Source of the DNA: Escherichia coli
Lineage (GTDB): Bacteria; Pseudomonadota; Gammaproteobacteria; Enterobacterales; Enterobacteriaceae
Assembly (NCBI RefSeq): GCF_048403405.1
Contig: NZ_CP183129.1
Length of the DNA: 64,000 bases
Direction: 5' to 3' (one strand)
Shown here piece by piece: positions 1 to 64,000 of the stretch. Made by a program: the position numbers and the translations under genes. Numbering within the stretch: the first letter of the stretch is position 1; every line of letters begins with the position of its first letter. The notes under the pieces are model-generated. The model had not been told where the DNA came from. It worked only from the letters and a program-made list of their open reading frames with translations, and searched no databases.

Positions 1-375
1 TGTAGCAATAAACATCCTCGTATTACCGATACCAGTAACTATGAACAAATTATCGCCGAAGAATTCACCTTGTTGATATCTAAATCAGCAGGGATTGACG
101 AAATTCAAATGGACATAGATGAACGTTTTATGAACCGTAAAGTTTCATTTCGCAGTTCTTCTTTGTTGACGATAATTAATAGTATTTCTGTTACTGACTT
201 ATTGGGCATTGTGCCCACCGAACTGTACGATTTACATCGTGATTTTTTGAAGTTACAAGAGATAAAACTGGAACGACCACTTCCTGCGGTTAAACTTTAT
301 ATTTCCTATAACAAGGCTTCGTTGAACAACCTTGTCTTCTCACGATTCATAGATCGTTTAAATGATAGCTTCTGA
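1..375 (+). CDS. ybdO: LysR-family transcriptional regulator, C-terminal part (5' end lies outside the window)
   Basis: Frame 1 is open from base 1 to the stop at 375; position next to ybdN matches K-12 gene order. Identity rests on synteny and a LysR-like C-terminal region only. Confidence 0.5.
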   Translation, partial: CSNKHPRITDTSNYEQIIAEEFTLLISKSAGIDEIQMDIDERFMNRKVSFRSSSLLTIINSISVTDLLGIVPTELYDLHRDFLKLQEIKLERPLPAVKLYISYNKASLNNLVFSRFIDRLNDSF

Positions 376-521
376 TTTATTACCACTGATAAATGTTATA
401 TTACGCATCAATTGATTCATTGTGTGAATATAAAATAATGTGCTCTATCTTGCTTCGTTTACCCTATAATTAGCGGATTCATCTCACGAGTCACCCCGTA
501 ACGTTCAGAGAGCGTTTTCAG

Positions 522-1742
522 ATGTCTATTTATAAAATCCCGCTTCCACTGAATATTCTGGAAGCTGCAAAAGAACGTATTACCTGGACACTTAACACCC
601 TACCCCGCGTCTGCGTTTCTTTTTCGGGTGGTAAAGATTCCGGATTAATGCTGCATCTGACCGCCGAACTTGCCCGACAAATGGGCAAAAAAATTTGTGT
701 TTTATTTATCGACTGGGAAGCTCAGTTCTCTTGCACCATTAACTATATTCAGTCCCTGCGCGAGTTGTACACCGATGTCATCGAAGAGTTTTACTGGGTT
801 GCGCTCCCGCTTACAACGCAAAATTCCCTATCACAATACCAACCCGAATGGCAGTGCTGGGAACCTGATGTCGAATGGGTACGTCAGCCCCCGCAAGATG
901 CGATAACCGATCCTGACTTTTTCTCCTTTTACCAGCCTGGCATGACCTTCGAACAATTTGTGCGTGAGTTTGCCGAATGGTTTTCGCAAAAACGTCCGGC
1001 GGCGATGATGATCGGCATCCGTGCGGATGAGTCCTACAACCGTTTTGTCGCCATCGCCAGTTTAAATAAACAACGTTTTGCCGATGATAAGCCCTGGACT
1101 ACTGCCGCACCAGGCGGTCATAGCTGGTACATTTACCCCATCTACGACTGGAAAGTCGCTGATATCTGGACCTGGTATGCAAATCATCAAAGTCTCTGCA
1201 ACCCACTGTATAACCTAATGTATCAGGCAGGCGTTCCTCTGCGTCATATGCGAATTTGCGAACCTTTTGGTCCGGAACAACGGCAAGGATTATGGCTCTA
1301 TCACGTTATCGAACCGGATCGCTGGGCTGCTATGTGCGCACGAGTCAGCGGGGTAAAAAGTGGCGGCATTTACGCCGGACATGACAACCATTTTTATGGT
1401 CATCGGAAAATCCTCAAGCCCGAACATTTAGACTGGCAGGAGTATGCATTATTGCTACTCAACAGCATGCCGGAGAAAACAGCTGAGCATTATCGCAATA
1501 AAATCGCCATTTATTTGCACTGGTATCAGAAAAAAGGCATCGAGGTTCCACAAACCCAGCAAGGGGACATTGGCGCGAAAGATATCCCCTCCTGGCGGCG
1601 AATATGCAAAGTTTTACTCAATAACGATTACTGGTGTCGGGCATTATCATTTAGCCCGACCAAAGCGAAGAACTATCAGCGTTATAACGAACGAATAAAA
1701 GGAAAACGTCAGGAATGGGGGATACTATGCAACAACGATTAA
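522..1742 (+). CDS. ybdN: PAPS reductase-like / PP-loop ATP pyrophosphatase family protein
   Basis: 406-aa ORF with PP-loop motif SFSGGKDS near the N-terminus; synteny with ybdM and ybdL. Confidence 0.85.
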   Translation: MSIYKIPLPLNILEAAKERITWTLNTLPRVCVSFSGGKDSGLMLHLTAELARQMGKKICVLFIDWEAQFSCTINYIQSLRELYTDVIEEFYWVALPLTTQNSLSQYQPEWQCWEPDVEWVRQPPQDAITDPDFFSFYQPGMTFEQFVREFAEWFSQKRPAAMMIGIRADESYNRFVAIASLNKQRFADDKPWTTAAPGGHSWYIYPIYDWKVADIWTWYANHQSLCNPLYNLMYQAGVPLRHMRICEPFGPEQRQGLWLYHVIEPDRWAAMCARVSGVKSGGIYAGHDNHFYGHRKILKPEHLDWQEYALLLLNSMPEKTAEHYRNKIAIYLHWYQKKGIEVPQTQQGDIGAKDIPSWRRICKVLLNNDYWCRALSFSPTKAKNYQRYNERIKGKRQEWGILCNND

Positions 1743-2344
1743 CGCAGGATTTAACCCAATTTCTCGCCAGCTTGCCGGAAGACGATCGCATCAAAGCGAT
1801 TAATGAAATCCGCATGGCGATCCATCAGGTTAGCCCCTTTCGAGAAGAGCCAGTGGATTGCGTTCTGTGGGTTAAAAACAGCCAACTTATGCCTAATGAT
1901 TACAACCCAAACAACGTGGCACCACCCGAAAAAAAACTGCTGAAAAAATCCATTGAAATAGATGGTTTTACCCAACCCATTGTGGTCACGCATACGGATA
2001 AAAATGCCCTGGAAATCGTGGATGGTTTTCACCGCCATGAAATTGGTAAAGGCTCATCATCGTTAAAATTACGCTTAAAAGGTTATTTGCCGGTGACCTG
2101 TCTGGAAGGTACGCGTAATCAACGCATCGCCGCGACTATTCGTCATAACCGCGCTCGTGGACGTCACCAAATCACTGCCATGTCAGAAATCGTCCGTGAA
2201 CTCAGCCAGTTGGGATGGGACGATAATAAAATTGGCAAAGAGCTGGGAATGGACAGCGACGAAGTGCTACGCCTGAAGCAAATTAACGGCCTGCAAGAGT
2301 TGTTTGCCGACCGTCAATATTCCCGCGCCTGGACGGTTAAATAG
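1715..2344 (+). CDS. ybdM: ParB/Spo0J-like nuclease-domain protein
   Basis: 209-aa ORF overlapping ybdN by 28 bp; length and position match K-12 YbdM. Confidence 0.8.
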   Translation: MGDTMQQRLTQDLTQFLASLPEDDRIKAINEIRMAIHQVSPFREEPVDCVLWVKNSQLMPNDYNPNNVAPPEKKLLKKSIEIDGFTQPIVVTHTDKNALEIVDGFHRHEIGKGSSSLKLRLKGYLPVTCLEGTRNQRIAATIRHNRARGRHQITAMSEIVRELSQLGWDDNKIGKELGMDSDEVLRLKQINGLQELFADRQYSRAWTVK

Positions 2345-3505
2345 CTAAAGCTGGCGCAGGCGTTCAGCTGCTGCCAGCAACGTCGATTCCTTCTTGGCAA
2401 AACAGAGACGAATCAGTTTATGTGGGAAGGGATCGGCGCAAAACACCGATAGCGGAATCGCCGCTACGCCGTGCTCCTGCGTCAGCCACTGGCAAAACTC
2501 AACGTCATCCAGGGTAGATACGGCGCTGTAATCCACCAGCAAAAAGTATGTACCTTCGCACGGTAAAATCTCCAGCCGGCTTTCATTTAAGGCATTCACC
2601 AGAATATCGCGCTTCTGGCGATAAAAGTCCGGTAACGCAAGATAATGCTCAGGTTCTGCACGTAGCATATCGGCAAGCGCCAGCTGTGCCGGGGTATTCA
2701 CCGAAAAGGTCAGATACTGATGTACCTTGCGAATTTCGGCACTGATGGGCGCTGGCGCAACGCAATAACCCACTTTCCAGCCGGTCATATGATAGGTCTT
2801 GCCAAACGATGACACCGCCACCGCCCGCTCACGCAGCTGCGGATGCGCCTGCACGCTGGCATGGCCCTGTTGTGAAAAGTTGATGTGCTCGTAAACTTCA
2901 TCGCTAATGACAAAAATCTCGTGCCCGGCAATTGCCTGCCACAAAGCGGCGAAATCAGCCTGCTGCCAGACAGTTGCACTGGGGTTATGCGGGGTGTTGA
3001 GGATCACCAGTCGGGTGCGCTCGCTTAACAATGCGGCAAATTCCTGCCAGTCCACGCGAAAATGCGGTGGTTGCAGTGCAATACGTTTCACTATTCCCCC
3101 CGAAAGCGCGATGGCGGGCGCGTAACTGTCATAGCTGGGATCAAAGCAGATCACTTCATCACCATTGCGCACCAATGCGGTAATCGCTGCATATAACGCT
3201 TCCGTCGCCCCTGCCGTTACGGTGATATCACTATCGGCATCCGGTTGATAGCCATACAGACGTTCCGTTTTCTGAGCAATCGCCTCGCGCAAGGCCTGCA
3301 CGCCAGTCATAGGCGCGTATTGGTTTGCCCCCTGGTCAACATGGTACGCCAGCCGCTCCTGCAAATAGCGCGGACCATCAAAATCAGGAAAGCCTTGCGA
3401 AAGGTTAATCGCCTGGTGTTGCTGCGCCAGCGCGCTCATCTGGGTGAAAATAGTGGTGCCAAGTTGTGGAAGTTTGCTTTGTGGAATCAGAGGGTTATTT
3501 GTCAT
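2345..3505 (-). CDS. ybdL: PLP-dependent methionine aminotransferase
   Basis: 386-aa ORF with class I aminotransferase features; synteny. Confidence 0.9.
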   Translation of the reverse strand: MTNNPLIPQSKLPQLGTTIFTQMSALAQQHQAINLSQGFPDFDGPRYLQERLAYHVDQGANQYAPMTGVQALREAIAQKTERLYGYQPDADSDITVTAGATEALYAAITALVRNGDEVICFDPSYDSYAPAIALSGGIVKRIALQPPHFRVDWQEFAALLSERTRLVILNTPHNPSATVWQQADFAALWQAIAGHEIFVISDEVYEHINFSQQGHASVQAHPQLRERAVAVSSFGKTYHMTGWKVGYCVAPAPISAEIRKVHQYLTFSVNTPAQLALADMLRAEPEHYLALPDFYRQKRDILVNALNESRLEILPCEGTYFLLVDYSAVSTLDDVEFCQWLTQEHGVAAIPLSVFCADPFPHKLIRLCFAKKESTLLAAAERLRQL

Positions 3506-3612
3506 TTTTTATTGTGCCTGACGAAGTTGTGTTGAAGGCACTATAACACGATGCTAGCATTTGGCAATCAAGACGTTTAGATGTCTAAATAAAACAATAA
3601 GGACAACACAAC

Positions 3613-4701
3613 ATGCCTCACAATCCTATCCGCGTGGTCGTCGGCCCGGCTAACTACTTTTCACATCCCGGCAGTCTCAATCACCTGCACGATTTTTTCA
3701 CTGATGAACAACTTTCTCGCGCGGTGTGGATCTACGGCGAACGCGCCATTGCTGCGGCGCAAACAAAACTTCCGCCAGCGTTTGAACTGCCAGGGGCAAA
3801 GCATATTTTGTTTCGCGGCCATTGCAGCGAAAGCGATGTACAACAACTGGCGGCTGAGTCCGGTGACGATCGCAGCGTGGTGATTGGCGTCGGCGGCGGC
3901 GCACTGCTCGACACCGCGAAAGCCCTCGCCCGCCGTCTCGGTCTGCCGTTTGTTGCCGTTCCGACGATCGCCGCCACCTGCGCCGCCTGGACACCGCTCT
4001 CCGTCTGGTATAACGATGCCGGACAGGCGCTGCATTATGAGATTTTCGACGACGCCAATTTTATGGTGCTGGTGGAGCCAGAGATTATCCTCAATGCGCC
4101 GCAAGAATATCTGCTGGCGGGGATCGGTGACACGCTGGCGAAATGGTATGAAGCGGTGGTGCTGGCCCCGCAACCAGAAACGTTGCCGCTAACCGTGCGA
4201 CTGGGGATCAATAATGCGCAGGCCATTCGCGACGTCTTGTTAAACAGTAGCGAACAGGCGCTTGCCGATCAGCAAAATCACCAGTTAACGCAATCATTTT
4301 GCGATGTGGTGGATGCGATTATCGCCGGAGGTGGAATGGTCGGTGGTCTGGGCGATCGTTTTACGCGTGTGGCGGCGGCCCATGCCGTGCATAACGGTCT
4401 GACCGTTTTGCCGCAAACCGAGAAGTTTCTCCACGGCACCAAAGTCGCCTACGGAATTCTGGTGCAAAGCGCCTTGCTGGGTCAGGATGATGTGCTGGCG
4501 CAATTAACTGGAGCGTATCAGCGTTTTCATCTGCCGACTACGCTGGCGGAGCTGGAAGTGGATATCAATAATCAGGCGGAGATCGACAAAGTGATTGCCC
4601 ACACCTTGCGTCCGGTGGAATCCATTCATTACCTGCCGGTCACGCTGACACCGGATACGTTGCGTGCAGCGTTCGAAAAAGTGGAATCGTTTAAAGCCTG
4701 A
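3613..4701 (+). CDS. ybdH: iron-containing alcohol / hydroxycarboxylate dehydrogenase (glycerol dehydrogenase-like)
   Basis: 362-aa ORF with GVGGGALLDTAK nucleotide-binding motif; synteny. Confidence 0.85.
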   Translation: MPHNPIRVVVGPANYFSHPGSLNHLHDFFTDEQLSRAVWIYGERAIAAAQTKLPPAFELPGAKHILFRGHCSESDVQQLAAESGDDRSVVIGVGGGALLDTAKALARRLGLPFVAVPTIAATCAAWTPLSVWYNDAGQALHYEIFDDANFMVLVEPEIILNAPQEYLLAGIGDTLAKWYEAVVLAPQPETLPLTVRLGINNAQAIRDVLLNSSEQALADQQNHQLTQSFCDVVDAIIAGGGMVGGLGDRFTRVAAAHAVHNGLTVLPQTEKFLHGTKVAYGILVQSALLGQDDVLAQLTGAYQRFHLPTTLAELEVDINNQAEIDKVIAHTLRPVESIHYLPVTLTPDTLRAAFEKVESFKA

Positions 4702-4710
4702 CGTACATAT

Positions 4711-4908
4711 TTAGCAGCAGCGCGCGCCGCCTTTTCCACCGTAGCGCGCGTCCTGCCGCTCACGGAAAAACTCCTCGTAGGTCATCGGCGTTTGATCGGG
4801 ATGGTTAACCCGCATATGTTCGACATAGTTGTCGTAATCAGGCATACCAATCATCAGTTTCGCCGCCTGACCTAAATATTTTCCGGCTTTTGCCAGTGAA
4901 TCAAACAT
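4711..4908 (-). CDS. ybdD: small DUF466 protein (CstA partner)
   Basis: 65-aa ORF immediately downstream of cstA on the same strand. Confidence 0.8.
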
Positions 4909-5020
4909 CTAAACCTCCGGTAATACAAATGCCCTCCTGAATTAAGAGGGCTTAATTGCTATCAACACGCTCGGGCTGAGAGTAAGGGGAACGCTCAGCA
5001 CATCCCCCCTCACTCTGACT

Positions 5021-7126
5021 TTAGTGCGCGCCTTTCGCCTGCGCCACGATCTCTTCGACATTTTCCGGCATCGGCTCATATGGCGTTTCTTTCGCCGTTG
5101 GCTTCGGCTCTTTCAATGCCGCCAGTGCCGTCTTAATCGAGAACAGCGCCAGAACCACCACGACCACCATAAAGAAGATGGTTAACCCGGCATCAAGACG
5201 GTTGTTGAATACCAGTTGCGCCAGCTGTGACTCAGTATACTGCGACGGAATATTGCCGCTGTCGATCATTGCCTGGAACTTATTAGCAATCGCCAGGAAG
5301 CCGACTTTCGCATCCGGGCTAAACGCTTTCTGCCAGCCTGCGGTCAGGGTACAAATCAGCAGCCAGGCCGTTGGTACCAGCGCCACCCAGGCGTAACGTT
5401 GACGTTTCATTTTGAACAGCACCACAGCACAGAGCATCAGCGCCATCCCTGCCAGCATCTGGTTGGCAATACCAAACAGCGGCCACAAGGTGTTAATACC
5501 GCCCAGCGGATCGACCACACCCTGATGGAGGAAGTAGCCCCACGCCAGTACGCACAGCGCCGTTGCCAGCAGGTTAGCAGGCAGTGAATCGGTCCGTTTC
5601 AGGCCCGGAGACACCACGCCCAGCAGATCCTGCAACATAAAGCGCGCAGCACGCGTACCTGCATCCACCGCCGTCAGAATAAACAGTGCTTCAAACAAAA
5701 TGGCGAAGTGATACCAGAACGCCACATCCATCATGCCGCCCAGCGCGCCGTGCAGAATGTAGGCCATCCCCACCGCCAGCGTCGGCGCACCGCCCGCACG
5801 GGAAATGATCGACTGTTCACCCACTTCGCTGGCAATCTGGTTGAGCGTATCTGGTGTAATGCTAAATCCCCAGCTACTCACCACCTGCGCGGCAGAAGCA
5901 ACCACATCCGCCGTACCTGCCGGAGCCAGCACCGCCATCGGGCTGTTCATAGCGAAGTACACACCCGGATCGATGATACAGGCGGAAACCAGCGCCATAA
6001 TCGCCACGAAGGATTCCATCAACATCCCACCGTAGCCGATAAAGCACGCCTGCCCTTCGTTCGCCAGCATCTTCGGTGTAGTGCCGGAAGAGATCAGTGC
6101 ATGGAAGCCAGACACCGCGCCACAGGCGATGGTGATAAACAGGAACGGGAACAGGTTACCGGTCCATACCGGGCCAGTGCCATCGACAAATTTAGTTAGC
6201 GCAGGCATGGTCAGCGTCGGGCGCATAATCAAAATGCCCACCGCCAGACCGACGATAGTCCCGATTTTCAGGAAGGTAGAGAGGTAGTCACGCGGAGCCA
6301 GCAGCAACCACACCGGCAGCACCGCCGCCACAAAACCGTAACCCACCAGCATCCAGGTCAGCTGCACGCCGGTAAAGTCAAAGTACGGTGCCCAGGTCGG
6401 ACTTTCTGCCACCCAGCCGCCAGAGATAATGGCGAAAATCAGGAATACCAGACCGATGACCGACACTTCACCAATACGCCCCGGACGCAGATAGCGCAGG
6501 TAGATCCCCATAAACAGCGCCAGCGGAATGGTGAACGCAACGGTATACGTTCCCCACGGGCTATGAGTCAGGGCTTTCACCACGATCATCGCCAGTACGG
6601 CAAGGATAATGACCATGATCATAAAGCAGGCCACCAGCGCTATCACCCCGGCGGTTGGCCCCATCTCTTCTTTGACCAGCTCACCCAGCGAGCGACCGTC
6701 ACGGCGCGTAGAAACAAACAGCACCATGAAATCCTGCACCGCACCGGCGAGAACCACCCCGGCGAGCAGCCAGATCATCCCCGGCAGGTAGCCCATTTGC
6801 GCTGCCAGCACCGGCCCAACCAGCGGACCTGCTCCGGCAATGGCCGCAAAATGGTGACCGAACAGCACTTTCTTGTCCGTCGGCACATAGTCCAGCCCGT
6901 CGTTATGGCGCACCGCTGGCGTCATACGCGTCGGGTCAACCGCCAGCACATTTTTGGCGATATACAGACCATAAAAACGGTAAGCGATCAGATAGATACA
7001 GACCGACGCCACCACAATCCACAGCGCGTTGATCTGTTCCCCACGATTTAAAGCAATGTATCCCAGAGCAAATGCTCCCATTACAGAGAGCACTGTCCAG
7101 ACGAGGTATTTCCCTGATTTGTTCAT
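5021..7126 (-). CDS. cstA: carbon starvation protein A (peptide/pyruvate transporter)
   Basis: 701-aa polytopic membrane protein ORF; matches recalled CstA. Confidence 0.95.
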   Translation of the reverse strand: MNKSGKYLVWTVLSVMGAFALGYIALNRGEQINALWIVVASVCIYLIAYRFYGLYIAKNVLAVDPTRMTPAVRHNDGLDYVPTDKKVLFGHHFAAIAGAGPLVGPVLAAQMGYLPGMIWLLAGVVLAGAVQDFMVLFVSTRRDGRSLGELVKEEMGPTAGVIALVACFMIMVIILAVLAMIVVKALTHSPWGTYTVAFTIPLALFMGIYLRYLRPGRIGEVSVIGLVFLIFAIISGGWVAESPTWAPYFDFTGVQLTWMLVGYGFVAAVLPVWLLLAPRDYLSTFLKIGTIVGLAVGILIMRPTLTMPALTKFVDGTGPVWTGNLFPFLFITIACGAVSGFHALISSGTTPKMLANEGQACFIGYGGMLMESFVAIMALVSACIIDPGVYFAMNSPMAVLAPAGTADVVASAAQVVSSWGFSITPDTLNQIASEVGEQSIISRAGGAPTLAVGMAYILHGALGGMMDVAFWYHFAILFEALFILTAVDAGTRAARFMLQDLLGVVSPGLKRTDSLPANLLATALCVLAWGYFLHQGVVDPLGGINTLWPLFGIANQMLAGMALMLCAVVLFKMKRQRYAWVALVPTAWLLICTLTAGWQKAFSPDAKVGFLAIANKFQAMIDSGNIPSQYTESQLAQLVFNNRLDAGLTIFFMVVVVVLALFSIKTALAALKEPKPTAKETPYEPMPENVEEIVAQAKGAH

Positions 7127-7306
7127 AGTTGTTATCCGTGTGCGTGTCCATAGAGATGTTACATTTTGTTTCTATAACATCTTTGTACAATTTAACAACA
7201 CAGCAACCATGTAAATCGGAGTTGAAACCAATATTTAACTTAACAATGTTAACTCGATCACTCCGTTAACCGAGTTTTCCTGCAATCTCATTTAATTCTG
7301 TCGGGC

Positions 7307-8468
<1,162 letters not shown>

Positions 8469-8469
<1 letters not shown>

Positions 8470-9326
8470 TATTTCACCTCGCGGGAAAGTAGCTTCCACC
8501 AGGCGTCGATGGTCGGGTTTTTCGCCAGCATGACAAAGTCGATATCGCCATGCACTTTGCGCCAGCGCGCCGCCAGCGCCATCATGCGCACCGAATCCAG
8601 ACCGTAGTCGATCAGGTTGTCGTCATCGAACGGTTCATCGGACTCGTCCAGCAACGGCAGGATCACCTCACGCAGCGCCGCTTTGCTGGCGGGGATAGGT
8701 GCTGGCAGTAATTCTTCGGTCATCACCACCCGGCCAGAACGTCCGGCCACATATTTCAGCGACATCAAATGCTCGTCACGGCTGAAATCGGCCAGCGCAT
8801 CTGCCACCATAAACGGTTTAATATCGCGCATAAATGCGTCGGTTGCGGTGGTCATACAGCCAATGTGGGCATATACCCCGGTAATAATCAGCTGGTTACG
8901 TCCACTCTCTTTCAGCATTTGCTCCAGCGGGGAACGATGAAACGCGCTGTAGCGCCACTTCACCAGCACCGTGTCGTCGGCATCTGGCGTCAGGCTATCC
9001 ACCACCTTTTGCTGTTCCGGCGAACGGGTCAGGCCAGGCCCCCACATATCATTCAACAGCGCCCGATCTTCATCGCTCTGCTCTTTCGGCTGGGCGGTGT
9101 AATAAACCGGGATATTGTGCTGTTTGCAGTAGTCGCGTAGTGCCGCAATATTCGCGATCACCTGCTCCATCATCGGGCAGTTCTCGCCCCAGAAGCTGAC
9201 AAAATAGTCCTGCATATCATGGATTAACAACGCGGCACGTTGCGGTTCAAAGGCCCAGTCGACTTTATTCTGCGGAATATCGTGAGACTCCGGCAGTGCG
9301 TAAGCCTGTAATTTTGGAATAGCCAT
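8469..9326 (-). CDS. entB: isochorismatase / aryl carrier protein
   Basis: 285-aa ORF; matches EntB. Confidence 0.95.
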
Positions 9327-9339
9327 CGTGTTCTCTCCT

Positions 9340-10950
9340 TCAGGCTGATGCGCGTGACGCCAGCCACTGACGTAATTGTTTTTTATCGACTTTCCCGACC
9401 GCCGTCAGCGGAAGTGAATCCACACACTCCACGCGATCCGGTAATTTAAATTCGGCAATACCCTGTTCACGCAGGAAACGACGCACCTGCACCGCGCGTA
9501 GAGGCTCTTTTACCACCAGATAAGCACAGCTTTTTTCGCCCATCAGCTCATCTTCCATGCTCACCAGTGCGGCGTAGATCACCGCCGGATGGCGCAGCAG
9601 CAGGTTTTCGATCTCTTCGGCAGCGATCTTCTCGCCGCCACGGTTGATCTGATCTTTCTCGCGCCCCTGCACGGTGATGTACCCCTCTGGATCAATAGAG
9701 ATCAGATCACCAGAACAGTAAAAACCGTTGGCATCAAAGGCGCTGGCATTGTGCTGCGGGCTTTTGTAATAGCCGCGGAAGGTGTACGGACCGCGCGTCA
9801 TCAGGCGTCCGACTTCCCCTTGCGGCAGTGGATTTCCTTCGGCATCGGCAACCCACACTTCATCGTCCGGACACATTGGATAGCCCTGGGTATGGATTAT
9901 TTTCTCCGCGCTATCATCAAGTCGGGTGTAGTTCACCAGTCCTTCCGCCATGCCGAATACCTGCTGTAACTGGCAGCCAATCTCTGCGGGAATACGCGCC
10001 GCAAGCGTGGCAGAAAGACGTGCACCACCGACCTGTAACAGTTTCAGCGAGGCAAGCTGCGCCCGGCTTTCGCCTTCGGTCAGCGCCTGTAACCACAGGC
10101 TGACTGCGGGTGGCACCAGCGCGGTGACGTTCACCTGATGTTTTTCAATCAATGGGAAGCAGAGCGTGGCGCTGGGGTCGGCAGCCAGAACGACAGTGCC
10201 GCCAGCGAGAAATACGCCCAGCGATCCTGGCGAACTCATGGCGTAGTTATGAGCCGCCGGGATCGCGCACAGGTAGCGTGTCTGTTGTGTGAACTGACAA
10301 ATCTCGACGCTACGACGCACGCTGTAGTAGTAGTCGTTATGAGTGCGCGGGATCAGTTTCGGTGTGCCGGTGGTGCCGCCGGAAAGCTGGAAATAGGCCA
10401 CTTCATCAGCAGGTGACGGCGTGGCAGTAAAATCCTCAGCCGGATGGTTAATCGCATCCTGCAAGTTATGCTCACCGCTGTCGTTGTGCAGTTGCACCAC
10501 GCGAATGGAGGAATGCTCTGCAACAAATGTATTGAGGAAATCATCTCCGCTAAACAGCGCATGCTGGCGATCGGCAATCAGTAACGCCGGTTCAATCTGG
10601 CTGGCATAGGCGTTCAGTTCACTACGCTGATGGCTGAACAGCGCCAGCACCGGCGCAACGCCCAGTTTCAGCAGTGCGAAAAAGGTAATGTAAAGTTCAG
10701 CGACGTTACCCAGTTGTACCAGCGCGGTTTCACCAGGTTTAATGCCCTGACGGCGTAAACTACACGCGAGGTTATCCGCCGCCTGATTCAGCTCTCGGTA
10801 ACTCAACTGCCGCTCGCCGTCGATAACCGCGATGCTGTCACTCGCAGCGTGGCGGGTCAGAATATCGGTCAGTGGCAAATCCTGCCAGTAGCCTTTTTCC
10901 CGATAGCGACGGGAAAACTCTTCCGGCCAGCGGGTGAATGGAATGCTCAT
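9340..10950 (-). CDS. entE: 2,3-dihydroxybenzoate-AMP ligase
   Basis: Adenylation-domain motifs (SGGTTGTPK); start placed at MSIPFTRW. Confidence 0.95.
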
Positions 10951-10959
10951 CCTCACTCC

Positions 10960-12135
<1,176 letters not shown>

Positions 12136-12163
12136 ATCATCCTCCACAAAATGATAAAGGCTT

Positions 12164-12184
12164 TAATAATGATTATCATTTATA
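12164..12184. promoter_or_regulatory. Fur box in the divergent entC / fepB promoter region
   Basis: Sequence taataatgattatcatttat resembles the Fur consensus GATAATGATAATCATTATC; lies in the divergent intergenic region. Confidence 0.6.
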
Positions 12185-12323
12185 TTTTCGGTCGCTAACC
12201 TAAAAGCAAACGCGCACTATGTCAACTCTTGAGGTAACGCAATCTGCAACTCGGGGTTGCATCTGGTTGTGGTTACAATGAAAATGAGAAGCATTAACTT
12301 CATTAATAACAGGAAGCTGATTT

Positions 12324-13280
12324 GTGAGACTCGCCTCGCTCTACCGCAACGCCCTTCTATTAACAGGACTTTTGCTTTCAGGAATAGTCGCAGTTCAGGC
12401 CGCCGACTGGCCGCGTCAGATTACTGACAGCCGGGGCACTCATACCCTGGAAAGCCAGCCGCAGCGTATTGTTTCCACCAGCGTCACCCTGACTGGCTCA
12501 CTGCTGGCGATTGATGCTCCGGTGATTGCCAGCGGCGCGACCACGCCGAATAACCGCGTCGCGGATGACCAGGGCTTTTTACGCCAGTGGAGCAAGGTGG
12601 CGAAAGAACGCAAACTGCAACGGCTCTATATCGGCGAACCGAGCGCCGAAGCCGTTGCCGCGCAAATGCCGGATTTGATTTTAATTAGCGCAACCGGCGG
12701 GGATTCGGCGCTGGCGCTGTATGATCAGCTTTCCACCATCGCCCCGACATTAATCATCAATTACGACGACAAAAGCTGGCAGGCGCTGTTAACGCAACTT
12801 GGCGAAATTACCGGGCATGAGAAACAAGCGGCAGAGCGGATTGCACAGTTTGATAAGCAACTGGCGGCGGCGAAAGAGCAAATCAAATTACCGCCGCAGC
12901 CGGTCACTGCCATTGTCTATACCGCCGCCGCGCACAGTGCCAATCTCTGGACGCAGGAATCAGCACAAGGACAGATGCTGGAACAACTCGGCTTTACGCT
13001 GGCGAAGTTACCCGCAGGGTTAAACGCCAGCCAAAGCCAGGGCAAACGCCATGACATCATTCAGCTTGGTGGGGAAAATCTGGCTGCAGGGTTAAATGGC
13101 GAGTCACTATTCCTGTTCGCCGGTGATCAGAAAGATGCCGATGCGATTTATGCTAATCCACTGCTCGCGCACCTGCCTGCAGTACAAAACAAGCAAGTTT
13201 ATGCGCTGGGAACCGAGACGTTCCGTCTGGATTACTACAGCGCCATGCAAGTGCTGGAACGACTTAAGGCGCTGTTTTAA
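12324..13280 (+). CDS. fepB: ferrienterobactin periplasmic binding protein
   Basis: 318-aa ORF with signal peptide; synteny. Confidence 0.95.
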
Positions 13281-13283
13281 GCA

Positions 13284-14534
13284 TTAACTGTCGGACGCTG
13301 TCACCTGCGGCGGCGTCTGGCGAAAACGCCGCAACTCCACCAGCACCAGCAACAACAACACGCCGATAATCAACAAACCAAAACCGCTCGCGCTTGCGGA
13401 AGCAACCGGTGTCATCATCGCTCCCAGACCGCCTAACAGCGCCGCACCTATGGCATCGCCCGTCACGTTTTGCGCCGTCCACAAACCGTTAATCCGCCCT
13501 AACATCGCTTCCGGGGTTTGCGTTTGCAGCATTGTATATTGCAGCAACGAACTAACCGCGCTCAGCCAGCCGAACAGCGCCAGACAAACCACGCCTAAAA
13601 TCCACATCGGCATCAAGCCAAACAGCCCAATGGCGAGGAACGATCCCAGCGTGGAGAGCAGCATCAATAACCCTGGTCGCGCGCTATGTGCCAGCTTCCC
13701 GCTGGTTAACGCGCCAATAGCCGCGCCGAGCGGGATCGCCGCATAGAGAAAACCAATCTGTGCCGCCGACATCTGCCAGTTGTCAGCCAGCGCCGGATAC
13801 AGTACCCGCACCGCGCTCGCCATCGTCAATAAACCACCCAGCAGCGCAATCCCTCCCACCAGCGGGCTGGCGAGCAGAAAACGAAATCCTGCCAGTAATG
13901 ATTTCAACGGATGCTCACGCGGCTGCGGTGGCGGTGGCAACGCCGGAAGGCTTAACAACGGTAGCAAGGTAATAAACGTGCCCGCCGCCGCCAGCCCGTA
14001 GTTCCAGGCTACGCCGCCGGTCGCCAGCAATAAACCGCCAATCATAGGCGAAATCACCGACCCCAGACGCACGGTCAACATGGTGATCGCCCCGGCCTGC
14101 ATTAAGTTTTCACGCCCTACCAGTGCAGGTGTCGCCGCCAGTAGCGCCGTAACGCCAAGCGATGCGAAAAAACCATCCCATAAACCGAGTAAATAGATTG
14201 CCAATAGAGATGGCTCCGGCAGCAGTGCATTAAGGCACAGTCCAATGAAGCCAATGCCACAGGTGCCGCGCGCCAGCAAAATCACTTTTTTGCGTTCATA
14301 GCGATCCGCCAGCACACCGCCGACCATCAGGCCAACAAACATCGCGCCGCCGGTCAGCGTCACCGAAAGCCCCACCTGCCAGGTAGAATGCGTCATCATC
14401 TGGATCTGCACCGGTACCGCGACGCCGAGCAAACCCAGAGACACAATTGAGATAAAACGAGCGAGGAATACTGCGCGAAACGCCGGGTGCGTTTTCAACA
14501 GGCTGAGGTTAAGCAGCCAGGATTGTTTATTCAT
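13284..14534 (-). CDS. entS: enterobactin exporter (MFS)
   Basis: 416-aa MFS membrane protein ORF. Confidence 0.95.
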
Positions 14535-14607
14535 TACAATGCCTTGCCATCAAATATTTTAAATACCTATTCTTAGGCTGCACATGCTAACATATCAAAA
14601 TAAGATC

Positions 14608-14632
14608 GATAACGATAATTAATTTCATTATC
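14608..14632. promoter_or_regulatory. Fur box in the divergent entS / fepD promoter region
   Basis: Sequence gataacgataattaatttcattatc, Fur-like hexamer repeats, directly upstream of fepD. Confidence 0.55.
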
Positions 14633-14644
14633 ATGGAAGTTCGT

Positions 14645-15649
14645 ATGTCTGGTTCTGTTGCCGTGACACGCGCCATTGCCGTGCCCGGATTGCTGTTATT
14701 ACTGATTATCGCGACGGCATTAAGCCTGCTCATTGGGGCAAAATCACTCCCCGCTTCCGTAGTGCTGGAGGCCCTCTCCGGCACCTGCCAGAGCGCCGAC
14801 TGCACCATCGTGCTCGACGCGCGGCTGCCGCGCACCCTTGCCGGTTTACTGGCAGGCGGCGCGCTTGGGCTTGCCGGGGCGTTAATGCAAACCCTCACCC
14901 GAAACCCACTTGCCGACCCCGGCTTGCTTGGCGTGAACGCCGGAGCCAGCTTTGCCATTGTGCTGGGTGCGGCGCTGTTTGGTTACTCTTCCGCACAGGA
15001 ACAACTGGCGATGGCCTTCGCCGGGGCGCTGGTGGCCTCGTTGATTGTTGCCTTTACCGGCAGCCAGGGCGGCGGGCAGTTAAGTCCGGTGCGTTTAACC
15101 CTGGCGGGCGTGGCGCTGGCGGCGGTGCTGGAAGGGCTGACCAGCGGCATCGCCCTGCTTAATCCTGACGTCTACGATCAACTGCGTTTCTGGCAAGCCG
15201 GTTCGCTGGATATTCGCAATCTACATACCTTAAAAGTTGTGCTGATCCCGGTGCTGATCGCCGGAGCAACCGCGCTATTACTGAGCCGCGCGCTGAACAG
15301 TTTAAGCCTCGGCAGTGACACCGCGACGGCGCTGGGTAGTCGCGTGGCGCGCACACAGTTGATTGGTCTGCTGGCGATTACCGTGCTTTGTGGTAGTGCG
15401 ACGGCGGTAGTTGGCCCGATTGCCTTTATTGGCCTGATGATGCCGCATATGGCACGTTGGTTGGTGGGTGCCGATCATCGCTGGTCGCTGCCCGTCACAC
15501 TGCTTGCTACCCCTGCCCTGCTGCTGTTTGCCGATATCATCGGGCGGGTGATTGTGCCCGGCGAACTGCGCGTTTCTGTAGTCAGTGCCTTTATTGGCGC
15601 ACCGGTGCTGATCTTCCTCGTGCGACGTAAAACGCGAGGTGGCGCATGA
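14645..15649 (+). CDS. fepD: ferrienterobactin ABC transporter permease
   Basis: Start placed at MSGSVAV; an in-frame ATG at 14633 is an alternative. Confidence 0.9.
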   Translation: MSGSVAVTRAIAVPGLLLLLIIATALSLLIGAKSLPASVVLEALSGTCQSADCTIVLDARLPRTLAGLLAGGALGLAGALMQTLTRNPLADPGLLGVNAGASFAIVLGAALFGYSSAQEQLAMAFAGALVASLIVAFTGSQGGGQLSPVRLTLAGVALAAVLEGLTSGIALLNPDVYDQLRFWQAGSLDIRNLHTLKVVLIPVLIAGATALLLSRALNSLSLGSDTATALGSRVARTQLIGLLAITVLCGSATAVVGPIAFIGLMMPHMARWLVGADHRWSLPVTLLATPALLLFADIIGRVIVPGELRVSVVSAFIGAPVLIFLVRRKTRGGA

Positions 15650-16638
15650 TTTACGTCTCTCGCCGATTAATCATCACCTGTTTGCTGCTAATTACCGCCT
15701 GTGTGGTTGCAGGTATCTGGGGATTACGCAGCGGTACCGTCACGCTGGAAACCTCGCAGGTATTCGCCGCGCTGATGGGCGATGCGCCGCGCAGTATGAC
15801 GATGGTGGTCACCGAATGGCGTTTACCACGCGTGCTGATGGCGCTGTTGATTGGCGCGGCACTGGGCGTCAGCGGCGCGATTTTTCAGTCGCTGATGCGT
15901 AACCCGCTCGGCAGCCCTGACGTAATGGGCTTTAACACCGGGGCGTGGAGCGGCGTGCTGGTGGCGATGGTGCTGTTTGGTCAGGACCTGACGGCTATCG
16001 CCCTGGCAGCAATGGTGGGCGGCATTGTCACCTCGCTGCTGGTCTGGCTGCTCGCCTGGCGTAACGGCATCGACACCTTTCGGTTGATTATTATCGGCAT
16101 CGGCGTTCGCGCCATGCTGGTGGCCTTTAATACCTGGCTGTTGCTGAAAGCGTCTTTAGAAACGGCGCTAACAGCAGGTTTGTGGAATGCCGGATCGCTC
16201 AACGGCCTGACGTGGGCAAAAACCTCGCCTTCCGCACCCATCATTATATTGATGCTCATTGCCGCCGCCTTACTGGTACGCCGGATGCGCTTGCTGGAAA
16301 TGGGCGATGATACCGCGTGTGCGTTGGGCGTCAGCGTCGAACGTTCGCGGCTGTTAATGATGCTGGTGGCAGTGGTGCTCACCGCTGCGGCAACGGCGCT
16401 TGCCGGGCCGATTTCCTTTATTGCTTTAGTCGCGCCGCACATTGCCCGACGCATTAGCGGCACCGCTCGCTGGGGGCTGACCCAGGCGGCGCTGTGCGGG
16501 GCGCTGTTACTGCTGGCGGCCGATCTCTGCGCCCAACAACTGTTTATGCCGTATCAACTTCCGGTTGGCGTCGTTACCGTCAGCCTCGGCGGTATTTACC
16601 TTATCGTCTTGTTAATTCAGGAGTCTCGCAAAAAATGA
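15646..16638 (+). CDS. fepG: ferrienterobactin ABC transporter permease
   Basis: 330-aa ORF overlapping fepD by 4 nt. Confidence 0.95.
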   Translation: MIYVSRRLIITCLLLITACVVAGIWGLRSGTVTLETSQVFAALMGDAPRSMTMVVTEWRLPRVLMALLIGAALGVSGAIFQSLMRNPLGSPDVMGFNTGAWSGVLVAMVLFGQDLTAIALAAMVGGIVTSLLVWLLAWRNGIDTFRLIIIGIGVRAMLVAFNTWLLLKASLETALTAGLWNAGSLNGLTWAKTSPSAPIIILMLIAAALLVRRMRLLEMGDDTACALGVSVERSRLLMMLVAVVLTAAATALAGPISFIALVAPHIARRISGTARWGLTQAALCGALLLLAADLCAQQLFMPYQLPVGVVTVSLGGIYLIVLLIQESRKK

Positions 16639-17450
16639 CCGAATCAGTAGCCCGTTTGCGTGGCGAACAGTTAACCCTCGGATATGGCAAATATACCGTT
16701 GCGGAAAATCTGACTGTAGAAATTCCTGATGGTCACTTCACGGCAATTATCGGGCCAAATGGCTGCGGTAAATCCACGTTACTGCGTACCTTAAGCCGCC
16801 TGATGACGCCTGCTCACGGGCATGTCTGGCTGGATGGCGAGCACATTCAACATTACGCCAGTAAAGAGGTTGCACGCCGGATTGGCCTGTTGGCGCAAAA
16901 CGCCACAACGCCGGGAGATATCACCGTGCAGGAGCTGGTGGCGCGTGGGCGTTACCCGCATCAACCGCTGTTTACTCGCTGGCGCAAAGAAGATGAAGAA
17001 GCGGTAACGAAAGCGATGCAGGCCACGGGAATCACTCATCTGGCAGATCAAAGCGTGGATACCCTTTCTGGCGGACAACGCCAGCGAGCGTGGATAGCAA
17101 TGGTGCTGGCCCAGGAAACGGCAATTATGCTGCTCGATGAACCAACGACCTGGCTGGATATCAGTCATCAGATTGATCTCCTGGAACTGTTAAGCGAACT
17201 GAACCGCGAGAAAGGCTATACCCTGGCGGCGGTGCTGCACGATCTTAATCAGGCCTGTCGTTACGCCAGCCATTTGATTGCATTGCGGGAAGGGAAAATT
17301 GTTGCTCAGGGAGCGCCGAAGGAGATTGTCACTGCTGAATTGATCGAGCGCATTTATGGTCTGCGCTGCATGATTATTGACGATCCGGTAGCCGGAACTC
17401 CGCTCGTGGTGCCGCTCGGACGAACGGCACCTTCAACTGCCAAGATTTAA
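16635..17450 (+). CDS. fepC: ferrienterobactin ABC transporter ATPase
   Basis: Walker A GPNGCGKST and LSGGQRQR signature; start at MTESVARL, ATGA overlap with fepG. Confidence 0.95.
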   Translation: MTESVARLRGEQLTLGYGKYTVAENLTVEIPDGHFTAIIGPNGCGKSTLLRTLSRLMTPAHGHVWLDGEHIQHYASKEVARRIGLLAQNATTPGDITVQELVARGRYPHQPLFTRWRKEDEEAVTKAMQATGITHLADQSVDTLSGGQRQRAWIAMVLAQETAIMLLDEPTTWLDISHQIDLLELLSELNREKGYTLAAVLHDLNQACRYASHLIALREGKIVAQGAPKEIVTAELIERIYGLRCMIIDDPVAGTPLVVPLGRTAPSTAKI

Positions 17451-18580
17451 ACTAAGTGCTCTTCCATCACGGCATCCTGTTTTCTGGATGCCATCGCATA
17501 GCGCAACAGCACGCCACCACAAGCCACCATCCCGCCGATCATCGCAGAAAGGATCACAATAATCGCCTTACCCGGACCGTCTTTTTTCACTGGCAATGAC
17601 GGGCTTAACTGATATTTAAACGGCGTAAAATTCACATCGTTGATATTTGCTTTTGTTAATTGCTCGACAAGATACTGACGATTACGTAATTCACCGTTCA
17701 GTTCCGCAACGTCAGTAACCGCTTTTTCAATTTCCAGTTTGCGTTCAATACCGTCTGCGCCGAGAGAAATAGAGAAATCGGGGTCATCTTTAACGGCCTG
17801 ACCATTACTGTAAACGGGCTTTTTAATTCCTGCCGCGTTGGCAATGTCGAGTGAATAATTGAGGCGCTGAATGTTTGCATCAAGTTGATTTTTCATTTTA
17901 ATGCGGTCCTGAGCCAGTTTTTCTTTTTCAAACTGGGTTTTAAGCTCCAGTCTATTGCGCTCATTTTCTATCGACTCTTTCACCACCAGAGCAGAGATAT
18001 AATCGATATACCCGCTCAAAACGGTTTGCGCCTCTTCATTGGTTGGCGCGGTAAAACTTAGCGTCCAGGAGGTATAAAGTGACGGTTCATCTTTTTTCTT
18101 ACTGGCATTGTCATCAACCGCTTTCATTTTTTCGCTCAATGCGACAATTGCGCGATGCAAATCCAGTTCGTCGATTTTCGCCTCTTTTAATTGGTCCATC
18201 ACATAAGGTGTTGAGCGCAGGTACTCTTCCAGCAAGCTAACCGACTGAAACTTCTTGATAAACAGGTTAAATGCTTCTGTACGATCAATTTTGATATCCA
18301 GATCCAGCACTCGAAGCTTAGTGAATGTTTTCTCCAGCTCTTGCCACTGAACAGGTTCTGGAGGCGTGACAACCGCCGCGCTGGTCCATTTTTGCGGCAG
18401 GATGAAAGAGATCAGCAAGCCTGCGCAGGCAAACGCAAAAATGACCGCCATGACCGTTTTTTTGGCCCGCCATAAAACTGCGATTAGATTAAGTAAATCA
18501 ATTTCATTATTACTGGGCGACGCCAGAGGATACTCAGGAAAATGAGCGTCACTTCCCTGTTTAATATTCAGTGATGACAT
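17447..18580 (-). CDS. fepE: polysaccharide co-polymerase-like protein FepE
   Basis: Start placed at MSSLNIKQ; synteny. Confidence 0.9.
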   Translation of the reverse strand: MSSLNIKQGSDAHFPEYPLASPSNNEIDLLNLIAVLWRAKKTVMAVIFAFACAGLLISFILPQKWTSAAVVTPPEPVQWQELEKTFTKLRVLDLDIKIDRTEAFNLFIKKFQSVSLLEEYLRSTPYVMDQLKEAKIDELDLHRAIVALSEKMKAVDDNASKKKDEPSLYTSWTLSFTAPTNEEAQTVLSGYIDYISALVVKESIENERNRLELKTQFEKEKLAQDRIKMKNQLDANIQRLNYSLDIANAAGIKKPVYSNGQAVKDDPDFSISLGADGIERKLEIEKAVTDVAELNGELRNRQYLVEQLTKANINDVNFTPFKYQLSPSLPVKKDGPGKAIIVILSAMIGGMVACGGVLLRYAMASRKQDAVMEEHLV

Positions 18581-18794
18581 GGGGTATAACCTGAAAATGA
18601 GTCCAATAGGGGAAATCTCCACGGCGCTCACTTTACCAGTTGGTGATAATTATTCGAAGCTGAAGTTTGTAAATTCCTTCCACTGAATGCAACATTCACT
18701 CTATTTAAGAGAAATATTCATCAAACCTATAAATCAAACAAATAAAAAACCCATAATTATTTTCTGTAATTATGGGTTTATAGATAATGTTAAT

Positions 18795-21700
18795 TTATCT
18801 GTTTAGCGTTGCGCGAATAATCGGCCCAATTTTTTCAAATGCCCCTGGAGAGATAATATCCACATGCGCACAATCCTGACGATAGATATCCAGCTCGGCT
18901 ATCCACGGCGACCAGACGCGTTCGGGATTCATACCTTCCTGAAGCGTGCGTTCAGCAACAAACAGCGTCGCTTTACCGTCAAACGGTACGCTATGAGCAG
19001 TCGTCAGCAGGCGCACAGCATCAGCGTAGTTGCCTTCAATGGTGGTAAACAACTCCGTTGAAGTACTTCCCTGCTGTGCCGCCAGGAAGGCCTCGCGCTC
19101 GCGGTTAATCTCCGCCAGCACTTCCGGGTCCAGGCCATTAGCCTCTTTTTCCTGCCAGTTTTGCGTTTCTGGCGGCCAGGTATCCAGCAAGCCAAGAAAT
19201 GCCACCTGTTCGCCACGGGCACGCAGCCGCGCCGCAATACCCTGCGCCAGCGTACCGCCCAGCGAATAACCCAGCAGGTAATAAGGGCCGTGCGGTTGAT
19301 GCTCAAGTAACGTTGCCAGATGCGCTTCGCAGACTTCATCCAGATTTGCCGCGGTCTGCATGGGGCCATTGGGGCGCGGCGACTGAATGCCGATAATCGA
19401 CCATTGTGGATCGAGATAACGCGAGAGCACGCTGAACTGCCAGGCAAAACCGGACGCAGGATGGAAACAAAACAGCGTCGGGCCATTACCTTCACGCAAC
19501 GGCAGAATGGTTTCGAATCCCATGCGCCGGGAGCTGTCTTCTTCACCATCAATAATCGTTGCCAGTTTGGCGACAGTTGACGCGACCATCACCTGCCCCG
19601 GCGTCACCTGGCGGGTAAACTGCCGACTTAACTGCGCAGCCAGTTTCATTGCCAGTAGCGAATGACCGCCAAGCGCGAAGAAATCAGCATCGGCATCCTG
19701 CACGTCACAACCCAGCAACGACGAGAATGCCGCGGCGATAATCGTTTCACTGCCCGCTTTCGGCGCACGCCCCGGCGCTTGTGCCTTCAGTTCAGGCAAC
19801 GGTAAGGCTTTGCGATCCAGCTTGCCGTTGGCGCTAAGCGGCAACTGCGGAAGTTGCAGCAGAACCACGGGCACCATATGCGGTGGCAATGTTTCGCGCA
19901 ACTGCGCCTGCAATGCAGTGGTATCCAACGGCAGGCCTGATTGCGACACCAGATACCCAACCAACTGACGCGCATCGCCTCCCGTTGCGGCAGCCTGGTT
20001 AATAACGCAGGCGTGGGTCACGGCCTGTTCAACGTCCGGCAGCGCCTGCATCACGCGATCGATTTCGCCCAGTTCGATACGCTGCCCGCGAATTTTTAGC
20101 TGATCGTCACTGCGCCCGAGGTACTCCACCGCGCCGTTATCCAGCCAGCGGGCAACGTCTCCGGTACGGTACATCCGTTCGCCAGGGGCAAAAGGATTGG
20201 CAATAAAGCGGCTGGCGGTCAGATCGGGTCGTCCGAGATAGCCCTGCGCCAGTTGTATGCCAGTGAGATAGAGATCTCCCGCCACACCCGGCGGCACCGG
20301 ATGCATCATCGCATCAAGAATACGCAGGCCCGTATTCCACACCGGATAACCAATCGGCACACTGCTGCCGCGCACCTGAGCCAGTTCCTCGCCAAAAGCC
20401 GGATACCAGCTGACATCTACCGCCGCTTCCGTCGGGCCATATAGATTATGCAACGGCACGCTGGTTAACTGTTGCCATTCGCGGCATAAATCAGCGGGTA
20501 AGGCCTCACCACTACAGAAAACCTGTTTCAACGTCGCGCAATTCTGGCGAGCGGTTTGCGGCGTCAGCGATGCAACAAATGCCGCCAGCATCGACGGCAC
20601 AAAGTGCGTAGTCGTTACGCCATATTCGGCAAAGAATTGCTGCATAGCGAGCGGATCGCGGTGCGCTTCCGGTTCAGCCATCACCAGTTTAGCCCCGGCA
20701 ATAAACGGCCAGAAAAACTCCCACACCGAGACATCAAAACTGCACGGCGTTTTTTGGGCAACGACATCTTCGCCTGTAAGCGGGTAGTGGTTTTGCATCC
20801 AAAGCAGGCGGTTAACGATAGCCGTCTGCCCGACCATTACCCCTTTCGGCCTGCCGGTGGAGCCAGAGGTAAAGATGATATAAGCCGTGTGGTGCGGTTG
20901 TGAAAGTTTCAGCGGCGCACTGCCCTGCGGTGTAAGCGGGGCGTTATAGCAAAGGCGGGTTAAATCTGGAACATCGGCAAAGCGCGGCAGTTGATCGTCG
21001 GTGGTGATTAACAGCGACGGACGCGCATCTTCCAGCATCATTTTCAGGCGATCGTCCGGATAGCCGGTATCCAGCGGTAACCAGGCCGCACCAGCCTCAA
21101 CAATTGCATGTAGCGCCAGAGTCAAAAAGACCGAGCGCGGTAGCGCCACCGCCACGCTGTCGCCTGGTTTAACGCCGCGCTCACGCAGCAGATTCGCCAG
21201 CGCCACCACCTGCTCGCGCATTTCCCGATAGCTAAACTGGTAACTCGCATCAACCAGCGCCGGAGCATGCGGTGTTTTTGCCGCCTGTTCCGCCACCAGC
21301 GCGCTCAGCGTGGTTTCTGGAATCTCAACCTGAGTGGCGTTGATCTGCGCCAGCTGCACATATTCACCTGGCAGCATAATATCGACATCGCCGCACAACA
21401 GCGCCGGATCCGCGGCGAACTGGGCAATCAGCATTTTCAGGCGTTCAGCGTGTTGAATTAACGTTGGCTCATCGTAACGCTGTTTATTGGCGAGGATCTC
21501 AATACTCAAATCACCGTGTTCATCCGGGAACAGTGCCAGTTCAAGGTCATTAACCGGACCGGTTGCCAGGGTATGGGTTTGCGCCTGAACACCAGGAATA
21601 TCCAGTTGGTAATCAAATACCTTGATATTGAGTACCGGACCAAACAGCGGTTCATCACCTGCCGCTCGCCCGCTGTCACGGACAATTTGTTCGGCATCGT

Positions 21701-22676
21701 AACGTTGATGACGACGCATTTTTTTCAGTTGTGCTGCCAGTCGGGTTGCCAGTTGCGGCAGCGTTTCTTGCGCCTCAATATGAATACCCAACGGCAAAAC
21801 GTTGAGCACGGGTCCGGTAGCCGTCAGCGCCGCCGAGCCCAGTCGACGCATAAAGATAAATCCGGCGGCGTAGTCCATGCGATTGCACAATCGCCCCAGC
21901 CATAAGGCCACCAGCGCAAGGGCTAAATCGGTACGCTGCACACCTGAAAGTTGCGTAGCCAGCTGGCGGAATTCCCCGTCAGTAAATTCCAGTTTCAGGC
22001 GAAGAATATCTGCCGAAGCGCTGCGCCCCGGTAAAGGTGCCGGAGAAAGTGACGCGGGCGGCGGCAATTGACGACGCTGTTCCGCCCAGAATGCCGCATC
22101 ACGCTGCCAGGCTTCGCTTTCGCGGTATTGCTGGTACTCTTCCACTACATCAGCGAAAGGCGTAAACGGCGAAGCAGGCGTTGGTTCGCCACGCAGCCAT
22201 GCGCAGTAAATATTGGCGATCTGGCGGGTAATGGCCGGGAAACTGAAGCCATCGACCAGCAAATGGTGATAACGCTGATACCAGTACCAGCGGTTATCCG
22301 CCACCTGTATCAACTGATGAAAGACCAGTGGTTTACCGCTATCGACGCGCAAATCTTGTTGCAAATCCGCCTGCATTAATGCCCGCGCAGTACCGTGCGG
22401 ATCAATGTTGGTTCGCAGGTCGATAATTTCTGGCAATTCGAACGTCTGCGCATCATCGACCCACTGCCAGACTTCGCCGTTATCTTCCGTAAAACGCATC
22501 CGCAGCGTATCTGCTTGCGCTAATCCGGCAACCACCGCGCGGGCCAGTAATGGCGCATCAACCTCTCCGGTTAACTCAACGTAATGCGCCACGCTCCAGG
22601 CGGAGGGTAAATCCGACAGTTTTTCTGCCATCCAGATGCCGGGCTGTGCGGCGACCAAAGGTAAATGCTGGCTCAT
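18795..22676 (-). CDS. entF: enterobactin NRPS (serine-activating, C-A-T-TE)
   Basis: About 1293 aa with condensation, adenylation, carrier (GGHSL) and thioesterase (GYSLGG) motifs; start at MSQHLPL. Confidence 0.95.
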   Translation of the reverse strand: MSQHLPLVAAQPGIWMAEKLSDLPSAWSVAHYVELTGEVDAPLLARAVVAGLAQADTLRMRFTEDNGEVWQWVDDAQTFELPEIIDLRTNIDPHGTARALMQADLQQDLRVDSGKPLVFHQLIQVADNRWYWYQRYHHLLVDGFSFPAITRQIANIYCAWLRGEPTPASPFTPFADVVEEYQQYRESEAWQRDAAFWAEQRRQLPPPASLSPAPLPGRSASADILRLKLEFTDGEFRQLATQLSGVQRTDLALALVALWLGRLCNRMDYAAGFIFMRRLGSAALTATGPVLNVLPLGIHIEAQETLPQLATRLAAQLKKMRRHQRYDAEQIVRDSGRAAGDEPLFGPVLNIKVFDYQLDIPGVQAQTHTLATGPVNDLELALFPDEHGDLSIEILANKQRYDEPTLIQHAERLKMLIAQFAADPALLCGDVDIMLPGEYVQLAQINATQVEIPETTLSALVAEQAAKTPHAPALVDASYQFSYREMREQVVALANLLRERGVKPGDSVAVALPRSVFLTLALHAIVEAGAAWLPLDTGYPDDRLKMMLEDARPSLLITTDDQLPRFADVPDLTRLCYNAPLTPQGSAPLKLSQPHHTAYIIFTSGSTGRPKGVMVGQTAIVNRLLWMQNHYPLTGEDVVAQKTPCSFDVSVWEFFWPFIAGAKLVMAEPEAHRDPLAMQQFFAEYGVTTTHFVPSMLAAFVASLTPQTARQNCATLKQVFCSGEALPADLCREWQQLTSVPLHNLYGPTEAAVDVSWYPAFGEELAQVRGSSVPIGYPVWNTGLRILDAMMHPVPPGVAGDLYLTGIQLAQGYLGRPDLTASRFIANPFAPGERMYRTGDVARWLDNGAVEYLGRSDDQLKIRGQRIELGEIDRVMQALPDVEQAVTHACVINQAAATGGDARQLVGYLVSQSGLPLDTTALQAQLRETLPPHMVPVVLLQLPQLPLSANGKLDRKALPLPELKAQAPGRAPKAGSETIIAAAFSSLLGCDVQDADADFFALGGHSLLAMKLAAQLSRQFTRQVTPGQVMVASTVAKLATIIDGEEDSSRRMGFETILPLREGNGPTLFCFHPASGFAWQFSVLSRYLDPQWSIIGIQSPRPNGPMQTAANLDEVCEAHLATLLEHQPHGPYYLLGYSLGGTLAQGIAARLRARGEQVAFLGLLDTWPPETQNWQEKEANGLDPEVLAEINREREAFLAAQQGSTSTELFTTIEGNYADAVRLLTTAHSVPFDGKATLFVAERTLQEGMNPERVWSPWIAELDIYRQDCAHVDIISPGAFEKIGPIIRATLNR

Positions 22677-22891
22677 TGTGCCTCCTGCAACTGGGTGAAA
22701 TTCGTCGGTGTCAGAGTACGCCAGTGGGCTTCCAGCCACTGCTGGCAGGACGCCTGTGACTGCGGCTGACACACAACGTCCCAGCCTGCCGGTAAGGCGC
22801 ATTGTTGCGGCCACAGACTGAATTGCCCCTGCGCATTGCGCAAAATGTAAAACGCTCCCTGCGGATCATCGAAGGGATTACTGAATGCCAT
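22673..22891 (-). CDS. ybdZ: MbtH-like protein
   Basis: 72 aa, start at MAFSNPFDDP; 4-nt overlap with entF. Confidence 0.85.
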   Translation of the reverse strand: MAFSNPFDDPQGAFYILRNAQGQFSLWPQQCALPAGWDVVCQPQSQASCQQWLEAHWRTLTPTNFTQLQEAQ

Positions 22892-22893
22892 AT

Positions 22894-24096
22894 TCAACTC
22901 CTGTCATGGAAAAGTGGTTGCCAGAGGTCGATTAGCCCCTGCATCAAGCCACCGCGCCAACAAAGCGCATCATGTCCGCCGTCAACCTGACGCCAGAAAA
23001 TGGATTCTTTTATGGGGTGTAATTGCGCATACAGCGCCTGATTGGCCCGCATGATCATCGGCTCGCGAATACCCGCTTCCAGCACAATGCGCAGACCTTC
23101 GGCGCTAACTTCACCAGTTTTTAGCTGTTCAAGTAACACGCCCTCTTGCTGCCCGCCTCGATGCGGCCACCAGTATGATCCTGACTGGCTTAATACACAG
23201 CCAAAGCGTTCAGGCCAGTTTAGTCCGGCATACAGCGCGGAAAGCCCACCAAAACTCTGCCCGGCGACCACGGTGCGATCGGCGCGATCGCTAAAAGGGG
23301 CAATAGCTTTCACCAGGGGTAATAACTCTTGCTGTACTGCCAGCCAGAAATCCGCATTACACGGCAGTTCGTGGGCGCGGTGCGTGGTGTCGATAGCGTC
23401 GATCAACACATACACGGCGGGAGGAAGTTGCTGACGATGGGTCAGCGAAGTCAGCACAGGCCAGACGGGCATACTTTGCGCCCAAAATTCGCCATCGAGC
23501 AAAACTGCCAGCGGGCGTTCTTCTGCTGTTACATCGCCGGTGGTAAAAATCCATACACGACGTGAATTTTTCAACCATTCACTTTTCCAGATAATTTCTT
23601 TGGCAGGTGTTTCTGGCGCTTGCGGACAATCCCAACCCGGTTGCAGGGGCGCTTGCGGCATTTCGAGTGCAGAAACAGCGTGCCCTCGCCCGCCTTTCCA
23701 GCTTTGTGGATTCAGCGGATCGGCTATCGCCTGGGGCAATAGTTTTCGCCAGCCTTCACGTAATTCGAGGCGATCGGGGGATGGTGCAGAAAAAATGTCA
23801 TCGCGTTCGGTGGGAATAAAACAGTAGCTGCCGCGCCAGTTGGCATTAAGTTGTGTCGTCCACTGCCAGACGTTGGTACCTGCAATTCGCTGCATCGACT
23901 GGGGCTGGCTGTTCTGATGGTGATCGGTCACACCAGTGATGTAGACCCATACGCGCTTTATCGTCGAGTATTCTTCAGAACCCTGGGGATCACGCCACCA
24001 GAAAGTGACCTCAAACATTTCGTCATTCAGACGCTGCCATTCCGGGCCATGTTTCGACTGCCACCAGCTCTCACTTCCTACTTTTAACGCCGTCAC
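22894..24096 (-). CDS. fes: enterobactin esterase
   Basis: 400-aa ORF with esterase GQSFGG motif; apparent GTG start. Confidence 0.9.
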   Translation of the reverse strand: MTALKVGSESWWQSKHGPEWQRLNDEMFEVTFWWRDPQGSEEYSTIKRVWVYITGVTDHHQNSQPQSMQRIAGTNVWQWTTQLNANWRGSYCFIPTERDDIFSAPSPDRLELREGWRKLLPQAIADPLNPQSWKGGRGHAVSALEMPQAPLQPGWDCPQAPETPAKEIIWKSEWLKNSRRVWIFTTGDVTAEERPLAVLLDGEFWAQSMPVWPVLTSLTHRQQLPPAVYVLIDAIDTTHRAHELPCNADFWLAVQQELLPLVKAIAPFSDRADRTVVAGQSFGGLSALYAGLNWPERFGCVLSQSGSYWWPHRGGQQEGVLLEQLKTGEVSAEGLRIVLEAGIREPMIMRANQALYAQLHPIKESIFWRQVDGGHDALCWRGGLMQGLIDLWQPLFHDRS

Positions 24097-24140
24097 ACCA
24101 TAACCCCATGTTTACTGTGAAATTTTTCATTGATTGCAGA

Positions 24141-24176
24141 AATATATTGATAATATTATTGATAACTATTTGCATT
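24141..24176. promoter_or_regulatory. Fur box(es) in the divergent fes / fepA promoter region
   Basis: Sequence aatatattgataatattattgataactatttgc contains tandem GATAAT-type Fur hexamers. Confidence 0.6.
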
Positions 24177-24338
24177 TGCAATAGCGTAATGGCGCGCCGT
24201 GGGAAGCGCGGACATTAATTAACCAACTGCACTGCGTGTCTTTCAGGATCAAAGGTTTTCGCGGTAGCGGGATGCGTCGTGTTGATGACGACCATGCCCG
24301 ACAGTTGCAATTCGTGGCAAAAATGCAGGAATAAAACA

Positions 24339-26579
24339 ATGAACAAGAAGATTCATTCCCTGGCCTTGTTGGTCAATCTGGGGATTTATGGGGTAGCACA
24401 GGCACAAGAGCCAACCGATACTCCTGTTTCACATGACGATACCATTGTCGTTACCGCCGCCGAGCAGAACTTGCAGGCACCTGGCGTTTCGACCATCACC
24501 GCAGATGAAATCCGCAAAAACCCGGTTGCCCGCGATGTGTCGGAGATCATCCGTACCATGCCAGGCGTTAACCTGACCGGTAACTCCACCAGTGGTCAGC
24601 GTGGGAATAACCGACAGATTGATATTCGCGGCATGGGTCCGGAAAACACGCTGATTTTGATTGACGGCAAGCCGGTAAGCAGCCGTAACTCGGTGCGTCA
24701 GGGCTGGCGTGGCGAGCGCGATACCCGTGGTGATACCTCCTGGGTGCCACCTGAAATGATTGAACGTATTGAAGTTCTGCGTGGTCCGGCAGCTGCGCGT
24801 TATGGCAACGGCGCGGCGGGCGGCGTGGTTAACATCATTACCAAAAAAGGCAGTGGTGAGTGGCACGGCTCGTGGGACGCATATTTCAATGCGCCAGAAC
24901 ATAAAGAGGAAGGTGCCACCAAACGCACTAACTTTAGCCTCACCGGTCCGCTGGGCGACGAATTCAGCTTCCGCTTGTATGGCAACCTCGACAAAACTCA
25001 GGCTGACGCGTGGGATATCAACCAGGGCCATCAGTCCGCGCGTGCCGGAACGTATGCCACGACGTTACCAGCCGGGCGCGAAGGGGTGATCAATAAAGAT
25101 ATTAACGGCGTGGTGCGCTGGGACTTCGCACCATTACAATCGCTGGAACTGGAAGCAGGTTACAGCCGCCAGGGTAACCTGTATGCGGGCGATACCCAGA
25201 ACACCAACTCTGACTCCTATACCCGCTCGAAATATGGCGATGAAACCAACCGTCTGTATCGCCAGAACTACTCGCTGACCTGGAACGGCGGCTGGGATAA
25301 CGGCGTGACCACCAGCAACTGGGTGCAGTACGAACACACCCGTAACTCGCGTATTCCGGAAGGTCTGGCGGGCGGTACCGAAGGGAAATTTAACGAAAAA
25401 GCGACACAGGATTTCGTCGATATCGATCTCGATGACGTGATGCTGCACAGCGAAGTTAACCTGCCGATTGATTTCCTCATTAACCAGACGCTGACGCTGG
25501 GTACGGAGTGGAATCAGCAGCGGATGAAGGACTTGAGTTCCAACACCCAGGCGCTCACCGGGACGAATACCGGCGGCGCTATTGATGGCGTGAGTGCCAC
25601 CGACCGTAGCCCGTATTCAAAAGCAGAAATTTTCTCGCTGTTTGCCGAAAACAATATGGAGCTGACTGACAGCACCATCGTAACGCCGGGGCTGCGTTTC
25701 GATCATCACAGCATTGTTGGCAATAACTGGAGTCCGGCTCTAAACATATCGCAAGGTTTAGGCGATGACTTCACGCTGAAAATGGGCATTGCCCGTGCTT
25801 ATAAAGCGCCGAGTCTGTACCAGACTAACCCAAACTACATTCTCTACAGTAAAGGTCAGGGCTGCTATGCCAGCGCGGGCGGCTGCTATCTGCAAGGTAA
25901 TGATGACCTGAAAGCGGAAACCAGCATCAACAAAGAGATTGGTCTGGAGTTCAAACGCGACGGCTGGCTGGCGGGTGTGACCTGGTTCCGTAACGATTAT
26001 CGCAATAAGATTGAAGCGGGCTATGTGGCTGTAGGGCAAAACGCAGTCGGCACCGATCTCTATCAGTGGGATAACGTACCGAAAGCGGTGGTTGAAGGTC
26101 TGGAAGGATCGTTAAACGTACCGGTTAGCGAAACGGTGATGTGGACCAATAACATCACTTATATGCTGAAGAGTGAAAACAAAACCACGGGCGACCGTTT
26201 GTCGATCATCCCGGAGTATACGTTGAACTCAACGCTGAGCTGGCAGGCACGGGAAGATTTGTCGATGCAAACAACCTTCACCTGGTACGGCAAGCAGCAG
26301 CCGAAGAAGTACAACTATAAAGGTCAGCCAGCGGTTGGACCGGAAACCAAAGAAATCAGTCCGTACAGCATTGTGGGTCTGAGCGCGACCTGGGATGTGA
26401 CGAAGAATGTCAGTCTGACCGGCGGCGTGGACAACCTGTTCGACAAACGTTTGTGGCGTGCAGGTAATGCCCAGACCACGGGCGATCTGGCAGGAGCCAA
26501 CTATATCGCCGGTGCCGGGGCGTATACCTATAACGAGCCGGGACGTACGTGGTATATGAGCATTAATACTCACTTCTGA
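24339..26579 (+). CDS. fepA: TonB-dependent ferrienterobactin outer-membrane receptor
   Basis: Start at MNKKIHSLALL; TonB box DTIVVTA; C-terminal terminal Phe. Confidence 0.95.
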   Translation: MNKKIHSLALLVNLGIYGVAQAQEPTDTPVSHDDTIVVTAAEQNLQAPGVSTITADEIRKNPVARDVSEIIRTMPGVNLTGNSTSGQRGNNRQIDIRGMGPENTLILIDGKPVSSRNSVRQGWRGERDTRGDTSWVPPEMIERIEVLRGPAAARYGNGAAGGVVNIITKKGSGEWHGSWDAYFNAPEHKEEGATKRTNFSLTGPLGDEFSFRLYGNLDKTQADAWDINQGHQSARAGTYATTLPAGREGVINKDINGVVRWDFAPLQSLELEAGYSRQGNLYAGDTQNTNSDSYTRSKYGDETNRLYRQNYSLTWNGGWDNGVTTSNWVQYEHTRNSRIPEGLAGGTEGKFNEKATQDFVDIDLDDVMLHSEVNLPIDFLINQTLTLGTEWNQQRMKDLSSNTQALTGTNTGGAIDGVSATDRSPYSKAEIFSLFAENNMELTDSTIVTPGLRFDHHSIVGNNWSPALNISQGLGDDFTLKMGIARAYKAPSLYQTNPNYILYSKGQGCYASAGGCYLQGNDDLKAETSINKEIGLEFKRDGWLAGVTWFRNDYRNKIEAGYVAVGQNAVGTDLYQWDNVPKAVVEGLEGSLNVPVSETVMWTNNITYMLKSENKTTGDRLSIIPEYTLNSTLSWQAREDLSMQTTFTWYGKQQPKKYNYKGQPAVGPETKEISPYSIVGLSATWDVTKNVSLTGGVDNLFDKRLWRAGNAQTTGDLAGANYIAGAGAYTYNEPGRTWYMSINTHF

Positions 26580-26617
26580 TGCTAACGTCAGATTGTTGAC
26601 AAAGTGCGCGTAGTTCA

Positions 26618-26716
26618 TGCCGGATGCGGCGTGAACGCCTTATCCGGCCTACAAAAATCTTGCCAATTCAATATATTGCAGGACCACGTAGGCCTGATAA
26701 GCGTAGCGCATCAGGC
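26618..26716. repeat. REP / BIME element (two inverted REP units)
   Basis: Units atgccggatgcggcgtgaacgccttatccggcctac and gtaggcctgataagcgtagcgcatcaggc match the E. coli REP consensus; lies between fepA and entD. Confidence 0.65.
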
Positions 26717-26744
26717 AGTTTTGCGTTTGTCATCAGTCTCTAAT

Positions 26745-27374
26745 ATGGTCGACATGAAAACTACGCATACCGCCCTCCCCTTTGCCGGAAATACGCTGCA
26801 TTTTGTTAAGTTCGATCCGGCGAGTTTTTGTGAGCAGGATTTACTCTGGCTGCCACACTACGCGCAACTGCAACACGCTGGACGTAAACGTAAAACAGAG
26901 CATTTAGCCGGACGGATCGCTGCAGTTTATGCGCTGCGGGAATATGGCTATAAATGTGTGCCCGCAATCGGCGAGCTACGCCAACCTGTGTGGCCTGCGG
27001 GGGTATACGGCAGTATTAGCCACTGTGGGGCTACGGCATTAGCCGTGGTATCTCGTCAACCGATTGGCATTGATATTGAAGAAATTTTTTCTGCGCAAAC
27101 AGCGGCAGAATTGACAGACAACATTATTACACCAGCAGAACACGAGCGACTCGCAGAATGCGGTTTAACCTTTTCTCTGGCGCTGACACTGGCATTTTCC
27201 GCCAAAGAGAGCGCATTTAAGGCAAGCAAGATACAGGCCGCTCAAGGTTTTCTGGATTATCAGATAATTAGCTGGAATAAACAGCAGATCATCATTCGAC
27301 TAGAGGATGAGCAGTTTGCTGTGCACTGGCAGATAAAAGAAAAAATAGTCATAACGCTGTGCCAACACGATTAA
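26745..27374 (+). CDS. entD: phosphopantetheinyl transferase
   Basis: Start at MVDMKTTHT (ATG at 26754 is an alternative); matches EntD. Confidence 0.9.
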   Translation: MVDMKTTHTALPFAGNTLHFVKFDPASFCEQDLLWLPHYAQLQHAGRKRKTEHLAGRIAAVYALREYGYKCVPAIGELRQPVWPAGVYGSISHCGATALAVVSRQPIGIDIEEIFSAQTAAELTDNIITPAEHERLAECGLTFSLALTLAFSAKESAFKASKIQAAQGFLDYQIISWNKQQIIIRLEDEQFAVHWQIKEKIVITLCQHD

Positions 27375-27495
27375 TTGACAACATCTGGTACGATTCGCCC
27401 GCAGCCATTACTGACCGCGGGCGAAAGTGTAAAGCAGGTGCCTTACCATCCTGACCTGACAACCGGATATGCGGGGATTGCTCCCCGCACAACGG

Positions 27496-27648
27496 CTACT
27501 TCTTCGGTTCGTAAGCGAGAACAGCCTTAAACTCAATATTACGTTCCTTCACCGTAAACTCACACAGCGAGTCGCGGACCAGAAGCGTAAATCCCAGCAC
27601 CGTTAAACACAGCACTATGACTGCCACAAGGGCATATTTCGTCAGCAT
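27496..27648 (-). CDS. hokE: Hok-family type I toxin
   Basis: 50-aa peptide [24 protein letters not shown]... with the Hok signature; the longer 62-aa ORF probably reflects the overlapping mok frame. Confidence 0.85.
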
Positions 27649-27745
27649 GTTTATATTGCCTCCATGCGAAGAAGGGACTACCATCCGAGTTGTTCAGGTT
27701 TGGGTAGGTAGCCCCAGGGTGTACTGACCCCAAAAAGTTGGACAG

Positions 27746-28597
27746 TTAAACACGAGGCATATAGGTCTGATTCCGATATTCAATTGGAGTCAGACCTTTT
27801 AATTTCAGGCTAATTCTTCTGCTGTTGTAGTATTCAATATATTCCGTAACAGCATCCTTCAGTTCGCTTATATTACTGAACTCATCAAGATAAAAACACT
27901 CCGACTTTAAGGTTCCAAAGAAACACTCCACCACAGCATTATCCAGACAATTGCCTTTTCTGGACATGCTTTGTTTAATACCATGTTCTTTAAGGATATT
28001 TTGATATCTTCTCATACGATACTGCCATCCCTGGTCAGAGTGCAGAACAGGATGCTCGTGAGGATTAAGCTTTTTGAATGCCTGATCGAGCATATTCTCA
28101 ACCATGTTCATCACTGGTCTTTCCGAAAGGCTGTAAGAAATAACTTCGTTGTTGAAGAGATCTATTACTGGAGACAAATACAGCTTGCGCCCATTGACTA
28201 CAAATTCAGTAACATCGGTAACCCACTTCTCGTTTGGCCGCGTAGCCTTGAAATCTCTTTGGAGAACATTAGGGGCGGTTTGCCCTACCTCTCCTCTGTA
28301 AGAGCGGTATCGCTTGACCTTAATCGCTGCTTTAAGTGAGAGGGTTCCCATCAGGCGCTGAACAGCTTTATGGTTAATCTGTTTCCCTTCTCGATGAAGA
28401 GACAGCGTTACCCTACGGTATCCGTATCGGCCTCTATTCTCGTGATAAATCTCACCAATACGCTTTTTAACGTCCGCATACTTGTCAGGCTTGCTGAGAG
28501 CCTTTAGATGGTAATAAAACGTACTGCGCGGTATCTCCGCAGCCCTGAGAAGCTCATCAAGAGGATAAAACTGCCTTAGCTCGTTGAGTACTTTTAC
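27746..28597 (-). CDS. insK: IS150 transposase OrfB (expressed via -1 frameshift from insJ)
   Basis: DDE-transposase-like ORF in IS3-family arrangement; 5' boundary approximate (the ORF track shows only the 201-aa Met-initiated part). Confidence 0.8.
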
Positions 28598-29115
28598 TTT
28601 TTCGTGGGATGAGCTAAGGCTTTCAGCTTTTTTAGATACATAAGCCGCGTTTCAAGAAATCGAACTTGCCTTTCAAGATCCTCAATGCGTCGGTCTTTTG
28701 ACAGCTCCAATGCTGATGCCGCTTTTTCTGGATCAACTGATATTGCAATGTTTCTTTTGGTGCCAATCTTGAGCGCGCGTAAACCAGCTTCTCCGCGCTC
28801 TTCATAGACCTTCAGCCACCTGGCTACAGAACCACTACCAGCAAGCATAAAGTGAGCAGCAGCCTGATTAAGGGACATGTGCTGCTCGATCACAGCTTTC
28901 ACGACCTTAATACGCAACTCTGGATCAGCACTAACGCCTTTAGGTTTGGGAATTAAACCTTTTTCTCCATGTTTTTCATAGAGGGCAACCCATGTCCTGA
29001 CCTGGGTTCGGGGGACACCAAAACGTGCCGAGATGATCCTGTAACCATCATCAGTTGTGAAGTAGTGATTCACGACTTCAAGGCGCTTTTCAAAAGGGTA
29101 TTTTGGCTTTGACAT
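28594..29115 (-). CDS. insJ: IS150 transposase OrfA (HTH)
   Basis: 173-aa ORF MSKPKYPFEKRLEVVNHYF... recognised as IS150 InsJ. Confidence 0.9.
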   Translation of the reverse strand: MSKPKYPFEKRLEVVNHYFTTDDGYRIISARFGVPRTQVRTWVALYEKHGEKGLIPKPKGVSADPELRIKVVKAVIEQHMSLNQAAAHFMLAGSGSVARWLKVYEERGEAGLRALKIGTKRNIAISVDPEKAASALELSKDRRIEDLERQVRFLETRLMYLKKLKALAHPTKK

Positions 29116-29526
29116 ATTAGGGGCTATTCCATTTCATCGTCCAACAAAATGGGTGCAGTACAGGGTTGATAGAAATATCTCCTGGGGCTTCATCTTTCCA
29201 GACCTCAGAGTAAACCTGAAACCGGAAAGCTTCAGGCACCCGCCGTTATCTTACCCTTCCTCAGCAAAATAGCTGTTTATTTATACAGTGAGTCCTGTTT
29301 CGGACTTCTCACTCCTAATTTGATCAACTGAAGCTGAACCCGTTTTTTTCTGCATGCCTCAATCGTCAAAATTCTTCGCCACCAGCCAGCTCTGCCATAA
29401 CTTGTCACATTGCAAAAGTAGCCAAATTGCTTCAGTCACCATCACCAAAAAAAAGAAACATTCCAGAACTTCCGCATCTCGCCCAGCCGCTCCGACTTCT
29501 ATACTGAATAGAAAACGCCAACATAA

Positions 29527-30654
<1,128 letters not shown>

Positions 30655-30719
30655 GCCGGGAATTGCCTTACAGAAGAATATCCCTGACAATGGTGTTTTA
30701 ACTTACATTTAACAATGTT

Positions 30720-30968
30720 ATGAAACACCCTTTAGAAACCTTGACCACCGCAGCAGGCATTTTGCTGATGGCTTTCCTTTCTTGCCTGCTGCTGCCCGCC
30801 CCCGCACTGGGGCTGACGCTGGCACAAAAACTGGTGACCATGTTCCATCTGATGGATCTTAGCCAGCTTTACACTTTATTGTTTTGTCTGTGGTTTTTAG
30901 TGCTGGGCGCTATTGAGTATTTTGTTCTGCGCTTTATCTGGCGACGCTGGTTCTCGCTGGCGGATTAA
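30720..30968 (+). CDS. ybdJ: small inner-membrane protein
   Basis: 82-aa hydrophobic ORF; synteny. Confidence 0.85.
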
Positions 30969-31032
30969 ACGTCGATTATCGCCGAACTTCGCGGCATACT
31001 TTGCTTATTCTCCTTCGCCTAAAGGAACGTTT

Positions 31033-31401
31033 ATGGATAAGCAATCACTGCACGAAACGGCGAAACGCCTGGCCCTTGAGTTACCCTTTGTCGAGCTTTG
31101 CTGGCCTTTTGGCCCGGAGTTCGATGTTTTTAAAATTGGCGGCAAGATTTTTATGCTGTCGTCGGAGCTGCGCGGCGTCCCCTTTATCAATCTGAAGTCC
31201 GATCCACAAAAATCCCTGTTAAATCAGCAGATATACCCGAGCATTAAACCAGGATATCACATGAATAAAAAGCACTGGATTTCGGTTTATCCCGGCGAGG
31301 AAATCTCCGAAGCGTTACTTAGCGATCTGATCAACGATTCGTGGAATCTGGTGGTTGATGGTCTGGCTAAACGCGATCAAAAAAGAGTGCGTCCAGGCTA
31401 A
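31033..31401 (+). CDS. ybdF: conserved protein YbdF
   Basis: Start at [13 protein letters not shown]; 122 aa. Confidence 0.85.
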
Positions 31402-31494
31402 AGCGGAAATCTATAGCGCATTTTTCTCGCTTACCATTTCTCGTTGAACCTTGTAATCTGCTGGCACGCAAAATTACTTTCACATGGAGTCTTT

Positions 31495-32148
31495 ATGGAT
31501 ATCATTTCTGTCGCCTTAAAGCGTCATTCCACTAAGGCATTTGATGCCAGCAAAAAACTTACCCCGGAACAGGCCGAGCAGATCAAAACGCTACTGCAAT
31601 ACAGCCCATCCAGCACTAACTCCCAGCCGTGGCATTTTATTGTTGCCAGCACGGAAGAAGGTAAAGCGCGTGTTGCCAAATCCGCTGCCGGTAATTACGT
31701 GTTCAACGAGCGTAAAATACTTGATGCCTCGCACGTCGTGGTGTTCTGTGCAAAAACCGCGATGGACGATGCCTGGCTGAAGCTGGTTGTTGACCAGGAA
31801 GATGCCGATGGCCGCTTTGCCACGCCGGAAGCGAAAGCCGCGAACGATAAAGGTCGCAAGTTCTTCGCCGATATGCACCGTAAAGATCTGCATGATGATG
31901 CGCAGTGGATGGCAAAACAGGTTTATCTCAACGTCGGTAACTTCCTGCTCGGCGTGGCGGCGCTGGGTCTGGACGCGGTGCCCATCGAAGGTTTTGACGC
32001 CGCCATCCTCGATGCAGAATTTGGTCTGAAAGAGAAAGGCTACACCAGTCTGGTGGTTGTTCCGGTAGGTCATCACAGCGTTGAAGATTTTAACGCTACG
32101 CTGCCGAAATCTCGTCTGCCGCAAAACATCACCTTAACCGAAGTGTAA
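31495..32148 (+). CDS. nfsB: oxygen-insensitive NAD(P)H nitroreductase
   Basis: Start at [17 protein letters not shown]; 217 aa; matches NfsB. Confidence 0.95.
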
Positions 32149-32207
32149 TTCTCTCTTGCCGGGCATCTGCCCGGCTATTTCCCCTCAGATTCTCCTGATT
32201 TGCATAA

Positions 32208-33503
<1,296 letters not shown>

Positions 33504-33505
33504 TT

Positions 33506-33548
33506 AAAAAAACCGCTCTCATCGAATGGATGAGAGCGGACATCGTTT
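33506..33548. terminator. bidirectional intrinsic terminator between convergent ybdG and pheP
   Basis: Perfect 11-bp inverted repeat ccgctctcatc / gatgagagcgg with 5-nt loop, flanked by an A-run on one side and a T-run on the other. Confidence 0.6.
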
Positions 33549-33570
33549 TGTCGGATGTAGCGTGAATGCC

Positions 33571-34947
33571 TTATTTCCGACGCAGCGTTTTAAATGCCAC
33601 AAACAGGAATACAATCCACACCGGCAGCAGGATCGCTGACAAGCGCATATCATCCATCGTGCACATCAGCAGCAAAATCATGCCGAGGAAGGCAATACAA
33701 AGATAGTTGCCGAACGGATAAAGCAGCGCCTTAAACTGTGTTTCACGTCCCTGACGTCGCATCGCCGCGCGAAAACGCAGATGCGCCAGGCAGATCATAA
33801 TCCAGTTCAACAGCAGCGTTGCTACCACCAGCGCCATCAGCAGACCAAACGCTTTTTGCGGCAGCAGATAGTTGATTAACACCACCAGCGAAGTGATCGC
33901 TCCGGAAAGCATCAGCGAGTTAATCGGCACGCCGCGACGGCTGACGCGAGTCAAAAACTTCGGCGCATTACCCTGCACAGAAAGGCCAAACAGCATGCGG
34001 CTGTTAGAGTAAACCCCGCTGTTATACACTGACAGCGATGCTACCAGAATGACGAAGTTCAGCGCAGAAGCTACCACGTTGCTGTCGAGATTATGGAAAA
34101 TCATCACAAACGGGCTACTGTTGGATTTCACTTCCACCCACGGATAGAGCGCCAGTAAAACTACCAGTGAACCGATATAAAACAGCAGGATGCGATACAC
34201 TACCTGATTTACCGCTTTCGGAATGCTTTTTTCCGGATCGCGCGCTTCAGCGGCAGTAATCCCAATCAGCTCCAGACCGCCGAAGGAGAACATAATCACC
34301 GCCAGCGACAAAATCAGCCCATTCCAGCCGGTGGCAAAGAAACCACCGTAGCGCCAGAGGTTGTCGATACTGGCTTTCTCGCCGCCGTGCCCAGAAAACA
34401 GCAGCCACAGGCCAAAGCCGATCATACCGATGATCGCCAGCACTTTAATCAGCGCAAACCAGAATTCGGTTTCGCCATATAAGCGCACGTTTACCAGGTT
34501 AACGGCGTTGATGATAATAAAGAAGGCGGCAGCCCAAATCCACGTTGGAACATCCGGGAACCAGTACTGCATATAGATGCCCGCAGCGGTCAGCTCTGCC
34601 ATTCCCACCAGCACGAACATCACCCAGTAGTTCCAGCCGGAGAGGAACCCGGCGAACGGTCCCCAGTATTTATAGGCAAAGTGGGCAAATGAACCGGATA
34701 CCGGCTCTTCGACCACCATCTCGCCGAGCTGGCGCATAATCAGGAAAGCGATGATCCCGGCGACGCCGTAGCCCAGTAATACAGCCGGACCCGCCATCTG
34801 AATCGCCGGGCCAATGCCAAGAAACAGACCAGTACCAATTGCGCCACCCAGCGCAATCAGTTGAATATGACGGTTATGTAATCCGCGATGAAGCGTCGGC
34901 TCTTGATTCGACGCAGTATCTTCCGATACGGTTGACGCGTTTTTCAC
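33571..34947 (-). CDS. pheP: phenylalanine-specific permease
   Basis: APC-family transporter; probable GTG start giving (M)KNASTVSEDT; the ORF track extends to 34983. Confidence 0.9.
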   Translation of the reverse strand: MKNASTVSEDTASNQEPTLHRGLHNRHIQLIALGGAIGTGLFLGIGPAIQMAGPAVLLGYGVAGIIAFLIMRQLGEMVVEEPVSGSFAHFAYKYWGPFAGFLSGWNYWVMFVLVGMAELTAAGIYMQYWFPDVPTWIWAAAFFIIINAVNLVNVRLYGETEFWFALIKVLAIIGMIGFGLWLLFSGHGGEKASIDNLWRYGGFFATGWNGLILSLAVIMFSFGGLELIGITAAEARDPEKSIPKAVNQVVYRILLFYIGSLVVLLALYPWVEVKSNSSPFVMIFHNLDSNVVASALNFVILVASLSVYNSGVYSNSRMLFGLSVQGNAPKFLTRVSRRGVPINSLMLSGAITSLVVLINYLLPQKAFGLLMALVVATLLLNWIMICLAHLRFRAAMRRQGRETQFKALLYPFGNYLCIAFLGMILLLMCTMDDMRLSAILLPVWIVFLFVAFKTLRRK

Positions 34948-35048
34948 GCCTTTCCCCTGTGTGTCTTTTTTGTTGAGGGGCACCTTTTAACATTTAGTGC
35001 CCATCGTCGCAAGACACAATCCACACGGTTAAACCGGGTATCCTGCTT

Positions 35049-38000
35049 TTATTTCCGTACCCGATGTCGGTGCAGCCACATCAGCTTATACGCCGCCGGG
35101 ATAATAAACAGCGATAGCAAAGGCGCGGTGATCATGCCGCCAATCATCGGCGCGGCAATCCGGCTCATCACCTCTGAACCTGCTCCCGTTCCCCACAGAA
35201 TCGGCAGCAGACCGGCGATAATCACTGCCACCGTCATCGCTTTCGGGCGCACGCGCAGGACCGCGCCGTGATACAACGCCTCATCCAGCTTCTGCTCGCT
35301 GAATGTTTGCGGATTATTCAACGACGGCTCGACCTCTATGGCGTGACGTAAATACATCAGCATCACCACGCCAAATTCGGCGGCGACTCCGGCGAGGGCA
35401 ATAAAACCGGTGCCCGTCGCCACGGAAAGATGAAAGCCCATCCACCACAGCAACCAGATGCCGCCCACCAGCGCAAACGGTACGCTGCTGATAATCAGCA
35501 ACGCTTCGCCCACCCGACGGAACGCCAGATACAACAGCACGAAGATGATCATCAGCGTCATCGGCACCATGAGTTTCAGCTTATGGTTGGCGCGCTCCAG
35601 TAGCTCGAACTGCCCGGAGAATGTCACGCTGGTGCCCGGTTTTAACTGCACTTTTTCAGCTATCGCTTTTTGCAAATCGTGAACCACCGACACCATGTCA
35701 CGATCGCGGGCATCGATATAAATCCAGCTCGTCGGGCGCGCATTCTCGGTTTTCAGCATCGACGGTCCGGTAGAGACTTTAACGTCGGCCACGTCTGCCA
35801 GGGTGATTTGCTGCTTCATCGGCGTCAGGATCGGCAACTGGCGCAGTGCCTGCGGACTATTGCGCCAGCTTTGCGGATAACGCAGATTAATTGGATAACG
35901 GGCAATCCCTTCCACCGTTTCGCCAACCATCGCCCCGCCCACCGCAGAAGTCACAAACAACTGCACATCCGCCACCGTCATACCGTAACGTGCGGCTTTT
36001 TCACGGTTAATCTCAACGTTGATATAGCGCCCACCTTCCAGACGCTCGGCAAGCGCAGAAGCCACGCCTGGCACCGTTCGTGCCACCTCTTCAATTTGCT
36101 CCGCCATCGCGTCGATATCCGCCAGCACAGTGCCGGAAACTTTAATGCCGATGGGGCTCTTAATGCCGGTTGAGAGCATATCGATACGGTTACGAATTGG
36201 CGGCACCCACAGATTCGCCAGCCCCGGCAGACGCACGGTGTTATCCAGTTCCTCAATGATTTTGTCCATCGTCATGCCTGGCCGCCACTGATCTTGTGGC
36301 TTAAGCTGGATGGTCGTTTCTACCATCTCCAGCGGAGCAGAATCGGTGGCGGTTTCCGCTTTCCCGGTTTTGCCAAATACCCGCGCCACTTCAGGTACGC
36401 TCATAATCAGCTTGTCGGTTTTTTGCAGCATACTCGCCGCCTCTGCTGCGGAAATCCCCGGCAGCGTCGATGGCATATACAACAAGTCGCCTTCATTGAT
36501 CTGCGGTAAAAATTCCCCGCCAACTTTATTGAGCGGCCAGAGAACCGTCAGCACCGAAAGCGCTGCCACCAGCAGCGTGGTTTTTGGCCAGTGCAGTACT
36601 TTCAGCAACAGCGGATGATAAGCACGAATCAAAAAGCGATTGAGCGGGTTACTGCTTTCTGGCGGAATTTTGCCACGGATCCAGTAACCCATCAGGATAG
36701 GGATCACTACGATCGCCAGCAGCGCCGCACCCGCCATCGCATACGTTTTGGTGAACGCCAGCGGGCCAAACAGACGCCCTTCCTGCCCTTCCAGGGTGAA
36801 GATCGGGATAAACGACAACGTGATAATCAGCAGACTGATAAACAGCGCCGGCCCCACTTCAACAGATGCATCGGTGATCACCTGCCAGCGCGTTTTATTA
36901 TCCAGCGTGGCGTCAGGATGCTGGTGCTGCCACTCTTCCAGTCGTTTATGCGCATTCTCGATCATGACGATAGCGGCATCGACCATCGCCCCGACGGCAA
37001 TCGCAATGCCGCCCAGCGACATAATATTGGCATTCAGCCCCTGGAAGTGCATGACAATAAAAGCAATACACAACCCCAGCGGCAACGAAATAATCGCCAC
37101 CAGCGCCGAGCGCACATGCCAGAGAAACAGCGCACAGACTACCGCCACCACAATAAACTCTTCCAGCAACTTGCCGCTGAGGTTGTCGATGGCGCGGTCA
37201 ATGAGCTGGCTGCGATCGTATGTTGTAACTATCTCCACGCCTTCCGGCAGACTGCTTTTCAGCGTTTCCAGTTTGTCTTTCACGGCGGCGATCACTTCTC
37301 GGGCGTTTTTGCCGGAGCGCAGGATCACCACCCCGCCCGCCACTTCGCCTTCGCCGTTCAGTTCGGCAATGCCCCGGCGCATCTCCGGGCCAATCTGGAC
37401 CTTCGCAACATCGCGCAGATAAACGGGCACGCCATTTTCACTGGCTTTTAAAACGATGTGATTAAAGTCGTCGAGCGTTTGCAGATAGCCGCTGGCGCGC
37501 ACCATATATTCCGCTTCCGCCAGTTCGATCGACGAACCGCCCGCTTCCTGGTTTGAAGCATCCAGCGCGCTTTTTACTTCGGCGAGACTGATGCCATATT
37601 GCGCCAGGCGCTGGGGATCGATAACCACCTGATACTCTTTCACCACACCGCCCACCGACGCCACTTCCGCAACGTCAGGGATGGTTTTTAGCTCATATTT
37701 GAGAAACCAGTCCTGCAATGAGCGTAAATCGGCCAGATCGTGCTTACCGCTGCGATCCACCAGTGCATATTCATAGATCCAGCCAACACCCGTGGCATCT
37801 GGCCCCAGCTCAGCGCTGACTCCCGCAGGCAGCTTACCCTGTACCTGGTTGAGGTACTCCAGCACCCGCGAGCGCGCCCAGTATGGATCGGTGCCATCTT
37901 CGAAAATGACATACACATAAGAGTCGCCAAACTGCGAGAAACCGCGCACAGTCTTCGCGCCAGGCACCGACAACATAGTGGTGGTTAGCGGATAAGTCAC

Positions 38001-38192
38001 CTGATTTTCAACGATTTGCGGTGCCTGACCGGGATAGCTGGTTTTAATAATCACCTGCACATCAGAGAGATCCGGCAGTGCATCCACTGGCGTGTTAATG
38101 ATGGTCCAGGTGCCCCAGATACTCAGAAACAACGCGCCCATCAGCACCAGAAAACGGTTCGCCACCGAGCGACGAATAATCCATTCAATCAT
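35049..38192 (-). CDS. cusA: RND copper/silver efflux pump
   Basis: 1047-aa RND transporter ORF. Confidence 0.95.
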
Positions 38193-38203
38193 TGGTTATT
38201 CCC

Positions 38204-39427
38204 TCAATGCGCATGGGTAGCACTTTCAGAGCGCATCCGCTCCAGTGCGCCAGAAATATTGGCTTCGGAATCAATCAGGAACAGGCCGCTGGAAACCACC
38301 TTTTCACCTTCCGCCAGACCAGAGCGTAATGCGGTGACGCCTTGCGATGCCTGGAAAACGGCAACGCGTTTCGGTACAAAGCGCCCGTCGGCATCAACGG
38401 TAATCACCCGCTGTTCGCTGCCGGTATCAATCAGCGCTTGTGACGGAATGAGCAGCATCGGTTCGCTGGCGGTGTTGAGTTGCAACCAGGCGTTCATTCC
38501 CGGCTTTAGCGCCTCGTCGGTGTTGTCGACTTCCAGGCGCAGCTGCAGCGTGCGGGTTGCGGCATCCACGCCGGGTAGCAGCGTCCATTTGCGGATGGTG
38601 AGTGTTTTATCAGGTCGTGCCGGAACGGTGAGCGTAAACTGCGAGGCATCTTTCACCAGCCAGGCGATGGACTCCGGGATCGCGGCAGTGATCCACACCG
38701 GATCCATACCCTGAATTTTCGCGACCACGTTATCTTTGGCGATATTCATTCCCGCGCGCAGATCAAACGCGGTGATCACGCCATCAATGGGCGCTTTGAG
38801 CGTAAAGCGAGTCTGGATTTTTTGCGTGGCGATCAGGCGGCGAATATCCGCCTCCGGCATTCCCGCCAGTCTCAGCCGCTCAAGAATGCCTTCAGTCTGG
38901 GTCGCCGTACCGCCAGTTTCGCGCAGCAGTAAATACTCACTCTGCGCTTCCACCCAGTCGGGAATGGTCAGGTCGAGAAGCGGCGCGCCCTTTTGTACTT
39001 TATCGCCCACGGTAAGCGGATACACCTTGTCGATAAACCCGGCGGCGCGGGCCTGCACAATGGCATACTGATACTCGTTGTAACTGACATTCGCCGGGAA
39101 ACTTTGGGCAAAAGTCAGCGGCCCGCGCGTGACGGTCGCCGTTTTCACCCCCAGATTCTGCGTCTGAGTCGGGTCAATGCGCACACCAGACGCAGAACTC
39201 TCTTCATCGGCATATTTCGGCACCAGATCCATATCCATAAACGGCGATTTACCTGGTTTATCGAACCGCGTATTGGGATACATCGGGTCGTACCAGAATA
39301 AGATTTTACGTTCTGCGGTCGACGTTTTTTCTGCGGGCGGTTCCGCCTTTGCAAACCAGGTAAAACCTGCCGCAGAAATAATACCGCCCGCGATCATGCT
39401 GCCGATAATAAGCGCGATTTTTTTCAT
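38204..39427 (-). CDS. cusB: membrane fusion protein of Cus efflux
   Basis: 407-aa ORF; synteny. Confidence 0.95.
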   Translation of the reverse strand: MKKIALIIGSMIAGGIISAAGFTWFAKAEPPAEKTSTAERKILFWYDPMYPNTRFDKPGKSPFMDMDLVPKYADEESSASGVRIDPTQTQNLGVKTATVTRGPLTFAQSFPANVSYNEYQYAIVQARAAGFIDKVYPLTVGDKVQKGAPLLDLTIPDWVEAQSEYLLLRETGGTATQTEGILERLRLAGMPEADIRRLIATQKIQTRFTLKAPIDGVITAFDLRAGMNIAKDNVVAKIQGMDPVWITAAIPESIAWLVKDASQFTLTVPARPDKTLTIRKWTLLPGVDAATRTLQLRLEVDNTDEALKPGMNAWLQLNTASEPMLLIPSQALIDTGSEQRVITVDADGRFVPKRVAVFQASQGVTALRSGLAEGEKVVSSGLFLIDSEANISGALERMRSESATHAH

Positions 39428-39442
39428 CTCATTAAACCTGGG

Positions 39443-39775
39443 TTACTGGCTGACTTTAATATCCTGTAATAAAGAAAGGTTGCCCTGCTGGACAAAATTA
39501 AACGCCACTTTGTCGCCGGTTTTTATTTCGCCCATCTTCGTCTGCGGGGTGATGGTAAAGCGCATGGTCATCTCCGGCCAGTTCACGGCAGCAATCGGAT
39601 CGTGATGGATAGTGATTTTTTTGCTTTCCAGATCAATACCTTTTACCACCCCTGTGGCACTAATGACCTGCGGTTGTGCTTCGCTCATGGTTTCATGATG
39701 ATGTTCGTTAGCCTGGGCATTAAAGCCAATAACGGTAAACAGACTGAACATTGCGACTTGCAGTGCTTTTTTCAT
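39443..39775 (-). CDS. cusF: periplasmic copper chaperone
   Basis: 110-aa ORF MKKALQVAMFSLF...; matches CusF. Confidence 0.95.
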   Translation of the reverse strand: MKKALQVAMFSLFTVIGFNAQANEHHHETMSEAQPQVISATGVVKGIDLESKKITIHHDPIAAVNWPEMTMRFTITPQTKMGEIKTGDKVAFNFVQQGNLSLLQDIKVSQ

Positions 39776-39798
39776 TTATTCTCTCCTGGAGTTAAAAA

Positions 39799-41170
39799 TT
39801 ATTGCTGCCAACCGCCACCAAGTGCGGTATATAAAGAAATTTCGTTAACCTGACGGGCATAATTCAGGTCAAGTAAAGTTTGTCGGGTTGCAAATAAAGA
39901 ACGTTCGGCATCCAGCACTTCCAGATAACTGACTGCGCCGTGCTGATATAATGCCCGCGCCCGTTGCAAAGTAATTTGCAGCGATGCCAGATAACGCTGC
40001 TGGGCGCTAATTTGATCGTTCAGGCTTTGACGTAATGCCAGCGCATCTGCCACTTCTTTAAAGGCATTCTGGATTTTCTGTTCATAATTCACCACCGACT
40101 GCTGCTGGCGAATTTCGGCGATATCCAGATTGGCCTGGTTGCGTCCGGCATTAAAAATGGGGATCTCAATTTTGGGAATAAAATTCCACATCCCGCTGCT
40201 GGCGTTAAATAAGGACGACAGATCGCTGCTGGCGGTCGATATTCCGCTGGTCAGACTGATAGACGGGAAAAATGCCGCGCGTGCAGCGCCAATATTGGCA
40301 TTAGCCGCCATCAACGCGTGTTCAGCTTCCATAATATCCGGGCGCTGCAATAAGATTTGCGACGACAAGCCCGCCGGTAATTTAACGCTTTGCAGGCTGT
40401 CGCTGTTTACTGTTTGCGCTTGCGGCAGCTTGCCGTAGCTTCCCAGCAACAGTTGCAATGCATTATTCGCCTGCGCCAGTTCCCCCTGACGTTTAGCGAT
40501 GTCGCTGCGGGTACTTTCTATCACCCCGCGAGCCTGTTCCAGCGCCAGAACATTGCTGCTACCGGTCAACAGTTGTTTTTCGACAAACGCATATGACTGC
40601 TGATAATTACGCAGCGTTTCTTCGGCTATTTGCAATTGCGCATACGCCAGTTGCTGATTGAAATAGCTTTGCGCGACATTAGAAACCAGCAGAATATGCA
40701 CCGCGCGCTGGGCTTCCTCAGTGGCTAAATAATTTTGGCGCTCGGCTTCGCTCATGTTCTTTAAGCGACCGAAAAAATCGAGATCAAAGCTGGCGTTAAG
40801 GCCGGTCGAAAACTCCCGTGTCGTGGCGGTATTCCCTTTAAGATTACCGCTCCAGCTGCCGCTGCCCTCGCCATTGAGCTGTGGGTAGCGGTCGGCATCG
40901 GTCAGACGATATTGCGCCCGTGCCTCCTGCACTTTCAGCGTCGCCATGCGCAAATCCCGGTTATTCACCAGCGCCTCGCTAATCAGCGTCTTCACCTGAT
41001 TATCAATAAAAAAGGTGCGCCAGCCCGCGTTCTGGTAGTTATCTGCTGCGTTAACCAGGCCGTTCTGGCTGAGTGAGAACTGCTTCGGTACGGGCATTGC
41101 CGGACGCTGATAATCCGGTGCCAATGAACAACCGGTTAGCGCAAGGGCCACACAAAATGGCAGAAGTTTA
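39799..41170 (-). CDS. cusC: outer-membrane factor of Cus efflux, 5' end interrupted by IS26
   Basis: Lipoprotein signal LLPFCVALALTGC is present, but the first few native codons are replaced: the reading frame runs into the IS26 terminus at 41171 and only a GTG inside IS26 could serve as start. Confidence 0.85.
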
Positions 41171-41990
41171 GGCACTGTTGCAAATAGTCGGTGGTGATAA
41201 ACTTATCATCCCCTTTTGCTGATGGAGCTGCACATGAACCCATTCAAAGGCCGGCATTTTCAGCGTGACATCATTCTGTGGGCCGTACGCTGGTACTGCA
41301 AATACGGCATCAGTTACCATGAGCTGCAGGAGATGCTGGCTGAACGCGGAGTGAATGTCGATCACTCCACGATTTACCGCTGGGTTCAGCGTTATGCGCC
41401 TGAAATGGAAAAACGGCTGCGCTGGTACTGGCGTAACCCTTCCGATCTTTGCCCGTGGCACATGGATGAAACCTACGTGAAGGTCAATGGCCGCTGGGCG
41501 TATCTGTACCGGGCCGTCGACAGCCGGGGCCGCACTGTCGATTTTTATCTCTCCTCCCGTCGTAACAGCAAAGCTGCATACCGGTTTCTGGGTAAAATCC
41601 TCAACAACGTGAAGAAGTGGCAGATCCCACGATTCATCAACACGGATAAAGCGCCCGCCTATGGTCGCGCGCTTGCTCTGCTCAAACGCGAAGGCCGGTG
41701 CCCGTCTGACGTTGAACACCGACAGATTAAGTACCGGAACAACGTGATTGAATGCGATCATGGCAAACTGAAACGGATAATCAACGCCACGCTGGGATTT
41801 AAATCCATGAAGACGGCTTACGCCACCATCAAAGGTATTGAGGTGATGCGTGCACTACGCAAAGGCCAGGCCTCAGCATTTTATTATGGTGATCCCCTGG
41901 GCGAAATGCGCCTGGTAAGCAGAGTTTTTGAAATGTAAGGCCTTTGAATAAGACAAAAGGCTGCCTCATCGCTAACTTTGCAACAGTGCC
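41171..41990 (+). mobile_element. IS26 (IS6 family), 820-bp copy 1
   Basis: Termini GGCACTGTTGCAAA ... TTTGCAACAGTGCC; internal 234-aa Tnp26. Confidence 0.95.
41234..41938 (+). CDS. tnpA: IS26 transposase Tnp26 (variant with His at residue 29)
   Basis: MNPFKGRHFQRDIILWAVRWYCKYGISY(H)ELQEM... recognised as the IS26 transposase. Confidence 0.95.
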   Translation: MNPFKGRHFQRDIILWAVRWYCKYGISYHELQEMLAERGVNVDHSTIYRWVQRYAPEMEKRLRWYWRNPSDLCPWHMDETYVKVNGRWAYLYRAVDSRGRTVDFYLSSRRNSKAAYRFLGKILNNVKKWQIPRFINTDKAPAYGRALALLKREGRCPSDVEHRQIKYRNNVIECDHGKLKRIINATLGFKSMKTAYATIKGIEVMRALRKGQASAFYYGDPLGEMRLVSRVFEM

Positions 41991-42439
41991 AATTTTACGC
42001 CGTCGGCGGTACGCAGCCAGCGCGGGGATTTGAGTCCTTCCGTGAAATTCCAGACCAGCTCACACAGCAGCCCGGTCAGGGTTTGCTCCATTTTTGGTTC
42101 CGCCGGACGTTCCAGCAGAAGCTGGAGTAGTGCGAGGCAGTATTCGCACAAGGAATCAGGTTCGGAAATAAAGTGCTCTGGTGTGGCGGGAAGGGTATCC
42201 ACGGTCAGGCTTTCGGTAAGATGCGGTGGGATGGGGTCGTGTAGTGTGGGTTGCAGTAGCGCAAGAGCCGCGTGAAGCCGCCCGCAGAGCGCCAGTCGTA
42301 GCGCTGGATCGTCGGTTTCAATCAGGGTTTCGGCAAAGCGGGCGCAGTAGTCAGCAAGGACAGTGAAATCCGTGGTGGCATTGAAGGGGACGGTCAATAG
42401 ATCGAGTAAATCGCTGTCAGTGGTGAGGATTGTAGCCAT
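41972..42439 (-). CDS. hypothetical acidic protein; 3' end runs into IS26 (probably truncated)
   Basis: 155-aa ORF with a GGAGG Shine-Dalgarno upstream of the ATG at 42439; its last codons and stop lie inside the IS26 inverted repeat. No family recognised. Confidence 0.45.
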   Translation of the reverse strand: MATILTTDSDLLDLLTVPFNATTDFTVLADYCARFAETLIETDDPALRLALCGRLHAALALLQPTLHDPIPPHLTESLTVDTLPATPEHFISEPDSLCEYCLALLQLLLERPAEPKMEQTLTGLLCELVWNFTEGLKSPRWLRTADGVKLALLQS

Positions 42440-42785
42440 AGGGCAACCTCCGATAAGTGGGTGTTCAAGCCACCACCGGAGAGGCTAATCTCGCGGGTGG
42501 TGGAACCGGGCAGGGTTAGCCTTACCAGCCTTATCGGACACTGGCGCGTCTTGCGACGCCCCCGCCCGGCCCACCATTGAGATGTAACCGTGCGAACAAC
42601 ACAAAAAAAGACGCTGGCGCGTCATGTGTCGCCGATAAGATTTCTTCAGGAGGCTAATCCCGACGCCTGATTTTGCAGGCGCGGGAGAAAGATACTGCGA
42701 TTGGTCATGAGTGGCAAGGGCTACATCATGTTTACCGACATCTCACGCAAAAATACCCTGATTATTAATAGCGAAAATCAGTTTC

Positions 42786-45700
42786 TTATTTTGGCGGTAG
42801 CTTTTTGCGGTTCTTTGCCAACTGGAATCCTTCAGGTAACGGTTTGAATTTATCGCCGCCTTTAGGCCAGCGTTTTGCCCTGCTCTGAAATGCCCTTAAC
42901 GAGTCGATATCCAGCGTTGCAGCGACCACAAAGTCATTATCACCGCCCTTCACACGAGCAATATCACGCATAAAGGGTTCTTTTGCCGGGGAACGTACGC
43001 GACTATCGCCGTATTTTCGGTTATTCACTAAAATAGTATAGGCATGAATATCCAGCGCTGCTGATTCAATCAACGATGCAAACGTATCTAGATCTTTATT
43101 CCAGCTCAATACCATTAATGCATCGAGTGCGCCCTGAAAACGGATCCTCGCTTTACTATTCTGGAGTTCAGAGCAAATCATAACGCCAAAATTGACGCCG
43201 TGATGAATATATACCGGCTTACGTTGTTTAACATTAAGTGTCGAATCCCAAGACTTACCATAAGTTGAAAATAATGCCTCATCTTCACCTACGGCGGGTT
43301 CCAGCTTGGGTTGCCATATTTTGACACTCGCTGGATAGCCGAGTCTGTTATCTGAAAGGACAAGTACGGCCTCACTCTTCAGTTGATTATCGTCTAAGTG
43401 GCGGTATTCTGTTCCCGCAATTAGACTGATACCCGCCGAACTCAAACGATCAGCAATACTGTTAACCCAGCGTAACGGGATTGAAAGCTCAGGGAATAAA
43501 ACATAATCAGGTTTAGGAGATAGTTTCAATGTTGCATTAACCAGTTCAGAAATCCGCTGGTACCTTGAACGGGACAAGTTAGATTTATTGCAGGCCATTT
43601 TAGCCCAGTCGTCCTCCTCTGTTTTAATGCTGGTTAGCGCAACGACAACTTTATGTTTCCTGTCTGTGCCAATATGAATGAATTTCTTAGGCCGAGCTTT
43701 TTTTGTCGCTTCATCTGAGTCCTGCTCCGATGCTAGCAACGTCGGTTTGATCCATACTCCGCGTAATGCTTGAGTATATTTTGCCCAAATGGTGGACGGT
43801 CTCTCATCTGGTTTTTTGTCGGATGTGGAGGGTAATCCAACACATTCGGGGGCCAGTTCTGATATTTCAGCGGGTGTTAAAGGACGTGTAGGGAAAATGT
43901 AAGGTAGGTAACTTTCGTTTTTACGATTTCCTTTAGCCACTTTTTCCAGTCGGGTATTCTTGGTTGATTTCAAAAATAGCTTAATAACGTCAATATCAAT
44001 AAGCGATGAGTCGCTCATTAATTTCAGTATTTTAACTTCTTTTTTACTATCACGCTGATTAACAAGTTTTTCTGCCGACTGACTCTTTACGATCTGTTTA
44101 TAAGGTTCCTTTGCTAAATCAGCTCGAGCTACCAATGGCGCTTTTAAATAAAAATCTGCTGAATCAAAGCGAAGATCCAGTAAATCCTTTAGATTCGTCA
44201 GACTTTGTGAAATATGATTAAAAAATGTATCCGCAAGGCACTCTTCTTTCTTTGAACGTTTATCAAGAAATAATCTGTCAGGACTGTAATATCGTGTCGC
44301 TGCATCAACAAATAGCCAGCTTAATGTGCCTTTTATACAGCGCCAAAGATCATTTACTGCTCGAGTTTTGCAACCATTTATATTCACTTCCTTACCTGAA
44401 GTAATCACCGATGCCAACAGGTTGATGGATTCGTAAGCTTTAAGTACAATTTTTTCCGCGTGCTGCCATTCATTCATACTGATAGCAAAGCCAAGCAGCC
44501 TTGGCAGATAACTAAAATGTGCAAATAGATTATCAGCCCTAAGAATATGGTTGTAGGCAAACTGATAAAACTCTTCCCGCTGTTCTTTCCATTCACTTGG
44601 AGGCAGATCTCGTGCCAGTGTTTCAACGTAGCGTAATTGCAGTGACCAGCCCAAACGACGAATGGTTAATCCATCCGCACGGCGCAGAGTATCGGCATTT
44701 TCACCTACACTACCGGCAGCGGAAAGGACTTTAGCTGCGGTGGAGTGTTCCAGTTGATCCGGTGAAGGCATCAAGCGGTGTTCACTAGAAAGCTCGTAGA
44801 TCTCCTTTTCGATACTGTCGAGCAGGTCTATTCCAGCCCTCCCTTGAAGCACGAAAAGTTTTTGCTTATCGGATTGTAACTGGATGGTGGTCTTACCCTG
44901 GAAATGCTCGCCCTGCTGTATTTGCCATATTTGTTTTTGCTCGTTTTTCAAATAAACGCAATCATTGCCAAGCCTATCTTGCAGCAATAACATAAATTCG
45001 TGATTATTAGTAATTGTCCCTGTATCGCGTATTACAAGGAACATATCATCGACATAACGACCGTAGTGAATTGGTGATAGTTTTTCAATGACTAATTTAT
45101 CCCAATGGTGTAGCAATATATTTGAAATGATCCGACTGGCTGTTAATCCAATGACCAGACCACCATTAATAACAGGTGTTTTGTACGCTATTTTCTTTCC
45201 AAATGCCGCTGCGCCGTCAGACCAGTGCTTTAAGAATACTGCTAACTGTGCAGTAAACGCTTTTTCATCCTCAGTCAGTTTTATGTTTAGTGTGTTATAG
45301 AGATCATCAGAGGTTATAGCCAGTGGATCAATAAAATGATAGTAACTTTTTAAATCCAGTGAGGCGGCGATAATGTCACGATCTTTTTCCAACTCGTCAC
45401 GTATAGCTTTTAAGCCATCACCACGCCATTTTTGGTAGGGCTGGAAGTAGGGGCTAAAAGAACCCACGGCACTGATATGGAATGGATTATCCTGCTCATT
45501 GCTAAATAATTCATCATTACGAATACGCTTTAGCCGCGCGCCATAGCAACAGTTATCTAAGCTGGCATCAAATTTATGCCCGACCATGTTAATCCATAGT
45601 GCAGAGATAATGTGACTATCAACCGGGAAGTCACCAATAATACGAAACTCTGGTATCAGATCAAAATTATTAAATAAATGGTCGGCTGCTCGTTTAGGAT

Positions 45701-45995
45701 TAGAAAAGTGGACGTGTCCATTTTGGGATTCATGTTTTTTCTTTGTGGTTAATTTTTTCGGTAACAAACGAAATTTGCCAATCAACTTCTTATTGCTACT
45801 GAATCCATCTTCGCTCTGCAAAAGATCTAAGAGTTTTTGCAGGTTTTCAAGTAATTCCTGCTCATACTCGGCAAATTTGATAGCAACAGGAAATGTATTC
45901 TCAAAGAAGCTATCGGCTTTTGCTTTCCGGTAAGCGACCAGAAGGTCTTCAATCGTCAGATCATCCCAGCCAGTGAAAATTGCCTGATATGTCAT
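42786..45995 (-). CDS. reverse transcriptase-nitrilase fusion protein (DRT type 1 / UG1-like defence-associated RT)
   Basis: 1069-aa ORF with AAGGA Shine-Dalgarno. RT motif A ASLDLKSYYHFID, motif B GGLVIGLTASRIISNILL, motif C RYVDDMFLV (nt 45033-45059); C-terminal CN-hydrolase domain with FPELS (Glu836), VKIWQPK and GVMICSEL (Cys941, nt 43173-43175). Confidence 0.85.
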   Translation of the reverse strand: MTYQAIFTGWDDLTIEDLLVAYRKAKADSFFENTFPVAIKFAEYEQELLENLQKLLDLLQSEDGFSSNKKLIGKFRLLPKKLTTKKKHESQNGHVHFSNPKRAADHLFNNFDLIPEFRIIGDFPVDSHIISALWINMVGHKFDASLDNCCYGARLKRIRNDELFSNEQDNPFHISAVGSFSPYFQPYQKWRGDGLKAIRDELEKDRDIIAASLDLKSYYHFIDPLAITSDDLYNTLNIKLTEDEKAFTAQLAVFLKHWSDGAAAFGKKIAYKTPVINGGLVIGLTASRIISNILLHHWDKLVIEKLSPIHYGRYVDDMFLVIRDTGTITNNHEFMLLLQDRLGNDCVYLKNEQKQIWQIQQGEHFQGKTTIQLQSDKQKLFVLQGRAGIDLLDSIEKEIYELSSEHRLMPSPDQLEHSTAAKVLSAAGSVGENADTLRRADGLTIRRLGWSLQLRYVETLARDLPPSEWKEQREEFYQFAYNHILRADNLFAHFSYLPRLLGFAISMNEWQHAEKIVLKAYESINLLASVITSGKEVNINGCKTRAVNDLWRCIKGTLSWLFVDAATRYYSPDRLFLDKRSKKEECLADTFFNHISQSLTNLKDLLDLRFDSADFYLKAPLVARADLAKEPYKQIVKSQSAEKLVNQRDSKKEVKILKLMSDSSLIDIDVIKLFLKSTKNTRLEKVAKGNRKNESYLPYIFPTRPLTPAEISELAPECVGLPSTSDKKPDERPSTIWAKYTQALRGVWIKPTLLASEQDSDEATKKARPKKFIHIGTDRKHKVVVALTSIKTEEDDWAKMACNKSNLSRSRYQRISELVNATLKLSPKPDYVLFPELSIPLRWVNSIADRLSSAGISLIAGTEYRHLDDNQLKSEAVLVLSDNRLGYPASVKIWQPKLEPAVGEDEALFSTYGKSWDSTLNVKQRKPVYIHHGVNFGVMICSELQNSKARIRFQGALDALMVLSWNKDLDTFASLIESAALDIHAYTILVNNRKYGDSRVRSPAKEPFMRDIARVKGGDNDFVVAATLDIDSLRAFQSRAKRWPKGGDKFKPLPEGFQLAKNRKKLPPK

Positions 45996-46289
45996 GCGTT
46001 ATCGTCCTTAGATTACAGTCTGTACAGAATTAGCCAGCCGTTTCATGCCCGAAGGGGGGCTCTTGACACCAGTAATCCATCAGTGAGGCTGGCAATAATT
46101 TTGATTTGTATCCATGTTACACGCTCCCCGCAACCAGTCCGAGCATATATTTGTCACATTTTTCCCGAAAGTGATTAAGTTTGAATTTTTTGTTTAATGT
46201 CGATTTTTAGTCGACAAAATGAGGAATAAGTAAACTATTTCTTGCTGTGGCGTATCCCTGAATCTACACTGGTTTAAATATTTGTACTA

Positions 46290-47093
46290 ATGTCTATTCA
46301 GAGGCGACAGTTGCCAAACTATCTAAACTGGCTGATGCAGCACACGCTACCCGGCCAGGTGCTGCTCCAGTCATGGCTTACCCGCAACGGCATAGATCGT
46401 AAGCTCTCTTATCTCTATGTGAAGAATGGCTGGCTCAGGCGGATCGCTCACGGCGTATACTGCCGGACGGGCCGTGAGCCGGATTGGGTAGACGCGGTTT
46501 ACTGCCTTCAAACACAGTGGGAAAAGCCTGTTCGGGTGGCGGGGCTAACCAGCCTTGCGCTTCAGGGCCATGCGCACTATACCGAACCGGGTAAGCCGCA
46601 GGTCTGGCTCGCGCTTCCGGCTTACGTTAAGCTGCCGGGATGGTTTGCTGCCTTCGAACAATCTGCAACATTTATCACGCTGTATACATCGGGGCTTACC
46701 GTAGATGTAACGTCATTGACTACGGAACTGAAAATTGGCGACCGCCAGTTAGCAGGCAGTGCCCCGGAACTGGCCGCGTATGAGATCGCCTGCGGCGTTC
46801 CTTCGTTGATATCGTTCGAACATGCCGATGCTCTGTTTCAGGGGATGAATCTTCTCAGCCCACGCAAATTGCAGGCACTGCTTCGCGCCAGCCATTCGGT
46901 TAAAACCAACCGGGTGATGCTTTACCTTGCCCGGCGTAATGGACACCCTTATTTTCAGTATATTGATCAAAGCGGTATAGAAACAGGTACGGGAAAGCGG
47001 CAAATCATACCCGGCGGCTGGCTGGAGCCGGATTATCAAATTACTGTTCCACGCGCATTTAAACCGGAAGGAGTCGAAGATGGATCTGCGTGA
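46290..47093 (+). CDS. AbiEi-like antitoxin / transcriptional regulator (type IV TA)
   Basis: 267-aa ORF immediately upstream of, and overlapping by 14 bp, an AbiEii-like nucleotidyltransferase gene; N-terminal wHTH-like region with an R-x-x-x-G-V-Y motif. No clear Shine-Dalgarno, so the start is uncertain. Confidence 0.65.
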   Translation: MSIQRRQLPNYLNWLMQHTLPGQVLLQSWLTRNGIDRKLSYLYVKNGWLRRIAHGVYCRTGREPDWVDAVYCLQTQWEKPVRVAGLTSLALQGHAHYTEPGKPQVWLALPAYVKLPGWFAAFEQSATFITLYTSGLTVDVTSLTTELKIGDRQLAGSAPELAAYEIACGVPSLISFEHADALFQGMNLLSPRKLQALLRASHSVKTNRVMLYLARRNGHPYFQYIDQSGIETGTGKRQIIPGGWLEPDYQITVPRAFKPEGVEDGSA

Positions 47094-48000
47094 TAGCTAT
47101 GCCCGGCAGGTCAAACTGTTGATGGCCGCTCTGCCGTATGTGGCGAAGGAGTCCTGTTTCGCGTTGAAAGGCGGCACCGCAATCAATTTGTTTGTGCAGG
47201 ATTTTCCCCGTCTGTCGGTGGATATTGATCTGGCGTACAAGAGCTTTGCGGATCGCGATACTGATTTGGCGGCTATCAACGACGCTTTGAAGAGGATTAC
47301 TGCATCGCTGAACGGCAGACCGGGGATCACCGCGATTCGGCAGGAAAATAAAGCGGATGAAAAGCGCATCATTGTGAATACCGCTGATGCAAAGATTAAG
47401 ATCGAGGTTAGCCCGGTCTGGCGCGGGCTGTTGTTGCCTCCGGCAGAAATGCCTGTGTGCGAACGTGTGGAAATGGAGTATGGCTTCACCACCATGAGTG
47501 TCGTCTCGCTGGCGGATCTTTATGGCGGTAAAATCTGCGCTGCGCTTGATCGTCAGCACCCGCGCGATCTGTTTGATGTGCTGAATATGCTGGAGAAACC
47601 GGGACTGATGCGGGAGATCTTTGACGGTTTTCTTTGTTATCTGGCAGGCCATCCCCGCCCCATCGCCGAGTTGCTGGCTCCAAACTGGGATACAGAGCGG
47701 ATCGCCACGTTGTACGCGCAGGAATTTTCGGGGATGACTCAGCAGGAAACGTCGCTGGAATCGCTGCTGTCAGTAACGACTTTGCTGCCGCAGGCGTTGA
47801 AGTCACATCTTACGGATCTGGATCGCGAGTTCTTGCTCAGTTTTAAGCAAAACAGCCCTGACTGGTCGCGGTATCGCTATCCTGAAATTCAGCATCTTCC
47901 GGCTATTCGCTGGAAGCAACGTAATCTGGCGGTGCTGAAAGATAAAAATCCGGCGAAGTATGTGGCGGCGGTGAATAAGCTAGAGAGGGTGCTGGCGTAA
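47080..48000 (+). CDS. AbiEii-like nucleotidyltransferase toxin (DUF1814 family)
   Basis: 306-aa ORF with GGAG Shine-Dalgarno; N-terminal nucleotidyltransferase motif LKGGTAINLF...LSVDIDLAY typical of AbiEii/AbiGii toxins. Confidence 0.8.
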   Translation: MDLRDSYARQVKLLMAALPYVAKESCFALKGGTAINLFVQDFPRLSVDIDLAYKSFADRDTDLAAINDALKRITASLNGRPGITAIRQENKADEKRIIVNTADAKIKIEVSPVWRGLLLPPAEMPVCERVEMEYGFTTMSVVSLADLYGGKICAALDRQHPRDLFDVLNMLEKPGLMREIFDGFLCYLAGHPRPIAELLAPNWDTERIATLYAQEFSGMTQQETSLESLLSVTTLLPQALKSHLTDLDREFLLSFKQNSPDWSRYRYPEIQHLPAIRWKQRNLAVLKDKNPAKYVAAVNKLERVLA

Positions 48001-48364
48001 TCAATAGACCAGCATTAATCACGGATGATTACCAATCAGACAGATATGGTTAAATCATCGAATTCATAATTAATACTTTTTCTTACGCCGCTGAACAGCT
48101 TGAAAAGGATACATATTTTAAATATCAGTGAAGTGGACAGTTTATTGCCGTTATTAATAGAGATGGAGGAATAAATACGCGTATTCTACTATTGCAACAA
48201 AAACAACGATGATGATCAGTTTTCATAATGAAGTAACCTGACAGATATAAAAATGTTGATTGAGGCTCAATGCCCGGATGAAGGTTGTCGAGGGAGCCAG
48301 GTGGTTTTTTCTTTTGGGTGATCTCCATTGCTGGATAGTCCCCTCTTTCTCGCTCAAAGCAGAC

Positions 48365-48689
48365 TGTACTGCACCCATTTTGTTGGACGATGAAATGGAA
48401 TAGCCCCTAATATGTCAAAGCCAAAATACCCTTTTGAAAAGCGCCTTGAAGTCGTGAATCACTACTTCACAACTGATGATGGTTACAGGATCATCTCGGC
48501 ACGTTTTGGTGTCCCCCGAACCCAGGTCAGGACATGGGTTGCCCTCTATGAAAAACATGGAGAAAAAGGTTTAATTCCCAAACCTAAAGGCGTTAGTGCT
48601 GATCCAGAGTTGCGTATTAAGGTCGTGAAAGCTGTGATCGAGCAGCACATGTCCCTTAATCAGGCTGCTGCTCACTTTATGCTTGCTGG
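48365..48689 (+). mobile_element. IS150 5' fragment (325 bp), truncated by IS26
   Basis: Begins with the IS150 terminal repeat TGTACTGCACCCATTTTG and is identical in protein sequence to the start of insJ in the full copy at 27720-29162; ends abruptly at the IS26 terminus. Confidence 0.9.
48412..48689 (+). pseudogene. insJ: insJ fragment (first ~92 codons of IS150 OrfA)
   Basis: MSKPKYPFEKR...AAAHFMLAG, then the frame reads into IS26. Confidence 0.85.
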
Positions 48690-49509
48690 GGCACTGTTGC
48701 AAATAGTCGGTGGTGATAAACTTATCATCCCCTTTTGCTGATGGAGCTGCACATGAACCCATTCAAAGGCCGGCATTTTCAGCGTGACATCATTCTGTGG
48801 GCCGTACGCTGGTACTGCAAATACGGCATCAGTTACCGTGAGCTGCAGGAGATGCTGGCTGAACGCGGAGTGAATGTCGATCACTCCACGATTTACCGCT
48901 GGGTTCAGCGTTATGCGCCTGAAATGGAAAAACGGCTGCGCTGGTACTGGCGTAACCCTTCCGATCTTTGCCCGTGGCACATGGATGAAACCTACGTGAA
49001 GGTCAATGGCCGCTGGGCGTATCTGTACCGGGCCGTCGACAGCCGGGGCCGCACTGTCGATTTTTATCTCTCCTCCCGTCGTAACAGCAAAGCTGCATAC
49101 CGGTTTCTGGGTAAAATCCTCAACAACGTGAAGAAGTGGCAGATCCCACGATTCATCAACACGGATAAAGCGCCCGCCTATGGTCGCGCGCTTGCTCTGC
49201 TCAAACGCGAAGGCCGGTGCCCGTCTGACGTTGAACACCGACAGATTAAGTACCGGAACAACGTGATTGAATGCGATCATGGCAAACTGAAACGGATAAT
49301 CAACGCCACGCTGGGATTTAAATCCATGAAGACGGCTTACGCCACCATCAAAGGTATTGAGGTGATGCGTGCACTACGCAAAGGCCAGGCCTCAGCATTT
49401 TATTATGGTGATCCCCTGGGCGAAATGCGCCTGGTAAGCAGAGTTTTTGAAATGTAAGGCCTTTGAATAAGACAAAAGGCTGCCTCATCGCTAACTTTGC
49501 AACAGTGCC
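48690..49509 (+). mobile_element. IS26 (IS6 family), 820-bp copy 2
   Basis: Same termini as copy 1, same orientation; one nucleotide differs from copy 1 (G at 48838 versus A at 41319). Confidence 0.95.
48753..49457 (+). CDS. tnpA: IS26 transposase Tnp26
   Basis: 234-aa ORF with ...GISYRELQEM..., the form recalled as canonical for Tnp26. Confidence 0.95.
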   Translation: MNPFKGRHFQRDIILWAVRWYCKYGISYRELQEMLAERGVNVDHSTIYRWVQRYAPEMEKRLRWYWRNPSDLCPWHMDETYVKVNGRWAYLYRAVDSRGRTVDFYLSSRRNSKAAYRFLGKILNNVKKWQIPRFINTDKAPAYGRALALLKREGRCPSDVEHRQIKYRNNVIECDHGKLKRIINATLGFKSMKTAYATIKGIEVMRALRKGQASAFYYGDPLGEMRLVSRVFEM

Positions 49510-51543
49510 AAACCGTTAGCGATTATGGTTCCGGCGTGGAATGAAACGGGCGTCATCGGCAATATGGCCGAGCTGGCGGCGACCACGCTCGACTATGAAA
49601 ACTATCATATCTTTGTTGGCACCTACCCCAACGACCCCGATACACAGCGTGATGTTGACGAAGTGTGCGCTCGCTTCCCGAACGTGCATAAGGTAGTCTG
49701 CGCGCGTCCTGGCCCCACCAGCAAAGCCGACTGCCTGAACAACGTGCTGGACGCCATCACCCAGTTTGAGCGTAGCGCCAATTTCGCTTTTGCTGGTTTT
49801 ATTCTGCATGACGCCGAAGACGTAATTTCACCGATGGAATTGCGTCTGTTCAACTATCTGGTCGAGCGTAAAGATCTGATTCAGATCCCGGTGTATCCGT
49901 TCGAACGCGAATGGACGCACTTCACCAGCATGACTTACATTGATGAGTTTTCAGAACTGCATGGCAAAGATGTTCCGGTGCGTGAAGCCCTCGCCGGACA
50001 AGTGCCCAGCGCAGGCGTCGGTACCTGTTTCAGCCGCCGCGCCGTGACCGCACTGTTAGCTGACGGTGACGGTATTGCTTTCGACGTGCAGAGTCTTACT
50101 GAAGATTACGACATTGGTTTCCGCCTGAAAGAAAAAGGTATGACGGAAATTTTTGTCCGTTTTCCGGTGGTGGACGAAGCCAAAGAACGCGAGCAGCGTA
50201 AATTTTTACAGCACGCGCGGACGTCAAACATGATCTGCATGCGCGAATATTTCCCTGATACCTTTTCGACTGCGGTTCGACAAAAATCTCGCTGGATCAT
50301 CGGCATTGTTTTCCAGGGCTTTAAAACCCACAAATGGACCTCCAGCCTGACGCTGAACTACTTTCTCTGGCGCGACCGCAAAGGGGCAATCAGTAACTTT
50401 GTCAGCTTTCTCGCGATGCTGGTGATGATCCAGCTTCTGCTGTTACTGGCGTATGAAAGTTTGTGGCCCGATGCCTGGCATTTCCTTTCTATTTTCAGCG
50501 GCAGCGCATGGTTAATGACCCTGCTGTGGCTAAACTTTGGTTTGATGGTTAACCGCATCGTGCAGCGGGTGATTTTTGTCACTGGCTACTACGGTCTGAC
50601 GCAGGGGCTGCTATCTGTCCTGCGTCTTTTCTGGGGCAACCTGATTAACTTCATGGCCAACTGGCGCGCGTTAAAACAGGTACTTCAACACGGCGATCCA
50701 CGTCGTGTCGCGTGGGATAAAACAACGCATGACTTCCCCAGCGTGACTGGCGATACCCGCTCGTTGCGCCCGTTAGGCCAAATTCTGCTGGAAAATCAGG
50801 TCATCACTGAAGAACAACTCGATACAGCACTGCGTAATCGCGTCGAAGGTCTACGCCTGGGCGGTTCAATGCTGATGCAGGGGCTGATTAGCGCCGAACA
50901 GCTGGCACAGGCGCTGGCAGAGCAAAACGGCGTGGCGTGGGAATCCATCGACGCCTGGCAGATCCCGTCCTCGCTGATTGCCGAAATGCCGGCCTCCGTG
51001 GCGCTGCATTATGCAGTGCTGCCGCTGCGTCTGGAAAATGATGAGTTAATTGTCGGCAGTGAAGATGGTATTGACCCGGTTTCGCTGGCGGCCCTGACGC
51101 GTAAAGTCGGACGCAAAGTGCGTTACGTCATTGTTCTGCGGGGACAAATTGTCACGGGGTTACGTCACTGGTATGCACGCCGACGCGGTCACGATCCGCG
51201 GGCAATGTTGTACAATGCGATTCAGCATCAGTGGCTCACGGAACAGCAGGCCGGTGAAATCTGGCGGCAATATGTGCCGCATCAGTTCCTGTTCGCCGAA
51301 ATACTGACCACGCTCGGTCATATTAATCGTTCAGCAATTAACGTGTTGTTATTGCGCCATGAACGCAGTTCTCTGCCGCTCGGCAAGTTTTTGGTCACCG
51401 AAGGCGTTATCAGCCAGGAAACGTTGGATCGCGTCCTGACAATTCAACGCGAATTACAAGTTTCGATGCAATCACTATTACTCAAAGCAGGTTTAAACAC
51501 AGAACAGGTTGCGCAACTGGAGTCCGAAAATGAAGGAGAATAA
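49510..51543 (+). pseudogene. nfrB: phage N4 adsorption protein B (glycosyltransferase family 2), 5'-truncated by IS26
   Basis: The frame is open from the IS26 junction; the first Met gives 672 aa against a recalled native length of about 745 aa, so N-terminal membrane segments and the promoter are missing. Confidence 0.85.
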
Positions 51544-54502
51544 CCTTAATCGCGTCATCGGATGGTCTGGTTTACTGCTGACGTCTTTATTGAGTACCAG
51601 CGCACTCGCAGACAATATCGGCACCAGCGCAGAAGAGCTGGGGCTGAGCGATTATCGCCATTTTGTTATTTATCCCCGTCTCGATAAGGCGCTGAAGGCA
51701 CAGAAAAATAACGACGAAGCAACCGCCATCCGCGAATTTGAATATATACACCAACAGGTGCCGGATAATATTCCGCTAACTTTATACCTTGCGGAAGCCT
51801 ATCGCCATTTTGGTCATGATGACCGGGCGCGGCTGTTGCTTGAGGATCAACTGAAACGTCACCCAGGAGATGCCCGACTTGAGCGCAGTCTGGCGGCTAT
51901 TCCAGTTGAAGTGAAAAGCGTTACGACTGTTGAAGAACTGCTTGCCCAGCAAAAAGCGTGCGACGCTGCGCCGACCCTGCGTTGTCGCAGTGAAGTCGGG
52001 CAGAATGCCCTGCGGCTGGCACAATTACCTGTCGCCAGAGCGCAACTGAACGATGCGACGTTTACTGCATCGCCGGAAGGAAAAACGCTGCGAACCGATC
52101 TGCTGCAACGCGCAATCTACCTGAAACAATGGTCCCAGGCAGATACGCTATACAATGAAACACGCCAGCAGAACACATTAAGCGCGGCAGAACGCCGCCA
52201 GTGGTTTGATGTGCTTCTTGCCGGGCATCTGGACGATCGGATCCTGGCGCTGCAATCACAGGGGATCTTCACCGATCCTCAGTCATATATTACTTACGCG
52301 ACCGCGCTGGCTTATCGTGGCGAAAAAGCACGCCTCCAGCATTATCTCATTGAAAATACGCCGCTATTTACCACGGACGCACAAGAGAAAAGTTGGCTCT
52401 ATCTGTTATCTAAATACAGCGCCAACCCCGTTCAGGCGTTGGCGAATTATACGGTACAGTTTGCCGACAACCACCAGTATGTTGTTGGCGCGACGCTACC
52501 GGTGCTGTTAAAAGAAGGTCAGTACGACGCAGCGCAAAAACTGCTCGCCACCCTCCCCGCCAATGAAATGCTTGAGGAGCGTTATACCGTTAGCGTGGCG
52601 ACCCATAACAAGGCTGAAGCTCTGCGTCTGGCACGATTGCTGTATCAGCAAGAACCGGCAAATCTTACCCGCCTGGATCAACTGACCTGGCAACTGATGC
52701 AGAACGAGCAGTCACGCGAAGCTGCCGATTTATTGCTGCAACGCTATCCTTTCCAGGGCGATGCGCGTGTCAGCCAGACTTTAATGGCGCGACTGGCGTC
52801 TCTGCTGGAAAGTCATCCTTACCTGGCAACTCCGGCGAAGGTGGCGATTTTATCGAAACCCTTACCGCTGGCGGAGCAACGTCAGTGGCAAAGTCAGTTG
52901 CCGGGTATTGCAGATAATTGCCCGGCAATAGTTCGCTTGCTGGGCGATATGTCGCCTTCCTACGATGCCGCCGCCTGGAACCGTCTGGCAAAGTGTTATC
53001 GGGACACGCTACCCGGTGTGGCGTTGTATGCATGGCTTCAGGCCGAACAACGACAACCGAACGCCTGGCAACATCGTGCGGTAGCCTATCAGGCGTATCA
53101 GGTTGAGGACTACGCCACCGCACTGGCGGCCTGGCAGAAAATCAGTCTTCACGACATGAGCAATGAGGATCTGCTTGCTGCTGCCAATACCGCCCAGGCG
53201 GCAGGAAATGGTGCGGCTCGCGATCGCTGGCTTCAGCAGGCAGAACAACGTGGGCTGGGAAACAATGCCCTCTACTGGTGGCTACATGCGCAACGTTACA
53301 TTCCTGGTCAGCCGGAACTCGCACTGAACGATCTCACGCGCTCAATCAATATTGCGCCTTCTGCCAACGCTTACGTTGCGCGGGCGACAATTTATCGCCA
53401 ACGTCATAATGTCCCGGCGGCGGTGAGTGATTTGCGCGCCGCACTGGAACTGGAACCGAATAATAGCAACACCCAAGCAGCGCTCGGTTACGCCTTGTGG
53501 GATAGCGGTGATATCGCACAGTCGCGGGAAATGCTCGAACAGGCGCATAAAGGGCTACCGGACGATCCGGCACTTATCCGACAACTGGCCTACGTGAACC
53601 AGCGTCTGGATGACATGCCTGCGACGCAGCACTACGCCCGGCTGGTGATTGATGACATTGATAATCAGGCGCTGATAACCCCACTGACCCCAGAGCAAAA
53701 TCAGCAACGCTTCAATTTCCGCCGTCTGCATGAGGAGGTCGGTCGCCGCTGGACGTTCAGTTTCGATTCTTCCATCGGCTTGCGTTCCGGCGCGATGAGT
53801 ACCGCTAACAATAATGTCGGCGGCGCAGCGCCAGGGAAAAGCTATCGTAGCTACGGGCAACTGGAAGCCGAGTACCGCATCGGACGCAATATGCTGCTGG
53901 AAGGCGACCTGCTCTCAGTTTATAGCCGCGTCTTTGCCGATACCGGAGAAAACGGGGTGATGATGCCGGTGAAAAATCCGATGTCCGGCACCGGTCTGCG
54001 CTGGAAGCCGCTGCGCGATCAGATCGTTTTCCTCGCCGTCGAACAGCAGTTGCCGCTGAACGGGCAAAATGGCGCATCCGATACCATGCTGCGCGCCAGC
54101 GCCTCATTCTTTAATGGCGGCAAATACAGCGACGAATGGCACCCGAACGGTTCAGGCTGGTTTGCCCAAAACCTGTACCTCGATGCGGCGCAATATGTCC
54201 GCCAGGATATTCAGGCGTGGACGGCAGATTATCGCGTAAGCTGGCATCAGAAGGTGGCGAACGGACAGACTATTGAGCCTTACGCTCACGTTCAGGACAA
54301 CGGTTATCGTGATAAAGGCACTCAGGGCGCGCAGCTTGGCGGTGTCGGGGTCCGCTGGAATATCTGGACCGGCGAGACGCACTACGACGCCTGGCCGCAC
54401 AAAGTCAGTCTCGGCGTCGAATATCAACATACCTTTAAGGCGATTAATCAACGTAACGGAGAGCGCAACAACGCGTTTCTCACCATTGGAGTGCACTGGT
54501 AA
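51530..54502 (+). CDS. nfrA: phage N4 adsorption protein A (outer membrane)
   Basis: Start at MKENNLNRVIGWSG; about 990 aa; overlaps the nfrB 3' end. Confidence 0.9.
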   Translation: MKENNLNRVIGWSGLLLTSLLSTSALADNIGTSAEELGLSDYRHFVIYPRLDKALKAQKNNDEATAIREFEYIHQQVPDNIPLTLYLAEAYRHFGHDDRARLLLEDQLKRHPGDARLERSLAAIPVEVKSVTTVEELLAQQKACDAAPTLRCRSEVGQNALRLAQLPVARAQLNDATFTASPEGKTLRTDLLQRAIYLKQWSQADTLYNETRQQNTLSAAERRQWFDVLLAGHLDDRILALQSQGIFTDPQSYITYATALAYRGEKARLQHYLIENTPLFTTDAQEKSWLYLLSKYSANPVQALANYTVQFADNHQYVVGATLPVLLKEGQYDAAQKLLATLPANEMLEERYTVSVATHNKAEALRLARLLYQQEPANLTRLDQLTWQLMQNEQSREAADLLLQRYPFQGDARVSQTLMARLASLLESHPYLATPAKVAILSKPLPLAEQRQWQSQLPGIADNCPAIVRLLGDMSPSYDAAAWNRLAKCYRDTLPGVALYAWLQAEQRQPNAWQHRAVAYQAYQVEDYATALAAWQKISLHDMSNEDLLAAANTAQAAGNGAARDRWLQQAEQRGLGNNALYWWLHAQRYIPGQPELALNDLTRSINIAPSANAYVARATIYRQRHNVPAAVSDLRAALELEPNNSNTQAALGYALWDSGDIAQSREMLEQAHKGLPDDPALIRQLAYVNQRLDDMPATQHYARLVIDDIDNQALITPLTPEQNQQRFNFRRLHEEVGRRWTFSFDSSIGLRSGAMSTANNNVGGAAPGKSYRSYGQLEAEYRIGRNMLLEGDLLSVYSRVFADTGENGVMMPVKNPMSGTGLRWKPLRDQIVFLAVEQQLPLNGQNGASDTMLRASASFFNGGKYSDEWHPNGSGWFAQNLYLDAAQYVRQDIQAWTADYRVSWHQKVANGQTIEPYAHVQDNGYRDKGTQGAQLGGVGVRWNIWTGETHYDAWPHKVSLGVEYQHTFKAINQRNGERNNAFLTIGVHW

Positions 54503-55393
54503 ATGCGTAAGTTCATTTTCGTATTGCTGACACTGCTTTTGGTCAGCCCTTTTTCCTTTGCGATGAAAGGTATTATCTGGCAACCACAAAACCGTGATAG
54601 TCAGGTTACCGATACCCAGTGGCAGGGGCTGATGAGTCAGTTACGTTTGCAAGGCTTCGATACCCTGGTTTTGCAATGGACCCGTTACGGCGATGCATTC
54701 ACCCAGCCAGAACAGCGCGCGTTATTGTTTAAGCGTGCAGCAGCTGCGCAACAGGCTGGCCTGAAGCTGATTGTCGGGCTGAATGCCGATCCGGAATTTT
54801 TTATGCACCAGAAACAGTCATCCGCGGCGCTGGAAAGCTATCTTAACCGCCTACTGGCTGCCGATCTCCAGCAAGCCAGATTATGGAGCGCCGTACCTGG
54901 CGTAACGCCGGATGGCTGGTACATCAGCGCGGAAATTGACGACCTGAACTGGCGCAGCGAAGCCGCCCGTCAGCCTTTGCTGACATGGTTAAACAACGCG
55001 CAGCGGTTGATTAGCGATGTTTCAGCAAAACCGGTTTATATCAGTAGTTTTTTCGCCGGAAACATGTCGCCCGATGGCTATCGCCAACTGCTGGAACAAG
55101 TTAAAACAACCGGCGTTAATGTCTGGGTACAGGATGGCAGCGGCGTGAATAAACTTACCGCTGAACAGCGTGAACGTTATCTACAGGCCAGCGCCGATTG
55201 CCAAAGCTCCGCCCCAGCAAGCGGCATTGTTTATGAACTGTTTGTCGCCGGCAAAGGCAAAACCTTTACAGCGAAACCGAAACCGGATGCAGAGATCGCC
55301 TCGCTGTTAGCGAAACGTTCCTCTTGCGGTAAAGACACGCTCTATTTCTCTCTGCGCTATTTGCCCGTTGCGCACGGCATTCTCGAGTATTAA
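54503..55393 (+). CDS. ybcH: conserved protein YbcH
   Basis: 296-aa ORF with signal peptide; synteny. Confidence 0.85.
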   Translation: MRKFIFVLLTLLLVSPFSFAMKGIIWQPQNRDSQVTDTQWQGLMSQLRLQGFDTLVLQWTRYGDAFTQPEQRALLFKRAAAAQQAGLKLIVGLNADPEFFMHQKQSSAALESYLNRLLAADLQQARLWSAVPGVTPDGWYISAEIDDLNWRSEAARQPLLTWLNNAQRLISDVSAKPVYISSFFAGNMSPDGYRQLLEQVKTTGVNVWVQDGSGVNKLTAEQRERYLQASADCQSSAPASGIVYELFVAGKGKTFTAKPKPDAEIASLLAKRSSCGKDTLYFSLRYLPVAHGILEY

Positions 55394-55575
55394 ATCTCCT
55401 CCAGGTAAGTCGGGTACGACCTGGCTTACCTCTTTCGCTCTCGTCAGAATTCCATCAAGATTAATTGCTAAAAAGCGTGCTAAAGAAAGAAGATCGTTAT
55501 CGGCGAACGGGCCGATCACTCATGCAGGAAGCATAGATCCTTTGAGCGGAGTTTCTGATATCTGAGGAGTGCGAA

Positions 55576-56337
55576 ATGCAATTGAGCAGCAGTGAACCTT
55601 GCGTGGTGATCCTGACCGAAAAAGAGGTAGAGGTAAGCGTCAATAACCATGCTACGTTTACCCTTCCGAAAAACTACCTGGCCGCCTTCGCGTGCAACAA
55701 TAACGTCATTGAACTCTCAACGTTAAATCACGTATTAATCACCCACATCAACCGTAACATCATCAACGATTATCTGTTGTTTTTAAATAAGAACTTAACC
55801 TGTGTAAAGCCCTGGTCGCGGCTGGCTACCCCGGTTATCGCTTGTCATAGCCGTACACCGGAAGTGTTCCGGCTAGCCGCCAACCACAGCAAGCAGCAAC
55901 CCAGCAAACCCTGCGAAGCGGAGTTGACGCGCGCATTGCTTTTTACCGTATTGTCTAACTTTCTTGAGCAATCGCGGTTTATTGCCCTACTGATGTATAT
56001 CTTACGCAGCAGCGTCCGCGACAGCGTCTGCCGCATTATTCAAAGCGATATTCAGCATTACTGGAATCTGCGAATTGTCGCCAGTTCGCTATGTTTAAGC
56101 CCCAGCCTGCTCAAAAAGAAATTAAAAAACGAAAATACCAGCTATAGCCAGATTGTCACAGAGTGTCGTATGCGTTACGCCGTACAGATGTTATTGATGG
56201 ATAACAAAAATATCACTCAGGTAGCGCAATTATGTGGCTATAGCAGCACGTCGTACTTTATCTCTGTTTTTAAGGCGTTTTACGGCCTGACACCGTTGAA
56301 TTATCTCGCCAAACAGCGACAAAAAGTGATGTGGTGA
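55576..56337 (+). CDS. envY: AraC-family porin thermoregulator
   Basis: 253-aa ORF with C-terminal AraC HTH; matches EnvY. Confidence 0.85.
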   Translation: MQLSSSEPCVVILTEKEVEVSVNNHATFTLPKNYLAAFACNNNVIELSTLNHVLITHINRNIINDYLLFLNKNLTCVKPWSRLATPVIACHSRTPEVFRLAANHSKQQPSKPCEAELTRALLFTVLSNFLEQSRFIALLMYILRSSVRDSVCRIIQSDIQHYWNLRIVASSLCLSPSLLKKKLKNENTSYSQIVTECRMRYAVQMLLMDNKNITQVAQLCGYSSTSYFISVFKAFYGLTPLNYLAKQRQKVMW

Positions 56338-56382
56338 AGGGCAAAGCGGAAACGGATAGGACGGGGATAAATGAAGAAGAAA

Positions 56383-56459
56383 TGGCGCGCCCTGCAGGAT
56401 TCGAACCTGCGGCCCACGACTTAGAAGGTCGTTGCTCTATCCAACTGAGCTAAGGGCGC
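56383..56459 (-). tRNA. argU: tRNA-Arg (anticodon UCU)
   Basis: The reverse complement reads GCGCCCTTAGCTCAGTTGGATAGAGCAACGACCTTCTAAGTCGTGGGCCGCAGGTTCGAATCCTGCAGGGCGCGCCA: cloverleaf, UCU anticodon, 3' CCA. Confidence 0.9.
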
Positions 56460-56701
56460 GTTGATACCGCAATGCGGTGTAATCGCGTGAATTATACGGT
56501 CAACCCTTGCTGAGTCAATGGCTTTTGATCTGGTTGCTGAACAAGTGAACGACCGCGTCTGATTTTCTGATTTATTTCGCTATAGCGGCAAACAAACGTA
56601 CACCGCTGCGCGTCTGAATCAAGAAAACCCGTATTTTCATGTATCAAAGTACAATTTCCCGCCCTAACGGAAAATTGTCCGATCCTATGAGACTGGTAAC
56701 T

Positions 56702-57334
56702 ATGAAACCAACGTCGGTGATCATTATGGATACTCATCCTATCATCAGAATGTCTATTGAAGTTCTGTTGCAAAAAAACAGTGAATTGCAAATTGTCCTG
56801 AAAACGGATGATTATCGCATAACCATCGATTATCTCCGAACCCGTCCTGTTGATTTAATCATTATGGATATAGACTTGCCCGGTACAGACGGTTTTACCT
56901 TCCTGAAAAGGATCAAACAAATCCAGAGTACAGTGAAAGTATTATTTTTATCATCGAAATCAGAATGCTTTTATGCTGGCAGAGCGATACAAGCTGGTGC
57001 TAACGGCTTTGTCAGTAAATGCAATGATCAGAATGATATTTTTCATGCCGTTCAGATGATCCTCTCCGGATACACTTTTTTTCCCAGCGAAACGCTCAAC
57101 TATATAAAAAGCAATAAATGTAGCACGAATAGTTCAACGATCACTGTGCTATCTAATCGTGAAGTGACCATATTACGTTATCTGGTTAGCGGATTATCCA
57201 ATAAAGAAATTGCCGATAAGTTATTACTTAGCAATAAAACAGTTAGTGCGCATAAATCTAATATTTATGGCAAGCTAGGTTTGCATTCAATTGTAGAGCT
57301 TATCGACTATGCCAAATTATATGAATTAATATAA
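56702..57334 (+). CDS. fimZ: LuxR/NarL-family response regulator of fimbrial expression
   Basis: Start at MKPTSVIIMDTHP; receiver plus HTH domains; 210 aa. Confidence 0.9.
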   Translation: MKPTSVIIMDTHPIIRMSIEVLLQKNSELQIVLKTDDYRITIDYLRTRPVDLIIMDIDLPGTDGFTFLKRIKQIQSTVKVLFLSSKSECFYAGRAIQAGANGFVSKCNDQNDIFHAVQMILSGYTFFPSETLNYIKSNKCSTNSSTITVLSNREVTILRYLVSGLSNKEIADKLLLSNKTVSAHKSNIYGKLGLHSIVELIDYAKLYELI

Positions 57335-57336
57335 TA

Positions 57337-57852
57337 TTAATTATAATTGATCATAAATATCGCATCCGCTTTCGCCACACCTGGCTGAACACCACTGGCT
57401 AACGCTCGATAATTGGCAAAAAAGTTTAGTGTGACATTGCCATTTGCATCTACTTCCTCAGTCGGGCTCGCCTCCCCCAGTGCGAGCCGGGAGCGATCGC
57501 TATTACGTAATTCGATGGCGACGGTTTGTGCCATTGCGGGATCATCCAGAGCCAGCAGGTTGGCATCAGATGCCGGCGTTCCCGTAAATAAAATTGCAAC
57601 TGAACCCGGAGGACATCCCTCCAGCCGCAGGCTAAAAGGGACGAGTGCCGTGGTATCGCCAGCGCTCAGTAATTGTGTCGTAGGCCATCTGCCTAAATCT
57701 ACTGTCTTATCCTTATCCGCTGTGTTTACGGTACAGGAGAAATCAACAACGTTACCGTGCAAATTGATATTAATCGTTCCTAAAGGGTCAACTGCCCATC
57801 CACTGGAACTCCACAGTAGCCCGCAGAAACAGCTAAAGAGTACTCTTCTCAT
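57337..57852 (-). CDS. sfmF: fimbrial minor subunit
   Basis: Start at MRRVLFSCF; about 171 aa. Confidence 0.85.
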   Translation of the reverse strand: MRRVLFSCFCGLLWSSSGWAVDPLGTININLHGNVVDFSCTVNTADKDKTVDLGRWPTTQLLSAGDTTALVPFSLRLEGCPPGSVAILFTGTPASDANLLALDDPAMAQTVAIELRNSDRSRLALGEASPTEEVDANGNVTLNFFANYRALASGVQPGVAKADAIFMINYN

Positions 57853-57862
57853 TCTCCGTACC

Positions 57863-58870
57863 TCATTGATAATCGACGCGTAAATACCCCAGCGCGCTAA
57901 ACGGCCCTTCGGTCGGTTTTTGACCGGTAATACTGATAGGCCAGGCGCGAAGTGTGACATTGGCTGCCGCAGCTGCATCCAGACGGAAAGGAATAACGCT
58001 ATTGAGATCGTTAGGCGTGATCGGCGTATCGTTCTGATCGGCGACAATAAAACCTAAATCCTGATTGTCCGACACCATCGCCTGACCAGAAACGGCACTG
58101 GCTTCCAGACGCATTGTTAAATAAGCCTGCGCAGCAACATTCGTACATTTGATCGCAATATTCCTGGTTTGCGGCATGACACCATTAGGTCGATTCCCCG
58201 GCCCTGCCGCACTAAATAACGATGCACCGATATCACCAAAATCAAATTCAACAATTTGCCCGGCATTTAATTCGCAGTTTTGCGGTACTTCAACCCGGCC
58301 ACCAAAACTAATGGTATAAACAGGTGTAACCAACGGATCGTAAGGCGTTGATGTCACATACACGGTAAACATCACCTGTCTGGGGATCTCCACCATGTTA
58401 ATAAAGGGACGAATAACCTTTAAACGAAATATTAAACGAGAATCCATCACCCCGAATGGAAGGTTTTGCGAAACGTTAGGATCTGTTCCCATCCGAATAT
58501 AATTTTGCGGGGGGAACTGAATATCCATCACACTATCAACCAGACTCATCGCACCTAATAGATAATCATTTAATTGCATATATTTATAATTATCGATAGT
58601 TTCCTGAACAATAAAGTTAGTGACATAACTACGGTATGTATAATTCACCAGCGTGCCGGGTGGACAAATTGCTGATACACCTACCCAGCCGGATTTTTCC
58701 GGTAAAACAACAATCTGCCCTGGCTGGTTATTGGTGCTATTAAAGACATTTGAGAGATCATAGTGTTCATCTTCTGCTACGCCAGTACTATTTGCACAAA
58801 CAGTAGCCCAGGATATGTTTGCCAGACACAAACATGCCATCGCCAATAATAATCTGCAGATTATCTTCAT
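57863..58870 (-). CDS. sfmH: fimbrial adhesin-like subunit
   Basis: 335-aa ORF with signal peptide; synteny. Confidence 0.85.
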   Translation of the reverse strand: MKIICRLLLAMACLCLANISWATVCANSTGVAEDEHYDLSNVFNSTNNQPGQIVVLPEKSGWVGVSAICPPGTLVNYTYRSYVTNFIVQETIDNYKYMQLNDYLLGAMSLVDSVMDIQFPPQNYIRMGTDPNVSQNLPFGVMDSRLIFRLKVIRPFINMVEIPRQVMFTVYVTSTPYDPLVTPVYTISFGGRVEVPQNCELNAGQIVEFDFGDIGASLFSAAGPGNRPNGVMPQTRNIAIKCTNVAAQAYLTMRLEASAVSGQAMVSDNQDLGFIVADQNDTPITPNDLNSVIPFRLDAAAAANVTLRAWPISITGQKPTEGPFSALGYLRVDYQ

Positions 58871-58882
58871 TGATAATTTCCT

Positions 58883-61492
58883 TTATGAGCCAGAATGTGT
58901 GCAAACTGCCGAAATAACAGTGACGGCTTGCTGTAAGCTTTGCTTCGGCAATACATAGTGCGCAATGCAGCGTGAGTTCGCGCCGTCTCCCCACTGAACC
59001 AGTAATTCACCAGACAATGGCGCACCACTTAAATAAACTTGCCCGTCATCACCCACCATACTGGTTATTCCGGTACTGTTTTCCCGTACCAGTGATCCAA
59101 ACGGCACCGGTTTTCCGCCCTGGGTAACGGTAATGAGCGCCCGCACGCCTATGCGGGTGTCAAAATTGGCACGAACCAACGCGCCTTGCGTCGGCACAAC
59201 GCTGCTAATATTTTTTTCAACATCGATGGAATTCCCCATCGTATTGGTATCAAGCGCGATACGGTTATACCGATAAACCGTGGCATACGGCATCACCGCA
59301 TAGCCGCGCCAGTCGGTTAAAATTCCAGTTTGATTTTCAATGCGTACACCGCCTGCGCCTGGCGCTTTAATCAAAACATTGGTATCCCCTAAAGGCTGGC
59401 TCAGCGTTATGCCATTTTCATGTCCGACCACACCGCCAGACAGCTGCCAGTTAACGTCATGTTGATCGCGGTCGTAGTTATACCCGACCCCCAGCGTACC
59501 GTAAGCGGCCTGCCAGTTTGCCGTGGCGCTGCCCGTATACCCATTATTCGAGGTATCGCCCTGGCTTACGTGATAACTCAGGTTGTGGCCTTCCAGTAAG
59601 GTCCCACCAACGCCTGCCAGCCAGCTATTTTGCCCGTTGCTGTTACGGTTGGCGTTAAAGGAGGCATAAGCGCGGTCGAGCGCATTTTCCCGGGTGTAGC
59701 GACGTTTGGTCAAAACATTGAAAGGCACTGAAACATTAAGTCCGACAATACGTTCGTTATCGGGGATCCCTACAGATTCATTCCACGAAAATGAGAGTGA
59801 ATAACTGATGCCAACCCAGCTGCTGGTATACCCCACCTGATACCAGGTATCTGAATCCGAAGTATTCCAGTATTTTTGATGGGTACCAGAAATATAAAGC
59901 GAGCCAAAGTCATTAAGTGATTGTGAAATATTTAACTGTAAACGGTCTTTACGACTAAAGCGTAAATTGTGGTAATTCACGATTATCGGTTCATCGCGAT
60001 GCTCACCGTCATAATCGTAATCATATTCGTACCCCTCCATTCGACGATACGCAACATCATCAAGGGTATAAAAACCTTGTGTCGAATAGCGGTAACCCAT
60101 TAACTGAAAATTGGTGCCGAAAGTGTTCATTGATTTCGCATAGAGGAAGCGAATGGAATCCCCCTCATGACGACTGTCGTCGGCTAACTGACTGCGCGCA
60201 TGCGTTACATCCAGCGACACTGCGCCCCAGTTCCCGAGGTTGCGCCCCAACCCTAACAAAAAGGCGGTGTAATTTGCAGATAATTGCGTCCCGCCGTAGG
60301 CAGTAAATTCCTGTGGTAAACCGCCGAGTGCCGTGCCCTGAAAAAAGAAAGGCGACGATTGCTGACTATTACCGCTACGAAAATCACCCGCCGTCAGGTC
60401 AAATTTGAAACGCCCTTCGCGTTGTAAAATTGGCACTGTCGAATACGGAATAGTGTAATTCTGCTGATTACCATCGCGCTCGTCGATGGTGACGTCCAGA
60501 TCGCCATTTGAAGATGTCGGGTGTAAATCTGTAATTTCAAAAGCGCCGGGGGAAACATAGCTTTGATAGATAATAAAACCATTTTGCCGAATCGTTAGCT
60601 GGGCCGCCGTACGGGCAATCCCACGTACCGTTGGGGCAAACCCTTGCTGGCTATCAGGATACATATTATCGGAAGAATAAAGCCGTACACCTCGAAATCC
60701 GACGCCATCGAAAATATCACTCCCTGTATTACCGTCTCCCATTACCAGTTCACTTTTCAGCGGAATAATGGCGCGCTGTACCCAGGTGCCAATATTATTC
60801 CACTGTTCTGAATGATATCCATTTCCGCGAAAATAGTTCCAGGAACCATTGTTGCGTAAACGCCACGGGCCAATATTAATCCCGCTGAGTTCACTAAAAA
60901 AATAGCTATCGTTACCATTACCTCTGTTACCGGTGAAATTATAATTCAGGAGTAAAGCAGGAATACCTTCATCCCACTCTTCAGGCGGAATGTAACCGTG
61001 AGCGCTACTCAACAACGCTATCTGAGGAATAGTGATGTTCAGGCGCATCGCTGCAAAATCAAAGTTAATTGTGGCATCAGGTACAGCTTTCAGTAAATTA
61101 ATGCATTTATTATTTTGCTGCTGGGCTAACTCGGGGAATGCACTGCTATTAAGGCCAATTCGTTCAAGGAGTGCCTGATTAAAACAAGGCATTAACCCAC
61201 CTGATTTATCACCTGTATTTACTGTCGTCGATTCAAATACGATATCCTGTGAACCAATGAACTCATCATTACGCCAGAGATCCACCCGATACACACCCGC
61301 AGGTTGATGATTACCTCTCTCAAAGCGCGATAAATCAGCAACGGATGTGCCATTCTCTAATAAAAATGCCGGGTTGAAATAACTTTCCGCATAGCTTAAA
61401 AAGGAGGGTAAAATGGCAAGAGATGAATAACAAATTCCGGCCAGACACCAGCTATACCTCTGCGGAATATCCGTAGTAGTGGGTATTTTCAT
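58883..61492 (-). CDS. sfmD: fimbrial outer-membrane usher
   Basis: 869-aa usher-like ORF. Confidence 0.9.
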
Positions 61493-61522
61493 AATTAGCT
61501 CTGATATTGTCAGATGATTCGG

Positions 61523-62215
61523 TTAGTTTAAGTTCACTTCTCTGACCGGGGTTACTGAACCATAATCATTAACGGTCTGAAATTTCAGCTTTCCCTGCAC
61601 TCCTGAGGGTAAGGGAATTTGTGAATTAACTCTGGGTGCAGCCATAGCATTCCCCAGTTTTTGGCTGCCCACTTGCAAGTTAACCAGGGTGACATAAAAA
61701 GGTGATGGATTATGAACATTGATATAGTTACCGGATCGCGAAAACTTGAGTGTGTCCGGCGCTTCTGCGGGTAATTCTTGTAATTGAATTGGACGGAGAA
61801 ATAACTTCATGCGCGATAAAATCGCCAGTTGCAAAACATTCCTGCCGTTCAATGCATTTTTATCTACCGAAGGGATCGTCTTAACATTCATCCAGAACAG
61901 AGACTCACGATCTGCCGCCAGCGGTGGACCGGTGTAAATAATACGCAAGGTATTTTCGCTTTTGGGTTCACTAACAAACAGTGGCGGTGTAATGATGAAT
62001 GACTTTTCTTTTACACCGCTGCTGTTTTCAATCCACGAATTGACCAGAAAGCGCTCATTGGTATGGCTATTTCTAATCCATACCGCAGTCTGTTTAGCAT
62101 CAGCGGGATAAATAATACGCGTGGCACCTAATGCGATCCCTCCGGCAGCATGGGCGCTGGCCGAAATGATTAAATAAAATATAATGAGCATCAATAACTT
62201 TATTTTAGTCATCAT
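61523..62215 (-). CDS. sfmC: fimbrial periplasmic chaperone
   Basis: 230-aa PapD-like chaperone ORF. Confidence 0.9.
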
Positions 62216-62434
62216 AGTTAATACGCCTTGTGTATTCCTGACGGCAAAAATAAGGAGTATAAAGAAATGATTGCTTTGGTTTCTTACAACACATCATTCC
62301 CTTTTCATTTAATAAAGCGGCATGATACAAAGTGAACATGATTTCGATTTACATTGCCACCATACCGCTTCAGACAACCGGTACATTACTTTGTTATAAG
62401 ACGTGATATATAATTCAAAACAACGTGGTTTTGA

Positions 62435-62977
62435 TTATTCGTATCTCATAATAAAAGTCGCGTCAGCATTTGCTTGCCCTGCTGATGCACTTGTACCGGT
62501 GCCTTTATAACGTGCAGAAAAATGAAGAACGTTGGTCCCGGGGATCAAGTTCTGGTTGGTTGAGAAGCTATTCCCATCAGGTTTGAGAATTGCGGATGTA
62601 TTATCAAGTATTTCAATACCGACACCCGTTGCTGTTGTTGTATTAGTACTGGATGCAATGGCCAATAAATTATCATTGATTGCATCCGCCTGACCAGAAA
62701 ATGCAACGGCAGCATTAGCGGCAACGACAGGATCGCAGTCGTTCAACTGTATAGTGAATGGAATTAATGCAGAGGTATTACCAACAGCATTGAAAATATC
62801 GGTACGATATTGACCGAGTGTGACAACCTGGTCTGCCGAGTCAGTATTCACTGAACAGGCAGCATTCACCAGTTCGCCTTCAAAGTGAATTGTACCGCCA
62901 TCTACAACGGCAGCATAACTACCCGTAGCGGCGAATAGTGCGGCGGCCAGCGCAGACGAAATAAATCTTAATTTCAT
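62435..62977 (-). CDS. sfmA: type 1-like fimbrial major subunit
   Basis: Start at [15 protein letters not shown]; about 180 aa. Confidence 0.9.
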
Positions 62978-63447
62978 ATATATTCCTTCAATCTCATTTA
63001 TCGACTCCACATCCGTATATAACCGATTACTTTATTTAAGACACTGATAGTAGTAAATTCCTTTTTATCCTCTAAGAATGTCTTAATTGAAAATATGCAC
63101 TCTATTCTAAAAAATAGAGAGCCCCGTTAGATGAATACTTCCGCGCAAAATATATTCAACACAAATATAGACCTGAAGCGGTAAATTACCAGGCTGAAAA
63201 TTCTTTTTATATTGTCAGGTATTTCTTAAATTATCTTAATCCTTTGACAAGGAAATAAGTCAGTTCCAGATTTACAACGCCATCATGGACGAAAAATGAA
63301 GCTTTCAATCTCAGCGACAGTGCGCCTCACCTTCGCACGAGGTCGCTTCACGCGATAAATCTGAAACGAAACCTGACAGCGCGCCCCGCTTCTGACAAAA
63401 TAGGCGCATCCCCTTCGACCTACGTAACAGATGGAATCCTCTCTCTG

Positions 63448-64000
63448 ATGGCAGCAAAGATTATTGACGGTAAAACGATTGCGCAGCAGGTGCGCTCTGA
63501 AGTTGCTCAAAAAGTTCAGGCGCGTATTGCAGCCGGACTGCGGGCACCAGGACTGGCCGTTGTGCTGGTGGGTAGTAACCCTGCATCGCAAATTTATGTC
63601 GCAAGCAAACGCAAGGCTTGTGAAGAAGTCGGGTTCGTCTCCCGCTCTTATGACCTCCCGGAAACCACCAGCGAAGCGGAGCTGCTGGAGCTTATCGATA
63701 CGCTGAATGCCGACAACACCATCGATGGCATTCTGGTTCAACTGCCGTTACCGGCGGGTATTGATAACGTCAAAGTGCTGGAACGAATTCACCCGGACAA
63801 AGACGTAGACGGTTTCCATCCTTATAACGTCGGTCGCCTGTGCCAGCGCGCGCCGCGTCTGCGTCCCTGCACCCCGCGCGGTATTGTCACGCTGCTTGAG
63901 CGTTACAACATTGATACCTTCGGCCTCAACGCCGTGGTGATTGGCGCATCGAATATCGTTGGCCGCCCGATGAGCATGGAACTGCTACTGGCAGGTTGCA
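63448..64000 (+). CDS. folD: bifunctional methylenetetrahydrofolate dehydrogenase / cyclohydrolase, N-terminal part (3' end lies outside the window)
   Basis: ATG at 63448 opens [23 protein letters not shown]..., the recalled FolD N-terminus; the frame stays open to the window end. Confidence 0.9.

Follow-up and report, generated by a model that had tools for sequence, protein, structure and literature searches.

A gene coding for a reverse transcriptase (RT) fused to a nitrilase lies in an IS26-bounded insertion in the stretch of 64,000 nucleotides of Escherichia coli DNA which was analysed here (NZ_CP183129.1, hereafter the window). It raises the question to which group of defence RTs the protein belongs, and whether it could protect the cell against phages by itself or would need a partner.

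The gene and its product

The open reading frame is where the initial annotation had placed it, and all the motifs quoted there were found again at their residue and nucleotide positions:

42786-45995, minus strand: RT-nitrilase gene, ATG start, 1069 aa and stop (ORF list and translation; RefSeq annotation)
aa 211-223, minus strand: motif A, ASLDLKSYYHFID
aa 278-295, minus strand: motif B, GGLVIGLTASRIISNILL
45033-45059, minus strand: YVDD box RYVDDMFLV, aa 313-321
Nitrilase signature: FPELS with Glu836; VKIWQPK, aa 891-897; MICSEL with Cys941

The gene had been judged by eye to be AT-rich, and computation agrees with this (41.8% GC for the ORF against 51.3% for the window). The product is identical to RefSeq WP_000222103.1, whose 100%-identity protein cluster has 1122 member sequences; a literature search found no paper which mentions WP_000222103.

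Domains and conserved residues

The protein is a fusion of an RT and a C-N hydrolase of the defence type (class 3 of the UG/Abi RTs), as had been proposed, with the YVDD box and the Glu-Lys-Cys site intact. Its parts, all on the minus strand, are:

44844-45995 (aa ~1-384): RT domain; N-terminal fingers with an AYRKAKAD motif, motif A Asp214, YVDD 314-317 (nt 45045-45056) and a thumb-like helix
44766-44789 (aa 403-410): candidate priming-serine motif (S/A/T)-S404-E-x-R-x-x-P, directly after the thumb helix
43686-44843 (aa ~385-770): all-alpha-helical middle domain (DSSP on the AlphaFold2 model)
42876-43685 (aa ~771-1040): nitrilase (C-N hydrolase) domain; tetrad E836, K897, E904, C941, and C-x-E943
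42825-42869: C-terminal tail W1043..K1051-P-L-P1054-E-G-F1057, counterpart of the domain-swapped lid of DRT1

Two regions had been described as lacking a recognisable motif. The N-terminal one is the fingers of the RT, collinear with the RT-nitrilase of the E. coli E101 system from residue 13; the central one (aa ~385-770) is all-alpha-helical in the AlphaFold2 model. The model of the full protein has a pLDDT of 86.4 and a pTM of 0.89, and in its middle domain, where pLDDT is mostly 80-94, there are helices only, save for a short hairpin at 536-546.

Conservation was read from an alignment of 41 homologues with 30-76% identity. Invariant in the RT are A21, K24, K26, D28, D214, Y314, D316 and D317, and S404 is likewise invariant across the 41 sequences. 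The nitrilase tetrad E836, K897, E904 and C941 shows no variation; the catalytic lysine is K897, while K892 is not conserved. In the tail K1051 and P1054 are invariant and P1052 and G1056 nearly so.

A search with the Pfam models PF00078 and PF00795, which had been proposed as a check, did not find the domains: a Pfam-A scan of the whole protein returned nothing at E <=0.001, neither RVT_1 nor CN_hydrolase. NCBIfam gave nothing above its cut-offs and only sub-threshold matches to retron, Drt3a and Drt2. The domains are visible only with defence-specific PADLOC profiles (for the nitrilase RTasNitrilase, 1.9e-43, residues 783-1058), with the family profile run against the PDB, and in the structure model. 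The notion that the protein is neither an RT nor a nitrilase was therefore rejected, because these three approaches all concur. The best PDB match of the family profile is DRT1, in the RT and nitrilase domains alike; its RT part matches the DRT1 RT (9yfd residues 167-366) and also Drt3a, retron and DGR RTs. Foldseek with the model matched the RT part to AbiA, DRT9, UG15 and a DGR RT, and the nitrilase part to the nitrilase-superfamily amidases 6ypa, 2w1v and 2plq (E ~1e-7 to 1e-8, probability 1.00, TM-score on target 0.55-0.66). It should be noted that 9yfd is absent from the Foldseek PDB matches, the PDB copy ending at 2026-04-08.

Family assignment

Judged by its profile scores the gene product is a UG5-large RT, a group of the class 3 UG/Abi RTs which has already been described. 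The PADLOC model RT_UG5-nitrilase PDLC03780 matches residues 1-1068 with its positions 9-901 of 907 (E=0, 1034 bits); the best scores among the other RT groups are 133 bits for RT_UG5_small and 89 bits for Drt1a. A second RT_UG5-nitrilase model, PDLC02995, reaches only 188 bits, over residues 18-410 of the protein. The size also fits: UG5-large proteins have about 1000 aa with an extension between RT and hydrolase, and here there are 1069 aa with the helical region at aa ~385-770. The C-N hydrolase is at the C-terminal end of the same polypeptide and has its catalytic residues, as is characteristic of UG5-large.

This is at variance with the initial annotation, which leaned towards UG1/DRT type 1 and held that the subtype could not be settled from sequence alone. 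The profile search against the UG/DRT sets which it suggested does settle the subtype, with a full-length match to RT_UG5-nitrilase, not to Drt1a, which matches in parts only (89 bits at residues 151-409 and 34 bits at 940-1045). Nor is the RT-nitrilase fusion a hallmark of UG1 alone, as it occurs in UG1, UG5-large and UG29 (Mestre 2022, PMC9226505). Within UG5-large the sequence identities place the protein in a subfamily whose identity to the two validated systems, E101 and DRT11, is no more than 26-30%.

The locus and its movement by IS26

The surroundings of the gene are the following:

45996-46289, minus strand: upstream intergenic region, common with the divergent abiEi; AAGGA ribosome-binding site 9 nt before the ATG
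46290-48000, plus strand: AbiEi (46290-47093) and AbiEii (47080-48000); PADLOC 2.5e-79 and 4.4e-116, RefSeq
41171-41990, plus strand: left IS26, 820 bp; NCBIfam IS6-family transposase, terminal inverted repeats GGCACTGTTGCAAA (repeat finding, inverted-repeat search, blastn)
48690-49509, plus strand: right IS26, 820 bp; NCBIfam IS6-family transposase (repeat search, blastn)

That the insertion is bounded by IS26 was borne out: the two copies are in direct orientation and differ by one base. No matching 8-bp target duplications were found at them. The left copy adjoins the start of cusC and clips the last codons of a 155-aa ORF, and the right copy adjoins a 5'-truncated nfrB. The two IS26 copies carry the RT-nitrilase and AbiE into the cus locus, a move which cost the chromosome cusRS, a vgrG/Rhs cluster and the 5' end of nfrB. 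The AbiE pair is a separate known abortive-infection toxin-antitoxin system on the same island as the RT-nitrilase.

The usual home of the gene is a decayed island adjoining tRNA-Thr; at this chromosomal site in other genomes it is an integrase pseudogene which adjoins the tRNA gene. Of 5426 complete E. coli genomes 259 carry the locus, and 257 of these 259 have it with an identity of 99% or more. An apparent deletion joint is seen at ~46056-46100 in the upstream intergenic region: window 46340-46100 aligns with positions 285-523 of a Salmonella locus (L008), ahead of hsdR, and window 46056-45982 aligns with L008 7938-8014, the end of a KwaB-like gene and the RT start. These alignments suggest that the type I restriction-modification (RM) and Kiwa-like genes which precede the gene in its closest relatives have been lost from the E. 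coli copy.

Relatives, neighbouring genes and RNAs

The subfamily, with members ~70% identical, extends across many Gammaproteobacteria, where the gene often closes a type I RM operon; in more distant relatives it sits in BREX loci, with one ORF of a split pglX on either side. Altogether 29 of 61 informative homologue loci have type I RM or BREX genes in the same orientation as the gene. The only plasmid matches were S. meliloti pSymA copies, two E. coli records and distant ones in Leptospira, and the phage collection gave no protein-level match.

A transmembrane (TM) partner is optional in UG5-large, a downstream TM protein (cluster 85 or 1858) being found with 31 of 299 members (PMC9226505). 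In the window there is no homologue of the E101 TM partner (tblastn, best E 4.4), and a hydropathy scan predicts no TM segment in the 155-aa downstream ORF. Of the 24 genes directly downstream in homologue loci, only 3 are predicted to have a TM segment. In six close homologues the end of the upstream gene lies from 55 nt ahead of the RT start to 4 nt beyond it, the genes then overlapping by 4 nt, and in one close-homologue locus a convergent gene begins 4 nt after the RT stop. These neighbours vary among the ~70% identical homologues (KwaB-like, Fic, AAA_13 ATPase, SMC-like ATPase) and none is constant. AbiE was considered as an obligatory partner and rejected, as it adjoins the gene in only 3 of the homologue contexts surveyed.

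The homologue gene maps have no conserved non-coding flank by the RT gene, which leaves no room for a template RNA. Rfam scans (41000-49600 in evalue mode and the whole window in gathering mode) found near the gene only C4, isrK and c4-a1b1, and no intron, retron msr or DGR RNA family. C4 antisense RNA and isrK, which lie just downstream of the RT gene, are known phage and satellite immunity RNAs. A promoter/terminator scan gave nothing specific to the RT, and promoter-like sites were no more numerous than in shuffled sequence.

A proposed model for the action of the RT-nitrilase

The reading which we find likely is that of an anti-phage system of the UG5-large group made of a single polypeptide, in which protein-primed, untemplated DNA synthesis gates a nitrilase effector and leads to abortive infection. 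We infer this mechanism for the present protein from its relatives and from DRT1; this applies to each of its steps and also to which residue primes, whether filaments form, and what the trigger and the substrate are.

The model proposes that the RT domain (D214, YVDD 314-317) would prime on one of its own side chains and, without an RNA template, make a short, semi-random single-stranded DNA which would stay covalently bound to the protein. Ser404, which is invariant and belongs to the SSExRxxP motif that follows the thumb helix, is the candidate for this side chain. The DNA adduct would cause oligomerisation via the nitrilase domains, and in the resting state the tail K1051..P1054-x-G-F would cap the nitrilase site E836-K897-E904-C941 and keep it silent. 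A phage replication factor would then perturb the adduct or the assembly, and the freed nitrilase would hydrolyse some essential molecule bearing an amide or a nitrile, so that the infected cell no longer supports phage growth.

The family assignment, the domain folds, the invariant catalytic residues and lid motif, the lack of a constant partner gene and of flanking room for a template RNA, and the defence genes alongside (AbiE here, type I RM or BREX at many homologues) agree with this model. The relatives supply its parts. Covalent DNA is made without a template by DRT1, 'DRT5L' and 'DRT5S', and DRT1 forms filaments and has a C-terminal lid, in which K1219A and A1223F abolish defence (PMC13275509). 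Defence by DRT11 depends on the DD residues of the RT and the Cys of the nitrilase; it works without a TM protein and without an ncRNA, and the protection is MOI-dependent (10.64898/2025.12.16.694600). Against the model it should be noted that the identity to the tested UG5-large proteins is only 26-30%, that the authors of the DRT1 work describe the priming serine as not conserved in other class 3 RTs, that filaments and trigger are known for DRT1 only, to which the single-sequence match is limited to the nitrilase C-terminus, and that the tested E. coli member, E101, is reported to need a TM partner which is absent here. As the preceding type I RM and Kiwa-like genes were seemingly lost, the gene could also be inert in this place, if those are needed.

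Alternative explanations

The last point leads to a different reading, in which the gene is an orphan, inactive alone, whose partner (a TM protein or the upstream genes of the relatives) disappeared as the island decayed and left a conserved, non-defensive remnant. The locus does resemble the Salmonella layout minus ~7.4 kb with hsdRMS and KwaA/KwaB-like genes, the island is degraded, with integrase pseudogenes and a partial ykgR, and the window holds no TM protein of the kind reported for E101. However, the ORF and all catalytic residues are intact, the sequence is conserved in nearly all carriers as given above, both DRT11 and DRT1 defend without a partner, and the varying neighbours of the ~70% identical homologues keep no single partner; we therefore regard the orphan as unlikely. 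A back-up of methylation-based immunity, set off once type I RM or BREX has been disabled by an anti-restriction protein of the phage, would have analogies in PrrC with EcoprrI and in PARIS with Ocr. It would agree with the co-oriented type I RM or methyltransferase locus in 22 of the 61 informative homologue loci, where the RT-nitrilase is mostly downstream of the RM genes and commonly last in the array, and with the 7 of 61 loci inside BREX, in 6 of which a split pglX has its two ORFs on either side of the gene. Yet type I RM and BREX loci are known to harbour unrelated defence genes quite generally (10.1101/2024.01.29.577857; PMC12255303), about half of the homologue loci have no such neighbour, and neither DRT11, which is effective alone in a heterologous strain (10.64898/2025.12.16.694600), nor the E. 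coli locus has RM or BREX beside it, which makes the back-up rather improbable. A bolder version, to which we give little but slightly more weight, holds that the protein is no independent system at all: as a guard of methylation immunity it would sense that a phage interferes with RM or BREX, or would sense the DNA ends these yield, via the Ser404-primed protein-linked DNA, and then unleash the nitrilase on an essential metabolite. If the guard reading were true, the E. coli copy, moved by IS26 and without RM neighbours, would be a natural uncoupled version, and could help in the long search for the nitrilase substrate, in a host which is native and genetically tractable.

That the protein is a UG1/DRT type 1 member which acts exactly as DRT1, with Ser402-type priming, filaments and a Dda-type trigger, we hold to be very improbable. 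The two share the order of domains and the C-terminal lid motif, and among solved structures DRT1 is the closest by profile, but the 89 bits of Drt1a compare with 1034 bits over the full length for RT_UG5-nitrilase, UG1 proteins have 1200-1300 aa (PMC9226505) against 1069 aa here, and GTSSIPE, the motif in which DRT1 primes, does not occur here in that form. A templated retroelement RT (retron, group II intron or DGR) copying a nearby non-coding RNA can almost be dismissed. The weak palm similarity (NCBIfam retron_St85_RT, 32 bits against a cut-off of 235) and the two structured RNAs just downstream would speak for it, but those RNAs are C4 antisense RNA and isrK, the gene maps and Rfam scans described above give no sign of a template RNA, and RNA-seq and an upstream deletion have shown an ncRNA to be dispensable for DRT11 (10.64898/2025.12.16.694600).

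Significance

The find as such is not surprising, because the family is known and PADLOC would flag the gene automatically. It does provide a native E. coli representative of a UG5-large subfamily which is unusually well conserved and has no partner gene, and which is for this reason a convenient subject for studying the substrate and trigger of the class 3 RT nitrilases. The comparison gives concrete sites: Ser404 for candidate priming, K1051/P1054 for the lid and E836/K897/E904/C941 for the tetrad. IS26 is best known for moving resistance genes; here it is seen to carry a phage-defence cassette of two systems, RT-nitrilase and AbiE, to a new chromosomal site.

Comparison with known systems

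DRT1 (UG1, Klebsiella pneumoniae, PDB 9YFD) is also a class 3 UG/Abi RT-nitrilase fusion. Its alpha-helical repeat domain is between RT and nitrilase, in the same place as the middle domain here, and the nitrilase tetrad is conserved in both. Its lid Y1215..K1219-T-Q-P-A-G-F1225 aligns with the tail K1051..P1054-x-G-F1057 (phmmer against 9yfd), and in a single-sequence PDB search only the last 118 residues, the nitrilase C-terminus, match 9yfd (E 1e-6). It differs by its UG group and by its length (1229 aa). The priming site of DRT1 is S402 in GTSSIPE, a serine which its authors found not to be conserved in other class 3 RTs (PMC13275509). S404 and S402 fall in the same short segment, 3-4 columns apart, in a MAFFT alignment for which the DRT1 sequence had been read by machine, with a risk of errors, from a PDF supplement; a 98-aa fragment of the DRT1 priming region gave only noise against the PDB. 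The alignment of the two serines is suggestive but not decisive.

In UG5-small the RT and the nitrilase are separate ORFs. The RT is related (PADLOC RT_UG5_small 2.8e-39, residues 15-413) and its SSDFLLLP aligns with the S404 motif, the SSDF..LP motif being common to both. Unlike UG5-small, the nitrilase is fused to the RT here, and the protein is therefore the "large" variant.

The E101 system, an RT-nitrilase with a 1TM protein from a P4-satellite hotspot, defends, and is active only at room temperature (Rousset 2022, PMC9122126); in the summary by Mestre it is reported to require its TM protein (PMC9226505). The 'DRT5L' of PMC13275509 is the E101 protein. Both proteins are UG5 RTs with a C-terminal nitrilase, collinear from the N-terminus, with 26% identity over the first 400 aa. 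Both are from E. coli and have links to P4-like elements, in the window through remnants of P4-type C4/isrK RNA and at the usual chromosomal site in other genomes through the integrase pseudogene beside tRNA-Thr. SSAFRFLP in E101 aligns with the S404 motif, giving a common SS-x-x-R-x-L-P. E101 has a single-pass TM partner of 229 aa; the window has none and so lacks the second gene of Rst_RT-nitrilase-Tm, which we take to be the DefenseFinder name of the Rousset 2022 two-gene system.

DRT11 (S. meliloti RMO17, WP_040120558.1) belongs to the same group. It has 1005 aa against 1069 aa, its host and phages differ, and its defence has been assayed, whereas the present protein is known from its sequence. 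By tblastn residues 13-1067 align with pSymA 109347-112340 at 29.8% identity, with RT, connector and nitrilase in the same order from end to end. The YVDD box and the Lys/Cys/Glu site occur in both proteins, a TM partner and an ncRNA with neither, and both loci are on a variable island with an AbiEii-type gene alongside.

The gene and its family assignment

The gene under study fills one long open reading frame of the window:

42786-45995, minus strand, RT-nitrilase open reading frame of 1069 codons with an ATG start

The initial annotation described this 1069-aa reading frame as a reverse transcriptase (RT) fused to a nitrilase, with six quoted motif strings in an AT-rich gene. The reading frame is present on the minus strand, and all six strings lie at the residues and nucleotides assigned to them, including RYVDDMFLV (aa 313-321, nt 45033-45059), FPELS with Glu836, and MICSEL with Cys941; of the two lysines in VKIWQPK it is K897 that is conserved in the family alignment. 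The AT-richness judged by eye is borne out by computation: G+C is 41.8% in the gene vs 51.3% window-wide, and a sliding G+C profile falls to 0.40-0.43 exactly across the gene.

The recognition of a defence RT-nitrilase was correct, but the placement in the UG1/DRT1 subgroup has to be given up. The PADLOC model Drt1a for DRT1 gave only 89 bits over a part of the protein (residues 151-409), vs 1034 bits (E=0) over residues 1-1068 for RT_UG5-nitrilase (PDLC03780). RTasNitrilase matched residues 783-1058 (1.9e-43) and RT_UG5_small residues 15-413 (2.8e-39). Judged by these defence-specific profile scores, the protein is unambiguously assigned to UG5-large. This makes it a class 3 UG/Abi reverse transcriptase; class 3 brings together UG1, UG5 and UG29 by their C-N hydrolase domains (Mestre et al., 2022, PMC9226505).

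A check with the Pfam models PF00078 and PF00795 had been proposed. The scan of the protein against Pfam-A gave no significant match, neither to RVT_1 nor to CN_hydrolase, and the scan against NCBIfam gave nothing near the cut-offs. Screens for RTs or nitrilases based on Pfam will therefore miss this subfamily, and most RefSeq records label the protein "hypothetical protein"; a standard defence-annotation tool would label the gene automatically.

Domain structure and conservation

When the alignment profile was compared with PDB the best match was the solved structure of DRT1 from Klebsiella pneumoniae (9yfd, E 5.7e-25), in both the RT and the nitrilase parts, followed by Drt3a, retron, DGR and UG15 RTs. 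The AlphaFold2 model built from the family alignment (mean pLDDT 86.4, pTM 0.89) has an RT domain, a helical region at approximately residues 385-770 and, at the C-terminus, an alpha/beta domain. A Foldseek search of PDB found nitrilase-superfamily amidases, among them 6ypa, 2w1v and 2plq (TM-score on target 0.55-0.66, E about 1e-7 to 1e-8), and, for the N-terminal half, the AbiA, DRT9, UG15 and DGR RTs. Two regions in which the initial annotation recognised no motif can now be accounted for. The N-terminal 200 residues form the RT fingers and are collinear from residue 13 with the RT-nitrilase of the validated E. coli E101 system (the E101 protein). The 400-residue middle region is, in the predicted structure, a helical domain which resembles the alpha-helical repeat domain of DRT1.

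Homologues form 2013 clusters (50% identity) at E <=0.001 and 856 at E <=1e-30, and most of them are full-length proteins of about 1000-1100 aa. An alignment of 41 members, whose identity to the window protein is 30-76%, shows the following residues as invariant: D214 of RT motif A, Y314, D316 and D317 of the YVDD box, S404, the nitrilase-superfamily tetrad E836, K897, E904 and C941, and, near the C-terminus, K1051 and P1054. E904 is counted in the tetrad from its spacing after K897, by comparison with known amidases.

One group of homologues (P0005-P0120; loci L011-L020 and L040 of our genome survey) is approximately 70% identical over 1064-1080 aa across genera, with hosts among Enterobacteriaceae, Vibrio, Marinobacter, Alteromonas, Idiomarina, Microbulbifer, Azoarcus and Jeongeupia. 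Such tight conservation together with so broad a horizontal spread is unusual for a defence gene.

Partner genes and template RNA

The E101 system, an "RT-nitrilase + 1TM" system validated from the P4-satellite hotspot of E. coli E101 (Rousset et al., 2022, PMC9122126), requires its TM protein according to Mestre et al. (PMC9226505). A tblastn search of the window found no counterpart of this protein (best E-value 4.4, lying elsewhere). Only one sizeable reading frame is found downstream of the RT-nitrilase, and it has no predicted TM segment and no match in any profile library:

41972-42439, 155-aa open reading frame

The neighbourhoods of six homologues of approximately 70% identity, from Pleionea, Vibrio, Citrobacter, Marinobacter, Salmonella and Alloalcanivorax, were compared. 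The gene directly upstream varies (KwaB-like, Fic, AAA_13 ATPase or SMC-like ATPase) and its distance to the RT start runs from a gap of 55 nt to an overlap of 4 nt; downstream, the neighbours are mutually unrelated, and one convergent gene begins 4 nt past the RT stop. The variable neighbours and tight spacing in these six thus leave neither a conserved partner nor a conserved non-coding flank for a template RNA.

Near the gene Rfam recognises only three elements, which lie directly 3' of the RT-nitrilase stop (42493-42695) and overlap a short "ash family protein" reading frame:

42493-42581, minus strand, C4 antisense RNA (71 bits, above the gathering score)
42604-42682, minus strand, isrK (69 bits, above the gathering score)
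42643-42695, minus strand, c4 a1/b1 target element (44 bits, just below the gathering score of 46.7)

These are known phage and satellite immunity RNAs without known connection to the RT, and they seem to be what is left of a P4/P1-type immunity region in a decayed tRNA-Thr island. The other RNA genes of the window are all ordinary for E. coli: a sok antitoxin RNA at 29086-29241 (minus strand, 64 bits), probably from a chromosomal hok/sok locus, the ES036 sRNA at 26654-26695 (plus strand, 42 bits) and a tRNA at 56386-56459 (minus strand).

Association with type I RM and BREX loci

The survey covered 76 genome loci bearing a homologue, and for 61 of them the sequence reached 4 kb or more upstream. 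Of these 61, 22 have a type I RM or methyltransferase locus in the same orientation as the RT-nitrilase gene. In most of the 22 that gene comes after the RM genes, commonly in the last position of the array. RM-linked loci include L003, L006-L011, L015, L016, L020, L027, L030, L040, L041, L082 and L084. Many RM arrays open with a small HTH_26 gene, which may be the RptR-type repressor of PMC12255303, and the slot between hsdS and the RT is variable, holding KwaA/KwaB (Kiwa-like), a 337-aa gene with Fic, or an AAA_13 ATPase.

The RT-nitrilase lies inside a type 1 BREX locus in another setting (7/61), between two pglX reading frames in six of these loci. Of the flanking frames, one matches the N-terminal and the other the C-terminal half of PglX, so that pglX is split, and a SIR2-like gene is sometimes adjacent. 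In Advenella mandrilli (L044, 6205-12844) PADLOC gives the order BrxA, BrxB, BrxC, PglX N-half, RT-nitrilase, PglX C-half, then SIR2-like, PglZ and BrxL. The homologues in BREX loci (L044, L047, L056, L060, L064, L070, L083) are distant, 29-33% identical to the window protein.

That defence genes are embedded in type I RM and BREX loci is a known general phenomenon (PMC12255303; bioRxiv 10.1101/2024.01.29.577857); in the UG/Abi and BREX surveys searched, no mention was found of UG5 in such a position, nor any account of the split-pglX arrangement. This neighbourhood supports a defence role for the RT-nitrilase, and a functional link to methylation-based immunity has a low probability.

Origin and transfer of the E. 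coli island

The E. coli island appears to carry traces of such an array. In two Salmonella loci (L008, L009) a divergent AbiEi gene is followed by hsdR-hsdM-hsdS, a KwaA-like gene, a KwaB-like gene and the RT-nitrilase. Window positions 46263-46624 are 87% identical to the end of the Salmonella AbiEi gene, 46340-46100 are 67% identical to the region ahead of hsdR (L008 285-523), and from 46056 downward, including the whole RT gene, identity is 74%. This last match starts 50 nt before the end of the KwaB-like gene (window 46056-45982 vs L008 7938-8014). The simplest reading of these alignments is that approximately 7.4 kb with the type I RM and Kiwa-like genes was deleted from the E. coli island, with an apparent joint near 46056-46100; the deletion would have placed the RT-nitrilase directly behind the upstream region of the old operon.

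Among 5426 complete E. coli genomes, 259 contain the 4.6-kb locus at >=80% coverage, and in 257 of the 259 its identity is >=99%. In strain TUM14771 it adjoins tRNA-Thr in the order integrase pseudogene, 156-aa reading frame, "ash" reading frame, RT-nitrilase, divergent AbiEi/AbiEii and partial ykgR. A record of E. coli MS 69-1 annotated as "plasmid unnamed3" (L002, NZ_CP146678.1, 64,057 bp) repeats, at 100% identity, chromosomal sequence that begins with the RT-nitrilase island and includes the pao and ecp genes; there it is joined to a full tailed-phage structural set. This may reflect faulty assembly, or a hybrid molecule that was excised or packaged.

In the window the setting is a different one, and the initial annotation was right to call it IS26-bounded:

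41171-41990 and 48690-49509, same orientation, two IS26 copies of 820 bp each with one base different

Between the copies lies a 6.7-kb island piece, extending from the end of the 156-aa reading frame into a LysR-family regulator gene beyond partial ykgR. The pair is flanked by cusC and a 5'-truncated nfrB, of which approximately the first 67 codons are missing (the RefSeq neighbour is "bacteriophage adsorption protein NfrA"), and the 8-bp sequences bordering it on the outside differ from each other. In close relatives whose flanks are 100% identical, strain 4621 among them, the site of the IS26 block holds 19.6 kb containing cusR, cusS, a vgrG/Rhs/PAAR cluster and ISAs1 (L087, NZ_CP103479.1 3703500-3726000). 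None of the 5426 complete E. coli genomes has the cusC-IS26-island junction. The arrangement suggests that IS26 recently transferred a defence cassette, with an adjacent deletion; its likely consequences would be a loss of Cu/Ag sensing and of NfrB function. The locus illustrates how defence genes are moved by IS26.

Possible mechanism and comparison with studied relatives

The structural study of DRT1 published in 2026 found filaments driven by a DNA adduct, a domain-swapped lid, formed by the C-terminus, that covers the nitrilase site, and a requirement for the T4 Dda helicase (PMC13275509). Defence is abolished by the lid mutations K1219A or A1223F, and the purified proteins "DRT5L" and "DRT5S" carry covalently attached DNA, made template-free (PMC13275509); the supplement identifies "DRT5L" as the E101 protein.

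The tail of the window protein, W1043..K1051-P-L-P1054-E-G-F1057, aligns with the DRT1 lid Y1215..K1219-T-Q-P-A-G-F1225. S404 is situated directly after the thumb helix in the motif [S/A/T]-S-E-x-R-x-x-P, with the counterparts SSAFRFLP in the E101 protein and SSDFLLLP in a UG5-small protein. The priming site of DRT1, GTSSIPE, is found in the same short segment, offset by 3-4 alignment columns. S404 is therefore no more than a candidate for the priming residue, given this offset and the statement of the DRT1 authors that conservation of the priming serine does not extend to other class 3 RTs (PMC13275509).

The most likely mechanism would then be protein-primed, untemplated DNA synthesis which gates a nitrilase. 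The RT domain would synthesize a short DNA adduct on the protein itself, the adduct would drive oligomerisation via the nitrilase domains, and the lid would block nitrilase activity as long as no phage factor disturbs the assembly. Once freed, the nitrilase would hydrolyse some essential molecule, leading to abortive infection. The family membership, the folds, the catalytic and lid residues, the lack of a partner and of a template, and the defence context are observed here; beyond them, these steps are drawn from relatives which are 26-30% identical or more distant.

Over the first 400 residues of the E101 protein, identity with the window protein is 26%. DRT11, the name given to the UG5-large protein of S. 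meliloti in a preprint of December 2025 (10.64898/2025.12.16.694600), is 29.8% identical over residues 13-1067 of the window protein. Its defence depends on the RT aspartates and the nitrilase cysteine, has no TM partner, neither shows nor requires an ncRNA, and protects at low MOI only (10.64898/2025.12.16.694600). With identities of approximately 26-30% to the validated members, and with its RefSeq accession (WP_000222103.1) not mentioned in the literature searched, the window protein is a new member of the known UG5-large kind, from an untested subfamily of this validated group. It is a native E. coli representative, partner-less like DRT11 and highly conserved, and it offers concrete residues for testing.

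Follow-up and report, generated by a model that had tools for sequence, protein, structure and literature searches.

Two composite palindromes as predicted operators of an AbiEi_3-type antitoxin, divergent from a UG5-large reverse transcriptase gene in Escherichia coli

In a 64,000-nucleotide stretch of an Escherichia coli contig (NZ_CP183129.1), here called the window, a reverse transcriptase (RT) gene and an abiE toxin-antitoxin pair are read in opposite directions from one intergenic region. A palindrome in this region had been proposed, from the letters of the DNA alone, as an operator for autorepression by the antitoxin AbiEi, with the possibility that the RT is co-regulated. We ask whether the palindrome has the properties of such an operator, and whether the RT could share in the control. 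The genes concerned are the following:

42786-45995, minus strand: UG5-large reverse transcriptase-nitrilase gene (1069 aa), the divergent neighbour of abiEi; PADLOC RT_UG5-nitrilase
46311-47093, plus strand: abiEi (TTG start; 260 aa), AbiEi_3-type antitoxin with a winged helix-turn-helix; Pfam and PADLOC AbiEi
47080-48000, plus strand: abiEii nucleotidyltransferase toxin; Pfam AbiEii and PADLOC AbiEii (E = 4e-116)

The two abiE genes, each recognised by both Pfam and PADLOC, are bicistronic with a 14-nt overlap; AbiEi carries the Pfam domains AbiEi_3_N and AbiEi_3. The RT, for which 988 homologues were found, is without a Pfam match, and its PADLOC match (E = 0) spans residues 1-1068, that is, the full length.

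The sequence-only reading took the intergenic region to be the 294 bp between the RT start codon (45995-45993, minus strand) and an ATG at 46290, and it drew attention to three motifs there: a perfect inverted repeat, TGTCGA (46198-46203)-TTTTTAG-TCGACA (46211-46216); a TTGACA hexamer on the plus strand at 46063-46068; and a CTGTACAG palindrome at 46020-46027. The interval and the three motifs are present as described. The motifs were compared against 2000 Markov shuffles of the 294-bp region. At least two perfect inverted repeats with 6-bp arms and a spacer of 0-20 are found in 47% of the shuffles (mean 1.7 per 294 bp), at least two eight-bp palindromes in 35% (mean 1.25), and TTGACA on either strand in 18%. 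Within the single sequence, all three flagged motifs are at chance level. Judged by the comparison among loci presented below, the palindrome alone is raised above chance, and TTGACA and CTGTACAG are not.

The right-hand end of this interval needs to be moved. As judged from related sequences, abiEi most likely starts at TTG 46311 and not at ATG 46290, a shift of 21 nt that corrects the start used by the earlier reading. The TTG is the RefSeq/PGAP start, is invariant across loci and is preceded by a conserved GAGG Shine-Dalgarno sequence (46301-46304). At the position of the ATG, i.e., the -21 codon, an ATG is found in only 3/17 related loci, and three loci have an in-frame stop between this codon and the TTG. 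Furthermore, distant homologues (43-50% identity) begin four codons before a conserved LNW motif, matching the TTG start. With this start the intergenic region is ~315 bp long, and the palindrome lies 94 nt before abiEi, not ~74 bp as first stated.

A repeat search found that 46179-46216, which includes the palindrome, recurs directly at 46272-46309. In addition, two outer blocks that are invariant in the alignment, GTTT at 46179-46182 and AAAC at 46232-46235, are mirror-symmetric about 46207. The palindrome is thus described as the inner part of a longer element, O1, which is accompanied by a second copy, O2:

46179-46235, no strand: O1, GTTT-N15-TGTCGA-N7-TCGACA-N15-AAAC, a 57-bp composite palindrome centred on 46207
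46198-46216, no strand: the core palindrome of the earlier reading, TGTCGA-N7-TCGACA, which forms the inner arms of O1
46272-46328, no strand: O2, GTTT-N15-TGTCTA-N7-GCGACA-N15-AAAC, a second 57-bp composite palindrome centred on 46300 and a direct repeat of O1

Both elements are directly upstream of the abiE pair, with O2 spanning the abiEi Shine-Dalgarno sequence and the TTG start codon. Each consists of two ~25-bp half-sites that face each other across 7 bp (25-7-25), and the four half-site classes share the consensus GTTTaa.taTtt....a..TGTCgA, with GTTT and TGTC at fixed spacing. The pattern TGTC-N11-GACA has exactly 2 matches in the 64-kb window, O1 and O2, against 0.55 expected. The full 57-bp pattern, with at most one mismatch, matches only O1 and O2 in the window, is absent from 100 shuffles, and in ~200 kb of related loci is found at homologous positions only. 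No further copy of the motif was found elsewhere in the window or in the flanks of 30 loci. The centres of O1 and O2 are 93 bp apart (89 bp in Lelliottia), which is not an integral number of helical turns, and this spacing gives no clear argument from helical phasing for DNA looping between them. A 10-codon open reading frame that runs from the palindrome (ATG 46197, MSIFSRQNEE*) was also considered and rejected; its ATG is missing in Serratia and Symbiopectobacterium, and its stop is not conserved.

Conservation was assessed in 17 abiE loci with 81-100% AbiEi protein identity from ~12 genera. Complete E. coli genomes hold three abiE allele types, and a scan of a genome collection gave 14 loci with 81-92% AbiEi identity (Mixta, Atlantibacter, Affinibrenneria, Pectobacterium, Brenneria, Trabulsiella, Kluyvera, Symbiopectobacterium, Serratia, Lelliottia and an Enterobacteriaceae MAG). 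O1 matches at 18-20 of its 20 specified positions in 15/17 loci, where the next best window reaches 10-12, and in 13 of these 15 its centre lies 104 nt ahead of the start codon. The O1 arms are conserved in 15/17 loci while the 7-bp spacer and the flanks drift, and the information content is 2.0 bits in the outer tetramers, 1.7-1.8 in the arms and 0.7-1.2 in the intervening and flanking positions. All ten arm substitutions seen in O1 of the relatives reduce pairing and none is compensatory, which suggests a protein site with two independently read halves rather than a hairpin. The commonest E. coli allele (ST131 type, 552 records) itself has an imperfect right arm in O1, TGGACG.

O2 matches at 17-20 of 20 positions in all 17 loci, a conservation that is partly accounted for by the Shine-Dalgarno sequence, the start codon and the coding sequence; because the right half of O2 is coding sequence, the conservation of this half is not independent evidence. 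O2 is also kept in Buttiauxella, at 73% identity. O2 is present and O1 absent in E. coli TB06052, Mixta and Buttiauxella, thus O1 would seem to be dispensable or auxiliary. In homologues of 43-50% identity the inner arms are not recognisably conserved, and only the outer GTTTA/TAAAC motif can be recognised. Across the loci, O1 and O2 accompany abiE beside varied neighbours, e.g., the RT, hsdR, DUF4747 and tRNA-Phe ends.

The two elements bracket a predicted promoter:

46242-46270, plus strand: predicted abiE promoter P1, with -35 TTGCTG (46242-46247), a 17-bp spacer and -10 TACACT (46265-46270)

P1 is sigma-70-like and is the best plus-strand log-odds (PWM) match in the region, with a predicted transcription start near 46277. 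It agrees with the consensus at only 7/12 positions in the window, and a stricter consensus scan for promoters and terminators, which gave no match in the intergenic region at its threshold, missed it; P1 was recognised by the log-odds scan together with conservation, TTGnnn-17-TAnnnT being found at the conserved position in relatives (e.g., TTGTGA-17-TATAAT in Serratia). P1 occupies the 36 bp between O1 and O2. The end of O1 is 6 bp upstream of the -35 box and the start of O2 is 1 bp downstream of the -10 box, so that O2 would cover about -5 to +52 of the predicted abiE transcript, ribosome-binding site included. A second, tandem promoter further upstream (P2), good in ST131, Lelliottia and P. 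carotovorum, is degenerate in the window (TTTCCC, 15-nt spacer, TGAATT) and was not retained.

A sequence search of AbiEi against solved structures (PDB) found no relative, and the protein was modelled with AF2 on 21 homologues. The model has a mean pLDDT of 91 and places at residues 3-52 a winged helix with the order H1-S1-H2-H3-S2-S3, which is the order described for AbiEi (PMC3985639). The top four Foldseek matches are chains of Rv2827c (1ZEL, E = 7e-9) and of S. agalactiae AbiEi (6Y8Q, E = 5e-7); the modelled fold is thus that of AbiEi and Rv2827c. Within the clade with TGTCGA arms, the putative recognition helix, RKLSY, does not vary. In two clades of ~50% identity both the recognition helix and the inner arms differ, and the outer GTTTA/TAAAC motif persists in all. 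This apparent covariation, seen in three clades only, is consistent with recognition of the arms by the helix.

What is observed here is the sequence architecture of O1 and O2, their conservation across genera and strict linkage to abiE, and the modelled fold of the protein. Taken together with the known members of the family, these findings make it probable that AbiEi represses its own abiEi-abiEii operon through O1 and O2, a negative autoregulation. AbiEi would sit on the four half-sites around the abiE promoter. At O2 it would keep RNA polymerase from binding or escaping, and at O1 it would cover the UP-element region, perhaps in cooperation with O2. The binding, the repression, the stoichiometry and the transcription start in this scheme are predicted. 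Of what the sequence-only reading proposed, the palindrome survives as a candidate AbiEi operator, with its arms kept in 15/17 loci, its travel with abiE and the AbiEi/Rv2827c fold of the protein in its favour; TTGACA and CTGTACAG do not appear to be regulatory. The palindrome, on this comparative evidence, is the core of a predicted two-operator arrangement, and it looks functional only as such.

Autorepression by antitoxins of this family is established in two systems. S. agalactiae AbiEi autorepresses through one 23-3-23 inverted-repeat pair, with one monomer bound per repeat (Dy et al. 2014, PMC3985639; Hampton et al. 2018, cited there). Rv2827c, the MenA3/AbiEi homologue of M. tuberculosis, is an autorepressor with two 23-13-23 pairs at Prv2827c, each repeat again taking one monomer (Beck et al. 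2020, PMC7319586). The two-copy 25-7-25 geometry is closest to that of Rv2827c. In both cases a two-domain winged helix-turn-helix antitoxin precedes a DUF1814 nucleotidyltransferase toxin (1ZEL is the best structural match here), and two inverted-repeat pairs lie within ~130 bp of the start codon, one of them overlapping the promoter/start region; a pair is 59 bp long in the former (23-13-23) and 57 bp here (25-7-25). However, Rv2827c belongs to another Pfam subfamily with 16% identity, and its repeat sequences are unrelated. Its pairs are adjacent, with a 4-bp gap, whereas those described here leave a gap of 36 bp that holds the core promoter, and its binding was seen by EMSA, whereas AbiEi binding here is predicted.

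The S. agalactiae system shares with this locus a bicistronic abiEi-abiEii operon, the same fold (6Y8Q; modelled here), long inverted repeats and a transcription start ~26-34 nt before the start codon (predicted here). The ends of its repeats, TGTTGC...GCAACA, bear a loose resemblance, and a loose one only, to TGTCGA/GCGACA. The two differ in that S. agalactiae has a single pair that contains the -35 and -10 boxes, whereas two pairs flank the promoter here. The best-conserved bases are at the outer ends of the S. agalactiae repeats, whereas here they are the outer GTTT/AAAC together with the inner TGTCGA/TCGACA. Protein identity between the two antitoxins is 12-13%.

Closer in sequence family is AbiE-2 of Serratia sp. 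ATCC 39006, which is of the same Pfam subfamily, AbiEi_3, and works as a type IV toxin-antitoxin pair (Hampton et al. 2020, PMC7725324). AbiE-2 could be cloned only with ~200 bp of its native upstream region, and over-expression of the toxin raised the chromosomal antitoxin mRNA, a rise that its authors took as a sign of autoregulation; the study maps no operator (PMC7725324). In contrast to the antitoxin studied here, AbiE-2 appears from its cloning primer, which encodes MSSK..., to fall in the ~50%-identity clade, where TGTCGA arms were not found. The homology of the AbiEi_3 (DUF2893) branch was pointed out in 2014, and our literature search found no paper that maps an operator for it. Self-control by an antitoxin is of an ordinary kind; with O1 and O2, this branch of the type IV toxin-antitoxin and abortive-infection systems would gain a concrete predicted operator model.

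The left part of the intergenic region has a different history. From the RT towards abiEi it consists of:

45996-46056, minus strand: RT leader, with a Shine-Dalgarno sequence AAGGA (46009-46005, conserved) and a relic of the 3' end of a 277-aa gene; it holds CTGTACAG (46020-46027)
46057-46086, no strand: junction segment, 30 bp of unknown origin, containing TTGACA (46063-46068, plus strand)
46087-46178, no strand: abiE-linked upstream DNA, with a strongly conserved block at ~46112-46155 (CCATGTTACACG...CCGAG) and leftward promoter candidate A (below)

In Salmonella, Citrobacter, Yersinia and a metagenome, RT homologues of ~75% identity stand at the end of an hsdR-hsdM-hsdS-KwaA-like-277aa-RT operon, with a gap of only 12 nt between the RT and the gene before it. 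Aligned to the 3' end of the 277-aa gene of Salmonella, Citrobacter and Yersinia, the RT leader retains RLANSVQ after a 2-nt deletion. All six genes of the operon are present in Salmonella, divergent from abiE and with the same O1, promoter, O2 and upstream block in between. The thrW island backbone is shared by ST131 E. coli, where hsdRMS takes the place of the RT, and homology with the ST131 abiE allele begins at ~46087. The junction segment is homologous neither to the hsdR leader of ST131 nor to the RT loci of Serratia and UBA5654. The same divergent RT-abiE pair, with a shorter spacer of 266 bp, is found in Serratia marcescens and in the UBA5654 MAG, and within E. coli the RT is a clonal allele, with identity of 95% or more in all 260 genomes. 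As the sequence comparison stands, the RT-abiE arrangement is best explained by an internal deletion that removed hsdR to the 277-aa gene from an island in which abiE diverges from hsdRMS-KwaA-like-277aa-RT.

The RT-abiE junction would thus be the deletion scar of a larger island of abiE, type I restriction-modification and RT genes, which calls for caution over any regulatory meaning of motifs near the RT. CTGTACAG was rejected as an operator or LexA-like site, being relic coding sequence of the upstream operon gene. TTGACA was rejected as a -35 box; it points towards abiE, has no -10 box at 16-18 bp (the best being GAGGCT) and is absent from other RT-abiE loci. The stretch that holds both motifs is missing from the RT-abiE loci of Serratia and UBA5654. 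The E. coli-specific segment was also considered as a repeated element (a REP or IS fragment) and rejected; in E. coli it is found only at this locus.

Some RTs of defence systems act with an adjacent structured template ncRNA (DRT2, DRT3 and DRT9). No such ncRNA was seen beside this RT: Rfam gave no match at permissive E-values, the fold of the RT leader has z = 0.14, and the RT-proximal 60 bp is a coding relic. The UG5-large RT-nitrilase module (bioRxiv 10.64898/2025.12.16.694600; Mestre et al. 2022, PMC9226505) is matched here over the full length, as a neighbour gene only. A preprint on UG5 reports no ncRNA and no need for the upstream DNA (bioRxiv 10.64898/2025.12.16.694600), and the absence of any sign of an adjacent ncRNA here is a likeness to the S. 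meliloti UG5. The difference is that the RT here is the displaced last gene of an hsdRMS-KwaA-like-277aa-RT operon.

This history bears on the question of co-regulation. The sequence-only reading held that the region must contain the RT promoter, which is topologically true and is strengthened by the comparison: the RT-proximal DNA is a promoterless relic from the inside of an operon, hence transcription of the RT would have to start in the abiE-linked DNA. Two leftward candidates were found there:

46142-46114, minus strand: leftward promoter candidate A, with -35 TCGGAC (46142-46137), a 17-nt spacer and -10 TAACAT (46119-46114)
46185-46214, minus strand: leftward promoter candidate B, with -35 TCGACT (46214-46209), an 18-nt spacer and -10 AAAAAT (46190-46185), inside O1

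Candidate A is a weak match (PWM 6.0-7.4) in the conserved block and wholly outside O1, 37 bp away. It is found 70-118 nt upstream of whatever leftward gene is present. The block itself is shared by 9-10 loci with different neighbours, and beyond this weak leftward promoter match no role was found for it. Candidate B takes its -35 box from the right arm of O1 and its -10 box from the conserved T-tract in the left half of O1. It scores 6.8 in the window and 8.6-8.7 at the same position in UBA5654, Salmonella and Kluyvera.

It is conceivable, though on balance doubtful, that AbiEi at O1 also governs the leftward unit (the RT; ancestrally hsdRMS-...-RT) through candidate B. Such control is compatible with abiE autoregulation and does not exclude it. 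It would fit the dependence of the RT on abiE-linked DNA for its transcription, the conserved position and higher scores of candidate B in relatives, and the T-tract in the left half of O1, which is more conserved than the equivalent segment in the other half-sites. Moreover, divergent abiE and hsdR genes with the same intergenic architecture recur in Salmonella, ST131 E. coli and Brenneria. However, candidate A, wholly outside O1, is also positionally conserved; both candidates are weak, as scores of 6-7 are common in AT-rich DNA, and strings resembling -10 and -35 boxes arise in any AT-rich palindrome. The genes are also not consistently paired. The same RT operon lacks abiE in Yersinia, where a small HTH gene is ahead of it, and the RTs of Vibrio and Alloalcanivorax follow an ATPase gene, again with no abiE, thus abiE is no regular partner of the RT family. 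The pairing is found only in E. coli, Serratia, UBA5654 and, at a distance, Salmonella; elsewhere abiE is found with hsdR, with DUF4747 or, in several genera, with no leftward cargo at all. Were AbiEi to control the leftward unit too, the antitoxin of a toxin-antitoxin pair would coordinate an adjoining defence system.

A bolder version, which we regard as less likely still, makes AbiEi the gatekeeper of a composite defence island. Divergent -35 boxes would be interleaved in the core of O1, and AbiEi would repress the cargo operon along with its own, the cargo being hsdR-hsdM-hsdS-KwaA-like-277aa-RT ancestrally and, following the internal deletion, only the UG5 RT-nitrilase in this strain. If this is true, a labile antitoxin that is lost or titrated in the course of phage attack would release restriction, RT defence and toxin together.

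It is improbable that O1 and O2 are targets of a different factor or have another role at the level of DNA, whether as sites for a global regulator or a nucleoid protein or as a recombination/attachment site. The N15 segments are AT-rich tracts, the leftward cargo beside abiE varies (RT, hsdRMS, DUF4747 and others), and many abiE loci are in islands at tRNA-Phe or tRNA-Thr, all of which could be expected under such a role. On the other hand, abiEi is the sole DNA-binding gene that always accompanies the sites, and the inner arms change along with the AbiEi recognition helix. The motif has no other copy in the window or in the flanks of the 30 loci, where a global regulator should have further sites. 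As for an attachment site, the cargo junctions are not fixed, being at ~46087 in ST131 and between O1 and O2 in TB06052 and Mixta.

Least of all do the data suggest a nucleic-acid hairpin (an RNA leader or attenuator, or a DNA cruciform) or mere chance: the core could make an 8-bp stem (-7.9 kcal/mol) and chance alone supplies inverted repeats of this kind at the rate given above, but the arm changes in O1 consistently weaken pairing, O1 is upstream of the predicted abiE promoter and hence outside the abiE mRNA, both leaders fold no better than their shuffles (z = 0.92 for the one other than the RT leader), Rfam gave no match, and conservation of the arms across genera with drifting spacers excludes chance.

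A search of a plasmid collection for homologues of intermediate identity returned only matches below 60% identity and one near-identical E. coli record. Among complete E. coli genomes, the abiE locus is present in ~15% (832/5426), ST131 included.

In the ST131 allele, the commonest E. coli abiE type, which carries hsdRMS at the position of the RT gene, a leftward promoter that scores well (TTGAGC-18-TACATT, 10.3) was found at 6085-6114 of the E. coli O25b:H4 locus (L001; L-numbers denote the fetched relatives' loci, with positions within the locus after a colon). It lies immediately upstream of hsdR and overlaps the left half of O1, the 57-bp composite palindrome predicted to be one of two AbiEi operators, whereas the matching positions are degenerate in the window. 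AbiEi control of hsdR in the ST131 allele looks more plausible than AbiEi control of RT in the window. Between the RT and abiEi genes, the block CCATGTTACACGCTCC...CCGAGCATATATTTG (window 46112-46155) is almost unchanged in 9-10 abiE loci with differing left-hand neighbours, and is more conserved than a weak leftward promoter match (TCGnnn-17-TAACAT) would account for. Upstream of a distant AbiEi_3 homologue (43% identity), six or seven copies of (T)AGTTTA(G/T), both direct and inverted, were observed at L025:2900-3000. Their sequence hints that GTTTA may be the motif recognised throughout the AbiEi_3 family, and that the TGTCGA arms of O1 may be one clade's own.

Among relatives, the UG5 RT-nitrilase is the final gene of a conserved six-gene operon, in which hsdR, hsdM and hsdS are followed by a KwaA-like gene (184 aa), a gene for a 277-aa protein and, after a gap of just 12 nt, RT:

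L030:2605-13216, Salmonella, hsdR-hsdM-hsdS-KwaA-like-277-aa-RT operon
L031:2752-13219, Yersinia, hsdR-hsdM-hsdS-KwaA-like-277-aa-RT operon

Such a layout points to the physical fusion of an RT defence module with a type I restriction-modification system. An SMC_N/AAA_13 ATPase gene instead precedes RT in Vibrio and Alloalcanivorax (L027, L028), with a 4-nt overlap.

The surroundings of abiE share a further gene, for a protein of about 155 aa (MATI.T...LL.VPF.A.TDF..LAD.C..FAETL) with no match in Pfam:

window 41972-42439, minus strand, gene for the ~155-aa protein
L007:399-860, L009:1527-1994, L013:3459-3857 and L023:4742-5209, the ~155-aa protein in relatives

It repeatedly adjoins abiE in Pectobacterium, Trabulsiella, Symbiopectobacterium, Brenneria and Buttiauxella. 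Its gene is located immediately past the RT or hsd cargo in E. coli, and it appears to be a component of the island backbone. Six loci carry abiE downstream of a tRNA-Phe gene (L004, L005, L006, L007, L012, L016), at a distance of merely 0.6-1.2 kb in four of them (L004, L005, L012, L016); the E. coli loci lie within a tRNA-Thr (thrW) island, which also contains an ash-family gene and remnants of an integrase. In Affinibrenneria there are two identical, inverted abiE copies about 28 kb apart, each accompanied by a truncated hsdR remnant.

Downstream of abiEii, the window continues as follows:

48412-49457, IS3-family orfA fragment interrupted by an IS26-type transposase gene
49525-51543, NfrB-like glycosyltransferase ORF

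Because the IS26-type gene cuts orfA, and because ykgR and a LysR-family gene come after abiEii in strain 7/2, unlike in the window, it follows that IS26 has rearranged this right flank. In the plasmid collection, the sole record with the RT-abiE locus is NZ_CP146678.1 (E. coli MS 69-1, 64,057 bp); the other records of this strain are chromosomes, and this one is possibly a piece of chromosome deposited under the label of a plasmid.

Follow-up and report, generated by a model that had tools for sequence, protein, structure and literature searches.

The abiE locus and its gene structure

Within the 64-kb stretch of Escherichia coli DNA that was analysed (the window), two co-oriented, overlapping genes encode the partners of an AbiE-family toxin-antitoxin pair. 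The features discussed below are the following, with positions counted along the window.

41171..41990, + strand: left IS26 copy, 820 bp, recognised by its terminal inverted repeats (context)
42786..45995, - strand: UG5-type RT-nitrilase gene, a separate defence module (context; PADLOC RT_UG5-nitrilase, E 0, 1034 bits)
46179..46216, + strand: distal 38-nt operator-like repeat unit (repeat search; 93-nt spacing)
46242..46270, + strand: putative weak sigma-70 promoter, TTGCTG-17 nt-TACACT (inferred from sequence)
46272..46309, + strand: proximal 38-nt operator-like repeat unit (repeat search; conserved in five loci)
46311..47093, + strand: abiEi, AbiEi_3-type antitoxin and predicted autorepressor, 260 aa (Pfam, PADLOC, PGAP start, AF2/Foldseek)
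47069..47072, + strand: GGAG Shine-Dalgarno of abiEii, within the 3' end of abiEi (sequence; 7 nt before ATG 47080)
47080..48000, + strand: abiEii, DUF1814/Pol-beta-type nucleotidyltransferase toxin, 306 aa (Pfam, PADLOC, 71-sequence alignment, AF2/Foldseek)
48690..49509, + strand: right IS26 copy, 820 bp, inserted into an IS150 fragment, recognised by its terminal inverted repeats (context)

The preliminary description had reported a co-oriented pair with a 14-bp overlap, and the two open reading frames, at 46290..47093 (+, 267 aa counted from the ATG) and 47080..48000 (+, 306 aa), do share positions 47080-47093. Its antitoxin start at ATG 46290, on the other hand, gives way to TTG 46311, located 21 nt further downstream. 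This TTG is most likely the abiEi start because RefSeq/PGAP places the start there, 24/24 homologues begin at the equivalent residue, and an AGAGG Shine-Dalgarno sequence lies 6 nt upstream of it, while ATG 46290 has no Shine-Dalgarno sequence before it and is not conserved in Pectobacterium or Buttiauxella. On these grounds, ATG 46290 is probably not the start and was rejected.

Translational coupling is implied by the 14-bp overlap and by the abiEii Shine-Dalgarno sequence, which falls inside the 3' end of abiEi. The two genes also overlap, by either 8 or 14 bp, in Pectobacterium, Buttiauxella, the E. coli paralogue, L008, and Serratia. Compared with three other alleles, dN/dS amounted to 0.08-0.14 for abiEi and 0.03-0.09 for abiEii; both are real genes under purifying selection.

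Family and fold of the two proteins

The identification of the upstream product as an AbiEi-type protein was confirmed by matches to the Pfam models AbiEi_3_N (PF17194, E 4.5e-29, residues 12-97) and AbiEi_3 (PF11459, E 2.7e-35, residues 102-254) and to the PADLOC AbiEi model PDLC02227 (E 2.5e-79), and its gene lies immediately upstream of, and overlaps, a DUF1814 toxin gene. The model that had been named for this check, PF13338 (AbiEi_4), did not prove to be the right one, as it matched weakly (i-E 0.0046, 17.5 bits) over 17 residues (43-59) around the G-V-Y wing. Judged by these profiles, the antitoxin belongs to the AbiEi_3 (formerly DUF2893) branch and not to AbiEi_4. The G-V-Y motif noted earlier is present as HGVYCR at residues 54-59. 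The AF2 model of AbiEi (pLDDT 91) comprises, in helices (H) and strands (E), H3-18, E24-26, H27-32, H37-45, E49-53, and E56-59, followed by a mixed alpha/beta C-terminal domain. Foldseek aligned it over its full length with Rv2827c/MenA4 (1ZEL, E 3e-9, TM 0.59, 283 columns) and with S. agalactiae AbiEi (6Y8Q, E 1e-6).

The downstream product had been assigned to the AbiEii/DUF1814 family, and the profile searches agree, with matches to Pfam AbiEii (PF08843, COG2253; i-E 3.9e-35, residues 14-221) and to PADLOC AbiEii (PDLC02290, E 4.4e-116, 301/306 residues, 5-305). The two motifs quoted for it were likewise found, ALKGGTAINLF at residues 28-38 and LSVDIDLAY at residues 45-53. The family motifs have been defined as hG[G/S]-x15-DhD for I and II, K...R for III, and +DxxD for IV (Dy et al. 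2014, PMC3985639). In AbiEii, motif I is G31-G32, directly preceded by K30; motif II comprises R44, S46, D48, and D50; motif III is K151...R158; and motif IV is R162-D163-L-F-D166, fitting +DxxD / R-D-x-x-D. The spacing from G31-G32 to D48-I-D50 is 15 residues, matching the published hGG-x15-DhD pattern. All four catalytic motifs are thus intact, and their residues are invariant or at least 90% conserved among 71 homologues; R44, S46, D48, D50, K151, R158, and D166 are invariant or nearly so down to 34% identity. These conserved residues correspond to those essential for toxicity in S. agalactiae AbiEii, where mutations of R63, D67, D69, K173, R180, and D192 abolish toxicity (PMC3985639), and to S67, D69, K171, and D186 of MenT4, the K-to-D spacing being 15 residues in both AbiEii and MenT4.

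The AF2 model of AbiEii (pLDDT 96.5, pTM 0.93) gave MenT4 (6Y56, E 3.2e-8, prob 1.00) as its top Foldseek match in the PDB, with a moderate TM of 0.57/0.59, and also recovered MenT1. The predicted structure thus has the bi-lobed MenT/JHP933-type nucleotidyltransferase fold, at moderate TM. Sequence-only searches of the PDB, run with the single proteins and with profiles of 21, 71, and 25 homologues, gave nothing significant, the sole family-related trace being JHP933 (E 0.1) on motif IV. Since no significant relative was found in the PDB by sequence, the residue correspondences with MenT4 rest on motif spacing and on the fold match, with a TM of ~0.58. No NCBIfam model was found for AbiEi or AbiEii. 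Neither protein matched PHROGs, so that the AbiE pair is not typical phage cargo.

Genomic context and independence from the RT-nitrilase gene

The AbiE pair had been described as divergent from the RT-nitrilase gene, and the latter indeed lies on the opposite strand, across a gap of 315 bp measured to TTG 46311. The further claim of two separate defence modules stacked between the IS26 copies is upheld by the PADLOC matches, the IS26 boundaries, and the corresponding locus of the ST131 strain JJ1886. In JJ1886 the RT slot holds a type I restriction system, hsdRMS, and the AbiE module is unchanged; AbiE is therefore independent of the RT. Among such slot variants, homology begins ~220 bp upstream of abiEi and ends right at the abiEii stop codon. 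The adjacency of the genes, their divergent transcription, and the common 315-bp control region could suggest a single defence system of three genes, AbiEi/AbiEii plus the RT-nitrilase, but besides the exchange of the RT slot in JJ1886, the pair occurs in 832 genomes versus 260 for the RT-nitrilase, it is flanked by unrelated genes in Pectobacterium, Buttiauxella, and Serratia and at a second E. coli locus, and its GC content is 53-54% versus 41.8% for the RT-nitrilase gene. Moreover, in S. meliloti a UG5 RT-nitrilase provides defence on its own (doi 10.64898/2025.12.16.694600). On the slot exchange, genome counts, neighbours, and GC content, we discarded the three-gene reading and give it almost no chance of being correct.

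The native locus of the AbiE pair is the tRNA-Thr/proA island, and the pair is found there in 832/5426 complete E. coli genomes (about 15%). In PLSDB, the one full match is to strain MS 69-1, whose 64-kb 'plasmid' is a duplicate of chromosomal DNA, so that the pair is not plasmid-borne in that database. In the window, a 6.7-kb piece of the island now sits in the cus-nfr locus between the two IS26 copies, which are in direct orientation and differ by 1 nt. Neither of the IS26 junctions, nor the whole 11-kb arrangement, is present in the 5426 complete E. coli genomes. The relocation removed cusRS and left nfrB, which belongs to the phage N4 receptor pathway, truncated. This IS26-flanked relocation into cus-nfr is new here, and the window thus shows the capture by IS26 of a chromosomal fragment carrying two defence systems and its transfer to another locus.

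The island surrounding the pair is degraded, with a truncated integrase, pseudogenes, and IS150 and IS26 insertions. Such surroundings would also be expected if the pair were itself a decaying, non-functional remnant. Against this, neither frame is disrupted, no catalytic residue has been lost, dN/dS is 0.03-0.14, and full-length conservation across the 832 genomes is 95-100%; a decayed pseudogene pair is very improbable, and was rejected on this evidence.

The upstream region

Upstream of abiEi lie the two 38-nt operator-like units. The distal unit contains the palindrome TGTCGA-N7-TCGACA at 46198-46216 and the proximal unit TGTCTA-N7-GCGACA at 46291-46309, the latter unit overlapping the AGAGG Shine-Dalgarno sequence just before the TTG start. 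The pattern TGTC-N11-GACA occurs twice in the 64-kb window, both times upstream of abiEi. Five loci, representing three or more genera, share the proximal unit. In the window, JJ1886, Pectobacterium, and L008, the sequence most similar to this unit is found upstream of it at a distance of exactly 93 nt. JJ1886 has a degenerate distal site, and Buttiauxella has none. The proximal site could be conserved simply because the 5'UTR and the ribosome-binding site are constrained.

Scanning for promoter and terminator consensus sequences gave no promoter between the divergent genes and no terminator immediately behind abiEii. The candidate promoter between the two units is a 7/12 match, below the threshold of the scanning tool, and Pectobacterium has TTGTTA-17-TAAAAT at the aligned position. 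Autoregulation via inverted repeats in the promoter is known for the AbiEi of S. agalactiae, whose 23-bp repeats are separated by 3 bp, and for Rv2827c of M. tuberculosis, which has four repeats (PMC7319586). The layout predicted here, with two units 93 bp apart, is unlike either of them. The two-site operator is a prediction new to this analysis, and is open to direct testing.

Proposed mechanism and biological role

Considering the family membership, motifs, and fold, we propose that the pair probably is an AbiE-family toxin-antitoxin operon of the AbiEi_3/AbiEii branch (MenA4-MenT4-like) that works as follows. A weak promoter ~40-70 nt upstream of abiEi would transcribe both genes, and the operon would be repressed by binding of AbiEi at the two repeat units, each with its TGTC-N11-GACA palindrome, the proximal one over the ribosome-binding site. 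The 14-bp overlap would couple translation of abiEii to that of abiEi. By homology, free AbiEii, a predicted Pol-beta-fold nucleotidyltransferase, would add nucleotides to tRNA 3'-CCA ends, as described for MenT toxins (PMC7450476; doi 10.64898/2026.01.19.700257), and aminoacylation of the modified tRNAs would be blocked, leading to a stop in translation and a reversible growth arrest. The C-terminal domain of AbiEi would neutralise the toxin. The favoured route is induced autophosphorylation of the invariant S46 of AbiEii, as in type VII, and an alternative is a non-interacting route such as that reported for MenA4-MenT4. The toxin would be freed once antitoxin is no longer supplied, either because a phage shuts off the host or because the island is lost, and the outcome may be abortive infection, post-segregational stabilisation of the island, or both.

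Which of these two outcomes prevails bears on the role of the pair. The AbiE pair is constant while the adjacent slot varies, as seen in the genome counts and in the type I restriction system of JJ1886, and the homology boundaries enclose just the pair and its ~220-bp upstream region. In addition, AbiE stabilises plasmids (PMC3985639) and an ICE in S. suis (PMC11062541), and the S. agalactiae AbiE operon in E. coli gave no protection against 32 coliphages. These observations suggest that the pair may serve mainly for addiction or stabilisation, anchoring the tRNA-Thr island with its adjacent cargo, and not for phage defence, which we consider possible but somewhat doubtful. AbiE of L. lactis pNP40 does abort infection by 936-type phages (doi 10.64898/2026.01.19.700257), and other genera carry the pair in chromosomal defence neighbourhoods, with HNH plus Dcm, with Lamassu-like genes, or with BREX. 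A different E. coli AbiE, CFT073 c3681-82, altered the sensitivity to some phages (PMC12488582). The two roles are compatible and not mutually exclusive, and phage defence by this pair, or by the AbiEi_3 branch, is a putative role.

The 'type IV' label, which stems from Dy et al. 2014 (PMC3985639), is historical and now disputed, as the S. agalactiae prototype has been reassigned to type VII in a 2026 preprint (doi 10.64898/2026.01.19.700257). For MenA4-MenT4 the label continues to hold. Neutralisation might nonetheless be truly type IV-like here, with an antitoxin that neither binds nor modifies the toxin and acts through transcriptional control or the target only. MenA4 and MenT4 are the closest structures for the two proteins, and they are reported not to interact, MenT4 S67 is reportedly not phosphorylated, and rescue required the operon context (PMC7450476; doi 10.64898/2026.01.19.700257). 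These reports on the closest structural relatives also speak against the type VII step in our scheme. On the other hand, S46 of the present toxin, the equivalent of the phospho-acceptors MenT3 S78 and AbiEii T65, is invariant in the 71 homologues, the initial description of S. agalactiae AbiE as 'non-interacting' has since been overturned (doi 10.64898/2026.01.19.700257), and Serratia AbiE-A2 rescued growth from its toxin in trans (PMC7725324). Weighing both sides, we hold a type IV-like mode to be conceivable, with some reservation.

Beyond the proposed scheme, we can only speculate that AbiE and its ~220-bp upstream region anchor a cargo-swap slot of defence hotspot #33, in which AbiEi, through its two operators 93 bp apart in the common divergent control region, would also govern RT-nitrilase or hsdR, depending on which defence gene occupies the slot. 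The toxin would stabilise the cargo, and the IS26-flanked copy would be a case of the block being mobilised. Separately, AbiEi_3/MenA4-like neutralisation might be neither type IV nor type VII. We regard this extended reading as unlikely.

Comparison with known systems

This is a genuine AbiE toxin-antitoxin pair that was already catalogued, and its observation is therefore correct but ordinary. It is named in RefSeq (WP_001134469.1 and WP_000365809.1), detected by PADLOC and by DefenseFinder (AbiEii__AbiEi_3 and AbiEii__AbiEii), and mapped to a published E. coli hotspot, so that its description is of little importance beyond correct annotation. The hotspot in question, E. coli defence hotspot #33 (yagP-proA, tRNA-Thr; Hochhauser et al. 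2023, PMC10121019), is the native locus with the same genes; the window differs from it in that the island piece has moved between IS26 copies in the cus-nfr locus. A literature search on AbiE together with thrW found nothing. The pair is a common E. coli member of the AbiEi_3/MenAT4-like branch, and E. coli would be a convenient host for deciding between type IV and type VII.

Among relatives that have been tested, the closest is AbiE-2 of Serratia sp. ATCC 39006 (AbiE-A2/AbiE-T2, CWC46_RS04265/04260; Prodigiosinella confusarubida LacA), with full-length identities to this pair of 56% for the toxin (E 1e-117) and 47% for the antitoxin (E 1e-84). Hampton et al. 2020 (PMC7725324) proved it by experiment to be a toxin-antitoxin pair that works in E. 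coli, where the toxin lowered viable counts 10^6-fold. Growth was restored by the AbiEi_3-type antitoxin, whose gene turned out to be essential, and a disturbance of tRNA pools was seen. Both pairs have an AbiEi_3-type antitoxin, an AbiEii of ~305 aa, a gene overlap, and S46-x-D48 at equal numbering. In contrast, Serratia AbiE-2 occupies another chromosomal locus with no RT or IS26 nearby, and its promoter region lacks the TGTC-N11-GACA repeats.

Among solved structures, MenA4-MenT4 of M. tuberculosis (Rv2827c-Rv2826c; 1ZEL, 6Y56) come closest to the two partners, with 16-18% identity in structural alignment and no significant match at the sequence level. MenT4 and AbiEii have in common the S-x-D motif and the K-to-D spacing in the active site. 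MenA4 is a two-domain autorepressor acting at promoter inverted repeats, in an operator layout that differs from the one predicted here, and MenA4-MenT4 has the feature that MenA4 alone is toxic.

With the prototypes of the family, S. agalactiae SAG1284/1285 and L. lactis pNP40, the present pair shares the bicistronic overlapping operon, a wHTH antitoxin that is an autorepressor in the prototypes (6Y8Q) and predicted to be one here, and a DUF1814 toxin with motifs I-IV. The prototype antitoxin is of the COG5340/DUF4095 type, whereas the antitoxin here is AbiEi_3, which belongs to another Pfam clan, and the prototype operator consists of two adjacent repeats, in contrast to the two widely spaced units predicted here. 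Among these prototypes, abortive infection has been demonstrated for the lactococcal system only.

Gene pair and family assignment

The preliminary description had proposed two overlapping, co-oriented genes divergent from an RT gene, and two same-strand ORFs sharing 14 bp were confirmed, with the quoted motifs present in both products.

42786..45995, - strand, RT gene (UG5-type RT-nitrilase; PADLOC, E 0), neighbouring the pair
46198-46216, distal palindrome, TGTCGA-N7-TCGACA
between the repeat units, candidate weak promoter predicted from sequence, TTGCTG-17-TACACT
46291-46309, proximal palindrome, TGTCTA-N7-GCGACA
46290..47093, abiEi, upstream antitoxin gene
inside abiEi, 7 nt before ATG 47080, abiEii Shine-Dalgarno, GGAG
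47080..48000, abiEii, downstream toxin gene

The location of this GGAG within the upstream gene implies that abiEi and abiEii are probably translationally coupled. The abiEi start is most likely TTG 46311 (260 aa) rather than ATG 46290. RefSeq calls the start at this TTG, the equivalent residue is the N-terminus in 24/24 aligned AbiEi homologues, and AGAGG lies 6 nt 5' of it, with no similar sequence ahead of ATG 46290; the ATG is not conserved in Pectobacterium or Buttiauxella. Both genes are under purifying selection (dN/dS 0.03-0.14). At the AbiEii C-terminus (47995-48000), the E. coli protein ends in ...ERVLA, and other Enterobacterales orthologues carry three more residues (...LEQYF, 309 aa).

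The proposed AbiEii profile check on the downstream product returned a match to Pfam PF08843 (3.9e-35), together with a nearly full-length match to PADLOC PDLC02290 (4.4e-116). The antitoxin identity of the upstream product also held, but not through the model originally named: it matches AbiEi_3_N (PF17194, 4.5e-29), AbiEi_3 (PF11459, 2.7e-35) and PADLOC AbiEi PDLC02227 (2.5e-79), whereas PF13338 (AbiEi_4) aligns over 17 residues only (E 0.0046), centred on the G-V-Y wing. Since the latter match is weak and short and the AbiEi_3 matches are strong, the antitoxin belongs to the AbiEi_3 branch (formerly DUF2893), named as a COG5340 partner of DUF1814 toxins by Dy et al. 2014 (PMC3985639). At the level of profile matches, the family membership of both products is settled. 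RefSeq labels the pair as AbiEi-family antitoxin and AbiEii/AbiGii toxin. Its identification as an AbiE pair is right and has good support, and the pair was known before.

The IS26-flanked segment

The pair does lie in an IS26-borne segment, bounded by two 820-bp IS26 copies in direct orientation that differ by 1 nt. The 6.7 kb between them (41991-48689) are a fragment of the tRNA-Thr island, comprising a 155-aa hypothetical gene, a C4/isrK RNA region, an ash gene, RT, abiEi-abiEii, a ykgR remnant and an IS150 fragment.

41171-41990, left IS26
41972-42439 (-), conserved hypothetical protein, 155/156 aa (WP_000201184.1 in references)
42493-42581 (-), C4 antisense RNA, 71 bits
42604-42682 (-), isrK, 69 bits
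48365-48689 (+), IS150-type left end and part of its first ORF (insJ-like, MSKPKYPFEKRLEVV...)
48690-49509, right IS26
49525-51543 (+), nfrB
51509-54502, nfrA, intact

The segment is placed between cusC and a shortened nfrB, has no 8-bp target-site duplications, and neither the IS26 arrangement nor either junction occurs in any of 5426 complete E. coli genomes. Given this position, cusRS and the 5' end of nfrB would have been lost, and cusRS thus appears to have been deleted at the insertion site. The nfrB gene begins immediately after the right IS26, and its match to the NfrB equivalog profile begins at position 68, with ~67 N-terminal residues missing; truncation of this phage N4 receptor pathway gene could itself change phage susceptibility.

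The last ~7 codons of the hypothetical protein are IS26 end sequence, and the protein has no match in PHROGs. Between its gene and RT, adjoining an 'ash family' gene, the region 42493-42695 (-) carries the C4 and isrK matches, both above the Rfam gathering score, and a c4-a1b1 target element slightly below threshold. The C4 and isrK matches near the ash gene suggest that the island derives from a P4/P1-type immunity region, of a satellite or prophage, that has since decayed. The element at 48365-48689, which we take to be IS150 (RefSeq 'insJ' labels on the matches agree), was inserted downstream of the ykgR remnant and later cut by IS26.

Occurrence of the pair and its autonomy from the RT

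The full-length AbiE pair was found in 832/5426 complete E. coli genomes, as a single chromosomal copy in all carriers but MS 69-1, which holds an extra copy on a record labelled plasmid. This circular record ('plasmid unnamed3', NZ_CP146678.1, 64,057 bp) couples an exact second tRNA-Thr island region (AbiE, RT, pao and ecp genes) to phage tail genes; it may be an assembly artefact, or else chromosomal DNA that was excised or amplified. The native locus is an island adjoining tRNA-Thr and proA; a published map of E. coli defence islands, which lists AbiEii there, designates it hotspot #33 (yagP-proA) (PMC10121019).

The suggestion of two stacked modules proved right. RT-nitrilase occurs in only 260 genomes, and in ST131 JJ1886 (NC_022648.1 316122-322088) a type I R-M system (hsdRMS), divergent to abiEi, occupies the RT slot (window 42786-45995), with homology to the window running from ~46088 to the abiEii stop codon, where the exchange breakpoints lie. 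Downstream of the JJ1886 pair, a disrupted tyrosine recombinase stands instead of ykgR-yagP. Elsewhere, the neighbours are HNH and Dcm genes (Pectobacterium) or Lamassu-like genes (Buttiauxella), and GC content is 53-54% for AbiE against 41.8% for RT. Because the pair occurs without RT, among unrelated neighbours and with a differing GC content, it is an autonomous module, independent of the RT. A second E. coli AbiEi_3/AbiEii pair (L007, 6001-7684; antitoxin 46% identical to that of the window; cluster of 502 members) directly follows a BREX cluster (PglZ, BrxL) and a PLD-like gene and precedes an integrase.

Predicted control region

The pattern TGTC-N11-GACA occurs only twice within the 64-kb window, both times upstream of abiEi. 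The two palindromes make up the 3' portions of directly repeated 38-nt units, which agree at 27/38 positions. In the window, JJ1886, Pectobacterium and another AbiE-pair locus (L008), a search of the 300 nt upstream of the proximal unit places its best match exactly 93 nt away (20-27/38, against a mean of ~10), the distal site being degenerate in JJ1886. Buttiauxella has the proximal unit without a distal counterpart in the 300 nt searched upstream, and the repeats were not found upstream of the L007 pair. At the aligned promoter position Pectobacterium has TTGTTA-17-TAAAAT, and the proximal unit covers the Shine-Dalgarno of abiEi. As AbiEi and Rv2827c are known to bind promoter inverted repeats, we infer that the operon would be autorepressed through the predicted units. 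The layout of this putative operator is unlike both the S. agalactiae AbiEi and the Rv2827c cases, and the predicted two-unit control region is new.

Proposed mechanism and comparison with known systems

In the best-supported model, AbiEi would repress its own operon, the toxin would act as a nucleotidyltransferase lengthening tRNA 3'-CCA ends and arresting translation, the AbiEi C-terminal domain would neutralise it, and failure of antitoxin supply would set it free. A serious alternative is that the pair serves to stabilise the island instead of defending against phages; S. agalactiae AbiE gave no protection against 32 phages in E. coli. S. agalactiae AbiE, the prototype, is now reported as type VII, with autophosphorylation induced by the antitoxin (preprint, doi 10.64898/2026.01.19.700257), and S46 is invariant among the aligned homologues of the window AbiEii.

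An exhaustive search gave 6465 relatives, from which an AbiEii alignment of 71 sequences (down to 34% identity) was built. Invariant or >=90% conserved are K30-G31-G32, R44, S46, D48, D50, E109, K151, R158, R162-D163 and D166, and the pattern GG-x15-DxD, K...R, RDxxD is the exact motif I-IV definition. The sites of toxicity-abolishing mutations in S. agalactiae AbiEii have counterparts among these residues (PMC3985639). MenT4 S67, D69, K171 and D186 correspond to S46-x-D48, K151 and D166, with an identical K-to-D spacing of 15 residues.

PDB searches by sequence alone gave no significant relative of either protein. The AF2 model of AbiEi (pLDDT 91) has a wHTH of the expected topology and then a C-terminal domain, and best matches Rv2827c (MenA4; 1ZEL, E 3e-9, 283 aligned columns) and S. 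agalactiae AbiEi (6Y8Q, E 1e-6). That of AbiEii (pLDDT 96.5) best matches MenT4 (Rv2826c; 6Y56, E 3e-8, TM 0.57-0.59), MenT1 being recovered too. Both partners therefore indicate the cognate M. tuberculosis pair MenA4-MenT4, which on these predicted folds is the closest solved structural pair, and which reportedly shows neither interaction nor phosphorylation.

The closest tested relative is AbiE-2 of Serratia sp. ATCC 39006, whose locus was retrieved via the published AbiE-T2 cloning primer (supplement, PMC7725324). Over their full length, its toxin and AbiEi_3-type antitoxin are 56% and 47% identical to those of the window. Serratia AbiE-2 is a demonstrated toxin-antitoxin pair, in which the toxin lowers the viable count of E. 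coli 10^6-fold, the cognate antitoxin rescues growth, the antitoxin gene is essential, and tRNA levels are perturbed (PMC7725324).

Follow-up and report, generated by a model that had tools for sequence, protein, structure and literature searches.

A truncated IS150 copy at an IS26 junction beside a thrW phage-defense islet located between cusC and nfrB in Escherichia coli

Introduction

In a 64,000-nucleotide stretch of Escherichia coli DNA, referred to here as the window, a piece of the insertion sequence IS150 stops at the terminus of an IS26 copy, and AT-rich DNA lies on its other side. The locus raises the question of where this IS150 copy inserted, whose DNA it inserted into, and how the product came to be joined to IS26 at its present place. 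A preliminary description, made from the letters of the window, had read it as a nested insertion in donor DNA.

What IS26 can do at such a locus is well described. The element forms cointegrates replicatively, with 8-bp duplications; in its intramolecular cis events the adjacent segment is deleted and a circle with one IS26 is released, and in its trans events the segment is inverted and inverted 8-bp tracers are left (PMC7986276; PMC4471558). Circular IS26 units insert beside an existing IS26, flanking duplications are often absent, and direct IS26 copies bounding a segment are documented (PMC7986276; PMC4471558). We therefore describe the IS150 fragment, the DNA on its left, the segment to which it belongs, and the site where that segment now stands, and then weigh the routes that could have produced the arrangement.

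Results

The fragment occupies positions 48365 to 48689 (plus strand) and corresponds to nt 1 to 325 of the 1,443-nt IS150, comprising the left terminal repeat, the promoter/leader, and insJ codons 1 to 92 plus 2 nt. Reading of positions 47400 to 49800 places the IS150 left end (TGTACTGCACCC..) at 48365, and the left-end pattern TGTACTGCACCCATTTTGTTGGACG occurs at two places in the window, 48365 (plus) and 29162 (minus), against a chance expectation of 0. The fragment is identical at all 325 of 325 positions to the beginning of a full-length IS150 that is also resident in the window, and BLAST matches to it are annotated as "IS3-like element IS150 family transposase." The 14-bp terminal repeat of IS26, GGCACTGTTGCAAA, begins at 48690, directly after IS150 nt 325. 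The preliminary description had reported 325 bp of IS150 ending exactly at an IS26 terminus with 92 codons of insJ, and this is what we found: the fragment is followed by an 820-bp IS26, the insJ start at 48412 leaves 278 nt, or 92 complete codons, and the coordinates given earlier are all right to the base.

A complete IS150 has 1,443 bp, both ends, and insJ-insK. The fragment stops at nt 325, where IS26 starts, and its right end is not in the window; the GAC/GAC flanks described below were seen only for the full element in another strain. Compared with IS150 as known (IS3 family, insJ/insK, programmed −1 frameshift), it shares the terminus TGTACTG.. and nt 1 to 325, which is 23% of the element, but lacks the right end, insK, and the frameshift site, and therefore it cannot transpose. 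As judged from its reading frames, it could at most express a 109-amino-acid InsJ' fusion protein with a helix-turn-helix (HTH) domain. This chimeric frame (48412 to 48741, plus strand), taken from the open reading frame list, joins InsJ residues 1 to 92 to 17 codons from the IS26 left end and keeps the HTH_28 domain (Pfam match over residues 10 to 60, E = 6e-16). The earlier wording that IS150 was "truncated by IS26" holds in that the fragment ends at the IS26 terminus; it is better read as IS26 joined between nt 325 and 326, and the remaining 1,118 nt of IS150 may persist elsewhere in the genome beside another IS26.

The full-length IS150 (27720 to 29162, minus strand, 1,443 bp) lies between hokE and ybdK, has both ends and insJ-insK, and is flanked by a 3-bp duplication, GGG. 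The same hokE/ybdK insertion is annotated in the relative strain 4621, and it is older than the insertion that gave rise to the fragment. A repeat search paired the two as inverted sequences of 326 nt with 100% identity (28838 to 29163 versus 48364 to 48689); the 326th base matches by chance in the flank, and the IS150 share is 325 nt. The flank of the fragment (..CTCGCTCAAAGCAGAC|) is unlike the left-end flank of the full copy (reverse complement of GGGTTGATAG..), a difference already pointed out in the preliminary description and now confirmed, the full copy having its own GGG duplication. The same description had suggested that homology between the two could mediate inversion or deletion of an intervening "ent/cus" region. 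Inversion is possible; since the two repeats are inverted, homologous (RecA) recombination can only invert 29163 to 48364 and not delete it. As to its content, the interval does hold cus genes (it contains ybdK, pheP, ybdG, cusA, cusB, cusF, cusC', IS26 copy 1, and the segment described below), but ent/fep lie to the left of the full IS150.

On the left of the fragment are 364 bp (48001 to 48364) with a GC content of 37.6%, against 51.3% for the whole window. They had been called about 360 bp of AT-rich DNA of unknown origin. AT-rich they are, but their origin could be found: a search of 5,426 complete E. coli genomes with positions 47900 to 48720 identified them as chromosomal E. coli DNA downstream of AbiEii, namely the spacer with the ykgR remnant that closes the islet at thrW (tRNA-Thr) on its right. 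The ykgR pseudogene remnant itself (about 48154 to 48222, minus strand) is annotated as "small membrane protein YkgR" in E. coli chromosomes. No Rfam family was found in positions 47900 to 48800, the only matches being sub-threshold noise to mir-15. A foreign or plasmid origin of the spacer and the adjoining segment was considered and rejected, the spacer matches in the plasmid collection being mislabeled chromosomes and one odd record of strain MS 69-1. The arrangement AbiEii-ykgR-IS150 was found in no plasmid among 72,556.

The odd record, NZ_CP146678.1 (MS 69-1 "plasmid unnamed3," 64,057 bp, circular), joins phage tail genes to chromosomal DNA. Its chromosomal part (thrW islet, pao, yagU, and ecp genes) is also present in the MS 69-1 chromosome, and the record may be an aberrantly excised prophage with flanking DNA or an assembly artifact.

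The insertion site of IS150 in this spacer can be seen both empty and filled. In the six closest relatives the site is empty and reads ..CTCAAAGCAGAC|CCTGGAATTG.. (..GCAGAC|CCTGG..). In strain FDAARGOS_1289, the only one of the 5,426 genomes with IS150 at the ykgR site, a complete 1,443-bp IS150 is inserted at the same nucleotide and in the same orientation (6376 to 7818 of the compared region), flanked by GAC on both sides; the left junction of spacer and IS150 in the window is the same as that in FDAARGOS_1289, with a clean IS150 end. FDAARGOS_1289 is of an unrelated lineage, its thrW islet is a different one, and its spacer differs from that of the window at 2 positions. Because these differences are absent from the window, two independent insertions at the same site are likelier than a transferred allele. 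The junction of ykgR and IS150 gave zero exact matches in metagenome and species-representative genome collections. Insertion at the same nucleotide in two lineages suggests a preferred IS150 target. A hairpin or imperfect palindrome at the empty site was considered as the cause and rejected, as the fold is no better than that of shuffled sequences (z = −0.43).

We are thus highly confident that the fragment descends from an IS150 that inserted independently into the thrW spacer of the host itself and now ends at the IS26 junction. The independence of this insertion, proposed in the preliminary description, is borne out by the empty and filled sites; the separate donor proposed with it is not, the islet being the host lineage's own.

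This ownership follows from the whole segment between IS26 copy 1 and the IS150 fragment (41991 to 48364, plus strand, 6,374 bp), hereafter the cargo, which is a piece of the thrW islet. It is 100% identical to the native copy in six chromosomes (TUM14771, GN02461, 4621, MS 69-1, TUM1226, and OX030728), and the match spans exactly from the IS26 edge to the IS150 edge (positions 1292 to 7665 of a query covering 40700 to 50000), with 0 mismatches over 6,374 bp in the comparison with strain 4621. The same six chromosomes are the only 100% matches to 49510 to 64000 and to 29163 to 41170; the next-best genomes reach 99.2% and 99.7% for the two flanks, respectively. Since the cargo and both flanks match the same six genomes perfectly, the window comes from that clone and the supposed donor islet is native to the lineage. 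In the six relatives, the islet and nfrB are on opposite strands, about 305 to 321 kb apart.

The native gene order is proA, thrW, integrase remnant, hypothetical gene, ash, reverse transcriptase (1,069 amino acids), AbiEi, AbiEii, ykgR', LysR-family gene, and pao genes. In the window, the hypothetical islet gene (41972 to 42439, minus strand) has lost its last 22 nt, and its frame now ends within IS26 copy 1. The next gene with a match (42786 to 45995, minus strand) encodes a 1,069-amino-acid defense-associated reverse transcriptase (DRT) of the UG5-nitrilase type, with a full-length match to the PADLOC profile PDLC03780 RT_UG5-nitrilase (E = 0, 1034 bits); this protein had no Pfam match, and it is labeled "hypothetical" in the closest genomes. 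It is followed by the AbiEi antitoxin/regulator (46290 to 47093, plus strand; Pfam AbiEi_3, 1.5e-35; PADLOC AbiEi, 2.5e-79) and the AbiEii nucleotidyltransferase toxin (47080 to 48000, plus strand; Pfam AbiEii, 3.2e-35; PADLOC AbiEii, 4.4e-116). Full-length profile matches thus assign these genes, by prediction, to the AbiE type IV toxin-antitoxin systems and the DRT UG5-nitrilase group. The thrW islet is a predicted two-system defense islet with P4-like remnants (ash and an integrase fragment). Compared with the islets at the E. coli thrW hotspot, which carry P4-like remnants and defense genes, the order hypothetical-ash-RT-AbiEi-AbiEii-ykgR' is identical, but the islet in the window is detached from thrW and the integrase remnant and stands between cusC' and 'nfrB.

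At this site, the two IS26 copies and what lies between them stand in place of 19,579 bp of strain 4621 (cusC start, cusRS, vgrG/rhs, ISAs1, and the nfrB 5' end). Strains 4621 and TUM14771 have cusR, cusS, vgrG, rhs with immunity/orphan modules, and ISAs1 in the interval from the cusC start to nfrB; no piece of the missing 19,579 bp was found elsewhere in the window. Compared with strain 4621, the breakpoints lie 11 nt into cusC (..GGCAGAAGTTTA|CAAGGAGACAT) and 204 nt into nfrB (..CCAGATGAA|AAACCGTTAGCG). The remaining cusC' (39799 to 41170, minus strand) has no first 11 nt, and the promoter and cusRS are gone. An in-frame GTG in the IS26 terminal repeat (cusC' frame 39799 to 41184, minus strand) could serve as a start, MPKLLPFCVALALTGC.. 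(MPKLLPF..., compared with the native MSPCKLLPF..), and would, from its predicted translation, restore a near-native CusC lipoprotein signal peptide. By the open reading frame list and the same comparison, nfrB (49510 to 51543, plus strand) has no first 204 nt (68 codons). NfrB is a c-di-GMP-activated glycosyltransferase needed for adsorption of phage N4, and the strain is probably N4 resistant owing to the truncation.

The vgrG/rhs island of the relatives (between cusS and nfrB) differs by about 3 kb between strains 4621 and TUM14771, which are otherwise identical, strain 4621 having one more rhs module than TUM14771 (region positions 4418 to 20570). Such a difference between relatives indicates that recombination between Rhs repeats appears to be active in the clone.

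The IS26 terminal repeat occurs at 4 places in the window and delimits two 820-bp copies in direct orientation, 7,519 bp apart from start to start. Copy 1 (41171 to 41990, plus strand) has the 8-bp flanks GAAGTTTA on the left and AATTTTAC on the right, and copy 2 (48690 to 49509, plus strand) has CTTGCTGG on the left, within IS150, and AAACCGTT on the right, within nfrB. Both have the features of IS26 (IS6 family), with 820 bp, 14-bp terminal inverted repeats, and an intact tnp26 gene. They differ at one base: copy 1 has A instead of G at nt 149 (position 41319 of the window), which changes Tnp26 at residue 29 from arginine to histidine (R29H). Among about 22,000 IS26 places in the 5,426 complete E. 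coli genomes, none has A at nt 149, and the best match is 99.2%. Either a mutation private to this copy or an error in sequencing accounts for the change. Its use as the mark of a known IS26 variant or of a separate origin was rejected, as it is private and uninformative on the pathway.

An 8-bp direct duplication is absent around copy 1, around copy 2, and around the outer pair GAAGTTTA/AAACCGTT, and no tracer pair, direct or reverse complement, was found among the four 8-bp flanks. Lack of the duplication is what intramolecular or targeted IS26 events lead one to expect (PMC7986276; PMC4471558). As the outer flanks differ, the structure is not a simple composite-transposon insertion with duplication. 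It does have a central segment between two direct IS26 copies, as an IS26 pseudo-compound transposon has. Insertion as a unit would leave an 8-bp duplication with no loss of target; here, there is no duplication, and the 19,579 bp of strain 4621 are missing.

None of the four IS26 junctions could be found in the complete E. coli genomes or among the PLSDB plasmids. The IS150|IS26 junction is absent from 72,556 plasmids (PLSDB) and from the 5,426 complete E. coli genomes, with zero exact matches in the metagenome and species-representative genome collections. Two E. coli records cover the IS150|IS26 query in two pieces about 200 bp further apart (spans of 507 and 531 bp), which means that IS150 is cut at a different point there. 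The other three IS26 junctions were found in none of the complete E. coli genomes, and no complete E. coli genome searched holds the whole composite (query 40700 to 50000). The exact products of four chimeric or truncated reading frames, including the 109-amino-acid InsJ' fusion and the islet-gene chimera, had no match in public assemblies, the look-up being weaker for the cusC' product, whose query began with GTG, perhaps translated as V. A literature search found nothing specific on a structure of IS150 stub, IS26, and thrW islet. With the IS26 junctions in no other genome, plasmid, or metagenome contig, the structure rests on one assembly.

Discussion

How did a native islet with a piece of IS150 come to stand between two IS26 copies about 320 kb from thrW? 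We consider it moderately probable, taking the steps as a package, that it traveled as a translocatable unit. In an event separate from that at hokE/ybdK, an IS150 would first have entered the ykgR-remnant spacer at a point about 80 bp outside the thrW defense islet. IS26, presumably plasmid derived, would then have landed in or joined this IS150 at nt 325/326. Most economically, this IS26 would next attack the left edge of the islet, 6.7 kb away, by intramolecular replicative transposition in cis and so release a circular translocatable unit of one IS26, the islet, and IS150 nt 1 to 325, and the circle would re-enter the chromosome about 320 kb away at cusC-nfrB, leaving the segment between two direct IS26 copies. 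The 19,579 bp would have been removed by an IS26 adjacent deletion, or the circle may have entered beside an IS26 that had already deleted them.

Entry of a circular unit makes the direct orientation of both IS26 copies automatic, and adjacent deletion or entry beside an existing IS26 explains the absent 8-bp duplication. The sequences themselves show the identities, the breakpoints, the empty and filled states of the IS150 site, and the lack of the 19.6 kb; the succession of the steps, the passage through a circle, and the choice between moving and copying of the islet are inferred. If the unit moved, it would have left at thrW the sequence ..CACTGATA(AATTTTAC)|IS26|TAGTGGTT.. (IS150 nt 326 to 1443)-GAC-LysR gene. 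Against this route, the window displays one side of each event, and the junction of IS26 with IS150 nt 326 to 1443 and the fate of the 19.6 kb lie outside it. Moreover, with no 8-bp tracer pair among the four flanks, the pathway is not fixed. Copying in of a single IS26 also gives identical copies at birth, so that a later mutation must be assumed for copy 1; this is plausible because the variant is private.

Another history would be a reciprocal exchange through two IS26-mediated inversions (by replicative transposition in trans, or by RecA between inverted IS26 copies). Inversion A would have its ends in the IS150 at the thrW locus and in nfrB, and inversion B at the left edge of the islet and in cusC; the islet and the stub would swap places with the 19.6-kb cusRS-rhs block without loss of DNA, and the intervening stretch of roughly 320 kb would regain its original orientation. 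The orientation of the cargo relative to cus and nfrB is opposite to the native one, as at a junction formed by inversion, such events are expected to leave no 8-bp direct duplications (PMC4471558), and IS26 inversions that split another IS are documented, as for ISSwi1 in pKPN-068 (PMC4471558). However, two large intra-replichore inversions would be needed, together with an extra independent arrival of IS26 at cusC or at the left edge of the islet; the direct orientation of the two copies in the window would be merely coincidental; and no inverted 8-bp tracer pair is present within the window. We regard such an exchange as unlikely.

As the junction combinations occur in no other genome, an error of assembly also has to be weighed. 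Had IS26 made simple insertions at four places (cusC, nfrB, the islet gene, and IS150) and had the assembler taken a wrong path through the 820-bp repeats, the cusC'-islet and stub-nfrB joins would be false, and IS150 would then be interrupted, not truncated, at the native thrW locus. The set of repeat-flank junctions would be the same as in a true exchange, so short reads cannot separate the two. The window, though, runs through three IS copies in one piece, which makes a crude collapse of short reads less likely: 64 kb contiguous over a 1.4-kb IS150 and two IS26 copies imply long reads or careful finishing, and the private base in copy 1 shows that the IS26 copies were resolved individually and not collapsed. 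Four simple IS26 insertions that pair so neatly are also no more economical than a real rearrangement, and we hold an artifact to be very unlikely. There is equally little probability that the IS26-islet-IS150'-IS26 unit was built in a sister strain or on a plasmid, arrived by conjugation or transduction, and entered through IS26-targeted or homologous recombination, leaving the native thrW islet untouched. IS26-bounded units are commonly plasmid borne (PMC4471558; PMC7986276), and the 64-kb circular record of MS 69-1 carries this islet extrachromosomally; yet neither AbiEii-ykgR-IS150 nor the IS150|IS26 junction was seen in any of the plasmids searched, and as the cargo is without a single difference from the islet of the lineage in 6.4 kb, only a cell of the same clone could have supplied it.

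The locus can be compared with known IS26 structures. It resembles the pseudo-compound transposons and translocatable units described by Harmer and Hall (PMC7986276) in its direct 820-bp copies, its lack of a duplication, and its adjacent deletion. It differs in what is bounded: neither an antibiotic-resistance gene nor any plasmid or foreign DNA is present in the segment, which consists of the host's own chromosomal phage-defense islet (DRT UG5-nitrilase and AbiE) and an IS stub, and its mobility as a unit is putative. A resident IS cut by IS26, with one piece far from its old neighbor, is also known from ISSwi1, split into pA, pB, and pC in pKPN-068 (PMC4471558); the event in the window is chromosomal, and the second piece and the inverted 8-bp repeats lie outside the view.

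The 325-bp stub at IS26 is a real but ordinary scar of nested insertion sequences and no new kind of element. Insertion sequences cut by IS26 are commonplace in clinical E. coli, and the value of such a scar is mainly that of a lineage marker and a record of the order of events, which here we infer to run from the lineage-wide hokE/ybdK insertion of IS150 through the strain-private one at ykgR to the IS26 junction and the relocation. What is modestly unusual is that the IS26-bounded segment is a phage-defense islet of the same genome and not imported resistance DNA.

The receiving site has changed as well, with cusRS (the copper/silver sensor-regulator) and the vgrG/rhs toxin island absent, nfrB truncated, and cusCFBA deprived of its promoter; likely phenotypes, predicted from gene content, are copper/silver sensitivity and phage N4 resistance. 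The 325-bp inverted IS150 pair and the direct IS26 copies are substrates for a 19.2-kb inversion or for loss of the cargo as a circle, respectively, and structural heterogeneity in cultures is plausible. A bolder reading, which we consider distinctly unlikely, is that the IS26-bounded DRT and AbiE unit is a live mobile defense cassette, with the add-on that the InsJ' HTH stub is expressed and modulates transposition of the full IS150 copies in trans. If this were true, the unit would form translocatable units and hop to plasmids, and IS26 would spread antiphage systems as it does resistance genes.

Follow-up and report, generated by a model that had tools for sequence, protein, structure and literature searches.

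An nfrB gene truncated by IS26 beside an IS26-bounded segment of defence genes in Escherichia coli

The window, a 64-kb stretch of an Escherichia coli genome, contains the nfrBA-ybcH operon, part of the cus copper/silver region and, between these, two copies of IS26 that enclose a segment with candidate anti-phage genes. From left to right, we found the following features:

39799 to 41170, minus strand: cusC', the other edge of a deletion, which has lost codons 1-4 and the cusC/cusR divergent promoter region
41171 to 41990, plus strand: IS26 copy A, 820 bp, in the same orientation as copy B, with the substitution R29H in Tnp26
41991 to 48364, no strand assigned: thrW-island segment, 6,374 bp, matching the thrW-adjacent island of strain 4621 (L002 18001-24374) at 100% identity
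42786 to 45995, minus strand: RT_UG5-nitrilase gene, 1,069 aa (PADLOC PDLC03780, 1034 bits)
46290 to 47093, plus strand: AbiEi gene, in the thrW-island segment
47080 to 48000, plus strand: AbiEii gene, in the thrW-island segment
Within 41991 to 48364, strand not given: a 3'-truncated hypothetical gene, an ash-like gene and a ykgR remnant
48365 to 48689, plus strand: the left 325 bp of an IS150, cut by IS26 copy B and 100% identical to the window's complete IS150
48690 to 49509, plus strand: IS26 copy B, 820 bp, with tnp26 at 48753-49457 (234 aa), joined to nfrB' at its right end
49510 to 51543, plus strand: nfrB', codons 69-745 and the stop codon, without the promoter, the Shine-Dalgarno (SD) sequence, the GTG start and residues 1-68
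51530 to 54502, plus strand: nfrA, intact, 990 aa, the same as nfrA of strain 4621 (NCBIfam NF007302, positions 1-990 of 990)
54503 to 55393, plus strand: ybcH, intact, third gene of the nfrBA-ybcH operon, named after the annotation in strain 4621 (NCBIfam NF007404, positions 1-296 of 296)

The right end of IS26 copy B (48690-49509) directly abuts codon 69 (of 745) of nfrB. Immediately after the last base of the element, the sequence from 49510 onward reads AAA CCG TTA GCG ATT ATG GTT CCG GCG TGG, encoding KPLAIMVPAW. Positions 49510-63543 match the E. coli strain 4621 chromosome (NZ_CP103479.1; locus L001, 12001-26034) at 100% identity, so that every base of the nfrB remainder, nfrA and ybcH is the same in both genomes. 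Strain 4621 has an intact nfrB (annotated at L001 11797-14034, 745 aa, GTG start), and the 677 codons retained in nfrB' exactly match residues 69-745 of its product. A sequence-only reading of this DNA had described nfrB as open from the IS26 junction and lacking its 5' end, its promoter and about 70 N-terminal codons. The comparison with strain 4621 supports this description and sharpens it: the gene has lost 204 nt (68 codons), and IS26 has also taken the place of all DNA upstream. The reading frame is open from 49495, where it is closed off by an in-frame TAA inside IS26 (49492-49494). Within it, no start codon precedes the ATG at 49525, which corresponds to Met74 and from which a 672-aa product would be read.

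We also considered whether NfrB in this lineage natively starts at the methionine at 49525, but this can be ruled out. We represented the nfrB 5' region by a 601-bp probe that takes in upstream DNA and the gene's first 500 nt. This probe matches 4,978 of 5,426 complete E. coli genomes at a minimum of 95% identity and 80% coverage, K-12 MG1655 among them, and the NCBIfam equivalog profile for NfrB (NF008411) covers the 5' part. The 677-aa remnant scores 1221.2 bits against this profile, above the cut-off of 1170, but aligns only to positions 63-722, whereas intact NfrB aligns to positions 1-722; the remnant thus does not cover the full length of the profile. The shorter form is not the native one. 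An exact-match query of public assemblies with the 672-aa Met74 product returned no record. A few complete genomes have two places matching nfrB, and the source genome may carry a second nfrB copy elsewhere.

The truncation of nfrB is one edge of a larger deletion. In all, 19,579 bp of strain 4621, from cusC codon 4 to nfrB codon 69, are absent from the window. The deleted interval comprises cusC codons 1-4, the cusC/cusR promoter region, cusR, cusS, vgrG, a DcrB-related gene, an Rhs cluster, ISAs1 and the 5' end of nfrB; in its place lie IS26 copy A, the 6,374-bp segment, the 325 bp of IS150 and IS26 copy B. To the left of the deletion, positions 279-41170 (ybdN to cusC) differ from strain 4621 by 2 mismatches in 40,892 bp. 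This near-identity over 40.9 kb indicates that the source genome is essentially the same clone as strain 4621, a Houston bloodstream isolate. One of the only two single-base differences lies at position 15791 (G versus A), in the fepD/fepG region. In the strain 4621 record, positions 3707917-3724069 (L003 43918 to L001 11599) contain vgrG, a DcrB-like gene, a multi-Rhs cluster and ISAs1 between cusS and nfrB.

At the cus edge, the cusCFBA genes are probably silent, because CusRS and the promoter are gone, and this silencing predicts a lower tolerance of copper and silver. An in-frame GTG inside the left end of IS26 (41175-41173) could replace the cusC start. Read from that GTG, cusC' would begin (M)PKLLPFCVALALTGCS..., with the lipoprotein signal and lipobox preserved.

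Both insertion sequences can be assigned to IS26 by their length of 820 bp, perfect 14-bp terminal inverted repeats and a single 234-aa Tnp26. The terminal repeat GGCACTGTTGCAAA occurs at 48690 (plus strand), 49496-49509 (minus strand), 41171 and 41977-41990, giving four perfect matches where 0.07 would be expected by chance. Over the 820-bp alignment, copies A and B differ at one base (IS position 149), resulting in R29H in the Tnp26 of copy A. This may reflect separate origins of the two copies, or a later mutation. The copies are directly oriented (both on the plus strand), lie 6,699 bp apart and flank a unique segment, the layout expected of a pseudo-compound transposon.

Simple or replicative insertion of IS26 produces 8-bp target-site duplications, and conservative joining of a translocatable unit (TU) to an existing IS26 produces directly oriented copies with no new duplication (PMC4196232, PMC4676283). 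The flanks here are GAAGTTTA and AATTTTAC to the left and right of copy A, and CTTGCTGG and AAACCGTT to the left and right of copy B. We found no 8-bp duplication in any pairing of these four flanks, nor around the whole unit. This fits a deletion or a conservative or recombinational origin rather than simple insertion. The locus resembles the adjacent deletions, TUs and pseudo-compound structures previously described for IS26 (Harmer, Moran & Hall 2014, PMC4196232; Harmer & Hall 2015, PMC4676283) in its direct IS26 pair, its lack of target-site duplications and the loss of chromosomal DNA beside the IS. It differs in its cargo: those structures carry antibiotic-resistance genes, whereas here the cargo consists of chromosomal anti-phage candidates from the genome's own thrW island.

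In strain 4621, this island lies beside the tRNA-Thr gene thrW, at a distance of 319 kb from nfrB and oppositely oriented. A degraded integrase adjoins the tRNA-Thr in this island remnant. The 6,374-bp segment occurs in 258 of the 5,426 complete E. coli genomes. The IS150 piece that follows it matches positions 28838-29162 (opposite strand) of the complete IS150 at 27746-29162, beside hokE. Both carry the same base at 29118, where the strain 4621 copy differs, and this points to transposition of IS150 within the source genome before IS26 cut it. Among complete genomes and plasmids, none was found to join the thrW-island cargo to IS150. One apparent plasmid match to the cargo (CP088862.1) is a prophage or chromosomal fragment with an intact hypothetical gene, and is uninformative.

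The earlier reading had proposed that the truncated receptor-pathway gene was coupled in a single rearrangement to newly acquired defence genes. The physical coupling is real: nfrB' adjoins an IS26-flanked module with a UG5-nitrilase RT and AbiE. Acquisition is a different matter, since the 6,374 bp are 100% identical to the lineage's own thrW island, as seen in strain 4621. Horizontal acquisition of the cargo is thereby ruled out, and the segment represents an intragenomic copy or move from the thrW island. Nor can a single rearrangement account for the structure, and the four IS26 flanks contain no matching duplications. The history must have been a multi-step one, because an IS150 insertion, at least two IS26 insertions, the 19.6-kb deletion and either a translocation or a pair of inversions are all required.

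A plausible history would begin with the insertion of IS150 beside the thrW island. IS26 copies would then have inserted both at the island and between cus and nfr; their plausible source is the IS26-rich plasmid of the lineage (the plasmid of strain 4621 has seven IS26 places). Next, an IS26-mediated adjacent deletion would have removed the 19.6 kb. Finally, the 6.7-kb segment would have arrived either as a TU, through conservative joining to or homologous recombination with an IS26 already in place, or by two successive replicative inversions. Two routes can be envisaged in full. In the first, IS150 and two IS26 copies would insert around the thrW segment, and the released TU would join a cus-nfr IS26 that had already made the 19.6-kb deletion. 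In the second, two intramolecular replicative inversions (one from nfrB to the island, the other back from IS150) would be followed by a deletion towards cusC. Judged on the local structure, either route would give what is observed; the thrW locus, dgcJ and wecB all lie outside the 64-kb window. The routes differ in what they predict at thrW: under the first, the thrW copy may persist, while under the second it would have moved, leaving a third IS26 behind.

To see how unusual this arrangement is, we looked for it in other genomes and in the literature. The three junctions searched for, out of four (IS26-nfrB', cusC'-IS26 and IS26-island), are absent from the 5,426 complete E. coli genomes, from which no intermediates or clone-mates were recovered, and by this comparison the nfrB' allele appears private to the source genome. 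The literature search found no papers that treat nfrB and IS26 together. Loss of the gene as such is common: 448 of the 5,426 genomes (~8%) do not contain at least 80% of the nfrB 5' probe, and nfrB or dgcJ is naturally inactivated in some E. coli by IS elements, deletions or stops, including in all B strains, which has been attributed to a fitness cost of the pathway (PMC8669472). Strain MB20 (NZ_CP073976.1) carries an independent, N-terminally truncated nfrB bounded by IS1A. As in our window, an IS abuts the 5'-truncated gene and nfrA is kept downstream, and in MB20 as in the known natural inactivations of nfrB and dgcJ (PMC8669472), loss of the N4 glycan receptor pathway is expected. Unlike in those cases, the element here is IS26, the gene is broken at codon 69, immediately ahead of the GT2 domain, 19.6 kb (cusRS, vgrG/Rhs and ISAs1) are deleted, and a 6.7-kb IS26-bounded segment has been brought in. 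In MB20, only an IS1A separates cusS from nfrB. What we describe is a new allele of an ordinary, already described kind of E. coli gene loss.

We consider it highly probable that nfrB' is a pseudogene, in all likelihood null, which arose as a by-product of IS26 activity in a clone near-identical to strain 4621. The gene is called inactivated because its promoter, SD and start codon have all been lost. Intact NfrB of K-12 and strain 4621 is a c-di-GMP-activated GT2 exopolysaccharide synthase (NF008411). With the FliA-dependent promoter, the SD and GTG start and the N-terminal membrane segment missing, no functional NfrB glycosyltransferase would be made, and the cell should not display the N4 glycan receptor. 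In K-12, deletion of nfrB or nfrA abolishes N4 plating, and the glycosyltransferase and c-di-GMP-binding residues of NfrB are required (PMC8669469). The surface glycan used by N4 is Nfr-dependent, and the phage can infect the encapsulated UPEC strain UTI89 (PMC8669472). On this basis, the source isolate should be refractory to N4-type adsorption, and the prediction is one of resistance at this step.

It might be proposed that phages drove the rearrangement, selecting both for loss of an N4-type receptor pathway and for a duplicated or mobilised UG5-nitrilase RT and AbiE. A truncated receptor-pathway gene does adjoin an IS26-flanked defence module, and a direct IS26 pair has the pseudo-compound architecture that is able to release a TU (PMC4196232, PMC4676283). 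N4 also infects encapsulated, O-antigen-bearing UPEC, and its receptor therefore matters in wild strains (PMC8669472). However, the cargo was already in the lineage and adds nothing new to its defence repertoire, and several steps would be needed. The rearrangement also removed cusRS, the cusC start, vgrG/Rhs and ISAs1, a pattern typical of unselected IS26 adjacent deletion. The absence of the allele from the complete genomes gives no sign of clonal success, and the attribution of common nfrB loss to its fitness cost (PMC8669472) also speaks against phage-driven selection. We regard this explanation as improbable. Its fullest version, in which nfrB is truncated at the edge of a functional pseudo-compound transposon with the UG5-nitrilase RT and AbiE that could be mobilised to IS26-bearing plasmids, and in which N4-like or other phages selected for receptor-pathway loss together with defence duplication, seems equally improbable. 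There is no sign of phage selection: unrelated genes (cusRS, vgrG/Rhs) were also deleted, the cargo is not new, and nfrB loss has been linked to pathway cost. The loss of nfrB would most simply be incidental, neutral or due to that cost.

It could also be argued that the truncated gene is still expressed and functional, with read-through from tnp26 or a weak hybrid promoter supplying a Met74 product that makes the N4 glycan. Much of the protein is indeed retained. The Pfam GT2 domain begins at residue 70, and hence the break falls just ahead of the catalytic domain. The remnant keeps the whole GT2 and MshEN domains and the post-GT hydrophobic helices. The processive GT2 signatures are present (DxD at D169, TED at D267 and QxxRW at W330), as are the c-di-GMP residues of MshEN (L490/G491 and G519), so that all tested residues remain, and the importance of each has been shown experimentally (PMC8669469, PMC8669472). 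Pfam PF13641, PF13632 and PF05157 match intact NfrB, and NF053729 scores 70.6 bits on the remnant. A PDB search returned only relatives of the MshEN domain, and no NfrB-like synthase structure. Compared with strain 4621 NfrB, the remnant has identical residues 69-745, and it keeps the GT2 motifs, the c-di-GMP domain MshEN and its place ahead of nfrA and ybcH; what sets it apart from the intact K-12 and strain 4621 versions is the loss of residues 1-68, of the native start and of the FliA-dependent promoter.

The missing N-terminus weighs against such a product. Within the lost residues 1-68, a hydrophobic segment spans approximately aa 7-40, and 10 of the 29 residues behind it are K/R, so that the region resembles a membrane helix flanked by a positive-inside stretch. 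When intact NfrB is aligned to four more distantly related NCBIfam glycosyltransferase families, the match likewise starts near its N-terminus (residues 3-17), indicating that this segment is a conserved part of the synthase family fold. The missing stretch is thus included in the profile of NfrB and in those of four related families, which argues against a functional Met74 product.

Expression raises further objections. The nfrBA-ybcH genes form a single operon, whose only characterised promoter, FliA-dependent and low-level, lies upstream of nfrB (PMC8669469), and this promoter region has been replaced by IS26. FliA-dependent regulation is lost with it (PMC8669469). The native nfrB start has an AAGG SD 8 nt upstream; both AAGG and GTG are deleted in the source genome, and we found no SD-like motif in the 25 nt preceding the ATG at 49525. 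A consensus scan of 48600-49900 detected no sigma-70-like promoter and no terminator-like hairpin. A hybrid promoter read by eye (TTGCAA-N18-GATTAT, with TTGCAA in the IS26 end) was the only candidate, but matches the consensus at 8 of 12 positions and falls below the scan threshold. Its -10 element overlaps the ATG at 49525, so that its transcript would begin downstream of Met74 and could not express the Met74 product. On the other side, tnp26 of copy B is co-oriented with nfrB' and no terminator-like site lies between them, which leaves read-through from tnp26 as the sole plausible source of nfrB' transcription. The intact nfrA and ybcH would also be consistent with a working pathway. Taken together, we consider a functional truncated NfrB very unlikely.

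Under the preferred reading, in which nfrB' is a pseudogene, its downstream neighbours are expected to be affected as well. Gene order is kept, and nfrA overlaps the stop of nfrB' by 14 nt, as in the described operon (PMC8669469). From this layout, expression of nfrA and ybcH would be reduced and deregulated, their transcription relying at most on tnp26 read-through. It had been suggested that nfrA might suffer from polarity. An effect on nfrA is plausible, given the lost promoter upstream of nfrB and the 14-nt overlap, but classical polarity is not the fitting explanation: the predicted effect follows from the loss of the promoter and of translational coupling, while tnp26 runs in the same direction with no terminator-like site in between, making read-through possible.

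An assembly artefact, in which a wrong path was taken through the IS26 repeats and nfrB is really intact, is extremely unlikely: the window does hold two equal-length IS26 repeats within 8 kb, in a lineage with an IS26-rich plasmid, but the nfrB break coincides to the base with an IS26 terminal repeat, as expected of a genuine transposition or deletion end, the break in cusC is just as precise, and a mis-join via the 820-bp repeat could swap the far-side segment but not restore the nfrB 5' end.

The finding leaves the current understanding of NfrB, N4 and IS26 unchanged. It adds one more case showing that IS26 remodels chromosomes and plasmids alike, here by deleting 19.6 kb. Within the window, IS26 activity is predicted to have silenced both the cus copper/silver system and the Nfr exopolysaccharide pathway, and has enclosed defence genes between two IS26 copies. 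If the phenotype is confirmed, the source isolate would be a natural N4-type-resistant variant, of relevance only to phage host-range prediction or therapy in this clone.

Follow-up and report, generated by a model that had tools for sequence, protein, structure and literature searches.

The argU–envY junction in the 64-kb stretch of Escherichia coli DNA analysed here (hereafter, the window) is very probably an intact, unoccupied attachment site (attB) for DLP12-type lambdoid phages. It may still be able to take up a phage, its core being identical to the attP core of sequenced phages. The prophage-free adjacency of envY and argU is most probably ancestral in this lineage and not a loss, and the site was probably never occupied in it. 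The biology concerned is ordinary and already known, and it raises no new question.

Organization of the argU–envY locus

The window contains a single tRNA gene, a tRNA-Arg with anticodon TCT at 56383–56459 on the minus strand (ARAGORN), which scored 72.1 bits against the Rfam tRNA family RF00005 and, by reading, is identical to K-12 argU at all 77 nt; the gene is intact. Rfam also matched 'Plastid-ycf2' to the strand antisense to this tRNA, but under the family threshold, and the match was rejected as spurious. The gene order is nfrB'-nfrA-ybcH-envY-argU-fimZ-sfmFHDCA, in the reverse of the K-12 orientation. The parts of the locus are as follows.

55576–56337, plus strand: envY, AraC-family regulator of 253 aa, converging on argU (ORF)
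56338–56380, no strand: B' arm of the putative attB, the envY-proximal spacer (read directly)
56381–56427, minus strand: 47-bp putative attB core (O), comprising the 3'-terminal 45 nt of argU and 2 further nt
56383–56459, minus strand: argU, tRNA-Arg(UCU) (ARAGORN, Rfam and reading)
56460–56701, no strand: divergent argU–fimZ intergenic region of 242 bp, collinear with K-12
56491–56518, minus strand: promoter-like site upstream of argU, TTGACT, 16-nt spacer, TATAAT (consensus scan)
56702–57334, plus strand: fimZ, response regulator of the LuxR family, 210 aa (RefSeq, identical strain TUM14771)

The window EnvY was 99.6% identical to K-12 EnvY by tblastn, and the gene is also annotated as envY in the RefSeq record of TUM14771; the fimZ ATG at 56702 was placed from the window sequence together with the same RefSeq annotation. 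The envY stop codon and argU are separated by 45 bp (56338–56382). An earlier note on this DNA had given coordinates for argU and distances of 45 bp to the envY stop and 242 bp to fimZ, and all of these proved exact against ARAGORN, the open reading frames and RefSeq.

On the fimZ side, the alignment with K-12 is unbroken from sfmD through fimZ and the argU–fimZ spacer to position 56381, at 98.5% identity. On the envY side, the B' arm equals the K-12 stretch between the attR core and the envY stop codon, save for three SNPs. The site upstream of argU fits 11 of 12 consensus positions and is a predicted promoter by pattern match alone. Within the 45-bp envY–argU spacer, a consensus scan found no intrinsic terminator, and folding indicated no stable hairpin (z-scores of 0.03 and -0.76).

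Absence of DLP12-type phage DNA from the window

The 21.3-kb DLP12 interior produced zero blastn matches to the window, and tblastn searches of the window with IntD, OmpT, YbcK, QuuD, RrrD, NohD, TfaD, EmrE, RusA and BorD returned no match with E <0.04. AppY matched envY alone in the window, with 44% identity in the C-terminal domain, as expected of an AraC-family paralogue. Apart from this paralogy, the blastn and tblastn results bear out the statement in the earlier note that the window contains no integrase, phage genes, ompT or appY.

The same holds for the immediate surroundings of the tRNA gene. No intD-type integrase is present 3' of argU, where the K-12 alignment ends at 56381, 2 nt beyond the tRNA, and past this position it picks up again as the attR-side flank. 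No integrase or tail-fibre fragment, nor any other prophage remnant, was found at argU in the window. Nor does the window have ompT, alone or accompanied by appY, between a phage end and envY or ybcH, in contrast to K-12, an ST69 strain and Nissle 1917. The K-12 alignment proposed in the earlier note thus reduces to two flanks that meet at argU and overlap by the 47-bp core, with no DLP12 between them.

Elsewhere, from ybdN to cusC and again from nfrB to sfm, the window and K-12 are collinear, the exceptions being an IS3-family element and an IS26-bounded segment, whose elements code for DDE transposases, not phage integrases. Prophage-free DNA extends for 7.5 kb past argU on the sfm side and for 56 kb on the other side, so that the adjacent prophage that the earlier note had envisaged on extension is missing over both distances.

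Attachment-site anatomy and reconstruction of the recombination

In the K-12 RefSeq record, DLP12 occupies 564755–586056, from the start of the attL core to the base preceding the attR core, with appY and ompT inside. It is bounded by the 47-bp direct repeat CTTCTAAGTCGTGGGCCGCAGGTTCGAATCCTGCAGGGCGCGCCATT: the attL core copy is the 3' part of argU and adjoins intD, and the attR core copy lies 43 bp ahead of the envY stop codon. For both DLP12 and a lambda-like prophage in strain SE11, published work reports 47 bp duplicated at argU (PMC6379469, PMC2608844), and attL and attR of DLP12 at argU of K-12 MG1655 were described by Lindsey et al. 1989, as cited in PMC6379469.

K-12 and the window share the same argU, the 47-bp core and the outer arms on the fimZ and envY sides. 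They differ in that K-12 has 21.3 kb between two cores, from intD to appY and ompT, whereas the window has one core and nothing between. The two K-12 flank alignments overlap in the window by exactly 47 bp, at 56381–56427, and a search of the 64 kb that tolerated as many as 3 mismatches found a single copy of the core (0 expected by chance).

When the whole 77-nt tRNA was used as query, the phage collection yielded mostly tRNA-Arg genes of lytic phages, which are uninformative for attP; the informative matches came from the 47-bp core alone. The exact core was found in 13 coliphage records, among them phage 2G7b (NC_049954), and the cores of Salmonella phages depart from that of E. coli at 2 of 47 positions. 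In phage 2G7b, the attP core lies between ompT and int; the integrase is 99.5% identical to IntD and the OmpT 98.7% identical to that of K-12. The 2G7b attP and the window attB have an identical 47-bp core, but the phage core is flanked by the arms P and P', not B and B', and ompT stands beside it.

A line-up of the four sites reads as B-O-B' for the window and P-O-P' for phage 2G7b, with K-12 attL exactly B-O-P' and K-12 attR exactly P-O-B'. In the window, B is the body of argU. Recombining the window attB with the 2G7b attP on paper gives K-12 attL and attR base for base, and among these four sites no identity extends past the 47-bp core on either side. The locus therefore illustrates Campbell-type integration, with attB, attP, attL and attR all readable in public sequences.

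DLP12-type phages integrate by means of a tyrosine integrase acting between the 47-bp phage attP core and the identical 47 bp at the argU 3' end. Such an event sets the integrase gene beside argU, forming attL, and the phage cargo gene ompT beside envY, forming attR. The strain studied here has undergone no such event at argU, and so argU abuts envY at a locus devoid of int, appY and ompT. The order ompT, attP core and int in phage 2G7b explains why the presence of ompT follows site occupancy, and its absence from the locus in the window is accounted for by its being phage cargo and the site being empty. OmpT, an omptin protease, matters for virulence typing and for the degradation of recombinant proteins, and at argU its gene arrives as phage cargo.

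Frequency of the empty junction across E. coli

All counts were taken over 5426 complete E. coli genomes. The contiguous envY–argU junction was present in 2537 of them (~47%; 221-bp probe with a coverage of 80% or more at a single place), and the whole envY–fimZ block was contiguous in 2456. The strain studied here thus belongs to the ~47% of E. coli whose argU site is free, a fact of use in annotation and strain typing. An intD-type integrase followed argU in 2743 genomes, and these junctions formed two identity classes, one at 99% or above and one at about 92–93%. The combination of envY, spacer and core occurred in 4099 genomes, which therefore include ~1560 with attR beside envY. Most of the remaining genomes have no envY, Nissle 1917 being an example.

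Nissle 1917 (phylogroup B2) carries a decayed remnant at argU (16438–20350), in which ompT is accompanied by a truncated integrase, a fragment of a tail-fibre gene and a methyltransferase gene. The remnant has lost its neighbours on both sides, envY on one and fimZ and the sfm genes on the other; ompT has been kept and the rest of the prophage lost.

The empty junction was recovered from E. coli C, O104:H4 and O157:H7 (Sakai) at 98.6–99.5% identity; it is the same contiguous junction as in the window, from which it differs by SNPs alone. ompT itself was found in 3095 of the 5426 genomes, at 3256 places. Since 2889 genomes do not have the empty junction and 3095 have ompT, at least 206 must combine an empty argU with ompT elsewhere. 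O157:H7 is a case in point: Sakai has the contiguous junction, and in strain TR01 ompT ends a lambdoid prophage adjoining minE. An empty argU alone therefore does not prove that ompT is absent, with O157:H7 as the counter-example.

Near relatives and the absence of ompT

envY is at least 99% identical in most genomes and is too conserved to define a lineage; the 6.9-kb flank from nfrB' to envY was used instead. Six complete genomes were ~100% identical over the 6.9 kb from nfrB' to the core: strains 4621, MS 69-1, TUM1226, GN02461 and TUM14771, and record OX030728. In all six, the tRNA lies directly beside envY and the site is empty. Among the next 54 nearest genomes (99.1–99.3% identity) most sites, about 50, were also empty; EFF60 was not assignable, and four assemblies from strains GMF065 and ST2747 (99.3% flank identity) have no tRNA beside envY and appear occupied. 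Gain or loss of prophages thus happens near this lineage, as the occupied sites of GMF065 and ST2747 attest. A prophage-carrying ST69 strain with an identical EnvY was considered as a close relative and rejected, its flank being only 98.8% identical.

To locate ompT, the envY–fimZ block was joined to K-12 ompT in the opposite orientation and used as one query. As a control on this joined probe, the total number of matching places rose by 3253 over that of the block alone, in agreement with the 3256 places counted for ompT by itself. In the chromosomes of the 40 nearest complete genomes, the six identical ones included, no ompT was detected, each having a single matching place. The chromosomes of the nearest relatives are thus without ompT at megablast sensitivity, a statement that covers chromosomes alone. 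This distinguishes them from O157:H7, which keeps ompT on another prophage near minE. The earlier note had inferred that the strain lacks ompT: the absence is direct for the window, and at the level of the strain it is supported indirectly by the same 40 chromosomes. Judged from its relatives, ompT is probably absent from the chromosome of this lineage.

Outgroup comparison

In Escherichia albertii NBRC 107761 the genes run nfrA-ybcH-envY-(160-aa ORF)-argU-fimZ-sfmF, and an integrase is absent. The 160-aa ORF, at 5597–6079, is AT-rich and sits between envY and argU, where E. coli phages integrate. The synteny with E. albertii, together with the empty sites across distant E. coli lineages, indicates that the prophage-free state is likely ancestral. 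Among the GTDB species representatives, an integrase adjoins argU in two other Escherichia species and in the E. coli representative.

An exact 60-nt pattern across B-O-B' had no match among the GTDB species representatives, which are probably either occupied or endowed with a different B' arm. The tRNA-side pattern alone matched seven loci in the same set, E. albertii being one. Three others were short contigs, labelled as a Segatella copri MAG, a Collinsella MAG and Streptomyces triticisoli, on which argU is followed by an intD-type integrase (92–99.6% identical to K-12 intD); these are most likely E. coli contamination.

In Salmonella, the tRNA-Arg(UCU) gene fimU closes the fim cluster, adjoining fimZ, fimY and fimW. 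Like argU, it reads a rare arginine codon and is linked to fimZ and to fimbrial genes of the chaperone-usher type. By this analogy, the sfm-fimZ-argU linkage of the window and of E. albertii looks like the same ancestral arrangement as that at Salmonella fimU.

Alternative explanations for the empty site

The earlier note had left the choice between an unoccupied site and a lineage-specific deletion. The exact B-O-B' structure upholds the former, and deletion found no support. An illegitimate or recombinational deletion that took DLP12 together with appY and ompT could be imagined, since partial decay is known at this locus from Nissle 1917 and homologous recombination between the 47-bp direct repeats would give the same product. 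However, the junction is precise to the last base and has both arms in full, a single core and no remnant, whereas illegitimate deletions here, as in Nissle, leave recognisable scars. The exact B-O-B' junction therefore excludes an illegitimate deletion, and RecA-mediated recombination between the repeats, which is indistinguishable from Int-mediated excision, is counted with the latter; what is left of a deletion scenario is extremely improbable. An assembly artefact, in which a collapse across the 47-bp repeat dropped a prophage, is just as hard to credit. The IS26-bounded arrangement of the window, found in no complete genome of the collection, might raise this suspicion, yet typical sequencing reads are longer than 47 bp, and a repeat of this size would not make the assembly collapse. 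Moreover, 2537 complete genomes share the identical junction, including six with 100% identity over 6.9 kb, which disposes of the misassembly at this point that the earlier note had allowed for.

A more serious competitor is the loss, in a recent ancestor, of an ompT-carrying lambdoid prophage by precise Int/Xis-mediated excision, the present attB being a cured site. Precise excision restores attB exactly, regenerating the very B-O-B' observed, so that a site which was never occupied and one which was cleanly cured look alike at the level of sequence. Active phages with a matching attP exist, and prophages are present at argU in GMF065 and ST2747 (~99.3% flank identity) and in a ST69 strain. 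Against this, all six flank-identical genomes and about 50 of the 54 next nearest are empty, empty sites span lineages as distant as E. coli C, O104:H4 and O157:H7, and E. albertii has the same prophage-free order. No ompT was found anywhere in the chromosomes of the nearest relatives, and it is more economical to suppose that a minority of lineages gained prophages independently. We consider excision unlikely for these reasons. A more elaborate version, in which the site was recently vacated by the precise excision of an ompT-carrying prophage and the DRT and AbiE systems encoded 7 kb away might keep it free of lysogens, is somewhat more doubtful still. If true, a recent excision would make this a naturally ompT-negative lineage with a reusable attB. 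An attB that was unoccupied from the start remains the reading we favour.

Other features of the window

The IS26-bounded segment spans 41171–49509. Two direct 820-bp IS26 copies, at 41171–41990 and 48690–49509, have canonical ends (GGCACTGTTGCAAA), differ at one position and bracket 6.7 kb. The segment encodes a 1069-aa defence reverse transcriptase on the minus strand (42786–45995; PADLOC RT_UG5-nitrilase, 1034 bits) and an AbiEi/AbiEii pair (46290–47093 and 47080–48000). It thus holds two anti-phage systems, a DRT reverse transcriptase of UG5-nitrilase type and AbiE, and resembles a chromosomal module of anti-phage defence genes bounded by IS26.

With its flanks at 39800–41170 and 49510–51543, the IS26 segment stands in place of cusS, cusR, the promoter and opening 11 nt of cusC, and codons 1–68 of nfrB. 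The copper/silver efflux system CusCFBA is therefore left without its regulators and promoter, and NfrB is N-terminally truncated. In the nearest complete genomes nfrB is intact and is preceded by an ISAs1 element and Rhs/T6SS genes, and no complete genome of the collection has window 32000–56400 in one piece.

Over 6374 bp, the IS26 cargo at 41991–48364 shows 100% identity with 'plasmid unnamed3' of strain MS 69-1 (NZ_CP146678.1, 6001–12374). This 64-kb record, typed as non-mobilizable, has paoC, paoD, phage tail genes and pinE, and looks like chromosomal DNA. Either the MS 69-1 record or the arrangement in the window may reflect an IS26-mediated rearrangement or an assembly problem.

The IS3-family element lies at ~27721–29160, where K-12 has hokE/sokE and IS186, and its ORFs encode a 173-aa protein with HTH domains and a 201-aa protein with an rve DDE domain. 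At the start of the window, positions 1–4923 (ybdN-ybdM-ybdL-hcxA) are 93.9% identical to K-12, against 97–98% elsewhere, and this divergent segment is possibly a recombination import.
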